From Promethearchaeota archaeon (GTDB lineage Archaea > Asgardarchaeota > Lokiarchaeia > Sigyniarchaeales > SOKP01), in NCBI GenBank assembly GCA_019894975.1, contig JAGXNO010000003.1, positions 1 to 64,000 of the forward strand: a stretch of 64,000 nt of DNA, written 5' to 3'. Under the pieces are notes generated by a model. It was not told the origin of the DNA. It did no database searches and worked only from the letters and a program-made list of their open reading frames with translations. Positions 1 to 64,000 of the stretch are shown here, piece after piece. A program made the position numbers and the translations under genes. Within the stretch, counting starts at the first letter, position 1. Each line of letters opens with the position of its first letter.

Positions 1-381
1 CTTAAAGGATGCATATTGATTAATTTCAGAAGTATCACTCTGAATTTCACTCCGATAAAGAGTATAAAACATATCCAGTGATTTTTCTGCTTCTTCTCTT
101 ATATCATGCTTTAGGAAATCTTTATCAAGAATCGCAACGAAAATCAAGTTGTATTTATACACAATAATCATGTCTACATCAAGACCCTTGATATTAATCT
201 CTTCTAGTTCACCCAAGTTATTTCCAAATAAGCGTAAGGCTCCAACAAAAGAAGATAATAACACAGGATCAATTTTTGAATCTAGAATAAGATCAAGTAA
301 ATATTCCCCGGATTCTTTACAAATAACAATGCCTTTTACTAGTTTATATTCATCTACAGTAATGTCTATCTCACTTAACAA
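1..381 (-). CDS. Longin/roadblock-like domain protein (partial, runs off window start)
   Basis: Not in ORF track. Manual translation from TTG at 381: MLSEIDITVDEYKLVKGIVICKESGEYLLDLILDSKIDPVLLSSFVGALRLFGNNLGELEEINIKGLDVDMIIVYKYNLIFVAILDKDF..., open to position 1; the beta-beta-helix-beta pattern resembles Asgard longin-like proteins. Confidence 0.6.
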   Translation of the reverse strand, partial: MLSEIDITVDEYKLVKGIVICKESGEYLLDLILDSKIDPVLLSSFVGALRLFGNNLGELEEINIKGLDVDMIIVYKYNLIFVAILDKDFLKHDIREEAEKSLDMFYTLYRSEIQSDTSEINQYASFK

Positions 382-540
382 ATCCTTAACTACCTATTGG
401 TATAATGTTACTACACTCTAATAAAATCTTTTAATTTATAATTTAAATTTAGATGTAATATCTGTGGAATAGAATAAGATCTGATTTTTCTAATACTCCT
501 ATCAAAATTAAAAATATATCAAAAAAAGAATTGTTTTAAA

Positions 541-1392
541 TTATTTTTCTAAAATCTCTCTTACTTTCTTTACAATCTCTTTAAATGCCTTAGTAGCCTT
601 ATTATCAGGATATTTTAATACGAAGGGTAAACCTAGATCTCCTTGCTGACTTATCTCTACCTCGAAGGGAATCTTTCCCAACAGTTTAATACTAAAATCT
701 GTTGCCGCTTTTTCTGCTCCACCGGGAGGATATAAATCAATATACTCACCACAATGAGGACAATTAAAACCTGAATGATTTTCAATGATACCAAGGATTT
801 TCCTTTCCATCACCATTGCCATCTTTATTGTTTTCCTTGCGTCCATTAAGGCTACTTGTTGGGGTGTAGTAACAATAACCACGTTTTCATCTGGGATTAG
901 TTGGAGTATGTCGAGAGTCTCATCAGATGTACCCGGGGGTAAGTCACAAATTAAATAATCAAGTTCTCCCCACATCGCATCTCCTAAAAATTGTCTTACC
1001 GCACTCATTTTCATAGGGCCTCTCCAAATTACTGGATCGTCTGGGTTGAGAGTTAAAAATGCCATACTCATTACCTTTATATTCAGAGGACCATTTATTG
1101 GATAAAATTTTTTAGCATCCGCGTCTACTCTTGGTTTAAGTTCGGGATTTACACCAAGCATCTTAAGGACATTTGGTCCTGTTATGTCAACATCAAGGAT
1201 TCCTACTCTTAAACCAACGCTGGCTAAGCTCATAGCAAGATTGACGGCAACCGTAGTTTTACCAACCCCACCTTTACCAGAAATGATGACGATTTTATTT
1301 TTAATTTTCTGCATATTTGTTATTATAGACTTCTCTCTATCATCCATCATCATTTCTTTTAAATCAATATCTGGAATTTCTTCTTCAGCCAT
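541..1392 (-). CDS. apbC: Mrp/NBP35 (ApbC) Fe-S cluster carrier ATPase
   Basis: SGKGGVGKTT Walker A, VIWRGP, DLPPGTSD, ENHSGFNCPHC motifs. Confidence 0.93.
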   Translation of the reverse strand: MAEEEIPDIDLKEMMMDDREKSIITNMQKIKNKIVIISGKGGVGKTTVAVNLAMSLASVGLRVGILDVDITGPNVLKMLGVNPELKPRVDADAKKFYPINGPLNIKVMSMAFLTLNPDDPVIWRGPMKMSAVRQFLGDAMWGELDYLICDLPPGTSDETLDILQLIPDENVVIVTTPQQVALMDARKTIKMAMVMERKILGIIENHSGFNCPHCGEYIDLYPPGGAEKAATDFSIKLLGKIPFEVEISQQGDLGLPFVLKYPDNKATKAFKEIVKKVREILEK

Positions 1393-1595
1393 AATGTTTA
1401 ATCTCTTATTAATTATGCATTGAAACTATTGATTTGTTATATTTTTTTGGCTAATTTATTATGAATTTTAAGATGACTTCTCTTATATTTTAAATTTCAT
1501 CATGAAAGTTTTTATATGCTATAACCTAAAGAAATTTTAATTTCAATATATTATTCATAACTGAAAGTAGTAAAAAAAACTCAAGGTGTTAATGA

Positions 1596-2081
1596 ATTCC
1601 AGTTAGCAATTTTATGGAACTTTACAAATTTTTACCTAAAACAAATTGTAAAAAGTGTGGAAAGCCAACGTGTATGGCATTTTCTCTAGATTTACTACAA
1701 GGAAAGGTAAAAATCGACGATTGTACACCGCTTTTGGAGCCTAAGTATAAAAAGAATTATGATACCTTAAAAGAACTGTTAGGTTCTGAAGAAGGCAAGG
1801 AAAAAGAATTAAAAATCGATGTTGATGATGAATTGTGTGATGGTTGTGGAATTTGTGTTACTGTATGTCCCGTAAATGCAAGATATTGCCCACCATCATT
1901 GAGTGGTAAAGCACCTGATTTTCCACCTGATAAACATCAACTTTTTCAAGTAAAAAACGGTAAATGTGAATTATTGGCCCTTGAATATTGTCGGAGAATA
2001 GAAGGAGAAGGTCAAGCCAGAGAATGTCGAGTATGTGAATCCTACTGCCCACGGGAAGCCGTTAAAATTGATTATATTTAG
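1596..2081 (+). CDS. Fe-S domain (CdhE/RnfB N-terminal-like) + 4Fe-4S dicluster ferredoxin, FwdG-like
   Basis: LPKTNCKKCGKPTCMAF plus CDGCGICVTVCP and CRVCESYCP; first gene of the fwd cluster. Start is either ATT 1596 (AGGTG RBS upstream) or ATG 1614. Confidence 0.75.
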   Translation: MPVSNFMELYKFLPKTNCKKCGKPTCMAFSLDLLQGKVKIDDCTPLLEPKYKKNYDTLKELLGSEEGKEKELKIDVDDELCDGCGICVTVCPVNARYCPPSLSGKAPDFPPDKHQLFQVKNGKCELLALEYCRRIEGEGQARECRVCESYCPREAVKIDYI

Positions 2082-2115
2082 TTATAATTTTTGATTTTCT
2101 AAAGGGGTTAAAAAA

Positions 2116-3420
2116 ATGGCTAGTAAACGTATTGAATGTACAGGTTGTTCGCTTTTATGTGATGATATAATTATTAAGACTGATGGGTTATATATTGATG
2201 AGGTTATTGGGGCATGTTTAAAGGGGAAGGAAAAGTTTGATCAAGTTACGAGTAAAAATCGTATATTTTCACCCCTCGTAAGAAAGAATAGTGAACTACA
2301 AAAGATTTCACTTAGTAAAGCTTTCGAAGAAGCGATTAAAATTATACAAAATTCCTCTAAACCATTGTTATATGGTTTTTCTACGGTCAGCTGTCAAGCT
2401 CAGTTAAAAGGGATTGAACTAGCTAAATTAATTGATGGTTTTATCGATTCAAATTCAATTATATGCCAAGGAAAAGTTCTTAATGCTGCAAAACAAACTG
2501 GAATGACATTAACAACAATATCTGAAGTGATTAATAAAGCAGATCTATTAATATTTTGGGGCGCCAATGTAGCTGAATCTATCCCGCGATTATTAAATAA
2601 AACTGTATTTTCTCGTGGTAAATTCAGAATGACAGGGAGAGAAATTAAAACAGTTATTATAATTGATCCTGTTAAGACAGCATCTTTTGGAGTCATGGGT
2701 GTACGTGATATTGCATTAAGAATAAATCCTGGGAAGGATATTGAACTAATCCAAGCCTTAAAGGAGGAATGTTGTACACCAGGTAGTTTTCCCTCAGAGG
2801 GAGTTGCTGGTCTTGATAGTGATGATCTAAGAAGACTTTTGATTCAATTAACAAATGCAGAAAATGGTGTTATATTTATTGGTCAGGGAATTGTTAGTTC
2901 TACGAAAGAGCCTAAAGTAATACAAGAATTACTTGAATTAGTGCAAATGATTAACATAAAACAGCAAAAAGGTCGAATGGCAGTTATGATGCTTGGAGGC
3001 CATTATAATATGGCAGGATTCGACCAGGTTGCTTTATCAGTTTCTGGAAAAAACCATAGCCTACAATTTTCTAATAATCAATTAGTAGATTCGTCAGATA
3101 CTATAATTACCAAAATTAATAATGATGATTTTGATTGTTCTATTATTGTTGGTACAGATCCCATCTCCCATTTACCATGGAAATTAAGTAAAAAATTAGC
3201 TTCAAAACCTTTAATCCTTATTGACAATAAAAAATCAGCAACATCACTTATAGCCGATTTAATTATTCCTTCAGCTATTACTGGGATCGAAGTAGGTGGA
3301 TTAGCTTACCGTTTGGATCTCATCCCGATAGAATTAAAACAATATTTAAAGCCCCCAAGCAATATAGTATCTGATGAAGAGATCCTTTCCCAACTCATTG
3401 AGGGCTTAAAAGGAGGTTAG
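2116..3420 (+). CDS. fwdB: Formylmethanofuran dehydrogenase subunit B-like (divergent)
   Basis: CTGCSLLCDD...CLKG Fe-S motif, IFWGAN, GHYN, IVGTDP, AYRLD; followed by fwdD and fwdA homologs. Confidence 0.8.
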   Translation: MASKRIECTGCSLLCDDIIIKTDGLYIDEVIGACLKGKEKFDQVTSKNRIFSPLVRKNSELQKISLSKAFEEAIKIIQNSSKPLLYGFSTVSCQAQLKGIELAKLIDGFIDSNSIICQGKVLNAAKQTGMTLTTISEVINKADLLIFWGANVAESIPRLLNKTVFSRGKFRMTGREIKTVIIIDPVKTASFGVMGVRDIALRINPGKDIELIQALKEECCTPGSFPSEGVAGLDSDDLRRLLIQLTNAENGVIFIGQGIVSSTKEPKVIQELLELVQMINIKQQKGRMAVMMLGGHYNMAGFDQVALSVSGKNHSLQFSNNQLVDSSDTIITKINNDDFDCSIIVGTDPISHLPWKLSKKLASKPLILIDNKKSATSLIADLIIPSAITGIEVGGLAYRLDLIPIELKQYLKPPSNIVSDEEILSQLIEGLKGG

Positions 3421-3424
3421 AAAA

Positions 3425-3796
3425 ATGGAAATGATACTCAATACAGTAAGGATGGTTGATTATGATCAAGCAAGAGAATTTGCTTTTGGGGATGATAATT
3501 CTCTAAAAGAAAATCTCGCAATTTGCTTTATAAATCCTGAAGATTACAAAAAGCTCAATTTAACCCAAAGTCTGAACCTAAAACTATCAAACGATAATGG
3601 GGAAGTAATAATTAGGGTAAAACAGAATGAGGATATCCCACCAGGAACAGTCTTGATGCCCGTTTCAATCTGGGCGAATCAAATAATAGAAATCAATGGT
3701 GATTTTTTAGTTTTCAAAAATCTAAAGATTAATGCTGAGGCAACCAGAGAAAACGTTGTAGATATAAAAAATTTATTAGAATCCCTAAAAACATAA
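3425..3796 (+). CDS. fwdD: Formylmethanofuran dehydrogenase subunit D (molybdopterin dinucleotide-binding)
   Basis: ILNTVR, CFINPED, PPGTVLMPVSIWAN motifs; gene context. Confidence 0.8.
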   Translation: MEMILNTVRMVDYDQAREFAFGDDNSLKENLAICFINPEDYKKLNLTQSLNLKLSNDNGEVIIRVKQNEDIPPGTVLMPVSIWANQIIEINGDFLVFKNLKINAEATRENVVDIKNLLESLKT

Positions 3797-3809
3797 GAAA
3801 ATTTTACAA

Positions 3810-5495
3810 GTGAAGAAAATGAATAGGCTTATAATAAAAAATGGACTAGTCTACGACCCAATAAATAATATTGAGGGTGAAAAAAAGGATATTTTGGTTG
3901 AATCAGGTAAGATTGTAGACAAATTTACAGGTAATAAAGATATTAAGGAAATTGATGCTACAGGGAAAACAATTATTCCCTCGGCTATTGACATACATAC
4001 TCATGTTGCTTCTCAACAAGTTAATTGGGCAAGGTTATTGGGTTCAAATAATGATAAATTTAATGAGGTTTGGCAAGGTTTAACGTTAAAAAACATCGCT
4101 AAAGCCTATGTTTCAATGGGTTATACTTTTATACTTGAAGCAAACGTTTTTCCCTCTTTAGCAAAACAAACGATTTTCAACTTTCAACAGATGCCTATAT
4201 TAGATAAAGCGATGTTGTTAAATATCAGCAATTTTTGGCCATTAGAACTTGAATTCCAGAGAGATAAAACTAAAGATATGGCGGTATTTCTCTCTGATCT
4301 TTTATCTAAAACCTATGGTTTTGGTTTCAAAGTTTATAATCCTTTTGAATGTGAAGTATGGAATTTTAAAGAAATGAGGGAGGATTTATCTAAGCAGGGG
4401 AGATTATATAATTTTTCTGCGCTAGATGTCTATACAAATATAGTGAAATGTATAGAATCAATGGGTTTACCACATTCTGCTCACGTACATATTGAAGGAT
4501 ATGAAAATTCAATAGGAAACAAAAACCTTTTCGATGTTTTAGAAACGATTAATTCATTAGGATTAGAACCAAATCAATTGACAAATTTTGATATCAAAAG
4601 AGAACAAATAATGCATGTTGCTCATGCAAATAGTTATGCAACTGATGGAAATAATACACCGTTAATCGATTATTTCAACCAAAACAATAAATTCTCTTTG
4701 GATCTTTCATTTATTGGTTTTAATCAAATAAATCCTTTGATAACATCAGATAGAAGAATAATTAACTCAATGCTAAAAATGGATGCAATTGACAATCCAC
4801 ATAAGTTAATAAGCTCAGCCATAGAGTTTGAAGGGGATTCGTTTACTACAACGAGAATTCTTGAAAAGAATAATTATCAACATTGTACACTATGGGCAAA
4901 TGCTATTGATTTAGCTTTGAATATTAAAAATAAATCACAGGTTTGTTTTTCACTAAATTTCCCAAATTATGCAATGATAACAGATATACCTGAAATCTTA
5001 ACTTGGTTGATTAATCAAGAAGCCCGACAAGATTTTATGAAAGGAATGAATGATAAATTTCTGAATGATTGTGGCTTAGCCAGTAATGATAAAGTATTAA
5101 ATTTCTCAGAAATTGTAAGTATCACTCGTGTTAGTCCTGCAAAATCTTTAGGATTAGGAAGCATAAAAGGAAATCTTGGTTTAGGTGCTGATGGAGATAT
5201 CAACGTGTTAAACTTAAACTTAGAGAAAACAGATATTAGTAAGGATGCTGAAAGTTTTAGAAACGCTTTTACAAATATTGAGTATGTAATAAAATCAGGT
5301 GAAATCGTTAAAAACCAAGAAAAATTGGCTTTCAATTTAAACGGTTCAATTATTTGGTCGAACGGGCAGGCAGAAGTCGGAGAAAAAGATTTTATTATGT
5401 CAAAAAAGAAAGAATTTTTCCAAAAGTATTCATCCTTGTTCTATGATTCCTATAAAACAATTGTAGAAGATAAATTTTTACGAAAAATAGATTAA
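3810..5495 (+). CDS. fwdA: Formylmethanofuran dehydrogenase subunit A-like amidohydrolase (divergent)
   Basis: IIKNGLVYDPIN, IDIHTH, KVYNP, GLPHSAHVH, ITRVSPAKSLGL..KGNLGLGADGDI. Confidence 0.85.
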   Translation: MKKMNRLIIKNGLVYDPINNIEGEKKDILVESGKIVDKFTGNKDIKEIDATGKTIIPSAIDIHTHVASQQVNWARLLGSNNDKFNEVWQGLTLKNIAKAYVSMGYTFILEANVFPSLAKQTIFNFQQMPILDKAMLLNISNFWPLELEFQRDKTKDMAVFLSDLLSKTYGFGFKVYNPFECEVWNFKEMREDLSKQGRLYNFSALDVYTNIVKCIESMGLPHSAHVHIEGYENSIGNKNLFDVLETINSLGLEPNQLTNFDIKREQIMHVAHANSYATDGNNTPLIDYFNQNNKFSLDLSFIGFNQINPLITSDRRIINSMLKMDAIDNPHKLISSAIEFEGDSFTTTRILEKNNYQHCTLWANAIDLALNIKNKSQVCFSLNFPNYAMITDIPEILTWLINQEARQDFMKGMNDKFLNDCGLASNDKVLNFSEIVSITRVSPAKSLGLGSIKGNLGLGADGDINVLNLNLEKTDISKDAESFRNAFTNIEYVIKSGEIVKNQEKLAFNLNGSIIWSNGQAEVGEKDFIMSKKKEFFQKYSSLFYDSYKTIVEDKFLRKID

Positions 5496-5634
5496 CTCGG
5501 AATTTTTGATCTAATTGGGATTAAAAAATAATCTTAATATCTTTTCTTTAAAATTCTTAAAAACAACTTATTAAATGTTTTCTTGATTATATAAATTCAA
5601 TTTTCTATTATTGAAAAATTAGAAGAAAATAACC

Positions 5635-6831
5635 ATGACAAAATTACCCTTAGAAGGAGTTCTCGTTATTGATTTTTCAACGATTATAGCAGCCCCATTG
5701 ATTGGAACACTTTTGGCGGATTTTGGAGCCGAAGTAATCAAAGTAGAACTACCAAAAGTTGGTGATACAACTAGAGGAGGCAGTAGATCACCGGGGAGAA
5801 GGAGTCTTTTTTGGCTAACAATGAACAGAAATAAAAAATCTATCACACTAGATCTACATACAAATGAAGGTCAGGATATAGCTAGAAAGCTTTGCTCAAA
5901 AGCAGATGTAGTCCTCTTTAATTTTCGACCGGGAGTTATAGAAAAATGGAATCTAAGTCCTGAAGTGTTGCAAAAGACTAATCCAGACTTAATAATAGGC
6001 CTAGTTTCCGGATATGGTCAAACTGGACCTTATAAGGATAAAGGAGGATATGACAGGACTGTAAGCGCGTTTTCAGGGCTGACATATACTTCTGGATACC
6101 CCGAACACCCCCCAGTACGTTCTGGATTCCCATTAATTGATTATTTAACCGGATATCTTGGAGCTTTTGCAGTAATGACGGCATTATATAATAGAGACGT
6201 TAACAAGAATGGAGGAGAAGTTATAGATTTAACGCTCACAGAATCTGCATTTAAAACATCAGGGGGTGCTTTATCAATATATTCAAAATTTGGGACAATC
6301 TATGAAAGATCAGGAAACAAAATTCCATTTGTTGTCCCTGCAGAAAATTTTGAAACGAAGGATGGAAAAAATGTAGCAATTAATGCGAACTCTATAAAAC
6401 TTTGGGAAAAGTTAGCAGGAGGTATGGAACGAACAGATTTGTTAATAGATAAAAGGTTTAACTCAGCTTTAAACAGATTCGAGAATCAAGATGAGCTTTA
6501 TGGAATAATAGGAGATTGGGTAAAAAAATATACTGCTGTGGAGATTATGCGGTTACTAGAAAAAGTTGGAGTTCCATGTGAAAAAGTAAATAACATCGCA
6601 GATTTAGCAGAAGATCCTCATATGCGACAAAGAGATGCAATTGTAGAATATGATGATTATGAATTCGGTAAAATTTTAGTTCCCGGAATAGTTCCAAAAC
6701 TTAAAAATTTCCCAGGTCAGATAAGGTTCTTAGGTGCAAAATTGGGAGAGTTTAATCAAGAGATTTATCAAGAATTGTTGGGATTTACTTTAGAAGAAAT
6801 TAAAGATTTGGAAGAAAAAGAAGTAATCTAA
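5635..6831 (+). CDS. CaiB/BaiF family (class III) CoA transferase
   Basis: LLADFGAEVIKVE, NRNKKSITLDL, NFRPG, SGYGQTGPY...GYD. Confidence 0.92.
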   Translation: MTKLPLEGVLVIDFSTIIAAPLIGTLLADFGAEVIKVELPKVGDTTRGGSRSPGRRSLFWLTMNRNKKSITLDLHTNEGQDIARKLCSKADVVLFNFRPGVIEKWNLSPEVLQKTNPDLIIGLVSGYGQTGPYKDKGGYDRTVSAFSGLTYTSGYPEHPPVRSGFPLIDYLTGYLGAFAVMTALYNRDVNKNGGEVIDLTLTESAFKTSGGALSIYSKFGTIYERSGNKIPFVVPAENFETKDGKNVAINANSIKLWEKLAGGMERTDLLIDKRFNSALNRFENQDELYGIIGDWVKKYTAVEIMRLLEKVGVPCEKVNNIADLAEDPHMRQRDAIVEYDDYEFGKILVPGIVPKLKNFPGQIRFLGAKLGEFNQEIYQELLGFTLEEIKDLEEKEVI

Positions 6832-6869
6832 GACGTAAAACTAGTAGTTCTGACCAATTCTTTGATGAT

Positions 6870-8039
6870 TTAAAGATTCAGAGGATATTTTCTATGCTTT
6901 TCTATTGCGGCTCTAAAAGCAAGAATGTTTTCCCAAGGTACATTCAAAATGTTATGACTTGGACCAGCAAAATATCCTCCGCCATAAGCTGCTGCTTTGA
7001 TGCATCTCTTTACTTCTTCCTCTACTTCTTTAGGTGTCCCAAAACTTAAGGTTCTTGTAGCATCCATTCCCCCCATAAAGCTAACTTTATCACCCAAAGT
7101 TTCTTTTAAATGTGCTAAGTCAACACCGGCAGCAGGTTCTAGTGTTTGGATACAATCTAAGCCAGCATCAACCATATCTGGAAGGAGTTTATCAACATAA
7201 CCACACGAATGCTGGACAACAAACATTCCATGTTTATGACATTCTTGAAACATTCTTTTATATTGGGGAATAAGGAATTTCTGGAAGTTTTCAAGGGAAA
7301 GAATTGAGCGTCCTTTCATTCCTAAGTCATCTAAGTAAAACCAGATATCTACACCTGCTTCTGCATAACGCTTAATCATTTCTATGTTTGTATTAGCATA
7401 TTCCGTTAGGACTTCATGCATAAATTTCGGATGTTTTCGCATAAGATATACAACTCTACTGGGAGTCATTCCTTCATGTAATGCATCATTTAAAGCTATA
7501 ACCGACCTAGCCATCGGATATAAATATTGAGAAAGACTTTCAACAAATTCGTCCCAGATTTTAGGGGAATAATTTACTTCATCATTAATGAAATCTGAAG
7601 GTTTTCCGTATTCATCCCAATAAGATTTTACGATTTCAGGTGTGTGGAATACGCCGTCTATATACCACATAAAAGGTTTTCCGGTTTCAACTTGATCTAC
7701 CATCTTCCAAATTCGACCGGTAGGGGTAGCTATAAAACTTCCAGGATGTTCCGGGGGACCTGGAGCCATGGACCCTTTCAGTCTACGTCTCCAAGGATCT
7801 ATTGCATGTGTATCAACATTCCAAAACCGTAGTTCTGTTATATTTCCTGCCCATCGAAAATCTTCTTTAGAAAAACTATTTTCAATATAGGTTTCATTTT
7901 CTTTATACTCATCTGACTCAAGGAATTCTTGATAAGAAGTTCCAGTTCTTTCGAAACCAAGGTAATGGATAGGTATAATATCGGGTTCATCATCACGTTC
8001 TAAAGTTCGAATAACGCGTTCTCGTTTAGATAAAACCAT
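6870..8039 (-). CDS. UroD/MtaA-family (methylcobamide methyltransferase-like) protein
   Basis: DDLG, HSCG, GGMD..LSFGTPKEV, GPSHNI motifs; adjacent to a corrinoid protein. Confidence 0.85.
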   Translation of the reverse strand: MVLSKRERVIRTLERDDEPDIIPIHYLGFERTGTSYQEFLESDEYKENETYIENSFSKEDFRWAGNITELRFWNVDTHAIDPWRRRLKGSMAPGPPEHPGSFIATPTGRIWKMVDQVETGKPFMWYIDGVFHTPEIVKSYWDEYGKPSDFINDEVNYSPKIWDEFVESLSQYLYPMARSVIALNDALHEGMTPSRVVYLMRKHPKFMHEVLTEYANTNIEMIKRYAEAGVDIWFYLDDLGMKGRSILSLENFQKFLIPQYKRMFQECHKHGMFVVQHSCGYVDKLLPDMVDAGLDCIQTLEPAAGVDLAHLKETLGDKVSFMGGMDATRTLSFGTPKEVEEEVKRCIKAAAYGGGYFAGPSHNILNVPWENILAFRAAIEKHRKYPLNL

Positions 8040-8101
8040 AATAAAAGAGTTGTTTTATTTGCTTAAAAAAATTATCAATTTAGGAAGAAATTTTGGAACA
8101 A

Positions 8102-9271
8102 TTATATTATTAGTGGATAGTCTCTATACTTTTCAATAGCTGCTCTGAATGCTAAGACATTTTCCCAAGGGACGTTTAAGATGTTATGACTTGGTCCCGC
8201 AAAATATCCTCCATCATAACCCGCAGCTTTAATACATCTTTTTACTTCTTCTTCTACTTCTTTAGGCGTCCCGAAACTCAATATTCTCGTTGCATCCATT
8301 CCTCCCATAAGACTAAGCCTGTCTCCCAAACTTTCTTTTAAATGCGCTAAATCAACACCCGCGGCAGGTTCTAATGCTTGAATACAATCCAATCCAGCAT
8401 CAACCATATCTGGTAGGAGTTTATCAATATATCCACACGAATGCTGGACAATAAACATTCCGTGTTTATGGCATTCTTGATATATTTTTTTATAATAAGG
8501 AAGCATAAAAGTTCGGAAATTCTCAAGAGAAAACATAGAACGGCCTTTATAACCCAAGTCATCATAATAAAACACGGTGTCTATTCCTGCCTCAGCATAG
8601 CGTTTAACAAATTCTAAATTCGTTTTAGTATATTCATTCATAACTTCATGAATAAATTCCGGATTTTTTCTCATATGATAAGTGACCCTACTTACTGTCA
8701 TTCCTTCGAATAGAGCTTCATTCATGGCAATCATTAATCTTGCCATGGGATATAAATAAGATGATAAACTTTCAACATATTCCTCCCAGATTTGAGGGGA
8801 ATAATTAACTTCATCGTTAATACATTCGGATGGTTTTCCATATTCATCCCAATATGAATGCAAAATTTGAGGTGTCTTGAAATAGCCATCAAAATACCAA
8901 GCATAAGCTAAACCTGTTTTTACTTGCTCTACTCGCTTAAAAATTCTCCCCGAGGTTGGATTTAGGTAAGTTCCAGGATAATCGGGGGGATTCTCCACTA
9001 CTGCTGATTTCATCCTGTGTCTCCACGGATCCATAGTTTGGCAATCAACATTCCAGAATCTATTTTCTGTTATGTTCCCTGCCCATCTATATTCTTCTCT
9101 TGAATATTTATTTTCTATATAAGTATTATTTTCTTTAAATTCATCTGATTCTATAAAATATTGATAAGAAGTACCTGTTCTTTCAAATCCATTATAATAG
9201 ATTGGTATCTTATCAGGTTCATCACTGCGTTCTAGGGCTCGAATAACTCGTTCTCGTTTTGACAACACCAT
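8102..9271 (-). CDS. UroD/MtaA-family protein, tandem paralog of 6870..8039
   Basis: Same length (389 aa) and same motifs as its neighbour. Confidence 0.85.
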   Translation of the reverse strand: MVLSKRERVIRALERSDEPDKIPIYYNGFERTGTSYQYFIESDEFKENNTYIENKYSREEYRWAGNITENRFWNVDCQTMDPWRHRMKSAVVENPPDYPGTYLNPTSGRIFKRVEQVKTGLAYAWYFDGYFKTPQILHSYWDEYGKPSECINDEVNYSPQIWEEYVESLSSYLYPMARLMIAMNEALFEGMTVSRVTYHMRKNPEFIHEVMNEYTKTNLEFVKRYAEAGIDTVFYYDDLGYKGRSMFSLENFRTFMLPYYKKIYQECHKHGMFIVQHSCGYIDKLLPDMVDAGLDCIQALEPAAGVDLAHLKESLGDRLSLMGGMDATRILSFGTPKEVEEEVKRCIKAAGYDGGYFAGPSHNILNVPWENVLAFRAAIEKYRDYPLII

Positions 9272-9392
9272 AATATCAAAATACTTTGATTATTTAAAAA
9301 AATATATAATAGAATTTGATTTGTAATTAATATTAATCATTAAAATGAAATTAGGGAAGTACAAATAAAAGACTCAAAATTAGGTATTTATT

Positions 9393-10028
9393 ATGGATTT
9401 TGAAGAATTAACCGAACTTATTGTAGAATTGGAAGTGGATGATATAGCTGACGCTGTAAAAGTCGCGCTTGATGAGGATAAAAAGGATCCAATTGAAATT
9501 TTAACAGCTTTAACTAAAGGCATGGATGAGGTGAGTCGTCGTTACGAGAAATTTGAATACTTTCTAGGAGAATTAGTATTAGCTGGTGATACTATGAAAG
9601 CTGGACTTGAAGTCTTAAAACCAGCTTTAGCCGTTTCGGATGCTGCTAAAGAGAAAATTAAAGCAGTAATTGCTACGGTAAAAGGGGACCAGCATGATTT
9701 AGGGAAAAACATATTAGGGACAATGCTTTTAAGTGCCAACTTTGAAGTGTACGATTTAGGAAGGGACGTAGATGCTGATATTATTGTCGAAAAAGTTAGA
9801 GAAACGGGAGCTTCAGTTGTAGGATTGAGTTCTTTACTCTCTATGACTGTAGATCAAATTGGAGTTGTTCATGAAGCTTTAAAAGAAGCGGGATTACGAG
9901 ATGGTGTAAAATTAATAGTGGGGGGAGCACCCTTAAATTTGGAACTTGCTAAGAAATTTGGAGCAGATGGATATGCCGATGATGCGATTTATGGAGTTGA
10001 TCTCATCAAAAAATTAACTAAGACTTAA
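9393..10028 (+). CDS. Corrinoid (B12-binding) methyltransferase protein, MtaC/MtbC-like
   Basis: GDQHDLGKNI (DxHxxG), GLSSLL, IVGGAP; N-terminal cap domain. Confidence 0.92.
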   Translation: MDFEELTELIVELEVDDIADAVKVALDEDKKDPIEILTALTKGMDEVSRRYEKFEYFLGELVLAGDTMKAGLEVLKPALAVSDAAKEKIKAVIATVKGDQHDLGKNILGTMLLSANFEVYDLGRDVDADIIVEKVRETGASVVGLSSLLSMTVDQIGVVHEALKEAGLRDGVKLIVGGAPLNLELAKKFGADGYADDAIYGVDLIKKLTKT

Positions 10029-10170
10029 AAAACTCTTTTTATTCTTGAATTCTATTTCATAGGGAATTTCTTGAACCTTAGATAAAATAATATACTTAGG
10101 TAAAATGGATTATCCTAAATATAATCGTTTAATCAGAAAAGAGAAGAAATTTCACTTTTTTTATAAATAC

Positions 10171-11595
10171 TTAAAAATTTAATCCTTTGAAGAAATTTAC
10201 GGTTGTAAACAAATTTTTACCACCGGTCCTAAGATAATTCATAGCGTCTTCAATACCTTCTATTGTCAGGTCATACATCGGTATAACACTAGAAATAATC
10301 TTACGAGTCCATGGGCTCCATTCTGGTCTTATCAACTCTGGATTAAGCCAAATGATTCCATTATTAAAATGATGTGCAATTTCTCGAATGTAATAAATCC
10401 CGGGCATTTCATTCCTGTGATAATAATATATCGAGCCATATTTCTCTGTTAATTCCCAACTAGCCATGGCAGCATCTCCGACCACAACAACCTTATACGA
10501 AGAATCATATTTTCTAAGAAAATCGTCAAATTCTAATGCTTCATCAGGATTTCTTCGAGCATTGTTATATAAAGTTTCATAAATACAGTTGTGAAAGTAG
10601 TAATGTTTAAAATCTTTCCAATGTGACATGTTATTGGCTGCTGAGAAAAGTAGATTTACAAGATGGGCATAAGGTGTCATACTCCCCCCCACATCCATGA
10701 GGAGTAAAATTTTTACATCATTTTTTCGTCGTTTATCAAATACAATTTCAATCTCCCCACCATTTTTAGCGGTTTTATTTATAGTGTCATCAATATTTAA
10801 TTCATCTTGTTTCCCAATTTCTTCGAGTTTCTTAAGCCTTTTTAGAGCTACTTTAATTTGTCTTGTATCAAGAACGATATCTTTCCTGTAATCTTTAAAC
10901 ATTCTTTTTTCAGCAATCTGTACTGCAGTTCGCATGCCAGCTCCACCTCCAATTCTCATCCCCATAGGATTTTGTCCGGAATTGCCAAAAGGAGAAGTTC
11001 CTTGCGTTCCAATCCAATGGTCTCCGAAATTATGTTCTTCATCCTGTTCTTGCATTAGTTGCTCAAGGTGCTTTTGTAACTCTTCGAGATTTGTGAACTG
11101 ACTTGTCATTTCTTGGAAAGCAGCACTATCTGACAATGCATTGAGATTTTTTTGAAGCCATTTCATAATTTCATCTTTGATATCATCCGGAGCGTCTGCA
11201 AGTAACATTCCATCAAGTTGATCGGCGTACTTTTCAAGCAATTCTTCGAGTAGTTCTTTGATATCTACCCCTGTAAGGTATTGTTGGTATTCCTTTATGA
11301 GAAGCTCTAAGCCTTCAAGAAGTTCGGGGAGAGTTATGGGTTTACTAAGCCACTCCCAGATTTCTTGCTTTAAATCTTCAGGGAATTGAACCATTGCATT
11401 TTTGAAGAAGTTCGCAAAGGAGATATCGAATATGTCAAAATGATGCTCATTTTTACAGAGGATTGAACGTGACGTATAATAAAACTCGACCATGTTATGG
11501 ATAAGCCCCTTATTGAGCGCTTCCAGTAGGGTCATATGTTCTGTTATACTTATTGGAAGTCTTTCTTTTAGGTAATAGAAAAATTCAACAAACAT
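10171..11595 (-). CDS. vWA domain protein (CoxE-like), MoxR partner
   Basis: LLMDVGGSM MIDAS motif, YFHNCIY, VGDA, WLNP; paralog of 45610..46848. Confidence 0.88.
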   Translation of the reverse strand: MFVEFFYYLKERLPISITEHMTLLEALNKGLIHNMVEFYYTSRSILCKNEHHFDIFDISFANFFKNAMVQFPEDLKQEIWEWLSKPITLPELLEGLELLIKEYQQYLTGVDIKELLEELLEKYADQLDGMLLADAPDDIKDEIMKWLQKNLNALSDSAAFQEMTSQFTNLEELQKHLEQLMQEQDEEHNFGDHWIGTQGTSPFGNSGQNPMGMRIGGGAGMRTAVQIAEKRMFKDYRKDIVLDTRQIKVALKRLKKLEEIGKQDELNIDDTINKTAKNGGEIEIVFDKRRKNDVKILLLMDVGGSMTPYAHLVNLLFSAANNMSHWKDFKHYYFHNCIYETLYNNARRNPDEALEFDDFLRKYDSSYKVVVVGDAAMASWELTEKYGSIYYYHRNEMPGIYYIREIAHHFNNGIIWLNPELIRPEWSPWTRKIISSVIPMYDLTIEGIEDAMNYLRTGGKNLFTTVNFFKGLNF

Positions 11596-11714
11596 TTGAA
11601 AGGTTTTTCGTAGTAATTTATCTTGGTATTATATAATATTGGGACTAATATAGATTTTTGCTAATAATTTAAAAAGAAATCTAGATATTAAACTAACTAG
11701 GTTTGAAGTGTAAA

Positions 11715-11788
11715 GAGGATAGAAATCTTATAGTCAATCCTGCCAAACACCACTGGATTTTTTAAGGTGAGATTTCGCCCCTATCCTC
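11715..11788. other. Long GC-enriched stem-loop, candidate structured RNA
   Basis: GAGGATAG/CTATCCTC, AAATCTTA/TGAGATTT and AATCC/GGATT nested pairings in an AT-rich intergenic region. Confidence 0.45.
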
Positions 11789-11934
11789 CCTTGATATTTC
11801 TTGGTCTTTAGATATTAAATAGTTTGCTACTAAAAACTCTAAATAGAGTCTTAGACTAGTTTTAGATTGAAAACCCAAATTTGATTAACTCAACTTTAAT
11901 CGGTGTTTAAATCCTTTCAGAAAGATAAAGTAAT

Positions 11935-12444
11935 ATGTTCTACACAATTTCTGCTGATTTAATATTTTATCAATTTGTAAGATTCACTAAAAAGTATTCG
12001 AATTCTGAACTTAAACTATATAACTATTTTTATAGTAAAACGGAAGGTATATCTCCCGAACTTGTCGTTGCAATCAACCAGTTTATCCTTTTTTTCGTGA
12101 AAAATGAAAATTATTTTGATTCTAAACCATTCTTAGATTCAATGAGACGAGAAGTTAAGGGTAAAAAGATCTTAATTATTAGAGCAGAAAAAATATTAAT
12201 TAATTTATTATTCAGCTTATTCCCTGATTTATATATACATAATGTCGCTTTAGAAGTAAATGATTCTTCAGGACGACAGGAAATTTCTTTGTATTTCTTA
12301 TCTTATAAAGAAAGGGGTATTGCAATCGGAAGAGGGGCTGAATATATCAAATGCGTCAATAATTTGTTTGCAAAACATATAAAATTTGAAAACAATCACA
12401 AACCGATTGAAATTAAATGTAAAAACTTAATCCCACAAGTTTGA
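11935..12444 (+). CDS. Divergent archaeal NusA-like KH-domain protein
   Basis: C-terminal KERGIAIGRGAEYIK resembles the archaeal NusA KH GxAIGxxG motif. Confidence 0.6.
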   Translation: MFYTISADLIFYQFVRFTKKYSNSELKLYNYFYSKTEGISPELVVAINQFILFFVKNENYFDSKPFLDSMRREVKGKKILIIRAEKILINLLFSLFPDLYIHNVALEVNDSSGRQEISLYFLSYKERGIAIGRGAEYIKCVNNLFAKHIKFENNHKPIEIKCKNLIPQV

Positions 12445-12495
12445 TGATGAATTCAAAGAATTAAAATTTATTAAAAAAACCTAGGAATCCCTTCC

Positions 12496-12861
12496 TTAAA
12501 ACCATTGAGTTGCATCTGCCTCCAACACCAAATCATTCAGAGTTGCGGCTCCGACAATTTTTACTCCAGGAATCAAATCGACTTTATCCCATCCTAGCAT
12601 TCTTTTTGACGCTTCACATACCAGAATTTCAATTCCCATATCCATTGTTTTATCTATCATTTCTTTTACACTTGGAAATCCCCCTAACTTGATTCCTTCA
12701 GCCGCACCAGGCTTTAATATCCTTAATCCTGTACCTAAATAATATACTATCGGTTTGATATCCATTGCTTTCGCAGTTTGAGCTAATACTAGTGGTGAAT
12801 ATTGGCGTTCTGGATCATGACTAGTTTGGACATATAGAATTACTTTTTCTTTTTCGTTTAT
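12496..12861 (-). CDS. DsrE/DsrF family protein
   Basis: Frame open upstream of the track start to ATA 12861 behind a GAGGTG RBS, adding VILYVQTSHDPERQYSPLVLAQTAKA; ILVCEAS and VGAATLNDL motifs. Confidence 0.8.
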   Translation of the reverse strand: MNEKEKVILYVQTSHDPERQYSPLVLAQTAKAMDIKPIVYYLGTGLRILKPGAAEGIKLGGFPSVKEMIDKTMDMGIEILVCEASKRMLGWDKVDLIPGVKIVGAATLNDLVLEADATQWF

Positions 12862-13079
12862 AATAAACCACCTCTTATTTTAGTGAAAATGTAGATTTAT
12901 TTCTGACTTACTTTTTTAGTAAATTTGTGTTATAGGCAAAGCATTTCAAAAGTTAATAAACATCACTTTTATGTTTCAAAAAGTAAAGTTAATATCCATT
13001 TATGTAAAATTTGTAGATTTCTTAATTAATTTATGGATTATTAAATTTGATAAATCTTCTCATTTGATCCTCTGAATTA

Positions 13080-13511
13080 TCATACATTTTCTCTTAAAAG
13101 ATAATATACTTTGCTTGAATTACACTTAGGGCAAGTTGTCTTTCGACTTTTTGTTGCAGACACATCTTCCCATTCATTGTTACATTCTAAGCATCCGTAA
13201 CCTATAAAGGGTTTTTTAAAATCGAAATTCCCTCCATAAACCCTTAGAGTTTTTCCTTCTATTAAAGCCTGAATAGTTTTTTTATGAGCATTTTCTAGGA
13301 CACGGGAGAATGTAGGCTGACTAATGCCCATACTCTCAGCGGAGACTTGCTGGTTTAAATTCATATAATGTTTAAGTCTCATAGCTTCGAATTCTGATAA
13401 TGTTAATATTATATAATTTTCTTTATTTTGAGGTATATCTGAGAAATAGATATTGTTAGGTGGTTCTTTAACCCATTTTCGACGAGTTTTTCTCCCCATT
13501 TTTGAATCCAC
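13080..13511 (-). CDS. DUF134 (UPF0251) HTH protein with C-terminal Zn ribbon
   Basis: LTLSEFEAMRL...QQVSAESMGISQPTFSRVLENAHKK; CLEC...CPKC. Confidence 0.9.
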   Translation of the reverse strand: MDSKMGRKTRRKWVKEPPNNIYFSDIPQNKENYIILTLSEFEAMRLKHYMNLNQQVSAESMGISQPTFSRVLENAHKKTIQALIEGKTLRVYGGNFDFKKPFIGYGCLECNNEWEDVSATKSRKTTCPKCNSSKVYYLLRENV

Positions 13512-13560
13512 CTAAAACTAATAAGATAGAAAATAAATGTTGTTATTGATATTAATATAT

Positions 13561-13576
13561 TTGAATATATATTCAT
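13561..13576. promoter_or_regulatory. Palindromic operator candidate TTGAATATATATTCAT
   Basis: TGAAT-N4-ATTCA palindrome ~50 bp upstream of the DUF134 gene; recurs at 14655. Confidence 0.45.
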
Positions 13577-13634
13577 TTTTAATATCATTGTATTGAATTA
13601 TAACAATAAAAATAAAAAAATAATTATAAAAAAA

Positions 13635-14135
13635 TTATTTTCGAATTTGCACTTTAGGCTTAATTGGACTTGCTCCCCCCATATTGGTTATAATTGGACA
13701 ATGAGAGAGAACTTTATCCATTAATTCATGGATCTTATCATCTGATGCATCTGCTTTTATCCTAATTACTGGTTCTAATTTATCATATCCTGCAAGTAGG
13801 TTATCGTCAATCCCAAAGATCGCACCTAGATTAATGTGACCTCGAGAATTTACCATCATACTCTCGATTTTAATATTCATGATTTTCGCCCAAAATCTAG
13901 TAACCGCAATTATACAAGCACCTATTGAAGCTAGAATCACTAGTAATGGAGAAGGTCCTTCATTAGTCCCATCCAAGCCCGAGGGCGCATCAATTAGCAG
14001 TTTAAAGGACTTTGCCCCCATTGTGCATTCTACTTGCATTCCCTCTGGTAGCATTTCACAAGCAACATTAAAGTTTTTTTCACCTTTATTTAGATCTTCT
14101 TTAATACTGCTATAGGTTTCATTAAAACTCGGAAT
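13635..14135 (-). CDS. OsmC family protein
   Basis: DAPSGLDGTNEGPSP..LASIGAC and HCPI motifs; frame open to ATT 14135 (track start is ATG 14054). Confidence 0.85.
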   Translation of the reverse strand: MPSFNETYSSIKEDLNKGEKNFNVACEMLPEGMQVECTMGAKSFKLLIDAPSGLDGTNEGPSPLLVILASIGACIIAVTRFWAKIMNIKIESMMVNSRGHINLGAIFGIDDNLLAGYDKLEPVIRIKADASDDKIHELMDKVLSHCPIITNMGGASPIKPKVQIRK

Positions 14136-14167
14136 TTTAATTCACTCTAATTTGGTTTTTTTTATTT

Positions 14168-14563
14168 CTATGAATTTCTACATTGGTGATTATGATTACT
14201 ATTATGGTGTTCTTCACAACTAGGGCCACCTAAGGGAGTTAATTTTCCATCCAAGAGCAATTTCAGGTTTTCATTAATTGAGTCATTTATTCCATGATAA
14301 ATATTTATCCCCGCTTGTAACATAGCTGCAAAGGGACGACCCCCAATACCACTCACAATCATATCTGTAACATTTTTTTCCTTCATGTCAAGAACAGTCT
14401 GCATGCATCCTGAATGGTTACTGTTATCTAATTCGAAAACCTTCTTAGGTTTATTACTATCAGAAATCTCAACTCCTAAGAAAAATTTACAGTGACCAAA
14501 ATGTTGAGAAAGATTATCAGAAAGTTTTGTACCATTTGAAGGAATTCCTATAATTTTTGTCAT
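14168..14563 (-). CDS. NifB/NifX (FeMo-co binding) family protein
   Basis: LSQHFGHCKFF, IVSGIGGRP, His/Cys-rich tail. Confidence 0.88.
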   Translation of the reverse strand: MTKIIGIPSNGTKLSDNLSQHFGHCKFFLGVEISDSNKPKKVFELDNSNHSGCMQTVLDMKEKNVTDMIVSGIGGRPFAAMLQAGINIYHGINDSINENLKLLLDGKLTPLGGPSCEEHHNSNHNHQCRNS

Positions 14564-14654
14564 TTCTATCAGAATTTGTGATATATTTGTATTTTTAATA
14601 ATTATTCATTTTTTCCTTATAATAAGTACTAAGGATTGCTAATATAAAAGGCTT

Positions 14655-14670
14655 TTGAATGATTATTCAT
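14655..14670. promoter_or_regulatory. Palindromic operator candidate TTGAATGATTATTCAT
   Basis: Second TGAAT-N4-ATTCA copy, upstream of the NifX-family gene. Confidence 0.4.
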
Positions 14671-14746
14671 AAAAACTTCAAAAACAAATAAATTTACTAA
14701 ATTATTAAGACTAATGAAATAATTGAATTTTATGCATGAATAAGCA

Positions 14747-15127
14747 TTAATCTTTTATAAGATGGGAATTGGAGTTGGTTAGTCTAGTTAATTTGTCTTG
14801 AATATACATTTCAACACATTGTTTTACAAGTAAACCTTCCCCAACAATTTGAAATATTACCATTCCCTGAGATTCTAAGGATTTAAATGCTTTAGATCCA
14901 ATGAATTGCACAAGTGTTATTGAAGCATTATTATCCTTAACAATGCTTGCTACATATGTGCCCAAGTTTCCCGCTACTCCAGTTGTACGAATTGGAACTG
15001 CTTTAACTGAAGTTATTTTCTTTTCTTTCAATGATACGATGGTTATACTCTCACTTTTCCCAAAGCGTTTAATAATTGGCTCATTCAATCCGCCATTTCC
15101 TTTGGAAGGTACAGCTATGATAGACAT
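14747..15127 (-). CDS. NifB/NifX family protein (divergent)
   Basis: IAVPS...RFGKSESITIV, IGSKAFKSL pattern; tandem with a homolog. Confidence 0.75.
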   Translation of the reverse strand: MSIIAVPSKGNGGLNEPIIKRFGKSESITIVSLKEKKITSVKAVPIRTTGVAGNLGTYVASIVKDNNASITLVQFIGSKAFKSLESQGMVIFQIVGEGLLVKQCVEMYIQDKLTRLTNSNSHLIKD

Positions 15128-15194
15128 CTTCTTGATTCTAACCTTCGTTTAATTAAATGAAAAATCTGATGAATAGTTAATTCTTTTAAAATTT

Positions 15195-16118
15195 CTATTT
15201 AATTAAAACCTCTAGATTTCTCTTTATTACAGGAAAGTAATCTTTTGCATTAGAAGGATAAAACATTTTAAGCTTTTTACATAAAGAATCCAGCAAAAGT
15301 TCCTCTGGTTTTCCTTCTAATATCAATTTAGTTTCTTCTTCTGAAATATCTTCTAATCTTTTTATATTCTTAAACGCTTTTTGATTAGCAGGACACTGCG
15401 ATTGGCATTTCATGCATCCTATTAAAGCATTATGGGCATTATGGTCTATCCACTTTGGGATTTCACCAGGGATTTCATTATATAAAGGAATACATTTTTC
15501 CACATTAATTACAAAATCACCTTTAGTTGAAGAGGGTATAGCGCCAGTAGGACAGTTCTTAAAGCAAATTTCACACTTTTCACACATATCCATTATCGAT
15601 AATTCACTCCAATTATCTTTTTTAAAATCGAAATCAGTAAAATATGCATAGAGAGAGATGGAACTACCCCAATCATCGACATAACAAATATTATTTCTTC
15701 CATATTTCCCCAACCCACTTCTAACAGCTAAAAGTTTTAAATGTACATTAGCAAACTCAACATCATGTTCCGGTTCCTTGATGATATCATTTAAAATTAA
15801 ATTTTCTAAATCTTCATATTCCAAACCATCATCATAATAGTTTGGGGGGATTGGTATATCGTAGATTTTACCATCTAATTGAAAATTAACATACCCTAAT
15901 TTTGTAGATATCGCTAAGATTACTAACGATCTAGCTTGAGGTAATTTATTAGGAATTTTAAATATTTTATTTTTTAAATAACCTCTATAAGTTGCATGAT
16001 CACTGAGTTTTCCTGCGGAATCTAATTTATCGAAATCATTTTGTAGCTCTTCTAAATGATCTACTGACAGAGTGGAGTATTTGTATTCATAATCGGAAAC
16101 TTTTGTTGAAAATCTCAT
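15195..16118 (-). CDS. QueG/reductive-dehalogenase-like 4Fe-4S (cobalamin) protein
   Basis: KLLAVRSGLGKYGRNN, CEKCEICFKNCPTGAI, GCMKCQSQCP. Confidence 0.8.
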   Translation of the reverse strand: MRFSTKVSDYEYKYSTLSVDHLEELQNDFDKLDSAGKLSDHATYRGYLKNKIFKIPNKLPQARSLVILAISTKLGYVNFQLDGKIYDIPIPPNYYDDGLEYEDLENLILNDIIKEPEHDVEFANVHLKLLAVRSGLGKYGRNNICYVDDWGSSISLYAYFTDFDFKKDNWSELSIMDMCEKCEICFKNCPTGAIPSSTKGDFVINVEKCIPLYNEIPGEIPKWIDHNAHNALIGCMKCQSQCPANQKAFKNIKRLEDISEEETKLILEGKPEELLLDSLCKKLKMFYPSNAKDYFPVIKRNLEVLIK

Positions 16119-16269
16119 TTATTTCACATTTTATGGTTAAGTTGGAGTTCTTTGTACCTATTTTTGAAATTATTTAAAACTTTTTTTTAGTTTTAGAGTA
16201 TATTCAAATATCTTGAAGTGACAAAAAATCTCTTTATGACAAAAAGAAGTTATTAATTTCTAGCAGCTA

Positions 16270-16380
16270 TTAAAAGAGTGCTAAAAGTACATCTTTAAGG
16301 AAGTCTACCGTAGTAGATTAATTTTTTCCACCACTTCTCAAGTAATCCATCGCTTGCTCAATACCTTTAATTATTAAATT
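16270..16380 (-). pseudogene. Remnant of vWA gene 3' end (copy of 45610..45720)
   Basis: Translates NLIIKGIEQAMDYLRSGGKN*STTVDFLKDVLLALF*, versus HLTIKGIEQAMSFLRSGGKNQYTTVDLLKDVPLALF* in the intact gene. Confidence 0.85.
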
Positions 16381-17334
16381 TTAATTATGGAATTATCTGT
16401 ATAATTTATAAAATTAAAGAAATTAGTCTTAAAGCATTGAATTTAATTAGGTGGAGAATAATGATCTTGCGATATACAAAAAGCATATCGGTAACTAATA
16501 AATCTCACTTTTATGTTCAGAAGAAAAGGTGAATTTTCTTAAAGATTTTATAAGAGAATTTTAATGGAATTAAGAAAATATTGAAATAATAGAGGAAATT
16601 TAATCATATCTAATTTGAAAGGAATAAAAGGGAGGAAGGAATGTAATTATTTTTGGGATGGCTTTTTCGCAAGTTTATTGCCTGGGATTGTATTTATTAC
16701 TATCATTTTGCAATTTTTTATCTCATAAATGACTGAATTTTTTTTAACTAATTACACTTGATCACCAATAAATAAAAAAAAAGTTGAAAAATAAAATTTA
16801 TCTATTTAGACTTATGAATAATCTACTGAAACATAAGTATTTTATACATTTATCTTTTAGAATTCAAAATTAGTTAATAAAAATGGTATAATAATTGATA
16901 ATTTATAGAGAAAAAAAATAACTAGAGTATTTTGTTATCTTGTTTTTCATAATTTGAACTATAATTATGATAAAAATGTATCATATTATGGATTCTGATT
17001 AAGTGAGGATAATTATATTCATTGGTTCTTGCTATTTTAGAATATCCGTGATCTTTTTCGTGTATGATTATTCCCATAATGATCACAATTCTTTCGCCAA
17101 ACTATGGAGAGAATATAGGATTTCGAAACATTTATATATATAAGTTTGCATTCATTTATTGGAAAGGTCAATTTTTCCGGTTTTCATAGGTCACTATTAT
17201 TCTAAGTCTCAATTAAAAATTAAAAGTTGAAAGGGGAACTGACGAAATTCATATATGGAATTATTAAAAGGTAGATCAAGAATTGATCTTTTCGATAATA
17301 AATATTAAATTATAAAAAAAAACAAAAAAAAGAG

Positions 17335-17946
17335 TTGATCATGAAAACTATATTGTTTGATGCTTTAGGGGATAAGAATTTTTCCGTATATTCAATTAGA
17401 GATTTGGATGCTGAAGTTAAGGATGAGGATATTGAAGAATTGATTGGAAAAATTAAGCATATACCTGTACATTTTGCTACAATAGATTTAGGATATATAA
17501 AATTAAGAGAATTTAATCAAACTCATTTAGCAAAAGTATTAAAAAACTTCGAAATACCTATTTTTACAATAGAATTACCACACTATGTAAAAGGACATTA
17601 TGCAAGTCAAATTAGTGAGATTCAGAATAAGTACAATGAATTAAATACTACATATAATTCATTAAAAGATAAAAATTCTCCAGGTGCTCATGAGTTAAGT
17701 TATTTGATTGATTATTACTCAAAAGAACTAATGGAATTAAATGATTATCTAAATCAACAGATACGAACTAAATCAATTGTTGAGAAAATTTTAAGCGTAA
17801 TAAAAGATCGAGATAGTAAAAATTTAACTTTTGTACATTTTGGTAAGGAGAACACTTTTGTTGAAATAATGAAACAATTGAAAGAACGAAACGTAAAATC
17901 TAATATAATCTTCATTCAAAAGTCAAAATTTTTGCATTCTATATAA
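17335..17946 (+). CDS. Uncharacterised protein, paralog of 36551..37204 and of the N-terminus of 37192..38868
   Basis: Shared FATIDL, IP..I(E/N).P.Y..G, KIL..I and TFVHF blocks. Confidence 0.7.
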   Translation: MIMKTILFDALGDKNFSVYSIRDLDAEVKDEDIEELIGKIKHIPVHFATIDLGYIKLREFNQTHLAKVLKNFEIPIFTIELPHYVKGHYASQISEIQNKYNELNTTYNSLKDKNSPGAHELSYLIDYYSKELMELNDYLNQQIRTKSIVEKILSVIKDRDSKNLTFVHFGKENTFVEIMKQLKERNVKSNIIFIQKSKFLHSI

Positions 17947-17982
17947 TTACTAACAATTTTTTGATTAGTTATAGGGTTAATT

Positions 17983-19551
17983 ATGCTTAAAAAAGAAAAT
18001 TCAGAAAAGCAATATGATTTGGTGATTATAGGCGCAGGTCCAGGTGGTTATCATGCGGCCATTAGAGCTGCCCAGTATGGGGCCAAAGTAGCATTAATAG
18101 AAAAAAATAGGTTGGGTGGAACGTGTTTAAATAGGGGATGTATTCCCACAAAAGCTTTACTTGCTTCTGCTCACTATCTTGAAAAACTTCATGATGCTGA
18201 AGAATTTGGAATCTTAATTAAGGATTATATTGTAAATTTTGAAAAAGTTGTTGAGAGAAAAAATAAAATAGTAAATGAACTTGGTAGCGGAATTGCAAAT
18301 CTTCTAAAGTCTTGGAAAAATGATGTCTATCTAGGTCACGGTAAAATTCTTGGAGGAACTTCCGAAGTGGGTTTTCATATTTTAATTCAAGGAGAAAATA
18401 TTTATGAAACCATTCTTGCAAAAAGAGTTATAATAGCTACGGGTTCAACTCCCGCTTTGATTTCTAATTTTAATATAGATCATGAGAGAATATTGACTAG
18501 TGATGATATCTTAGATCCTAATTTCAAGACTATCCCGAAGCGATTATTAATTATTGGTGCTGGAGTGATTGGATGTGAGTTTGCTGACATTTTTGCGACT
18601 TTTGGGAGTAAAGTAACATTATTAGAGTATCTTCCATCGCTAATAGCCGCAGAGGAGCCAATAATCATAAAACATTTACAAAAAAAGTTCGATTCAGTGG
18701 GTATTAAGATTTTCACTTCACAAAATGTCTTATCTGTTGAAAATGAAGGTTCCAATGTAAAGGCTATCACCTGTTCTGCTTCGGTTCCTAGAGATGATAT
18801 CGAAAAGGCAGAAAAATCTATTTATGAAGCAGATTTATGTTTAGTTTCAATTGGAAGAAATAAAGTATCAAAAAACTTAGGATTAGAGGAATTAGGGATT
18901 GAAACTAGGAGGGGCGCAATTGAAGTTGATCCTGATACGCTAGAAACAGCTGTTAATGGGATATATGCTATAGGTGATGTGACTGGAGGGCTTATGCTTG
19001 CTCACGTAGCTAGCTATGAAGGAGATATAGCTGTAGCAAACGCTCTTTCTAGTCTTGGAATATTTAAAAATCATCCGGGGAGAACAAATTATAGAGTTGT
19101 ACCTTCTACGATCTTTACAAGTCCCAATATCGGTTCAGTCGGACTCAAAAGAAAACAAGCTAAAGAATTAGGAATTGATGTCTTAGTAGGACAATTTCCA
19201 TATGAATCTCTTGGGAAAGCAAAATGTATGGGAGATAAAGGACTTTTAATAATCTTAGCAGATAAGCATACAACTCAAATCGTCGGTGCTTCGTGTATAG
19301 GTGAAAGTGCCTCAGAATTGATTGCTGAGATTTCACTTGCGATGCAAAATGGATTAACAATTGAAGACATCACAGGTACAATACATAGTCATCCAACACT
19401 CTCAGAAATGGTGTTAGAGGCAGCAGAAGCTGTTGTAGGACGAGCTATCCATAAGAAAGGAAGACCAATTACACCAAGATTAAGAGATATTTTAATGGAA
19501 CAAGTACCTTTTGAAATTAAATTGAAAAAGCCCAAGATCTACTCAAAATAA
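17983..19551 (+). CDS. lpdA: Dihydrolipoyl dehydrogenase
   Basis: GAGPGG, GGTCLNRGCIPTK redox disulfide, GAGVIGCE, HSHPTLSE. Confidence 0.95.
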   Translation: MLKKENSEKQYDLVIIGAGPGGYHAAIRAAQYGAKVALIEKNRLGGTCLNRGCIPTKALLASAHYLEKLHDAEEFGILIKDYIVNFEKVVERKNKIVNELGSGIANLLKSWKNDVYLGHGKILGGTSEVGFHILIQGENIYETILAKRVIIATGSTPALISNFNIDHERILTSDDILDPNFKTIPKRLLIIGAGVIGCEFADIFATFGSKVTLLEYLPSLIAAEEPIIIKHLQKKFDSVGIKIFTSQNVLSVENEGSNVKAITCSASVPRDDIEKAEKSIYEADLCLVSIGRNKVSKNLGLEELGIETRRGAIEVDPDTLETAVNGIYAIGDVTGGLMLAHVASYEGDIAVANALSSLGIFKNHPGRTNYRVVPSTIFTSPNIGSVGLKRKQAKELGIDVLVGQFPYESLGKAKCMGDKGLLIILADKHTTQIVGASCIGESASELIAEISLAMQNGLTIEDITGTIHSHPTLSEMVLEAAEAVVGRAIHKKGRPITPRLRDILMEQVPFEIKLKKPKIYSK

Positions 19552-19596
19552 AAAATTTCTTATTCTCTTATTTTAAACTTTATTACAAATTAAAAA

Positions 19597-19845
19597 GTGT
19601 CGGAAAGAGTGAATATGAAATACAAATTGAATAAAAAAAGAAAAACTGAAAACTTAGATGGGTATAAGAAAAATCCAGAATTCTTCAGAATCCCAATAAT
19701 ACCAATTAATTATAATTCATTATGGGGAAGATTATTTAATACCAAAATCCCTCCAAAGGATTGGAAATTTGAATCAAACCATACCTTTAAAATAGTTAAT
19801 AATGATATTAATCTGGATGCAAAATTAAAGTCTAAAAAAAAATGA
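19597..19845 (+). CDS. Small basic hypothetical protein
   Basis: ORF downstream of lpdA; weak similarity to the ORF at 39867. Confidence 0.45.
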   Translation: MSERVNMKYKLNKKRKTENLDGYKKNPEFFRIPIIPINYNSLWGRLFNTKIPPKDWKFESNHTFKIVNNDINLDAKLKSKKK

Positions 19846-20048
19846 GATGGAGATTAGTATTTAATGTTTTTTTTTAATTTTTAATACCTAAATTCAGTGT
19901 TTTTTATGTAAGTAAGAATTTGAATGACTATAACAACTACCAATTTTGTTTTTATAAAGTATAAAAAAAGAGTATAAAGAAAATATTTGGATATTGCATG
20001 TAACTATCGATATAAGTAATTAATGCATTATTTTAAACAAAAATTAAT

Positions 20049-21164
20049 TTATTTCTTGTTTTTTAAAGAAATTAATTTATAATACCAATCTAATTTCTTA
20101 TTCTCCCACTCAATAGTGTTATTAAATGGAACAATAAATTGCTCAATTATACCTTTTGAAAGCATATTATTTATTACTTTTTCACCATTATCATTTCTAA
20201 TTAATATCATCGAATATCCTTCTGGAGCTCCAGATGCTCCAACGCTAATATCTGTAAATCTTCCTGTGAATTCATCACACTCATGGCAACTATTTCTAAT
20301 TGCAGGATCTAAAGTTTTGATATCGATTTCAAATTTTCTATTATCTCTGGTTTGGATAAAGAAATTCTTTTTTATCCATGTTTTCTTGATTTTAGTAGGA
20401 CCAACTTTGGTTTCTCTCTTTAAAATATCATACAATTGATCATAGATAAAATTCTTAAAACAGAAAAGACCTATAATGTATTTAATTACATGAGCTGGTT
20501 TAACATGCAAAAATTTCATTTTATTAACAGCCCTACATTGGCAAGGAGTTCCAATAAATGCCATTCTTAGCTGGTCAATATCAAATATCTCCTTTTTCAT
20601 AAGAATCTCTTGCGATATTTCGTATAATTTTTTTAAAGGGAATATTTGAGAAGAAATAGAATAGCGTGTACCTGCTGATTTAAATAAATCTTCTTTGTCA
20701 AATATAATTTTTGGAACAGGTTCAAAATTATGGTCAAATTCTGAAACAATAGCTGCATCAATTTTATGTTTTTCAAATAAATGTGTTAGAATTGCTGAAA
20801 CTACCCCTCCATCTTGTCCAACTTTTTCTAATGCCGAGTTTGTTGTTTTAGCAGCAAGAATTTTAACGATATGTCCAATATTATTTTCAATACAATAAGT
20901 ATCATTTAATTCTTTTAATAATGTTTTAGTTTGAGGACAAATGTAATAACAAACGCCACATTTAGTACAATTATCAACACTTTTTTCCGATTTAAAACCA
21001 GGAATATATCCATTCATCTCAATAACATTAAAACCTTGACATTCGCAATATGCTATGCAAGCTCCACAGGCACAGCATTTATTACTTTTAATTATTTCAT
21101 TTTGAAGATCTTCAAATGTTTTTACTTCATTTTGCAAAAGTTTCTGAGAATCTGATTCAGTCAA
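20049..21164 (-). CDS. FrhB/FdhB family (F420-binding beta subunit) with N-terminal ferredoxin
   Basis: CCACGACIAYC, GQDGGVVSAIL, AGTRYS, GTPCQ, IGLFC, DISVG. Confidence 0.9.
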   Translation of the reverse strand: MTESDSQKLLQNEVKTFEDLQNEIIKSNKCCACGACIAYCECQGFNVIEMNGYIPGFKSEKSVDNCTKCGVCYYICPQTKTLLKELNDTYCIENNIGHIVKILAAKTTNSALEKVGQDGGVVSAILTHLFEKHKIDAAIVSEFDHNFEPVPKIIFDKEDLFKSAGTRYSISSQIFPLKKLYEISQEILMKKEIFDIDQLRMAFIGTPCQCRAVNKMKFLHVKPAHVIKYIIGLFCFKNFIYDQLYDILKRETKVGPTKIKKTWIKKNFFIQTRDNRKFEIDIKTLDPAIRNSCHECDEFTGRFTDISVGASGAPEGYSMILIRNDNGEKVINNMLSKGIIEQFIVPFNNTIEWENKKLDWYYKLISLKNKK

Positions 21165-21179
21165 TATAATTCTCTCTTT

Positions 21180-21686
21180 TTATTTCTTTTTACAATTATA
21201 TTCTAATTCAAATATTCCAAATTTTTTAGGGATTTTTAATTCTCCAAATCCTTTAATTTTCTTTGTAAAATCTTTAATTAACTCTGAAAATTGTTTTCCC
21301 TCACTTGCTGAAATTGAGTGTAATTGAAATCGATCTGCTTCTATCCCAATATATTTTATTAAATTCTTTAAATGATCCATTCTTACTTGAGTATATTCGA
21401 ATCCTTTCATATAATGACAATCACCCATATGGCATCCAATAATTATTACTCCATCTATTCCATTATTAAAAGCTCGTAGAACAAATGTTGGATCAACCCT
21501 GCTAGAACACATTACCCTAATAATCCTAATATTCGGGGGATACTGGAATCTAGAAACACCTGCTAAGTCTGCACCCGCATAACTACACCAATTACAGCAA
21601 AAAACTAAAATAATTGGTTCAAATTCACTTATTATCTTTTTTTTTATTTTTAACAGTACTGATCCCCCCAAATTAGATAATTTCAT
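21180..21686 (-). CDS. mvhD: Hydrogenase iron-sulfur subunit MvhD (Cys form)
   Basis: FCCNWCSYAGADLAG, RVMCSSRVDP, GCHMGDCHY; true start probably a few codons downstream. Confidence 0.93.
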   Translation of the reverse strand: MKLSNLGGSVLLKIKKKIISEFEPIILVFCCNWCSYAGADLAGVSRFQYPPNIRIIRVMCSSRVDPTFVLRAFNNGIDGVIIIGCHMGDCHYMKGFEYTQVRMDHLKNLIKYIGIEADRFQLHSISASEGKQFSELIKDFTKKIKGFGELKIPKKFGIFELEYNCKKK

Positions 21687-24600
21687 AATTCATTATATTT
21701 AAGTTTGGTAATAAATCAATCATTTTGCAAATTTGAAATTTACTAAAATGATTTTGATCAATAGCCCCAACTGAGCATTCAACAACGCAAGCCCCACAAC
21801 CTTTACAAAGAGCATTAATTACACGAGTCTTTCTCAAAGATGTATTATATAAACCCATTTCTTTATAAAATTCAATCAATTCAATAGCATTATAAGGGCA
21901 AATCTCAATACATTTACCGCATCCTATACATTTTTCTTCATTTATATAAGAAGTTATACATGCAGTTTCTATTTCCCCTTTAACCATTATTATTGTCGCT
22001 CTTCCCGCGGCACCATAAGCTTGAGTGATACTTTCACCTATCCATTTCGGCCAATGAGCTCCTCCACATAGGAAAATTCCTTCTGTTGCAAAATCAATTG
22101 GTCTAAGTTTTGTATCAGCTTCTAAGAAAAAGCCATCTGTATTTGTTGATACTTTTAACAATTTTGCTAATTTCTCGGTATCATCAGTAGGGACTTTAGG
22201 AGTAGCTAATATTAATAAATCAGTATTATATTCTATATTTGTTTGGGCACCAACATTCTTATATACGATATGGAAATTATCATTTTCACCACTGATTTTG
22301 ATATCATCAATTGAACGGTATCTTTCATAAGTAACTTTTTTTCGAAGCCTTCGCCATAGATTTTCAGCATTTAAATCTGAGAATTGAAACTCTCTATATA
22401 AAATATGGATATGTGCATTAGAGTTTATATTTAATAATTTTTCAATATTCTTTAATGCTACGCCACAACAGATATTTGAGCAATAAGCTTTTATATTATC
22501 TCCCCTATTAAATTCGTTTCTTCTTTGATCTACGCATAGTATTATTGTAGCATCTTTAAATTCAGGAATATTTGCATCTTTCATCCCAGTTAATTCTGTT
22601 TGTGTAAGTATACGTTTAGGATATCTTTCCGATAATTCTACCCACCTGTTTGTTTTTATTTGCTTAGTTCCCGTAGCCACTATTATTGTACCCACATTGA
22701 ACATTTTATTTTTTGAATTATCATGAGTATTTTTAACTTTAACTTGGTAATTTCCAATATAACCTTGAATATCATCTATATCTGAATTTAATAATATATG
22801 AACATTGGATTTGTTTTTCAAATCTCTAATTTCCTGTAAAATTTCATTTTTCGTAATAGGTATATAATATAAATCAATAAATTCGAGTGCAACGCCTCCA
22901 AGAAAAGATTTCTTATCTACAAGATAAATCTCAAATCCTTGATTTGCCAAATTATGTGCAGCAGATATTCCTGCTATTCCACCACCGATTATTAGAGTTG
23001 ACTTTTCAACTTTTACTTTAATGCTTTCTAAAGGTTTTAAATTAATTACTTTTGCCAAATACATTCTTATTAAATCACATGCTTTTTCAGTAGCCTTTTT
23101 AGGTTCATTTTGATGAACCCAAGAATCTTGGTTTCTTATGTTTACTAGTTCAAATAAAAATGGATTTAATCCAGCTTCTCTTAGAGTATTTTTAAAAAGC
23201 TGTTCATGAGTTCGCGGGGTACAAGAAGCAACTATAAATCTGTTAAGATTATATTTTTTGATTAGTTCTTTAATCCGTTCTTGGGAATCAGAACTACACG
23301 AATACATGTTTTCTTCAACGTGGGCAACATAAGGCAATTTAGAAACATAATCTACTACTTCGGAAACATTAACAATACCTCCGATATTAATACCACACTG
23401 ACAAACTAAAATACCTACACGAGGTTCATCCTCCGGTTTTACTGGTATTTCTGGAGGATATTTGTATTTTTTTATATTTTGAAATCTAACAGAATATAAT
23501 TTTTCGCTAATTTTAGCAGCACATGCAGAACCTTCAGTAACTGCCATTTGAATATCATTGGGTTTTCTAGAATAACCAGTTACGAATATGTTCTTTTTTT
23601 CAAGTAAGATTATATCTGTTTCACTAATATAACCTAAATTGCTACAACCCACATTAAGTTGTCTTAAAAGTTCATAATAAGAGGGAGTTGGAGATAATGC
23701 ACTAGCTAATATGGCCATATCCACTTCAAAAGTTCCAACTTTTCCTTTATCAATATCTTCGTAAAATAATTTTAATTTTCCGTTATCTAAATTTTCTTTG
23801 ATAAATGAAACATGACCATTCACATATTTAACATTATATTCATTCTTACTTTTTTCAATAAATTCATAGAAGTTTTTACCTTTAGCTCTGATTTCTGTAT
23901 TAAAAATATAACAATCAATACTAGGATCATGTTCTTTAACAACAATTGCTTCTTTAGCTGAATTCATACAACATATGGCAGAACAATATTTTTTACATTC
24001 TGGATGATGAACGTCTCGAGACCCAACACATTGTATAAAAGCAATTGAATGAGGATGTTTTTTATCCTCTAATCTTATGATTTGACCACCAGTAGGTCCA
24101 TTTGCAGATAAAAGACGTTCAAATTGCATACTAGACAAAACATTAGGAGAAGAGCCAGCAAAAGAATCATATACATCCGGCATTTTTTGGTTATATCCTG
24201 TAGAAATAACAATAGCCCCTACTTTTAAATTAATTTCTTCTGGTTTTTGTAAAAAATCTATTGCTTCTTCATTACAGGCTTCAGCACAAAGTCCACATAT
24301 CCTATAATTAAAAGATAAACATTTTGATTCATCAATGAGATATATAGGGGGTACTGATGATGGAAAAGGCATATATATGGCGCCTCGAGTTTTTAAATAA
24401 GCATCAAATTCGCTAGGAATTCCTCTAACTGGACAAATCTCGCCACAATCTCCACATCCTTTACAGAGGTCTTCTTTTATATATCTTGGCTTTCTTATAA
24501 TTGATATTGTGTAATCACCAGCAGATCCTCTAATATTTTTAACATAAGAATAAGTTAATAACTCAATATTTGGATTTCTATATATATCAACCATTTTTGG

Positions 24601-24786
24601 AGCTAAGATGCATAAACTACAATCAAGGGTGGGATATATTTTGTCTAATTGAGCCATAGTACCCCCAATAGTTGGTTTAATTTCGACTAAATATACCTTA
24701 AAACCTAACTTAGTTAGATCTAAGGATGCCTGTATCCCTGAGATTCCTCCTCCAATAACCAAAACACTACTCTGCAAATTTGACAT
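21673..24786 (-). CDS. hdrA: Large HdrA-family protein (tandem HdrA modules)
   Basis: GGGISG, MAQLDKIYPTLDCSLCILAP, QCVGSR..YCSAICC, CQCGINI, ASCTPRTH, second GGGIAG, C-terminal ferredoxin. Confidence 0.92.
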   Translation of the reverse strand: MSNLQSSVLVIGGGISGIQASLDLTKLGFKVYLVEIKPTIGGTMAQLDKIYPTLDCSLCILAPKMVDIYRNPNIELLTYSYVKNIRGSAGDYTISIIRKPRYIKEDLCKGCGDCGEICPVRGIPSEFDAYLKTRGAIYMPFPSSVPPIYLIDESKCLSFNYRICGLCAEACNEEAIDFLQKPEEINLKVGAIVISTGYNQKMPDVYDSFAGSSPNVLSSMQFERLLSANGPTGGQIIRLEDKKHPHSIAFIQCVGSRDVHHPECKKYCSAICCMNSAKEAIVVKEHDPSIDCYIFNTEIRAKGKNFYEFIEKSKNEYNVKYVNGHVSFIKENLDNGKLKLFYEDIDKGKVGTFEVDMAILASALSPTPSYYELLRQLNVGCSNLGYISETDIILLEKKNIFVTGYSRKPNDIQMAVTEGSACAAKISEKLYSVRFQNIKKYKYPPEIPVKPEDEPRVGILVCQCGINIGGIVNVSEVVDYVSKLPYVAHVEENMYSCSSDSQERIKELIKKYNLNRFIVASCTPRTHEQLFKNTLREAGLNPFLFELVNIRNQDSWVHQNEPKKATEKACDLIRMYLAKVINLKPLESIKVKVEKSTLIIGGGIAGISAAHNLANQGFEIYLVDKKSFLGGVALEFIDLYYIPITKNEILQEIRDLKNKSNVHILLNSDIDDIQGYIGNYQVKVKNTHDNSKNKMFNVGTIIVATGTKQIKTNRWVELSERYPKRILTQTELTGMKDANIPEFKDATIILCVDQRRNEFNRGDNIKAYCSNICCGVALKNIEKLLNINSNAHIHILYREFQFSDLNAENLWRRLRKKVTYERYRSIDDIKISGENDNFHIVYKNVGAQTNIEYNTDLLILATPKVPTDDTEKLAKLLKVSTNTDGFFLEADTKLRPIDFATEGIFLCGGAHWPKWIGESITQAYGAAGRATIIMVKGEIETACITSYINEEKCIGCGKCIEICPYNAIELIEFYKEMGLYNTSLRKTRVINALCKGCGACVVECSVGAIDQNHFSKFQICKMIDLLPNLNIMNYEII

Positions 24787-24843
24787 TTATCACTGCTATT
24801 GAAAAAATTTATTAACTTTATATCTCAATTTTGTAAGATGAAT

Positions 24844-26073
24844 TTAAAAAAGCATTAGCAATTTTCCAATAAAACTTGCTAAATCTACGACTTTTATTTT
24901 ATTTCTCAATTCATTATTCTCTTTATTTAAAGAAGACTCACTTATATAACAATTGAAGTGTGTTAGACATTTAGGGCAAGTAACAATTAAATAATCTGCT
25001 CCAGTATTAGCTGCTTCATTAATACGATTTTGCCTTAAAAAATGTGTGAATTCATTACAATTTGTAAATGTCGAAACACCACAACAACTAGCGTCATCTT
25101 TTATGTTTTCCATTTCAATCAATTCTACTCCTGGGATTTGTTTGATTAATTCTCTTGGGGAATTATATAGTTTTCCCCCTAAACGCCCTATTCGACAAGA
25201 ATCGTGATACGTTACCTTAATTTTAGAATTGTAAGGAAATTTAACATGGTCAAGTATTTTTTCCTTTAGAAAAAATTCAGAAAAATGAAAAACTTTAAAA
25301 TCAAAACCATCTACTATTTTTGGATAATCATATTTCCATGTTCGATATCCTTCAGCACATCCAACTATTACAGTTTTTACACCTGCATTTTTGTAAAGCT
25401 GAGTATTATATTCAGCAAATTTTTTAAAAGTTTCAATATTGCCTTCACCCCATAAAATATCGTGTCCACAACATTTTTCATTTAATACTACGGGTACTAT
25501 ATTGGCTTCATTAAGTAAATCTATTATTGTAATAGGTATATTGGTATAATTAAGACCTAAATTATAAAAAATTTCTCCCATTAAAGGCAAACATCCAATA
25601 AAATAAGCAATTTCACCCGATTCTGCTATTTTTAATCCTTTTTCCTCTAAAAATTCTAATTTATTTGGATTTATAGCATCATTTGCCATCATTTTTGAAA
25701 TTAGTGGGAAGATTTCATTATGTGTTTCACATCTAGCAACCTTATCTAATTCTGAATTATTCTTACTTGAAATTTTTCTTAATTCTAAAATTAATTCAGG
25801 TATTCTTACACCATTATTCTCTTGAGTCATTGGACAATATATAGTACATTGACCACATGTAAGACAGTTCCATATATTATGATTATTTAAAACCTCTCCT
25901 AATGAAGAAAAGATTAGATCTCCTATCAATAATCGTGGAAAAAATATGTCTAAATGCGAAAGTGGACACACATTTACACATCGATTGCAAGCATAACAAT
26001 AATTTGCCATTGAAATTACATTTTCAATTATTCCTCCTGAATTAAGACTATTTGATGCATCAATAGATTTCAT
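24844..26073 (-). CDS. HdrD/GlpC-like Fe-S oxidoreductase (ferredoxin + CCG domains)
   Basis: CYACNRCVNVCP, CLTCGQC..CP, EKCCG, CAEGY, YHDSC, SCCG, TCPKC. Confidence 0.9.
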   Translation of the reverse strand: MKSIDASNSLNSGGIIENVISMANYCYACNRCVNVCPLSHLDIFFPRLLIGDLIFSSLGEVLNNHNIWNCLTCGQCTIYCPMTQENNGVRIPELILELRKISSKNNSELDKVARCETHNEIFPLISKMMANDAINPNKLEFLEEKGLKIAESGEIAYFIGCLPLMGEIFYNLGLNYTNIPITIIDLLNEANIVPVVLNEKCCGHDILWGEGNIETFKKFAEYNTQLYKNAGVKTVIVGCAEGYRTWKYDYPKIVDGFDFKVFHFSEFFLKEKILDHVKFPYNSKIKVTYHDSCRIGRLGGKLYNSPRELIKQIPGVELIEMENIKDDASCCGVSTFTNCNEFTHFLRQNRINEAANTGADYLIVTCPKCLTHFNCYISESSLNKENNELRNKIKVVDLASFIGKLLMLF

Positions 26074-26102
26074 GTTCGGGATAGAAACAAATTAATTGGT
26101 AA

Positions 26103-26291
26103 TTATTTATCATCATAAAATTCAAAAAATCCACATTTAGAACACTGAAAACCGCTAAAAGAGCTTCTACGCCTATAAATATAATCACCACACTCTAAAG
26201 TTGAACCACAGTTAGAACATTTTTCTTTATTTTTTATCTCTTCATTTTTTTTCTCTTCTATTAACATGAATCCCTCCATAAACTTTTTCAA
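26103..26291 (-). CDS. Small Zn-ribbon protein
   Basis: CSNC...CSKCGFFEFY. Confidence 0.6.
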   Translation of the reverse strand: MKKFMEGFMLIEEKKNEEIKNKEKCSNCGSTLECGDYIYRRRSSFSGFQCSKCGFFEFYDDK

Positions 26292-26623
26292 CTTTCAATT
26301 TACTAATGTGTTAAACTCAAAACTAGTATTGATATTTTATAATAAAAAGTATCGAAAAATATCAATCACCATGACAAGAATAGTAATCATAATATAAAAA
26401 TCTTCACTTTATATGCAGAGACTCAAACCTTTAAGATAGAGATTACTAAATCATCATTTCTAATATCGAATATTTTTGATTGATTAATAAATTAAACCTC
26501 CCATTATGGTAATGCAAATGATCAAAATAGGAAGTTTATTTCCTTATTTAAAAAATTTTTAATATTTTTTTTAATATATTGGAATATTCAATACACAAAA
26601 CTGACTAACATTTCTACAAAATT

Positions 26624-27700
26624 TTATTCAAAAGCTTCGGGAATTAAAACAATAAAGTTAGTTCCTTGGGAATAATCCCCAGGCACTCTATCGTCGACCC
26701 TAATTTTTCCATTATATTTGTTTATTATCATGTTAACAAGTGATAATCCAAAACCCATTCCTTTTGAATATTTATCTCTATTATATCTCCTCTTAAAAAT
26801 AGTTTTTTTCTGATCATCTGATATTCCAATACCATTATCCATAATTTCAATTTTTAAATAATTGATTTCAAGATTTAACTCCTTTGAAATTTTTATGGTA
26901 ATTTCCACAATAGGATTATCGTTATATGTTATGGCATTAGTTAATATAATCTCAAATAAATCTAATAAGAGTTTATTTGCTTTAACCCAGATTGTTTGAT
27001 TTGGGGCATCTATAGAGATATTTATCTTTATTTCTTGGAAACTTCTTTGAATAAATGTAATTGATTCCTTAAGAATTTCTAATACATTAAGTTTTTCTAA
27101 AAAGATATCAGATTCCTCCAATCTTGATAGTTTTTGTGCATTTGAAACTAAATTCTTGGCTCTAAAACCTTGGTTTCTTATTATATTCAATAATTCATCC
27201 AATTCTTTCGCATTTTTTCCATTTTTTCTATATATTGAATAGAGTTCAGTAGAGGATAAAATATTTTGAATAAGATTATTCATGTTGTGAATAAGCAAAT
27301 CTTTGTAAAATTTTACACTTTCATTAACATCGGTTAATTTTTCTATTTTAGAGATATATTCGCTTAAAAAGCTAAAAATAATCCCATTAACTATAAGTAG
27401 TAAAGCTCGAAGAAGATTATCTATGTTCATTAAACTCGACATATCCATTCTAAATAAAAAAGGAAAGAAGATCAATGATCCTGCCAGTAATATAGGTACA
27501 ATTAATCCTTTCTTTTTCCACCAAAAACAAGCAACAGCTATAGGTATATAAAAAAAATGGGAAAAAATTACATTAATATTAAGTACTATTTGAAAAAAGT
27601 AATTTAATAAGATTGAGAAGATTAAAAGAATTACAAGCATAAGAATCCTTAGCTCATCCATATAATTTTCAAATTTCATCTTCATAATCATCTCACACAT
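26624..27700 (-). CDS. Membrane sensor histidine kinase
   Basis: N-terminal TM helices, H-box LIHNMNN, N-box NAITY, DNGIGI, GMGFGL. Confidence 0.9.
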   Translation of the reverse strand: MCEMIMKMKFENYMDELRILMLVILLIFSILLNYFFQIVLNINVIFSHFFYIPIAVACFWWKKKGLIVPILLAGSLIFFPFLFRMDMSSLMNIDNLLRALLLIVNGIIFSFLSEYISKIEKLTDVNESVKFYKDLLIHNMNNLIQNILSSTELYSIYRKNGKNAKELDELLNIIRNQGFRAKNLVSNAQKLSRLEESDIFLEKLNVLEILKESITFIQRSFQEIKINISIDAPNQTIWVKANKLLLDLFEIILTNAITYNDNPIVEITIKISKELNLEINYLKIEIMDNGIGISDDQKKTIFKRRYNRDKYSKGMGFGLSLVNMIINKYNGKIRVDDRVPGDYSQGTNFIVLIPEAFE

Positions 27701-27771
27701 CTCTTATTACATACAACAACTTTTTTTTTTCTTGTAAGAAATTTACTTTTAAAATTTTTAATTAAAATAAG

Positions 27772-29085
27772 CTAATGCGCAACACAGGATAGGCAAGGGT
27801 CAAATGCTCTAATAACGGTCTGAATTTTTTTTTTAACTAAATTTAAATCTCCAGTTCTATTGTATAATTCTTGGGCATATTTTGTTATAATATCATTAAT
27901 TATTGGAATGTTAATTTCAGTAGGTATGAAGATTTTTGCTTTTTTAATCAAATTATTATCATTTACGTAATAATGATGTAGTAACATACCTCTTGGTGCT
28001 TCAATAACTCCTATCCCCTCCGAATTTTTCAAAGAGATAAGAGATGGGAGCATTGTTCTCCTATTTAACACAGGCTCTTCTAAAATTTTCAATCCCTGTT
28101 GAGCTTCAAAATACATTTCTAATAACCTAACAAAGTTAGCGAATAAAATGTTTTTTTGCCAAGATTTATCAAAATATTCAAGATAAGTATTGATTTTATC
28201 AAATTCATAATTTTCGGTAATTTTGTATCGGGAAATAGGACCAACTAAAAATCTTTTACTTTTATCAAAATGGAAATCAATCCCTCTTAAATTGATATCC
28301 TTTTCAAAATAGGAAGAATAGTTTTTTTCTTCGAATTCGATTGAATTTCTTTCATTTTCTTTAATTTTTAAGGTCCCCCTGTACCTATCAAAATTACCGA
28401 AGTTATTTAACCCCATATACATCACATTTGGGAGATCATATTCTTTGGGAGGAGCAAGATTGGAAAAAACATCAATAAATTTCTCAATTATCCATTCCAA
28501 TATGATTATAGCCTTTTGAAAATATTTTCGTGCTAGTGAAATATTTTTTCGAGCAGGTAAATAAATAATTCCTCCGGGAGTTGGGGTAATCAAATGAACA
28601 GATCGTCCGCCAAAAATTCTTTCGATCTCGTTGCCTATTTTAATTAATTCATATACATTTGTCGTTAATTGAGAGTCATATCTGATCAGTTCGTACGGAG
28701 AGAATTGTTTTTGACTAACCTTAAAAATTTGAAAAAGATCCGGTAAGGATTGGAAGAAAAAATGCATAGAATGTGATTTAATTAATTCTCCAAACAATAA
28801 TAAATACCTTAAAAGAATAGATTGTTCTGGTACAGCTATTTCAAACAAATTTTCTATTGCTTTACAGCTAGCAATTGTTTGAGAAGCATAACATAAACCA
28901 CATATCCGAGATACAATTTTAGGAATGTCGGTTAGTTTTTTTCCAATTAAAAAGCTTTCAAATCCTCGATTTGATCCAATTTCGAAATTAACATTCGAGA
29001 TTTCATCGTTCTGAACTAAAATCTTTACAGTCCCGTGGCCCTCAACTCGAGTACATACATCCACTATTTTTAACAGTATGATCAC
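27772..29085 (-). CDS. mvhA: Group 3 [NiFe]-hydrogenase large subunit (MvhA-like)
   Basis: TRVEGH, RGFE, RICGLC, EAPRGMLLHHY, AFDPCLSCVAH at the C-terminus. Confidence 0.9.
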   Translation of the reverse strand: MIILLKIVDVCTRVEGHGTVKILVQNDEISNVNFEIGSNRGFESFLIGKKLTDIPKIVSRICGLCYASQTIASCKAIENLFEIAVPEQSILLRYLLLFGELIKSHSMHFFFQSLPDLFQIFKVSQKQFSPYELIRYDSQLTTNVYELIKIGNEIERIFGGRSVHLITPTPGGIIYLPARKNISLARKYFQKAIIILEWIIEKFIDVFSNLAPPKEYDLPNVMYMGLNNFGNFDRYRGTLKIKENERNSIEFEEKNYSSYFEKDINLRGIDFHFDKSKRFLVGPISRYKITENYEFDKINTYLEYFDKSWQKNILFANFVRLLEMYFEAQQGLKILEEPVLNRRTMLPSLISLKNSEGIGVIEAPRGMLLHHYYVNDNNLIKKAKIFIPTEINIPIINDIITKYAQELYNRTGDLNLVKKKIQTVIRAFDPCLSCVAH

Positions 29086-29840
29086 CTTCTTAATTTTGGT
29101 CTTGAAAAACGATAAAATATTCCTTCATAATTTTTTAAGTCCTTAGAAAGACTAACCAAACTTAAAAAATTAATGATATTTGATGTAAAATCTTTTGAAA
29201 CAGGACCCATACAACCTTCACATGGAAGTCCTAGTTTTATACATTTATTCTCGCATCCTTCTCGAGTTATCGGTCCCAAACATAGAATACCTTTTTTCAA
29301 AAAACAACCTGAATTTTCTTCACCAAGAACAATTTCATCAGGATTAGGATGCATTTTAATTATATCTGTATTTAAATTTTTCTCCATATTTTCTCTTAGA
29401 GGACAACTAGCACACATAACTTTTTCAGATAGGCTTGTATCTTTATTTTCAATTAATCTAATTAAAATATTTCCAAATAGTTTTGAGGGAGGAGGACATC
29501 CGGGAATAATTCCGTCAATTTCAATACAAGTTGAGATTGGTTTTATATCTCTTGAATTCGAAAGGCTTAAAATCCCTCCAAAAGCTGCACATGTTCCAAG
29601 GGCATACACTTTTTTAGCATGTTTCCTAACTTCTTTGAGGAGACCGATTTCCGAATCTTCAGAAATACAGCCTTCTACTAAAACAATATCACAATCTTCA
29701 ATTTTTTCTATATCTGAGATAAATGGAAAATGAATTATTTTAGTTCTTTCAAGGAATTGAGGAAAAATATCTAAGGAGATTAATGTTGAGATACAACCGC
29801 TGCACGATGTTAAAGAAATTATAATAACTCTAGGCTTCAT
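29082..29840 (-). CDS. mvhG: [NiFe]-hydrogenase small subunit (MvhG-like)
   Basis: SCSGC, VEG, LGTCAAFGG, PGCPP, CASC, CLGPITREGC..C...CEGC. Confidence 0.9.
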   Translation of the reverse strand: MKPRVIIISLTSCSGCISTLISLDIFPQFLERTKIIHFPFISDIEKIEDCDIVLVEGCISEDSEIGLLKEVRKHAKKVYALGTCAAFGGILSLSNSRDIKPISTCIEIDGIIPGCPPPSKLFGNILIRLIENKDTSLSEKVMCASCPLRENMEKNLNTDIIKMHPNPDEIVLGEENSGCFLKKGILCLGPITREGCENKCIKLGLPCEGCMGPVSKDFTSNIINFLSLVSLSKDLKNYEGIFYRFSRPKLRR

Positions 29841-32379
29841 ATTTGATCTCCTCCATCAATTGGTAATAGAATTTATTAACAATTTCAGCAAATTTACTGC
29901 CCTCAACAGCATTCATATGCTCAAGAATAACACGATTACTGTATTTTGGGCCCAAAATATTTTTTAATAATTTGATTTTATTATTAATTTTTTCTACTCC
30001 ATCAATGTATCGACATGCGTTCTCATTGCATCCAATAACCATAACTCCGTCAAATCCACGCTCAAGTGATTTGATTATAAAATTTGTATCAACACGACCA
30101 GTACATGGAACTCGCACAATGAAAATATTTGGATTATACGAAATTTTTTTAAGACCAGCATCATCAGCTGCTGCATATCCACAAGAACCACAACAAAACG
30201 CGATAATTTTCGGACTTTTCTTATACTTTGAAAGCACTTCAATTGTCTTAAGAAACTTTTCAGAAGTGTCTATATTTAAATCTATTGCATTTGTAGGACA
30301 AACACTTACACATGTTCCGCATCCTTTACATTTGAATTTATCAATGCTAATTTTGTCAGATTCGATAGTTATTGCATTATATGGACAAGTTTTAGAACAT
30401 AAACCACATAAGCCACATTTTTCCTCATTTATTTCTATTCCACTAAACTCTGCTATTAAGTAATCCTGTGAAAGTAATGAAATCACTTTTAAAGCGATAT
30501 TATTAGCTGTAGAAATTGTGGAATTATAATCTAAAGGGCCAAAAATAGTACCAACTCCATATATTCCTGAAGCTAAGGTTTCTTCACTCATAAAGCCATA
30601 ATCATCCAAAGAAAAATCCATAGTCTTTCTAAATGCTTTTAGATCTTTATTTGGAACTATTGCTAGATTTAATATAATCAAATCGCTTGGATATTCCACT
30701 GAATCAGCAATAATCCGCTTTTCATTATTATCGTCAACAATTTTTATCTCATTAGCATAATGGAATCGGGAGTCTCTTGAACTAAGTAAAAAATCATTTT
30801 TGTTATTAATTTTATTTAAATCATAAAAAACATTTACGGTGCAACCAGGATTTTTTACATTTATACAACTTAGATATTTTAAAGCAAGAGTGTCATGAAG
30901 TTTATGTTGATGATCAGGGGAACCTGCGCATTGAATAATTGCAATTCTCTTTGCTGGTTTTTTATCAGAAATTTTTATTATTTCCCCACCTGTGAAACCA
31001 TCTGAAGAAAGCATTCTTTCAAATTCAGGGGACGTAATTATGTCATTTTGTGGATCATAATTATATTGCTCCAAATCCGAGTATAAATCAGCACCAATTG
31101 CAATGACTTTTACACCAACTTTGATCCTAATTTTCTCTTGTTTTTGATCAAGAGCAATTGCTTTATTTATACAAGCACGTTCGCAAATTCTACAATTAAG
31201 ACAATTATTTATATCTTCCATATCGATTAAAGGAACATAAGGATATGAATGAATAAATGGGATGTATATAATTTTACTATTAATTAAACCAAATTCGTAC
31301 TGATTGGATTTTTCTATACTACATACATCTATGCATTGTTTACACCCAGTGCATTTTTTCTCATCAACATAACGAGGTTTTTTAATTAAATCAATTGTAA
31401 AATCACCAACCTCTCCTGATACACTCTCGATTTCGGTATTAGTAAAAATGTTTATATTTTTTTCTTTCACTAATTCAGCTATCAATTCAGAAATGAAACA
31501 AATAGAACAATCGCCCATTTTATAGATTCGATCCCACCTAGCTACCTTTCCTCCGAGGGTTGGTGATTTTTCAACAAGAAATACTTTAATTCCCGCTCGT
31601 GCTAAATTTAATGAGAGCGTCATACCTGCAATTCCACCACCTATGATTGCACAACTCTTTTCTATTTCAACTCTCTTAATTTTTACGTTCTTCTGAAGAA
31701 TTACCCTTTCAATGGCAACTTCAATTAATAATTTTGCTTTTTCTAAAGTTAGTGTAGGATCTATATTATCCACTTTAAATTGATGCACCCAACAGCATTG
31801 CTCTCTAATATTTGCTATTTCTATGTTTGCGCGTTCAATAACATCCTCAAAAATGCGTTCAAAAATATGTTGATGTGTCTTTGGGGAACATGCGGCAATA
31901 GCAACTTTGTTTAAGAAATTATCTTTAACCCATTTGGCAATCTTAATAAAATTTTTTTGCTGACATAGATTTTCAAATACCTTGACAGAAACAACATATT
32001 TTAACTTACTTACGTAGTTTTCCAGAGCATTTACATTTATAATATTTGAAATTTCTGTATTACAATTACAAATAATAACCCCAACTCGACTTATTTCACT
32101 TCCCTTTGAATCTAAATACTCGTCAATATCTTCTCCTGATAAAATCCTTTTATTAATATTTAATATCTTAAGGACTCGCTTTCCTTCTTCTGTAAGAAAA
32201 TATGATTTCTTATCTTTATCTATTAAGGATCCAATTTTTTTGAGATGGAAGTTTAACTGACCAGTTGTTTCTAAACCAAGTCTTTCCATTAAATCTGTAT
32301 ACGGAAGATAACCCTCATTTTCTAGAAGGAGTAATACCTTTCTTCTAAATGGATGAGATAATATTGAATATATATCCAT
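29830..32379 (-). CDS. Winged-helix (ArsR-like) / HdrA-like / MvhD triple fusion
   Basis: N-term LSHPFRRKVL...TGQLNFHLKKI..YFLTEEG; HdrA blocks AACSPKTH, NIREQCCWVH, GGGIAG; C-term FCCGSCGYAAAD, VPCTGRVD, GC...CRY. Confidence 0.85.
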   Translation of the reverse strand: MDIYSILSHPFRRKVLLLLENEGYLPYTDLMERLGLETTGQLNFHLKKIGSLIDKDKKSYFLTEEGKRVLKILNINKRILSGEDIDEYLDSKGSEISRVGVIICNCNTEISNIINVNALENYVSKLKYVVSVKVFENLCQQKNFIKIAKWVKDNFLNKVAIAACSPKTHQHIFERIFEDVIERANIEIANIREQCCWVHQFKVDNIDPTLTLEKAKLLIEVAIERVILQKNVKIKRVEIEKSCAIIGGGIAGMTLSLNLARAGIKVFLVEKSPTLGGKVARWDRIYKMGDCSICFISELIAELVKEKNINIFTNTEIESVSGEVGDFTIDLIKKPRYVDEKKCTGCKQCIDVCSIEKSNQYEFGLINSKIIYIPFIHSYPYVPLIDMEDINNCLNCRICERACINKAIALDQKQEKIRIKVGVKVIAIGADLYSDLEQYNYDPQNDIITSPEFERMLSSDGFTGGEIIKISDKKPAKRIAIIQCAGSPDHQHKLHDTLALKYLSCINVKNPGCTVNVFYDLNKINNKNDFLLSSRDSRFHYANEIKIVDDNNEKRIIADSVEYPSDLIILNLAIVPNKDLKAFRKTMDFSLDDYGFMSEETLASGIYGVGTIFGPLDYNSTISTANNIALKVISLLSQDYLIAEFSGIEINEEKCGLCGLCSKTCPYNAITIESDKISIDKFKCKGCGTCVSVCPTNAIDLNIDTSEKFLKTIEVLSKYKKSPKIIAFCCGSCGYAAADDAGLKKISYNPNIFIVRVPCTGRVDTNFIIKSLERGFDGVMVIGCNENACRYIDGVEKINNKIKLLKNILGPKYSNRVILEHMNAVEGSKFAEIVNKFYYQLMEEIKYEA

Positions 32380-32480
32380 CTTCTAAATCCCTCTCTTTTT
32401 CGCCATTTTCAAACAGGATATTTAATTTTAATCAAATTAAAAAAAAAATATATTTAGTTTTTAAACATTGTTTATATTAC

Positions 32481-33638
32481 TTAATCGTCGTCAATTTCTA
32501 AAGCTAAAGGTGGAGATTTCCATGTAATCAATTTATTTTTCATAAAGTTTTCAAATCGTTCCATCTTTAATTGACAGAATTGAGAAATTTTCTCTTTCAT
32601 TTTCTCTTTGCTTGTTACCTCCAATCTAAAAGATTTAATTACTCCTGCATTAATTACTTTCCTAATTATATCTATTCCTTTTTTAGTGCGAGTGATTACT
32701 GTAGTAAATTTATCCGTAGAACCTAATCCCCCAAATGAGATATCAGCATAAATACTAGTGAAATCGCTACAAGCAAGACAAGCTTGACGCATATAATCAT
32801 TTATACTTTCAAAGGGGATATGGATTATTTTTTGAGTGGCTCCTCTGTTTTTCAATTTAATGATTAAATCTTCTTTAATGTTTATTCTTTCTACATTTTC
32901 GAATTTCAGATTGAATTCTTTTTCAAACTTCTCAATTCTGAGCTTATCAAAAAAGAAGTTCTCGTAACAAAATAATCCTAAACAAAGCTCAATATTCTCT
33001 GAAGGAATAATACCTAAACTTTGCATGCATCTAATAGTATAAATTTGGCACGGTGTTCCAACCACAGCTAATCTTTTAAATTTGTAATCTCTTAATTGGG
33101 GAAGTGAACTTGTATATGTGTGAAATTTCTGTAATTCATTTAGCTGTGGAGATAAATCTAATTTAAGTCCTGATGCCTCTATTAAATCTTTTTTATTTCT
33201 AGCAATTGTGGCTTCTCTGGAAAAGGCAGTTTTTGTTTTTGCAACGATAGCCCCATCAATTACTTTCTTCTCTAATAAATAGTTTATTATTGAGTTTACT
33301 ACACCTCCATCTGTTCCAATTTTTAAAAAATCTTTATCTGTGGCTTGACATGAATAAATATTGTCGATAAATCCAAAGGGCATGGATGAAAAACTTGTAA
33401 AATTATAAGTTTTCTTGAGATCACCGTCTAAAATATGAGTCTGTGGGCAAAGTAAATAACAAATTCCGCATTCAAGACATTTATCCTCATTTATATATTT
33501 TGGAGGTGAATTAGGATCCTTCATGCTAATTACATCATGTTCAATCGAATTACAAAAACTTACACAACCTCCACATTGTTGGCATATACCAGGTTCGTGA
33601 ACTTCTTTAATTAAATCCTTAAAATTCTTTATCTTCAT
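32481..33638 (-). CDS. FrhB/FdhB family protein, paralog of 20049..21164
   Basis: CQQCGGCVSFC, TDGGVV, VGTPCQ, LGLFCYENF, ADISFGG. Confidence 0.9.
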   Translation of the reverse strand: MKIKNFKDLIKEVHEPGICQQCGGCVSFCNSIEHDVISMKDPNSPPKYINEDKCLECGICYLLCPQTHILDGDLKKTYNFTSFSSMPFGFIDNIYSCQATDKDFLKIGTDGGVVNSIINYLLEKKVIDGAIVAKTKTAFSREATIARNKKDLIEASGLKLDLSPQLNELQKFHTYTSSLPQLRDYKFKRLAVVGTPCQIYTIRCMQSLGIIPSENIELCLGLFCYENFFFDKLRIEKFEKEFNLKFENVERINIKEDLIIKLKNRGATQKIIHIPFESINDYMRQACLACSDFTSIYADISFGGLGSTDKFTTVITRTKKGIDIIRKVINAGVIKSFRLEVTSKEKMKEKISQFCQLKMERFENFMKNKLITWKSPPLALEIDDD

Positions 33639-34054
33639 TATCAGAAATCACCAACTGTATTTATAATCTCGACATCCTAATGACTATTTTAGTAAATATT
33701 ATGATTACTATGATAAATATTATTGTCAAAATATATAAATATATCTTTTTTCGTATATTGATAAGTGAAAAACCTCAATTGAATATTAGAGAATGATAAG
33801 GAGTATATTGAATTTGGATCAGGGATAGGTCCGATTCGTTCATCAAATAAAAAATTGATAAGCAGATTTATCAAAATAACAAATATTTTTCTTATCAGAT
33901 TTTTTAAATTTCTCTCACCTCATAATTTTATCGTAATAGAGTATTAGAAAGTGATTATTATTTCATTTTTGGAAATTCAGTATTTTTTTCAAAATTGAAA
34001 ATAAAAAATTTTTATTAAAAAAATAACGGGTGATATTTTACAAAGGTGGATTAG

Positions 34055-36091
34055 ATGTCTGAAGTGCAGACCAATGTTAGAATAGGAGTGTATATCTGTA
34101 GATGAGGAGTAAATATTGGTGCAAGCATTGATTGCGATATTCTGAGAAATTATGCGGAACTACTCACGGGTGTCATGATTGCTAGAGTAAATGATTTTAC
34201 TTGCAGTGATCCAGGACAAACACTTATTAAGAATGATATTTTAGACTTAGATTTAAATCGGATTGTCGTTGCTGCTTGTACACCAAAAATTCATGAATCC
34301 ACCTACCGAGCAGTATTAATTGAAGCAGGATTAAGTCCATACTATTTTCAAATGGTTAATCTACGCGAGCATTGCTCTTTTATTCACTTAAATGATAAAA
34401 AGAATGCTACTGAAAAAGCTCTAAGATTACTACAAGCAGGAATAAATCGTGCACGGGAATTAGAAATTATCCCTTATAAAAAAATATCGATGGAAAGAGC
34501 TGTTTTAATTATTGGAGCGGGAATTGCGGGGATGAATGCTGCTTTAGATTTAGCAAATCAGGGGATTCCTGTTTATTTAGTCGAAAAAGAAGCCACAATT
34601 GGTGGAAAAATGGCACAATTAGACAGAATTTACCCCACCGATGATTGTGGGATATGAGTACTCGCACCTATTATGGTGAGTGCTTCAAAGCACCCAAATA
34701 TAAAATTATTTACCTATAGTGAAATTATTGAATTTAATGGGATCCCTGGTAATTATAATGTCAAAATACGAAGAAATCCTCGTTATATTAATGAAAAGAA
34801 ATGTACTGGTTGCGGGTTATGTACAATAAAATGCCCAATAAAAGTCCCGAATGAATTTAATAGAGGTATTGGAGAAAGGAGCGCAATTTACATACTTTTT
34901 CCCCAAGCGGTTCCAAAAATTGCTTTAATTGATAGAGATGTCTGTATAGAATGTAAAAATTGTCAAAAAGACTGTCCAGCAGAAGCTATTGAATTTGAAC
35001 AAGAACCTGAGTTTATCGATTTAACAGTTGGAGCAATCATTGTTGCTACTGGATGGGATGAATATCCAATTATGAAATATAACGATTATAAATATGGTAT
35101 TTATCCTAATGTAATTACACAACTAGAGTTAGAACGAATTTTAAGTCCAATTGGACCAACAGGGGGTCATCTTTATAGAATCTCTGATGGTAAAACCCCA
35201 AGAACAGTAGCTATGATTCAATGTGTTGGCTCGAGATCCTTAAAGGGGAACCCTTATTGTTCTGTAGTTTGTTGCAGTGTTGCTCTTAAAAACGCTCAAC
35301 TGCTAAAACAAGAATATCCGGGTATGGATATTGTTATTTTTTATATAGATGTTCGAGCATGGGATAAAGGGAATGAAGAATATTATAGAAAAGCAAGAGA
35401 AGCAGGTATAATGATGGTTCGGGGAAAAGTAGGAGATATACGAGAAGATCCTGAAACAAAAAAGCTAAAGATTCGAGCTTCTTCAACTTTAACTGGTGAA
35501 TTTATTACCTTGAACGCAGATTTAGTCGTTTTATCAACAGGTATGGTCCCTTCTAAAAATACAGCAAAAATCATTGATATTTTAGGATTAAATAAGGATT
35601 CGAATGGTTTTTTAAAAGAGATTCATGGATGCCTCAAACCTCAAGAGACAAATAATATGGGTATTTATATATGTGGATGTGCCGCTGGACCTAAAAATAT
35701 CCCTTATTCCGTATCAACAGCCTTAGCTGCAGCAAGTAAGGTATCAACATTACTTTCTAAAGATACAATAATTCAAGAATTAATTATTGCTGAAATAGAT
35801 GAAAATCTGTGCATGGGTTGTCATAGATGTGAAAAACTCTGTAATTATAAAGCAATCACAGTAAATGGAGAAAATTTTGCGGAAGTAGATGATTTAAAGT
35901 GTAGAGGTTGTGGCGTTTGTGTTTCATCATGTCCCGCTCGAGCAATCGATCTCAAATATTATAGAGAAAAACAATTTGTCGAAGAAATAAAAGGGATTTG
36001 TAGTACTGAAATTGAATTTAAGGAGGAATATTTTGAATCTATTGAAATCGTAATGAAAGAGATTGAAGCATTAGCTCCTCATAAAATTTAA
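34055..36091 (+). CDS. hdrA: Heterodisulfide reductase subunit A, probable selenoprotein (two in-frame UGA; 678 aa)
   Basis: ATG 34055 behind AGGTGG. MSEVQTNVRIGVYICR-TGA(34103)-GVNIG and PTDDCGI-TGA(34655)-VLAP both align with HdrA Cys positions; track ORFs 34175 and 34673 are in the same frame. Confidence 0.92.
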
Positions 36092-36092
36092 A

Positions 36093-36161
36093 CCGAAAAA
36101 GAATGATCCTTTCAAAAAAATTATAGTTGAAAGGGAACTAACCCATAGCTAGGGTTTTCGG
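36093..36161 (+). promoter_or_regulatory. SECIS element candidate in the hdrA 3' UTR
   Basis: ATGA(36103)-T-CCTTTCAA / A-rich loop / TTGAAAGG-GA; outer CCGAAAA/TTTTCGG stem; ATGA lies 12 nt after the stop codon. Confidence 0.65.
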
Positions 36162-36445
36162 AATAATAATTTATCTTAGATTTAGAGTTTTGATGTATAG
36201 AAAATTTTTTCTAATTTTAGCATTTTGATACTAAGTTTAAATTATGATTAATATATAACTTCCCTTATAGGCAATTTAAGGGATTTCTAATTTCCTATTA
36301 TAAGTGTCATTTAATTATTATATTTTTTTATTTTTTTGTTAAAAAAATTGACAATTTTTTTTTTCATATCATATCTATTAATATGCTAGAAATGTGATTT
36401 TTAACTTTATACTGCCATAAAAGAAAAATTCACTAAAGTTATAGA

Positions 36446-36465
36446 TTGACAATAAAGTTTGTCAA
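36446..36465. promoter_or_regulatory. Inverted repeat TTGACAA-N6-TTGTCAA, operator candidate
   Basis: Perfect 7-bp inverted repeat ~90 bp upstream of the 36551 operon. Confidence 0.35.
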
Positions 36466-36550
36466 ATCCAATAAAATTTTTGTTATCAGATTCTTTAAAT
36501 TCTGAGCTTTTGTTTATTTACTTGGAATAGTTAGATTTATTTATTATGAG

Positions 36551-37204
36551 GTGAGAATTAAGATGGAAGTTTTGGAAATTAAACCTGTTAGGAATAAAGA
36601 AATTAGAGTATATCTGATAAAAATATCTAATAGAAAATCAAAACCTAATGCAAAGGTAAATTTAATTGAGTTTTTAAGTCGTATAAATGTTAATTTTGCC
36701 ACAATTGATTTAGAAAACGAGAATCTAAGAAGTTTTAATAAGTCATCCTTAGCAAAAACATTGGAACAATATAATATTCCTTATTACATAGTAAATATCC
36801 CTGAATATGCGATGGGTTATCTTATGACGGAAATAATAGAAAAAGTAGAACAAGTTGACGAATTAATAGAAGAATTTCTTAGTATGAGCAATAAAGAATC
36901 CATTAAAGGGCTGAATTTAAAATCTTGGATTGATTTTCTCAAAGAAGAGATCGATGAAAAGAAATTATTTTTAGAATTAAAGCTAAGACCAGAATGGGTT
37001 GTTAAGAAAATTCTAGATATAATAAGACCTAAAAATAATAATGAAATCACCTTCGTCCATTTTGCTCAGGATAAGATATTTAATGAAACAATGAAGCTAT
37101 TAAAAGATTTATCTATAGAAGTTAAAGTTTATGAGCAAAAAAAAGAACCTTTTATTGTACATTTAATTACAAATGAGGAGGAATTAGACCAATGGAAGTA
37201 TTAG
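36551..37204 (+). CDS. Uncharacterised protein (family shared with 17335 and the 37192 N-domain)
   Basis: MEVLEIKP..., FATIDL, IPYYIVNIPEYAMGYL, RPEWVVKKIL, TFVHF. Confidence 0.75.
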   Translation: MRIKMEVLEIKPVRNKEIRVYLIKISNRKSKPNAKVNLIEFLSRINVNFATIDLENENLRSFNKSSLAKTLEQYNIPYYIVNIPEYAMGYLMTEIIEKVEQVDELIEEFLSMSNKESIKGLNLKSWIDFLKEEIDEKKLFLELKLRPEWVVKKILDIIRPKNNNEITFVHFAQDKIFNETMKLLKDLSIEVKVYEQKKEPFIVHLITNEEELDQWKY

Positions 37205-38868
37205 AATTGAAACCATTAAAGAAAAAAAGTTTAAAACTGGTGTTGATAGAAAGTGAATTTCCAATAGAATGGTGGTTTGAGGTATCGGCACAAAAGAAAC
37301 ACGATTTAGTTTGGAATTTAAATCTAGTTTCGAGGGAGTATCTTAATCTAATTGAAGATCTTATAAAAAAACACAATCCAAATTTCGCTATTGAGGAAAA
37401 GGGGAGTCGTTGGGAGGATACGATATCCCATGAAGATCCTATTGAGATATTATTTAGAGAACACGAGATTCCCTACAAAATGGTTGATATTTCAGAGAAC
37501 GCTGAAGATTATCTCTCTTCAAACTTGGAGGATCTAAGAACTTTTATAAAACAGTTAACAAAATCGATTAAAAGTTCAAAAAAGGTTGAGGGTTATAAGG
37601 ATGATTATATGTTTCTACGACAATTATTATGGAAGGATTATCTACAACAAGAATATGATAGTCAAGAAGATGAAATAAGGTATAAAGTTCGAGAAGCTTG
37701 GATGATGATGGGGATTCTTAAAATAGCAAAAAATTTGGAAGATAAAAAGCTAAACGCATTCTTTATCTGTGATTCTAATCATTTCAAAGGTATTACTCAA
37801 TTAGCTGAAGAGTTGGCTATAGAAACTGAAGAAATAAAAGTTAAACGATCAATTAAAATTATAAATAATCCTGGCTCAGGATCGATTAAAAATATAATTG
37901 GAAAATCTATACTTGAATTAACACCAATTAAAGTAAAAAAAAAGGAAAAACTTGATAAAATCTGTTATTTTTTTGATACAGACGAAAATGCTTCTCCTTT
38001 TGATATAAATATGGCTTATGACGCAGGCTTTGACGTGGTGATCCCATTTAGCAACATAAAAGCAAATCAGGTACAAAAATTAGTCCAAGATGCTATTTTT
38101 TCACGTAAACCAGGGGCACCTACATCATTTTTTATTGGGGGATCGAATGTGAAAGAAGGTGCAAAAATAGTCACAAAAGTTATAAAATCATTAGTACCAC
38201 CCTTTGAATGTCCAATCATTATCGATCCTAGAGGATCGCACACAACGGCATCTTCGATTGTGGCAAAAACCATGGAGATAGCTGAAAACCATAATATTGA
38301 TGATTTGAGAGGAAAAAAGGTTGTAATTTTAGGAGCGGGCCCTGTAGCTCAGATCGCAGCGATATTATCTGCTAAATTAAAATGTGAAACATATTTGGTA
38401 GAGACTTGGAATAAATCAAATAAGGAGTTTATCGAAGAATTATCAAAAGAGTTATCTAAAGAAGCAGGAAATGCTGCTACAATAATTCATGGAGAATTTG
38501 CTATAACTGAGGAAGAAAAATACAGTATTTTAAAAGATGCAGATTTTATATGGTCTTTGGCTGCAGTAGGTATTCAAGTTTTATCGAAAGATTTAATGGT
38601 TAAGCTAAAAAATAAAATCGTATGTGATATTAATTTAGTTCCACCCTATGGAATTGATGGATTAAAACCAAAGGATTTTAATGCTGAAATATTTCCTAGT
38701 ATTTTTGGAACTGGAGCATTAGCCATTGGTCGTCTCAAATCCAAAGTTGAGGAAACAATTTTAAAGGAAGCTTCAGCTACCATTGGAAAGAAAACATTTG
38801 ATTATCGATATGCTTTTGAAACAGCGAAGAAGATTTTGTTTGGAAGTGAAATTAAAATTACTCTTTAA
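37192..38868 (+). CDS. NAD(P)-dependent methylene-H4MPT dehydrogenase (MtdA/MtdB-like) fused to a ~250-aa unknown N-terminal domain
   Basis: ASPFDINMAYDAG, VQDAIFSR, FIGG, DPRGSHTTA, GAGPVA, DINLVPPYGIDG, GALAIGRLK. Confidence 0.85.
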   Translation: MEVLELKPLKKKSLKLVLIESEFPIEWWFEVSAQKKHDLVWNLNLVSREYLNLIEDLIKKHNPNFAIEEKGSRWEDTISHEDPIEILFREHEIPYKMVDISENAEDYLSSNLEDLRTFIKQLTKSIKSSKKVEGYKDDYMFLRQLLWKDYLQQEYDSQEDEIRYKVREAWMMMGILKIAKNLEDKKLNAFFICDSNHFKGITQLAEELAIETEEIKVKRSIKIINNPGSGSIKNIIGKSILELTPIKVKKKEKLDKICYFFDTDENASPFDINMAYDAGFDVVIPFSNIKANQVQKLVQDAIFSRKPGAPTSFFIGGSNVKEGAKIVTKVIKSLVPPFECPIIIDPRGSHTTASSIVAKTMEIAENHNIDDLRGKKVVILGAGPVAQIAAILSAKLKCETYLVETWNKSNKEFIEELSKELSKEAGNAATIIHGEFAITEEEKYSILKDADFIWSLAAVGIQVLSKDLMVKLKNKIVCDINLVPPYGIDGLKPKDFNAEIFPSIFGTGALAIGRLKSKVEETILKEASATIGKKTFDYRYAFETAKKILFGSEIKITL

Positions 38869-38979
38869 TCTTTTTTATTTTCTTAATTTTTAAAATTGAT
38901 CTTGTTTTTAATTCTATTTTACTCATATATTTTCTAAGCAAAGTAGGATTTAAAGAGAATAATGTAAAGGTTCAGAAAG

Positions 38980-39480
38980 GTGAAAATTAATAACAATGAA
39001 TATTATATCAAAATATTAGAGGTGATAATTATTTATAAAAAAATACTTTTAGCTATAGACGGATCTCTTCATTCTAATAATGCGGTTAATAAAACAGTCG
39101 AATTTCAAAAGATTTTGAATTGTAAGGTTTTAATAATTCATTCAATCAAAGATAATCGATTACCATCTGATCTATATCCTAATGTAAAGGTTCTTTATTC
39201 AAGATACAATACTCTTGACGAAGTATATAAAGAAGCAGGAGAAAAACTATTAAAAAGTACAAAGCAAAAGTTTGGAACAGCCCAAGATCTTGTTGAAACT
39301 CGCTTAATTGAAGATATTTCCCCTGAAGATTATATCCCTAAAGTTGTGGAAGAAGAAGAAATCGAGCTGGTTGTATTGGGGAGTAGAGGCCACCATTCAA
39401 AAATAAAAAAAGTTTTTTTAGGAACAGTTTCCACTAATATTGCAAAAAATGCACCTTGTGATGTTTGGATTGTTAAATAA
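38980..39480 (+). CDS. Universal stress protein
   Basis: YKKILLAIDGS, LVVLGSRG, LGTVSTNIAKNAPCDV; likely start is ATT 39031. Confidence 0.92.
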   Translation: MKINNNEYYIKILEVIIIYKKILLAIDGSLHSNNAVNKTVEFQKILNCKVLIIHSIKDNRLPSDLYPNVKVLYSRYNTLDEVYKEAGEKLLKSTKQKFGTAQDLVETRLIEDISPEDYIPKVVEEEEIELVVLGSRGHHSKIKKVFLGTVSTNIAKNAPCDVWIVK

Positions 39481-39866
39481 TATTGAAATATTATTATCAT
39501 TTTCAAAGAATATAAAAAGATCCTCTACCCAATATTTCAAATTCTTTTTTTTAGCTCATTGTACTATGACATTCTTAAACCATTATAAATCTTAAAATCT
39601 AAAAGTCATATTATCACAGTATAAATAATCAGTTATTAGCACATACATTATCAATTCATAGCTTCTAATTGTAGTATACTATATATTTTTATCGAATCTA
39701 AGAAAGGAGTGACTGAATCCGATATTTATATCATATCTATCCAAACATTTATAAGATCAATTTGCGTATATTATTATTGTGTAAAAAATATATGAAATAT
39801 GATAATGGGATATAATCTCAGAAATAATACTTAAGTAAAAATCGTTAAGAATTAGAGGTAGAGTAA

Positions 39867-40127
39867 ATAATCAATAGAAAAGATATAGAATCAAGAATAA
39901 AAAATGCAAGTTTAAATATTCAAAATAGATATAATCGTGTAAATCCAAAATTCATAAAAAATGAAATAGCTCCATTCAAAGTTATTAATTTGCAACCTAA
40001 CTTGAAAAAACTGAGCTCAAATTTGAACGAAGGGAGGAATAGTTCAAGAACCAATTCTAGATACTATTATCATAGCGTTGATATAGATGCAAAAATTAAT
40101 CATAGAAAAATAAGAGAAGGGGATTAG
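39867..40127 (+). CDS. Small basic hypothetical protein with ATA start (not in track)
   Basis: GAGGT RBS followed by an 86-codon open frame INRKDIESRIKNASLNIQNRYNRVNPKFIKNEIAPFKV...SVDIDAKINHRKIREGD*. Confidence 0.45.
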   Translation: MINRKDIESRIKNASLNIQNRYNRVNPKFIKNEIAPFKVINLQPNLKKLSSNLNEGRNSSRTNSRYYYHSVDIDAKINHRKIREGD

Positions 40128-40264
40128 AAATAAAAGTAAATTTTGAAATTAAGTAAAAAGTGATATATATCTCATGAAGGGTTATATAAACAAAATAAAT
40201 ATTAAAAAATAGAAAAGAGGTTAAGATTATTATTTTTTTCTCCCACTCAATCCAAATTTTTATA

Positions 40265-40807
40265 ATGTATTGTGATGAAGTCAGGGGGATTTTTCCTCTT
40301 TTAATTTTCCCAGATGAATCTATAAAAAATTCTGAATATTTAATGCGTCCTATCAATTTTCATCCGATTTGGTTTTTAGATACGGAAAGAGAGACAGATT
40401 CTGAACATGTAGATCTAACTTATAACGGAAAAATCTATTTTGCTAAAAAATTCCGAATCGTTTCAGAAGTAGGAAAAAAAAAGGGGGAGTATAAAGAAAC
40501 ACCTTTCAATATGATGGCAGTTATTACAGTTTTCCCTAAAGAAATGAGTATTTATAAAAACACTTTTTCCAAAATTATCTCAGAAGCTATTATAAAAGAT
40601 TTTAAAGATTATTTTCATAAGATTATAAAATCTGAGAAATTGAAAACAGATTTAATTAAGATACCCCGAAATGAAAAATTTATCAAAGAAGGAGATTTTT
40701 TGAAAGAAATTATTAAAAATTTCTTAGACATCATTTTGCAGGATCGCTTTTCCTTTTTGAAACATTATTCTCATAAAGGAGAAAACATGATAAACTTAGA
40801 GAGCTAA
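40265..40807 (+). CDS. uDENN/longin-like protein, short paralog of 62412..63455
   Basis: YCDEVRGIFPLLIFP...MRPINFHPIWFL...HVDLTYNGKIYFAKKF matches the N-terminus of 62412. Confidence 0.65.
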   Translation: MYCDEVRGIFPLLIFPDESIKNSEYLMRPINFHPIWFLDTERETDSEHVDLTYNGKIYFAKKFRIVSEVGKKKGEYKETPFNMMAVITVFPKEMSIYKNTFSKIISEAIIKDFKDYFHKIIKSEKLKTDLIKIPRNEKFIKEGDFLKEIIKNFLDIILQDRFSFLKHYSHKGENMINLES

Positions 40808-40965
40808 GAGAGAGATTCCAAGTAAAGGTTTTCTTTTATAAGTTTATAACAAAAAGCACCTAGCAGGAACTGTTAAATTGTATATATTAATTGAAGGAAA
40901 AAGGAATTTATTAAATTTAAAAAAGAACTATTTGAATTTTATTCGGGATTAAAAAGAAGTGAGAG

Positions 40966-41436
40966 GTGGAATTTGTGTATAAAAAAATTTTGCTGGCTAT
41001 TGATGGATCATCAAATTCAGAAAGAGCTTTGCGCAAAGTGATTGAACTTCAAAAAAATGGGAATAGCAAAGTTGTAATGATTCATTCAATCAAATATTCT
41101 AAAAACTTATTATTACCACCAATAGGCCTTGCATCTGGATATGGCTCATATTACATAAGCGAACCAGAAATATTAGAGGAATCAAAAAGGGAGAGTGAAA
41201 AATTATTATTTTCAATGCAAGAACTATTTAAAAAAGAAAACTTACCAGTTGAAACACGGGTAATTTTAGATGAACATCCTGAAGATTATATTAAAAGAAT
41301 TGTAAAACAAGAACATTTTGATCTTGTCGTAATTGGAACAAAAGGTATCCATTCCAAACGAAATCAGTTAATAATTGGTTCTATAGCCCAGAAAGTAGTA
41401 AAGCATGTAGTGTGTGATATTTTAATTATTAGATAA
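40966..41436 (+). CDS. Universal stress protein
   Basis: YKKILLAIDGS, DLVVIGTKG, IGSIAQKVVKHVVCDILIIR. Confidence 0.92.
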   Translation: MEFVYKKILLAIDGSSNSERALRKVIELQKNGNSKVVMIHSIKYSKNLLLPPIGLASGYGSYYISEPEILEESKRESEKLLFSMQELFKKENLPVETRVILDEHPEDYIKRIVKQEHFDLVVIGTKGIHSKRNQLIIGSIAQKVVKHVVCDILIIR

Positions 41437-41464
41437 TTGAATAAAAAGAGGTGATGTTAAGACA

Positions 41465-41659
41465 ATGCATAATGAAATTACGGATATGAACATCAAAAAT
41501 CATATAAAACCTTCTAATAATGTAAATCATCAAGATCGTCAAAAGGAATTAAGACATAACCCGGGTACTATAAAAAAAGACTTTATATCTTCTATTCGTC
41601 AATGGGAATATAGAAAAAAAATTGAGAAATTTAAAGGAAACTTAAGGAAACTAAGATAA
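41465..41659 (+). CDS. Small basic hypothetical protein
   Basis: GAGGTG RBS upstream; 64 aa. Confidence 0.5.
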   Translation: MHNEITDMNIKNHIKPSNNVNHQDRQKELRHNPGTIKKDFISSIRQWEYRKKIEKFKGNLRKLR

Positions 41660-41947
41660 ATCATTCATTTGTTGGCATTAATATTGAATTAAAAGAAGTC
41701 GCGAAGTTTACCAGTTGAATTCGATGTTGAAAGTTTACTTCGAAGAAGTTAAGTTATATCCCTAATCATATTTATAGAAATATATCTAAGGACGTATAGG
41801 GGTGATAATTATAATAGAATTATTGAATAAAAAGAAAAAAGTCATAGGATATGTAGAGGGAAAAAAATATTTCTGGAAACCGATCTATAGAAGAGATTTG
41901 GATGAGGATATGGACATTTCAAATTTTAAATTCATATTAAAACTAAT

Positions 41948-42232
41948 TTATTCATTTAACATTTCAAGTATTTTTTTTCCGAGCTTTTTTATAATAGGAA
42001 CATGTCCTTGAGTAAACATTATACCATTTATGAATATTATAGGTGGTTCAAGGTTTCCATATTTTTCAATAACCTCATTAGATGTCGCATCCTTATATAT
42101 AATTTCAATTTTATCCTTGAAAATAGTAACGGTGTCCATCATTCTTTCAATAACCTGCTTAGTTTTACAACATTTTGCACAAGAATTTTCAGGATCTTCC
42201 TTAATCAAGATTTGAATAACAATCTCATCCAA
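41948..42232 (-). CDS. Thioredoxin-like small protein
   Basis: CAKC motif, KYG..PPIIFING..QGHVP thioredoxin pattern. Confidence 0.8.
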   Translation of the reverse strand: MDEIVIQILIKEDPENSCAKCCKTKQVIERMMDTVTIFKDKIEIIYKDATSNEVIEKYGNLEPPIIFINGIMFTQGHVPIIKKLGKKILEMLNE

Positions 42233-42269
42233 TTAAATCACTAATTTCTTGATTTGTTTTCAGTATATC

Positions 42270-42800
42270 TTATTTATTTTTACTTTTTTCTAATTCTTCT
42301 AATTTCTGTTCAGTTATTTTATATTTAGTAATGTCACGTATTGTCTCAATTGCTCCAATGATTTTATCATGAATTCCGTATAAAGGTTCCGCCTTAATCC
42401 ACAGATATTTACCCTCGTATGATAATTGTGGCAAAAACACTTCAGCTGTTATCGTATTTTTTATTTTTTCAAAGTGAATAAATTTTTTTTCATTTTCCTC
42501 ATGGGATTTTATTAATAATTCCGCTAAATTTGGAATTTTCTCCTCATAATAAGGGATTTGATATTCATAACTATCTTTTCCGATCATATCTTCTGCTTTT
42601 ATATTTGTAAATTCCTCCATTGCAGGATTCCATGCAATAACTTTTTCCTCATGATTGAGAATGAAAGTTGGGTCTGGTAAAAAATTAAGAATTTCTGCTA
42701 ATTCACACTTAATTTTCAGATATTCTTCTGCTAACTTTAGCGTTAAACCTTTCCCGTTTTCTTCAAATTGTTTTGATTTATTTTCGGCATCCTTCAACAT
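42270..42800 (-). CDS. Stand-alone PAS domain protein
   Basis: LPDPTFIL..KVIAWNPAMEEFT...IIGAIETIRDIT. Confidence 0.88.
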   Translation of the reverse strand: MLKDAENKSKQFEENGKGLTLKLAEEYLKIKCELAEILNFLPDPTFILNHEEKVIAWNPAMEEFTNIKAEDMIGKDSYEYQIPYYEEKIPNLAELLIKSHEENEKKFIHFEKIKNTITAEVFLPQLSYEGKYLWIKAEPLYGIHDKIIGAIETIRDITKYKITEQKLEELEKSKNK

Positions 42801-42826
42801 TCTTCACCTTTATTATTCCAATTTTA

Positions 42827-43315
42827 TTAATCTTCCTCAATAAGTCTTCTTTCCATTACAATCATAATGGGCATGAATCCCGCGTTCCCAAATACCTTAA
42901 GCAATTTTTCCTGAGTACCATAACCAAGATTAATTCTTATTGATTCACATCCCCATGATCTTAGTATCTGAATCGCTTTATCTGCTAAAATTTTACCTAC
43001 ATGTTTACCGATAAATTCTTTGGTTATAACCCAATTTTCCAAGTACCCAATATATTGCCCTAAAGTATTCTTTGAAGCCTCTATCATTCCCATGCCTATA
43101 ACTTCCTTAGTTGATTTTAACTCAGCAATTAAAGTTATTCGCTTTAATTTTGGTTTAAATTGTCTTAGACCAGATGAAGATCTCCAATGTTCTTCCTTTA
43201 ACCCGATATCATATATATCGTGGAGTTGCTTTAATAATTCTAATGTAGCTTGATAATCTGTAGTTTTGTAATTTCTGATTACAATCTCATCTTCCTTAAC
43301 TTCATTATTTAACAT
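42827..43315 (-). CDS. GNAT family acetyltransferase, paralog of 61914..62390
   Basis: IRNYK..DY, GKHVGKILAD acetyl-CoA loop; SSGLRQFKP shared with 61914. Confidence 0.75.
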   Translation of the reverse strand: MLNNEVKEDEIVIRNYKTTDYQATLELLKQLHDIYDIGLKEEHWRSSSGLRQFKPKLKRITLIAELKSTKEVIGMGMIEASKNTLGQYIGYLENWVITKEFIGKHVGKILADKAIQILRSWGCESIRINLGYGTQEKLLKVFGNAGFMPIMIVMERRLIEED

Positions 43316-43407
43316 GAGATTTTAGTAGTTAATTTTTTAATAATTTTATTGAAGCACTAAGAACCTCCTTAATTTCAATTAAATGATAACCAACTAGAAT
43401 AAATGAA

Positions 43408-44775
43408 TTAAGGGAAAATCCCTCTTAATTCAATCGCTTTGACGATTCTTGATACAGCAATAATATAAGCAGCTGTACGGAGTGTAGTCTTTTTATCTTT
43501 TGATAACGTATAAACTTGTTCAAAGGCTTTTAAAATGATCATTTTCAACTCTTTATTAATTCGTTCTAAATCCCAGAAGTAAGCATGAATATCTTGAACG
43601 TATTCAAAATATGAAACACAAACACCTCCTGCATTCGCTAGAATATCAGGAACTACATGAACACCTTTGTTAAATAGGATCTTATCGGCATTAGGTGTAG
43701 TAGGTCCATTTGCCCCTTCCAAAACAATTTTACATTTAATTTCATTAGCATTAGTTTCTGTGATTTGATTTTCAAGGGCAGCAGGAATCAAAACATCACA
43801 CTCGAGTGTAAGCAAATCCTCGTTTGTAATTAACCTATACCTCTCATCCTTATAATCTTTTAAGTATTTGCCCTCTCGAGTCCATTTTAGTAATTTATCA
43901 ATTTCTAATCCTTCCGAAGAAAAAATACCACCACTAATATCTGATACAGCAACTATTTTGCATCCTTCTTTGAATAATAAATTGGCAACAGTACCCCCTA
44001 CATTTCCAAAACCTTGAATCACAATTTTCTGAGATTTTAGGTCTAAATTTAGCTTTTCACAAAAAGCTTCAAGTACAAAATATAATCCCATACCAGTTGC
44101 TGTTTCTCTCCCAACTGACCCCCCAATTTCTATTGGTTTACCAGTCACAACTCCGGGTACGGCTCTCCCTTTATTCATACTGTAAGTATCCATTATCCAT
44201 GCCATAATTTGAGCATTGGTATTAACATCTGGAGCAGGTATATCAATATCGGGGCCTATAATGTTAATTATTTCAGAAGTATACCTCCTTGTAAGTTTTT
44301 CTAATTCAGTTCTTGATAAGTATCTGGGATCAACACAGATTCCACCCTTTGCTCCACCTAAAGGTAGATCTAGTAGACTACATTTCCAAGTCATCCACAT
44401 AGCTAACGCTTTAACTTCATCAAGGTTAACATTTGGAGCGAATCTAATACCCCCTTTTCCCGGACCACGAATGGTTGAATGATGGACCCTATATCCTTCA
44501 AAAATCTCTAAATCCCCATTATCCATCTTTATTGGGATTGAAACAATTAGAGCTCGCTCTATTCTTTTAAGAAATTTCTTAATATTATGATTTAGTCCCA
44601 TCTCTTCGGCAACAATATCAATTTGTTTTTTTGCCACCTCAAATGGTTTGTTTTCAATTGCAGTTTCTTTCTCTACTCTTTTAGAAATACTAATTTGATT
44701 AGAGGTAATTGGAACGTCTGGATAAATTAATTTTGTCTGATCTTCTTTTTTATTTTCTAACATCTTCAAATGCAA
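43408..44775 (-). CDS. gdhA: Glu/Leu/Phe/Val dehydrogenase (glutamate dehydrogenase)
   Basis: GPGKGGIRF, MTWKC, GGAKGG, DIPAPDV, QGFGNVG, NAGGV. Confidence 0.95.
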   Translation of the reverse strand: MHLKMLENKKEDQTKLIYPDVPITSNQISISKRVEKETAIENKPFEVAKKQIDIVAEEMGLNHNIKKFLKRIERALIVSIPIKMDNGDLEIFEGYRVHHSTIRGPGKGGIRFAPNVNLDEVKALAMWMTWKCSLLDLPLGGAKGGICVDPRYLSRTELEKLTRRYTSEIINIIGPDIDIPAPDVNTNAQIMAWIMDTYSMNKGRAVPGVVTGKPIEIGGSVGRETATGMGLYFVLEAFCEKLNLDLKSQKIVIQGFGNVGGTVANLLFKEGCKIVAVSDISGGIFSSEGLEIDKLLKWTREGKYLKDYKDERYRLITNEDLLTLECDVLIPAALENQITETNANEIKCKIVLEGANGPTTPNADKILFNKGVHVVPDILANAGGVCVSYFEYVQDIHAYFWDLERINKELKMIILKAFEQVYTLSKDKKTTLRTAAYIIAVSRIVKAIELRGIFP

Positions 44776-44802
44776 TTCAGAATTATTTTTATTCTACCTT
44801 AT

Positions 44803-45069
44803 TTAATCTGATAAACAAATGCAGTTCCATTTACGTTTGACTTTTTGCGTTGTCATGATTTCTGTATCATTTAAGTTTGACTTAGTCTTTGACTCAATGG
44901 GGCAATGTTTCAACCCTGCAGGAATCGAGTTTGTTTCACAATTCCATTGGTATTCTCTCCTGTCTCCATTAAGTAAAGCACCAAAAAATATGAAATGATC
45001 TTTACATAAATGACATATATTCCTAACAGAAGAATATACATGTCCGCATTTTGGACATCTATTCAACAT
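44803..45069 (-). CDS. Small Cys-rich hypothetical protein
   Basis: CPKC...CHLC; WNC occurs twice. Confidence 0.5.
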   Translation of the reverse strand: MLNRCPKCGHVYSSVRNICHLCKDHFIFFGALLNGDRREYQWNCETNSIPAGLKHCPIESKTKSNLNDTEIMTTQKVKRKWNCICLSD

Positions 45070-45201
45070 AAGATTTTTTCTATCCTATTAGATTTAATTC
45101 AAATTAATTTCTATGTAGAATATGATAACAATAGGTTAAAAATCTATCGTAAGTGGGTGAAGGATGGGATCTAAGTATAGATAAGACATATTGATAATCT
45201 A

Positions 45202-45534
45202 TTGAAGTTAAACTTATATAATATTAATTTTTTCTTTTTTATAATGCCAAATATCGAATTAAGTGATATTGTTAAACAAAAATTAGATACCTTAAAGGAA
45301 ACTTCTGGTAGTAAAACTTATTCAGATACTATCAATTATTGCATGCTTCAAGTGGAATTATTAAAACAAAATCAAGAACTCTTAAAAGAAATAAGACATA
45401 GACAAGAAGCATTAACTGAAATAAAAGATATTCTCGATAAAAGAAACTTTACTGATATTTTTATTCAAATTGTAAAAGAAATTTTAAATTTGAGTGATGC
45501 AGAAAAGGAAAAAATTATGAAGACTATTGATTAA
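45202..45534 (+). CDS. Small RHH/VapB-like DNA-binding protein with coiled coil
   Basis: MPNIELSDIVKQKLDTLK...KTYSDTI pattern; likely start is ATG 45244. Confidence 0.5.
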   Translation: MKLNLYNINFFFFIMPNIELSDIVKQKLDTLKETSGSKTYSDTINYCMLQVELLKQNQELLKEIRHRQEALTEIKDILDKRNFTDIFIQIVKEILNLSDAEKEKIMKTID

Positions 45535-45609
45535 GAACATTTTCTTCACTTAAATTTGGGTTCTTTAATGTGAAATTACCAATTCTAAGTTAATCTCCTT
45601 CATGGAAAA

Positions 45610-46848
45610 TTAGAAGAGTGCCAATGGTACATCTTTAAGAAGGTCAACTGTTGTGTATTGATTTTTACCTCCAGATCTCAAGAAACTCATTGCTTGCTCA
45701 ATACCTTTAATTGTTAAGTGAAAAGTAGGAATGACTCTAGCTATTTTCATTTTGGTCCAGGACATCCAATCATACCTTACTGGCTCAGGATTCAGCCATA
45801 TTACATTCTTTTTGTAATGATTTGCAATTTCATTAATATAATAAAGCCCAGATTTTTTACTGCTCACATCATCATAAAGAGCACCGTGGGGATTTACTAT
45901 TTCGCTGCGGTGCATTGTTTGGTCTCCCACAATTATTACTCGGTAAGAATCATCATATTTTTTTAATAAATCTTCGAATTCTATTGCTTCCTCTACATTC
46001 CTCTCAGCGTTATCATACAAATAATTATAGATACAATTATGAAAGTAATAATACTTAAAGTCTTTCCAATGTGATATATTGTTGGCTGCAGAGAATAACA
46101 GGTTTACTTGGTGGATATAGATGTCCATCGTTCCTCCAACATCCATCAGAAGTAAAATCTTAATGTCATTCTTTTTCCTCTTGTTAAAAATTAGTTCAAT
46201 ATCACCGCCGTTACGTCCGGTCTCATGGATAGTTTTTGGGAGATCTAGTTCATCCCTTTTCCCAATCTCATCTAATCTTCTAAGTCGCTTTAACGCCATT
46301 TTTATTCGTCGTGTGTCTATTACTAAATCTTTCCGGTAATCTTTAAAAATCCTTTTCTGAGCAATTTTCACAGCACTATGCATACCATAGTCTCCACCAA
46401 TTCTGAAACCTTCTACATTTAGTCCCGAATGACCGAAGTTTGATTGTCCCTGGGTACCAATCCATCTATTTCCAAAATTATGTTCCTCATCCTGCTCGCT
46501 AAGTAGTTGTCTGAATTGTCTTTCCAATTCTTCTAAACTTGTATTCTCAAAAAATTCTTTCAGAGATCCAGGAATGCGAAAAATTGAAAGATTTGTTTGA
46601 AGCCACTCCCAAATCTCTTGTTTAATGTCTTCAGGAAATTCTATACCCGCATCTTTGAAGTAATTAGCGAATGCAATGTCATAAATATCAAAATGATGTT
46701 CATTCTTACACAGAATAGAACGAGAAATATAATAGAAATCAACCATGTTATTTATTAATCCCTTATCGAGTGCTTCCAATAAGGTCATAAATTCGGTAAT
46801 ACTAACAGGTAGTATTTCTTTAAGGTAAAAAAAATAGTCTAAGAACAT
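45610..46848 (-). CDS. vWA domain protein (CoxE-like)
   Basis: LLMDVGGTM, YFHNCIY, VGDQ, WLNP; downstream of MoxR. Confidence 0.88.
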   Translation of the reverse strand: MFLDYFFYLKEILPVSITEFMTLLEALDKGLINNMVDFYYISRSILCKNEHHFDIYDIAFANYFKDAGIEFPEDIKQEIWEWLQTNLSIFRIPGSLKEFFENTSLEELERQFRQLLSEQDEEHNFGNRWIGTQGQSNFGHSGLNVEGFRIGGDYGMHSAVKIAQKRIFKDYRKDLVIDTRRIKMALKRLRRLDEIGKRDELDLPKTIHETGRNGGDIELIFNKRKKNDIKILLLMDVGGTMDIYIHQVNLLFSAANNISHWKDFKYYYFHNCIYNYLYDNAERNVEEAIEFEDLLKKYDDSYRVIIVGDQTMHRSEIVNPHGALYDDVSSKKSGLYYINEIANHYKKNVIWLNPEPVRYDWMSWTKMKIARVIPTFHLTIKGIEQAMSFLRSGGKNQYTTVDLLKDVPLALF

Positions 46849-46861
46849 GGAAATTTGAAAT

Positions 46862-47722
46862 TTAAGTTGGAAATTTTAATTTTTCTATAGCGATTTCCAG
46901 ATCTTTTTCTTTCTTAATCAAGACACCTAAAAATGGAACTCCTTTCTTTAATTCCTCAATTGTAATTCCACTTTTCAGTAAAACCCCAATCCAATCAAGG
47001 AGCTCAGACGTAGAAGGTAATTTCCGCATCTTTGTTATAGCTCTTAAGGCATAAAAATGATTGAGGCACTGTTCCAATAAATTTTCTTTTAGGTTAGGAT
47101 AATGAAGATTACATATATCTGCCATGAAATTTCTCGAAGGAAATTCAATCCAATGAAATACACATCGTCTTAAAAAAGCGTCAGGAAGTTCTTTTTCATT
47201 ATTGGATGTAATGATGACTATCGGTCTGGTTTTTGATTTTACGAATTCCTTTGTCTCTTTGATATAAAACTCCATAACATCTAATTCTTGTAATAGATCG
47301 TTTGGAAACTCGATGTCAGCTTTATCAATCTCATCTAAAAGAAGAACAACTTGCTCCTCATCATCAAAAGCTTCTCCTAATGGTCCAAAAGTGAGATAAT
47401 CATGTATGTTATTAACATCGCGATCATCGCAACCAAATCTGCTATCATTCAATCTTTGAACTGTATCATACATGTAGCATCCATCAATAGCTTCAGTTGT
47501 ACTCTTGATATTCCAGATTATCAGTTTTTTATTTAAACTTAATGCGATCGCATGGGCTAGCATAGTTTTTCCTGTTCCAGGTTCTCCTTTCACTAATAAA
47601 GGACGTCCTAGCGCAATAGATACATTAACGATGTTTCTTAATTGGGGATCTGCTAAATATTTAACAGTATCTGTTTTTACGTCTCCTTTAAATTTATTAA
47701 AAGTAGCATCCATACTAATCAA
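46862..47722 (-). CDS. MoxR family AAA+ ATPase
   Basis: GEPGTGKT, LLDEIDKAD, TSNNEKELPDAFLRRC. Confidence 0.93.
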   Translation of the reverse strand: MISMDATFNKFKGDVKTDTVKYLADPQLRNIVNVSIALGRPLLVKGEPGTGKTMLAHAIALSLNKKLIIWNIKSTTEAIDGCYMYDTVQRLNDSRFGCDDRDVNNIHDYLTFGPLGEAFDDEEQVVLLLDEIDKADIEFPNDLLQELDVMEFYIKETKEFVKSKTRPIVIITSNNEKELPDAFLRRCVFHWIEFPSRNFMADICNLHYPNLKENLLEQCLNHFYALRAITKMRKLPSTSELLDWIGVLLKSGITIEELKKGVPFLGVLIKKEKDLEIAIEKLKFPT

Positions 47723-47859
47723 AATTATTGTAAAATTAAATAATTTTTGAATTTAAACTCTAATATAATAAGTCAGAATTCTCTTTTGAGGTTCAAAAAA
47801 GTTTATTAATAAGTTTGGCATAGTTTAAAATTAGATAAGAGAATCCATTTTTTTAAAAA

Positions 47860-48963
47860 ATGCCTAATATTACATCTCTAATAACTCGGAGAATTAAGCC
47901 CATATGTGCAGTATGGGAAATTACGTTAAGATGTAATAGTAAATGTATTCATTGTGGCTCAAAAGCAGGAGAAAGTCGTTTTAATGAGTTGAATACCAAT
48001 GAAGCTTTAACATTAGTAAAAGAATTAAACGATTGTGGTTATAAAGGAGTTGCATTAATGGGCGGCGAACCGCTCATAAGGGAAGATTGGTCTAAAATTG
48101 CTAAAGAAATAAAAAGATATAAAATGGATTTATCAATTGTCACAAATGGATTAAATCTGATTAGGCAAAGTCATGATCTGAAAAGAGTAAAACCAGATTG
48201 CGTCAGCTTAAGTTTAGATGGAGGTACTCCAAAGACACATGATCATATTCGGGGATTTCAAGGATCATTTAAGAAAACACTTGAAGCTATTAATGTGTTA
48301 AAGGATTTAAAAATACCCACAAGTGTAATTACAAGTGTTAACAAAATTAATCTTAAGGAATTGAATCTAATTAAGAATTTACTTTTAGATAGAAGTATTG
48401 CTTGGCAAGTTCAAATCTGTGTTCCTATTGGACGATTTCCTAAAGAACTAGTTATAAACAGAGAAGAATTTTACACATTAGCATTATTTATAGCGATAAA
48501 TCAAAAAAAATATTCATCTCGAAGATTACCATTGATAGGAGCTCATTGTCTTGGGCATTTCTCAAGATTTTTGCCAAATTTAGGTTTAAGTCCATGGGTC
48601 GGATGCCAAGCAGGATTATCAGTATTAGGAATTCAAAGTAATGGAGATATTAAGGGATGCTTAACTCTTCCAGACGAATTTATTCAAGGGAATGTAAGAA
48701 CTCAGAGTTTAAAAGATATTTTAGAAAATTTAAGATCCAGAAAGAAACAGCTACCTCGTAAGTGTATTAATTGTGATGTAGTAAAATCATGTAGAGGCCA
48801 TTGTTTAGGAACTGCTTATGCACTTAAGGATTTTGAAGATCATTATTGTTTAAGAACTATTGAAAAAGAACTTTTTAATTTAGAACAACTATCAATTAGA
48901 GGAAAATTGGATTCAACTTACTCAAAATTTAAAAATTTTTATTATAATCTTATAATCAAATAA
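47860..48963 (+). CDS. Radical SAM/SPASM domain protein
   Basis: CNSKCIHC, GGEP, SLDG; SPASM Cys set CQAG...GDIKGC...CINC....CRGHC...C. Confidence 0.92.
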   Translation: MPNITSLITRRIKPICAVWEITLRCNSKCIHCGSKAGESRFNELNTNEALTLVKELNDCGYKGVALMGGEPLIREDWSKIAKEIKRYKMDLSIVTNGLNLIRQSHDLKRVKPDCVSLSLDGGTPKTHDHIRGFQGSFKKTLEAINVLKDLKIPTSVITSVNKINLKELNLIKNLLLDRSIAWQVQICVPIGRFPKELVINREEFYTLALFIAINQKKYSSRRLPLIGAHCLGHFSRFLPNLGLSPWVGCQAGLSVLGIQSNGDIKGCLTLPDEFIQGNVRTQSLKDILENLRSRKKQLPRKCINCDVVKSCRGHCLGTAYALKDFEDHYCLRTIEKELFNLEQLSIRGKLDSTYSKFKNFYYNLIIK

Positions 48964-48993
48964 TTTAACAATAATAGAGAAGGGTTTTAAAAA

Positions 48994-49302
48994 TTGATTA
49001 AAGAATTATTTCAAATATATAAAATTGGTAAGGACCTAAATCTTTCTAAAAAAGAAATTAATGGATCTCTTTCTTTTAAAGAAGAATCTCATAAATTTAG
49101 AGATAGGATCATTTATTCGATAATTTTGCTGGTTCTGGTAATTTTAACGGGAGCTGTAATTTTTCTTGCCACTCAAATTGGAATAATTGAACCCATCACT
49201 ACTTCAGGTTCAAATACATATGGAGCAGATGGCGCAAGATATTCCACCATAAGGATAAAGGACTTTAAAAAAAAATTTAGATATTACATTCAAATAAAAT
49301 AA
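48994..49302 (+). CDS. Membrane-spanning small protein, putative precursor peptide 1
   Basis: IGKDLNLSKKEI leader, hydrophobic segment, YGADGARYST..KDFK tail. Confidence 0.75.
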   Translation: MIKELFQIYKIGKDLNLSKKEINGSLSFKEESHKFRDRIIYSIILLVLVILTGAVIFLATQIGIIEPITTSGSNTYGADGARYSTIRIKDFKKKFRYYIQIK

Positions 49303-49332
49303 TGTGTTGAAAAAGGAGGTGAAATTCTAAGT

Positions 49333-49587
49333 ATGATTAAAAATTCTTTTCATTTATTTCAAATTGGAAAGGAATTGGGATTAACTAAGAAAGAAATAAA
49401 AAATTTATCCCTGTTTGGAAATACTAAGCACCCATTCTTATATACGATCGTAATGATCGTATCAATTGTTGCATTTGGGATTTTAATAATTTTTTTAGGT
49501 ATACAAGCCTTTAGAAAGATATATCCCTCGGGAACATTATACTCAACAGTAAAGAAAGAGGATTTCAAACGAAATAAACAAATTTAA
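49333..49587 (+). CDS. Membrane-spanning small protein, putative precursor peptide 2
   Basis: GGAGGTG RBS; IGKELGLTKKEI, hydrophobic segment, YPSGTLYSTVKKEDFK. Confidence 0.8.
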   Translation: MIKNSFHLFQIGKELGLTKKEIKNLSLFGNTKHPFLYTIVMIVSIVAFGILIIFLGIQAFRKIYPSGTLYSTVKKEDFKRNKQI

Positions 49588-49688
49588 TTAAAAAAATTAA
49601 TAAGAAATTTAAAAGTGAATGCTCTTCTAAAATAAGAATAAATGTAAGATCAACTAAAAGGGTTGAAAAGAGAGGTGAAAACTAAAAA

Positions 49689-49934
49689 ATGTTCAAAGAT
49701 TTTTTTCAGTTATATCAAATTGGTAAAGATTTAGGTTTAACTAAGAAAGAAATAAAAGATTTTTCCCTATTTGGGAATACCAAGCACCCATTCTTATATT
49801 CGATTTTATTGGTTTTATCTATTATTGCAATTGGGATTTCAATAATTTTAGGTATATATATTGAAAGAAGTACATATGCCTCAGGATCGTATTACTCTAC
49901 AGTAAAAAAAAATGATTTCAAACTAAGAAAGTGA
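49689..49934 (+). CDS. Membrane-spanning small protein, putative precursor peptide 3
   Basis: GAGGTG RBS; IGKDLGLTKKEI, hydrophobic segment, YASGSYYSTVKKNDFK. Confidence 0.8.
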   Translation: MFKDFFQLYQIGKDLGLTKKEIKDFSLFGNTKHPFLYSILLVLSIIAIGISIILGIYIERSTYASGSYYSTVKKNDFKLRK

Positions 49935-49983
49935 ATTTAATTGAGAATTTAAGAAGAAATATCAATGTAAACCCTCTTAAAAA

Positions 49984-64000: not shown

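Follow-up and report, generated by a model that had tools for sequence, protein, structure and literature searches.

A winged-helix domain on a hydrogenase-linked HdrA-MvhD protein and a candidate palindromic operator at its promoter in Asgard archaea

A fusion gene within a hydrogenase operon

The window (the whole stretch of DNA that was analysed, 64,000 nucleotides) carries the following genes and domains around a wHTH-HdrA-MvhD fusion gene, whose product is called P0001 or the fusion protein below.

20049..26073, minus strand: neighbouring redox operon with HdrD-like (CCG), 1037-aa double-flavin HdrA-like, MvhD and FrhB genes
27772..29085, minus strand: mvhA-like [NiFe] large subunit (PF00374), ending exactly at DPCLSCVAH, no C-terminal extension
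29082..29840, minus strand: mvhG-like hydrogenase small subunit (PF01058)
29830..32379, minus strand: wHTH-HdrA-MvhD fusion gene, 849 aa, single ORF
29857..30207, minus strand: MvhD/FlpD domain of P0001 (residues 725-841) with Cys ligands (Pfam FlpD, PDB MvhD)
30235..32088, minus strand: HdrA body of P0001 (residues 98-715; 8RVU/5ODC alignment)
30865..30933, minus strand: site of the lost HA4 cluster motif (residues 483-505; alignment to HdrA)
32095..32379, minus strand: ArsR-type wHTH (residues 1-80) and conserved tether (81-95) (Pfam, 1Y0U profile, AF2, Foldseek)
32481..33638, minus strand: FrhB-like subunit with N-terminal 2x[4Fe-4S] domain, first operon gene in this clade
34055..36091, plus strand: divergent HdrA, probable selenoprotein (Sec-hdrA), two in-frame TGA at Cys positions
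36551..38868, plus strand: ~210-aa family gene of no assigned function, and the same domain fused to methylene-H4MPT dehydrogenase (Mtd)

The fusion gene starts with ATG and contains zero internal stops. An ArsR-like wHTH of about 80 residues, HdrA blocks and then a complete MvhD had been described in the initial annotation, in a gene overlapping mvhG. This layout was borne out. Residues 95-715 align with solved HdrA (8RVU) with an E-value of 4e-112, and comprise an N-terminal [4Fe-4S] domain, an FAD domain (GGGIAG), an inserted 2x[4Fe-4S] ferredoxin domain and a C-terminal 2x[4Fe-4S] ferredoxin domain. MvhD of known structure aligns to residues 722-841 (E about 5e-23), and Pfam FlpD (PF02662) is matched at E 1e-34 (119.7 bits as compared to a cut-off of 22.3). 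The tether between the wHTH and the HdrA body is 15 residues long, and the overlap with mvhG amounts to 11 nt (29830-29840). The best NCBIfam match of the fusion protein is HdrA2 (NF040770; E 1e-171, 572 bits for a cut-off of 1100); the other HdrA equivalogs score 420 (cut-off 1300) and 370 (cut-off 1400), so that the protein lies below all three curated HdrA/HdrA2 cut-offs. In current databases, such fusion proteins are merely named 'hydrogenase iron-sulfur subunit', a naming that the present analysis corrects.

Aligned with the HdrA motif CVGSRDEQIGKPYCSRVCC, the fusion protein displays QCAGSPDHQHKLHDTLALKYLSC, where three of the four cysteines are missing. The FAD-proximal HA4 motif (CxGSR...CSxxCC) is therefore absent, with QCAGSPDHQHKLHDTL... 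in its place, and the fourth cysteine of the motif is not conserved either, with 33 of 121 clade sequences having C at this place. As previously noticed, QCVGSR...YCSxxCC is intact in the two other HdrAs of the window. The label 'degenerate HdrA' stands for this single cluster, but does not extend to the rest of the protein. The five remaining Fe-S sites are 97-100% conserved; the 20 Cys of the N-terminal, inserted and C-terminal sets, which align to 8RVU, reach 99-100% among 121 sequences, in which MvhD cysteines 730, 733, 759, 784 and 789 are 100% conserved. Glycines 247, 249 and 252 of the GxGxxG motif in the thioredoxin-reductase-like FAD core are invariant in 66 diverse sequences. The remaining cofactor sites are under strict purifying selection, as befits a functional electron-transfer subunit. 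Among the fused families, the HA4 motif is lost in f1, f4, f5, f6 and f21 and retained in f19, f28 and f31. Its loss is clade-specific and no trait of the whole fusion family, distant fused members keeping HA4 together with the wHTH and the palindrome described below. Loss of this HdrBC-facing cluster defines a Loki-type subclade. In HdrA, electrons pass on to HdrBC via HA4, and a mobile arm is made up of the N and C domains (PMC12350162). With HA4 lost, electrons could leave only via the ferredoxin-type clusters, the flavin site or the FrhB-like partner.

In every related locus with a contig long enough, mvhG lies directly 3' of the fusion gene, and mvhG then mvhA follow it in all Asgard families having the fusion. 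The two hydrogenase genes overlap by 4 nt. Both Ni-Fe ligand motifs (RICGLC and DPCLSCVAH) are present in mvhA, whose product terminates at DPCxxCxxH in all 68 close loci; tails of 6-13 residues are found in distant fused families. VhuG, VhuA and sulfhydrogenase are the best NCBIfam matches of mvhG and mvhA, all under their cut-offs. Small and large subunits beside an MvhD, with CxxC Ni-Fe ligands, correspond to a group 3c (Mvh-type) module. Of 80 related loci, just some 30 have the FrhB-like gene ahead of the fusion gene. The ~210-aa family gene and its Mtd-fused copy accompany the hydrogenase in every arrangement seen. No hdrBC partner genes were found in the operon across about 100 loci. 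An HdrD-like gene lies nearby in some of these loci.

The winged-helix domain and the spread of the fusion

Pfam assigns residues 2-71 to DUF7347 (E 4e-10, 40.2 bits, cut-off 27.6), and a profile of the domain retrieves the Archaeoglobus fulgidus ArsR-type repressor 1Y0U (E 8e-7). The AF2 model (pLDDT 86) consists of a three-helix core (10-22, 27-34 and 39-52, the latter bearing the recognition helix TGQLNFHLKK), a beta-hairpin wing (53-62) and a C-terminal dimer helix (64-80). The top 50 Foldseek matches of this model are all ArsR/HxlR/MarR winged-helix regulators, with TM-scores up to 0.70. The domain is basic (pI 9.5), and T39, G40, N43 and H45 of the recognition helix are invariant across 36-93% identity. 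Its conservation (0.84) is on a par with that of the catalytic domains (0.73-0.88), and the tether (residues 76-96) scores 0.865. The metal or thiol sensing site (alpha-3 Cys, alpha-5 His/Asp/Glu) is absent from the sequence, with zero Cys in residues 1-97 and zero His in residues 64-81. A homodimer model scored 0.55 as compared to 0.01 for the best of three controls, and so passes the mark used for such models, a pass that possibly reflects likeness to solved ArsR dimers; among proteins of known structure, 20 of 30 one-chain pairs and 1 of 23 single chains get as far. In the model, contacts involve residues 2-13 and 68-92 and leave the recognition helices free; at least 93% of contacts are shared between runs, with pLDDT of at least 85.

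At least 120 homologs of about 849 aa were listed, at 66-93% identity and nearly all aligned full-length, and fused representatives were found at 35-41% identity. Among 400 Asgard genomes, full-length matches to the fusion occur in families f1, f4, f5, f6, f19, f21, f28 and f31. The fusion therefore spans 36-93% identity and at least eight Asgard families. The N-terminus is covered by 104 of 121 aligned sequences, 92 of which start with M, with a common MDIY... start. A chance fusion, an assembly error or a mis-called start, with the wHTH as a separate small gene, can be dismissed, since the reading frame is continuous without a stop, the same layout recurs in more than 120 independent assemblies and at least eight families, the start is shared, and nothing was found in favour. 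The initial annotation had named two findings that would speak against it, a fusion absent in all homologs and an N-terminal domain that is no wHTH; because the domain has a genuine ArsR-type fold and the fusion is conserved across Asgard families, both fail.

A palindrome at the promoters of the locus

The divergent promoter at 33640-34050 had been pointed out as a place to look for binding, and a conserved, locus-specific palindrome was found there. In aligned promoters, GAYAA-N6-TTRTC (clade form TTGAYAA-N6-TTRTCAA), which is new in this analysis, adjoins the operon TATA box. The candidate operators in the window are the following.

26371..26390: ATGACAAGAATAGTAATCAT, PWM 18.8, third in the genome; upstream of the HdrD-like/long-HdrA/MvhD/FrhB operon
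33710..33729: proximal candidate operator TTGACAATAATATTTATCAT (read on the minus strand), PWM 27.0, best in the genome
33855..33874: distal candidate operator TTGATAAGCAGATTTATCAA, exact pattern, PWM 20.0, second in the genome; divergent intergenic region with Sec-hdrA
36348-36367: weaker site before the ~210-aa family/Mtd genes
36446..36465: TTGACAATAAAGTTTGTCAA, exact, 86-105 nt upstream of the ~210-aa family/Mtd genes

The proximal site, which starts 2 nt past the TATA-like TTTATATA (33739-33732), is 72-91 nt ahead of the FrhB-like ATG. In 77 related loci (849 kb), the palindrome is enriched 30-60-fold at the exact N6 spacing, with 120 matches at no more than one mismatch (33 exact), as compared to 2-4 matches (0-1 exact) at spacers 4, 5, 7 and 8. 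A site is found upstream of the fusion gene in 64 of these loci; nearly all positions are upstream, for the most part within the promoter region of the operon itself, and just 2 are downstream. The exact core was counted 29 times at N6 in 22 distant loci, as compared to 0-6 times at other spacers, and nearly all occurrences flank the operon. The genome of this archaeon (3.9 Mb) contains two exact sites, both within this locus. When it was scanned with a PWM derived from other species, the three best matches, and 5 of the 13 best, fell within this redox locus of about 10 kb; those matches outside the locus that were checked were mostly intragenic. In genus g58, the three fusion-bearing genomes carry the 18-nt palindrome some 95 nt ahead of the gene, as the sole match or one of two, and it was not found in two genomes without the fusion. 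No strong site was found in fused loci L088, L100 and L001, and that of f28 is weak.

No other recognisable DNA-binding domain was found within 20-40 kb of the window, and the wHTH is the sole one that constantly accompanies the palindrome. This co-occurrence suggests that the two are linked. The recognition helix and the operator core are both nearly invariant, so that there is no covariation to exploit.

Possible roles of the fusion protein and comparison with known systems

On balance, we favour the view that the fusion protein is an electron-transfer subunit of the hydrogenase that also acts as a DNA-binding autoregulator, in the manner of PutA. Because a wHTH sits on a subunit and a rare palindrome, almost confined to this gene cluster, is found on its promoters, the enzyme complex is likely to govern expression of its own genes in response to hydrogen or redox state. 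The wHTH, its conserved fusion and the palindrome agree with the 'one-component regulator' initially proposed; as a sole role, this is less likely, given the strict purifying selection on the cofactor sites.

In the favoured reading, the fusion protein would be the flavin/Fe-S subunit of a cytoplasmic Mvh-type [NiFe] hydrogenase, co-produced with MvhG and MvhA; its docking on the hydrogenase is suggested by the MvhD fusion and by translational coupling. The wHTH, tethered by about 15 residues to the HdrA N-terminal domain, would pair via its first and last helices, and we infer that the pair binds GAYAA-N6-TTRTC, whose half-site centres are 11 bp apart, that is one helical turn. Since the proximal site spans the gap from the TATA box to the expected transcription start of the operon, its occupancy would block recruitment of RNA polymerase and hence repress. 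Further sites precede Sec-hdrA and the ~210-aa family/Mtd genes, which are probable regulon members, and perhaps the HdrD-like operon, a possible one. As the wHTH has neither Cys nor a helix-5 metal site of its own, the signal must originate in the body. It would likely be the redox state of the FAD and clusters, fed by H2 via MvhAG-MvhD, or alternatively a swing of the HdrA mobile arm; either could alter the geometry or availability of the wHTH. Modulation of DNA binding by H2 or redox state is conjectural. Some points weigh on the other side. A stoichiometric subunit of a possibly abundant enzyme would be an unusual repressor. In addition, the two hydrogenase arms are far apart in solved Mvh-Hdr complexes (5ODC), so that the two wHTHs of one complex might miss a single palindrome.

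An unlikely alternative is that MvhAG/wHTH-HdrA-MvhD is a non-metabolic regulatory hydrogenase, a one-complex analogue of bacterial HoxBC-HoxJ-HoxA, which senses H2 or the redox state of ferredoxin/flavin and serves directly as a transcription factor. Metabolic H2 turnover would then be left to Sec-type Vhu-like/HdrBC genes elsewhere and to the neighbouring Sec-HdrA, and contig C93 indeed has a further hydrogenase-like cluster that includes HdrC- and HdrB-like genes. The missing HA4 exit towards HdrBC and the operon without hdrBC would agree with a sensor, as would the abrupt end of MvhA in this clade, since regulatory hydrogenases are not known to carry a cleavable C-terminal extension; the operator evidence is the same for both readings. 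However, the five other Fe-S sites are kept, including the inserted ferredoxin domain, which passes electrons to ferredoxin in HdrA, and distant fused families retain HA4 and short MvhA extensions, yet carry the wHTH and the palindrome. Moreover, about 30 loci have an FrhB-like redox partner in the same operon, and MvhA best matches group 3 enzymes, not group 2b. The histidine kinase adjoining the operon (26624-27700) is conserved in just 2 of 77 loci; neither a conserved kinase/response regulator nor the sequence affinity expected of group 2b was found. In the boldest reading, which is not likely but more probable than the dedicated sensor, the whole hydrogenase complex would be the transcription factor: H2 oxidised at the Ni-Fe site would reduce the MvhD-HdrA flavin/Fe-S chain, and the tethered wHTH pair would be moved or released from the operators. 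H2 would in that case be sensed by an Asgard archaeon right at the promoter, with no kinase, second messenger or separate regulator, and the archaeon would thereby coordinate its Hdr-like, selenoprotein HdrA and methylene-H4MPT dehydrogenase genes.

Less probable than either of these is that the wHTH is a dimerisation or docking module that does not bind DNA in vivo, the palindrome being bound by another factor, for example the ~210-aa protein or a regulator elsewhere. In Asgard archaea and eukaryotes, protein contacts are often made through winged helices, and the highly conserved tether is part of the predicted dimer interface. The ~210-aa family co-occurs with the palindrome equally tightly and may be its binder: it is tied to the cluster in every arrangement, is preceded by the palindrome and was not found in five genomes without the fusion. 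It has, however, no HTH or DNA-binding likeness (no Pfam or PDB match, a weak TraB/GumN lead), one copy is fused to the enzyme Mtd, and a third copy (17335) has no palindrome. A purely docking role also fits poorly with an ArsR recognition-helix signature invariant over deep divergence, with the basic surface and with the 11-bp half-site spacing, which suits a wHTH dimer.

Hydrogen exchange is central to current models of Asgard lifestyle and of the origin of the eukaryotic cell, and to our knowledge nothing is known of how Asgard archaea regulate their hydrogenases. The analysis supplies a defined domain (residues 1-97), a 20-bp candidate operator whose spacing is strict, and a predicted regulon of few members (hydrogenase, Hdr-like complexes, selenoprotein HdrA, Mtd fusion), testable in vitro without culture. 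Should the redox state of the flavin/Fe-S body govern DNA binding, H2 metabolism would be wired from the enzyme straight to the promoter. In the literature searched, we found no paper on a DNA-binding role of this fusion family and no report of such wiring for any hydrogenase. In Helarchaeota, a 'possible energy-transferring complex' was interpreted as a redox complex that is possibly linked to the membrane (Seitz et al. 2019, PMC6478937, Fig. 5); the passages found of that paper mention neither a DNA-binding domain nor an operator ('DNA-binding', 0 occurrences).

With MvhAGD-HdrABC of methanogens (5ODC, 8RVU, 7BKB; PMC12350162), the fusion protein shares the HdrA domain order, the FAD site, the N-terminal cluster, the inserted and C-terminal ferredoxin domains, the MvhD [2Fe-2S] module and adjacent MvhG/MvhA. 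It differs by the fusion of MvhD to HdrA, the loss of HA4 in the clade, an operon without hdrBC, the added N-terminal wHTH and the candidate operator on the promoter. Methanosarcina HdrA2 (NF040770) has the same single-chain HdrA+MvhD layout, but the HdrA2-type relatives that were aligned keep the HA4 Cys motif, and their alignment begins at query residue 97-98, so that they are without the wHTH. HdrA2 works with HdrB2C2.

As regards regulators, the ArsR/SmtB repressors (1Y0U, NolR, CadC, BigR, and HxlR-type YodB) have the same fold, helix order and recognition-helix HL signature, with dimers via first and last helices and palindromic targets, both predicted here; the wHTH of the fusion protein differs by having no metal or thiol sensing residues and by its fusion to a 750-residue redox protein. 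Coupling of hydrogenases to transcription has precedents: HoxBC with HoxJ/HoxA (group 2b) is a regulatory [NiFe] hydrogenase coupling H2 to transcription, and SurR of Pyrococcus furiosus is a redox-switched regulator of hydrogenase operons with ArsR-like wHTH domains and a CxxC switch. The HoxBC large subunit lacks a C-terminal extension, like MvhA in this clade. Those systems rely on a separate sensor, kinase and regulator or on a free CxxC regulator, whereas here a Cys-less wHTH is part of a subunit. The closest parallel in logic is PutA of E. coli and Salmonella, a flavoenzyme whose N-terminal DNA-binding domain represses its own operon until flavin reduction switches it off DNA; BirA and NadR are other 'trigger enzymes'. 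PutA is a bacterial membrane-associating dehydrogenase with a ribbon-helix-helix domain, whereas the protein described here is an archaeal hydrogenase-linked Fe-S flavoprotein with an ArsR-type wHTH and a hypothetical redox switch.

The fusion protein and its lost HdrBC-facing exit

The gene at 29830-32379 (-) is a single, uninterrupted open reading frame of 849 codons, encoding the protein designated P0001. In Pfam, residues 2-71 match DUF7347 (E 4e-10, above cut-off), FAD/NAD Rossmann signatures appear from residue 243 onwards, residues 341-405 and 648-700 fall in ferredoxin-type 4Fe-4S domains, and residues 725-841 match FlpD/MvhD (E 1e-34). Residues 95-715 match methanogen HdrA end to end (solved structures 8RVU, E 4e-112, and 5ODC, E 2e-104), and the MvhD of solved structures aligns with residues 722-841. 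The top NCBIfam model is HdrA2 of Methanosarcina, itself an HdrA-MvhD fusion, with 572 bits, far under the 1100-bit cut-off. The stop of the fusion gene is overlapped by 11 nt by the start of the mvhG-like small-subunit gene, which in turn overlaps the mvhA-like large-subunit gene by 4 nt. The initial annotation had described a winged helix-turn-helix (wHTH) domain followed by HdrA blocks and a C-terminal MvhD, with a lost cluster motif and an overlap with mvhG, and was right in every item.

An FrhB-like gene with two additional 4Fe-4S motifs lies on the same strand, 101 nt upstream of the fusion gene. Of 80 close loci, only about 30 have it. Directly downstream of mvhA, a membrane histidine kinase is encoded at 26624-27700 (-), a position that it keeps in just 2 of 77 related loci; no response regulator was found near it.

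HA4 is the FAD-proximal Fe-S cluster of HdrA (CxGSR...CSxxCC). From the published description, the flavin core has no other cluster, and HA4 passes the high-potential electron on from FAD in the direction of HdrBC (PMC12350162). In the alignment, CVGSRDEQIGKPYCSRVCC of solved HdrA corresponds to CAGSPDHQHKLHDTLALKYLSC in P0001. QCVGSR...YCSxxCC is intact in the window's two other HdrAs. The sole cysteine left at the site, position 484, is a cysteine in only 33 of 121 close homologs, showing that the HA4 site is gone clade-wide. The remaining Fe-S cysteines (residues 104, 106, 139, 164; 343-353; 393-403; 655-694; and the MvhD set) are 97-100% conserved in alignments of close and diverse homologs, and GxGxxG is invariant. 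Therefore, P0001 is not a decaying protein. As judged from these alignments, it is an HdrA that specifically gave up its HdrBC-facing exit. This fits with operons devoid of hdrBC, which is absent from the operon across about 100 related loci.

The three-gene cluster of the fusion gene, mvhG and mvhA has been drawn for Helarchaeota as a 'possible energy-transferring complex', and a DNA-binding domain goes unmentioned in the parts of that paper dealing with the cluster (PMC6478937). No description of a DNA-binding HdrA was found in the literature on HdrA, Asgard hydrogenases or DUF7347.

The HdrA gene at 34055-36091 (+), which retains QCVGSR...YCSVVCC, is read as two open reading frames because of in-frame TGA codons, at codon 17 (ICR-TGA-G, where the N-terminal cluster has a Cys ligand) and codon 201 (DDCGI-TGA-VLAP, the DCSxC position). 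Its sequence makes it a probable selenoprotein. A second hydrogenase-like cluster of the source genome (G000:C93:19076-24289 (-)) encodes an Lrp-like HTH protein, a 442-aa small-subunit fusion, a large subunit of 434 aa and, after these, HdrC-like and HdrB-like proteins. Its large subunit stops short of DPCxxC, and the 279-nt gap behind it has space for a VhuU-type Sec peptide. This cluster may be a Sec-type partner for the window's Sec-HdrA.

The winged-helix domain and the spread of the fusion

The AF2 model of full-length P0001 (pLDDT 87) agrees with that of residues 1-97 (pLDDT 86). Both show helices at 10-22, 27-34 and 39-52, a beta hairpin at 53-62 and a long helix at 64-80, while segment 86-94, ahead of the HdrA body, has pLDDT <50. 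The domain profile retrieved the Archaeoglobus ArsR-type repressor 1Y0U (E 8e-7), and the best 50 Foldseek matches to the wHTH model are all ArsR, HxlR or MarR regulators. Together with DUF7347, these results bear out the ArsR-like wHTH proposed for the N-terminus. Residues 1-80 are basic (pI 9.5). The domain has no Cys and its last helix no His. The usual ArsR sensing sites are thus missing, and any signal has to arise in the attached body.

In the predicted wHTH homodimer, contacts are made by residues 2-13 and 68-92 and the recognition helices are unobstructed. Its score was 0.55 as compared to 0.01 for the best of three controls, a pass that solved ArsR dimers may explain. Of 30 proteins solved as same-chain pairs, 20 attained the mark, as did 1 of 23 whose solved form is a single chain. 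Runs shared ≥93% of contacts, with pLDDT ≥85. The predicted dimer interface would also explain why the linker after the wHTH is conserved like the rest (0.865).

The best 120 homologs of P0001, from Promethearchaeota MAGs, bear only the name 'hydrogenase iron-sulfur subunit'. Nearly all are about 849 aa long and align over their full length at 66-93% identity, and almost all contain PF24038. At the 50% cluster level, more fused forms are found at 35-41% identity, and unfused HdrA-MvhD proteins begin at query residue 97-98. When 400 genomes of the phylum were surveyed with residues 1-170, full-length matches in frames of about 850 aa were obtained in eight families (f1, f4, f5, f6, f19, f21, f28, f31). 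mvhG and mvhA follow the fusion gene in every locus where the contig reaches. The architecture search suggested by the initial annotation thus answers its concern that the fusion might be absent in all homologs; set against full-length homologs in eight families, an artefactual fusion is vanishingly improbable. In two single-contig genomes of family f3 (4.4 and 6.0 Mb) the fusion is apparently absent, with matches to residues ~91-170 only.

Fused families f19, f28 and f31 still have HA4; f1, f4, f5, f6 and f21 have lost it. The wHTH fusion therefore appears to be older than, or at least independent of, HA4 loss. The MvhA-like large subunit was compared between the window (27772-29085 (-)) and loci L006-L105. 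Its last residues are exactly DPCxxCxxH in 68 of 68 family f1 loci, and distant fused families have 6-13 extra residues after this motif. Family f1 shows both losses, of the large-subunit tail and of HA4.

The source genome encodes a second DUF7347 wHTH enzyme (G000:C107, locus L003:5560-7548 (-), 662 aa), with an NrdD-like body (anaerobic ribonucleotide reductase family) C-terminal to the wHTH. Conservation of this fusion extends to at least 49 Promethearchaeota species (L106-L154). A search for an own-promoter palindrome at 48 loci gave only all-A/T palindromes, no better than the coding control.

A palindrome upstream of the fusion operon

In a promoter alignment of 26 loci whose operon starts with the fusion gene, TTGAYAA...TTRTCAA repeats are conserved upstream, one of them right behind a TATA-like box. 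In 77 close loci totalling 849 kb, a 6-nt spacer gave 120 pattern matches at ≤1 mismatch, 33 of them exact, whereas spacers of 4, 5, 7 and 8 gave 2-4 matches (0-1 exact). A site lies upstream of the operon in 64 of the 77. Nearly all matches are 5′ of the fusion gene, mostly in the first-gene promoter region, and only two are 3′. Twenty-two loci of distant families (174 kb, with GC as high as 0.62) contain 29 exact copies of the core GAYAA-N6-TTRTC, as compared to 0-6 for other spacers. Nearly all these cores flank the operon, either 46-580 nt before the fusion gene or right after mvhA, before the next gene. Half-site centres are 11 bp apart, one DNA turn, as would be expected for a wHTH dimer.

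In five other genomes, the sole genome-wide match to the exact 20-nt form is at the locus in one of them (G003). In the others this form is too strict; counts at ≤1 mismatch, a weight matrix (PWM) and the 16-nt core were used. The three genus g58 genomes that carry the fusion have the palindrome some 95 nt ahead of the gene, where it is the sole or one of two genome-wide matches; none occurs genome-wide in the two g58 genomes without the fusion. Some fused loci have no clear palindrome site, and a search of divergent loci L001 and L002 gave no convincing one.

In the 3.9-Mb source genome, the exact 20-nt pattern matches only twice. The PWM, trained exclusively on sites of other species, ranked the candidate sites as follows.

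Candidate operator sites in the window
33710-33729: one-mismatch copy, beginning 2 nt after TTTATATA and ending at about the expected transcription start; PWM position 33706, among the genome's top three
33855-33874: exact match; PWM position 33851, among the top three
26371-26390: candidate operator; PWM position 26367, among the top three
36446-36465: exact match; PWM position 36442, within the best 13 genome-wide
36348-36367: PWM position 36344, within the best 13 genome-wide

Those similarly scoring sites elsewhere in the genome that were checked are mostly intragenic. One-mismatch matches with spacer 6 show no excess genome-wide (22 as compared to 11-21 at other spacers); only exact, PWM-ranked and intergenic matches are informative. 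Site 26371-26390 sits about 300 nt upstream of a neighbouring operon, 20049-26073 (-). The products of this operon are an HdrD-like protein of the CCG type, a 1037-aa HdrA-like protein that has two flavin domains, a free MvhD and FrhB.

Proposed electron transfer and autoregulation

Most likely, P0001 is a working electron-transfer subunit that is also an autoregulator. MvhA would split H2, and electrons would then run via MvhG and the fused MvhD to flavin and clusters of HdrA. With the HdrBC exit lost, their way out would be the ferredoxin-type domains or an FrhB-like partner. The tethered wHTH pair would sit on operators between TATA box and start site, at its own operon and at neighbouring redox operons. 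HdrA's N-terminal and C-terminal domains form a mobile arm (PMC12350162); operator occupancy may be tuned by the redox state of the body or by movement of this arm. We infer that the wHTH pair represses, and that its occupancy depends on redox state or H2. That the hydrogenase complex would instead be a pure sensor is unlikely.

No DNA-binding domain other than the P0001 wHTH is recognisable within 20-40 kb of the window, and in all gene arrangements a P0001-type wHTH is the only one accompanying the palindrome. T39, G40, N43 and H45 of the recognition helix are invariant across 36-93% identity. The GAYAA core does not vary either, and conservation of this degree in helix and core leaves no room for a covariation signal. 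This is strong circumstantial evidence for the wHTH as the predicted binder. Another possible binder is a family of about 210 aa (start MEVLEIKP...), with three copies in the window.

Copies of the ~210-aa family
36551-37204 (+): first copy
37192-38868 (+): copy fused to Mtd (methylene-H4MPT dehydrogenase)
17335-17946 (+): third copy

The ~210-aa family accompanies the wHTH-HdrA-MvhD hydrogenase in every arrangement and family examined and has the palindrome in front of it; in five genomes without the fusion it was not found. However, it shows no HTH likeness or other informative similarity, its sole lead being a weak likeness to TraB/GumN. A purely structural wHTH, with the palindrome bound by another factor, is quite improbable. 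For P0001 as an electron-transfer subunit that also controls its own operon, the nearest working analogy is PutA.
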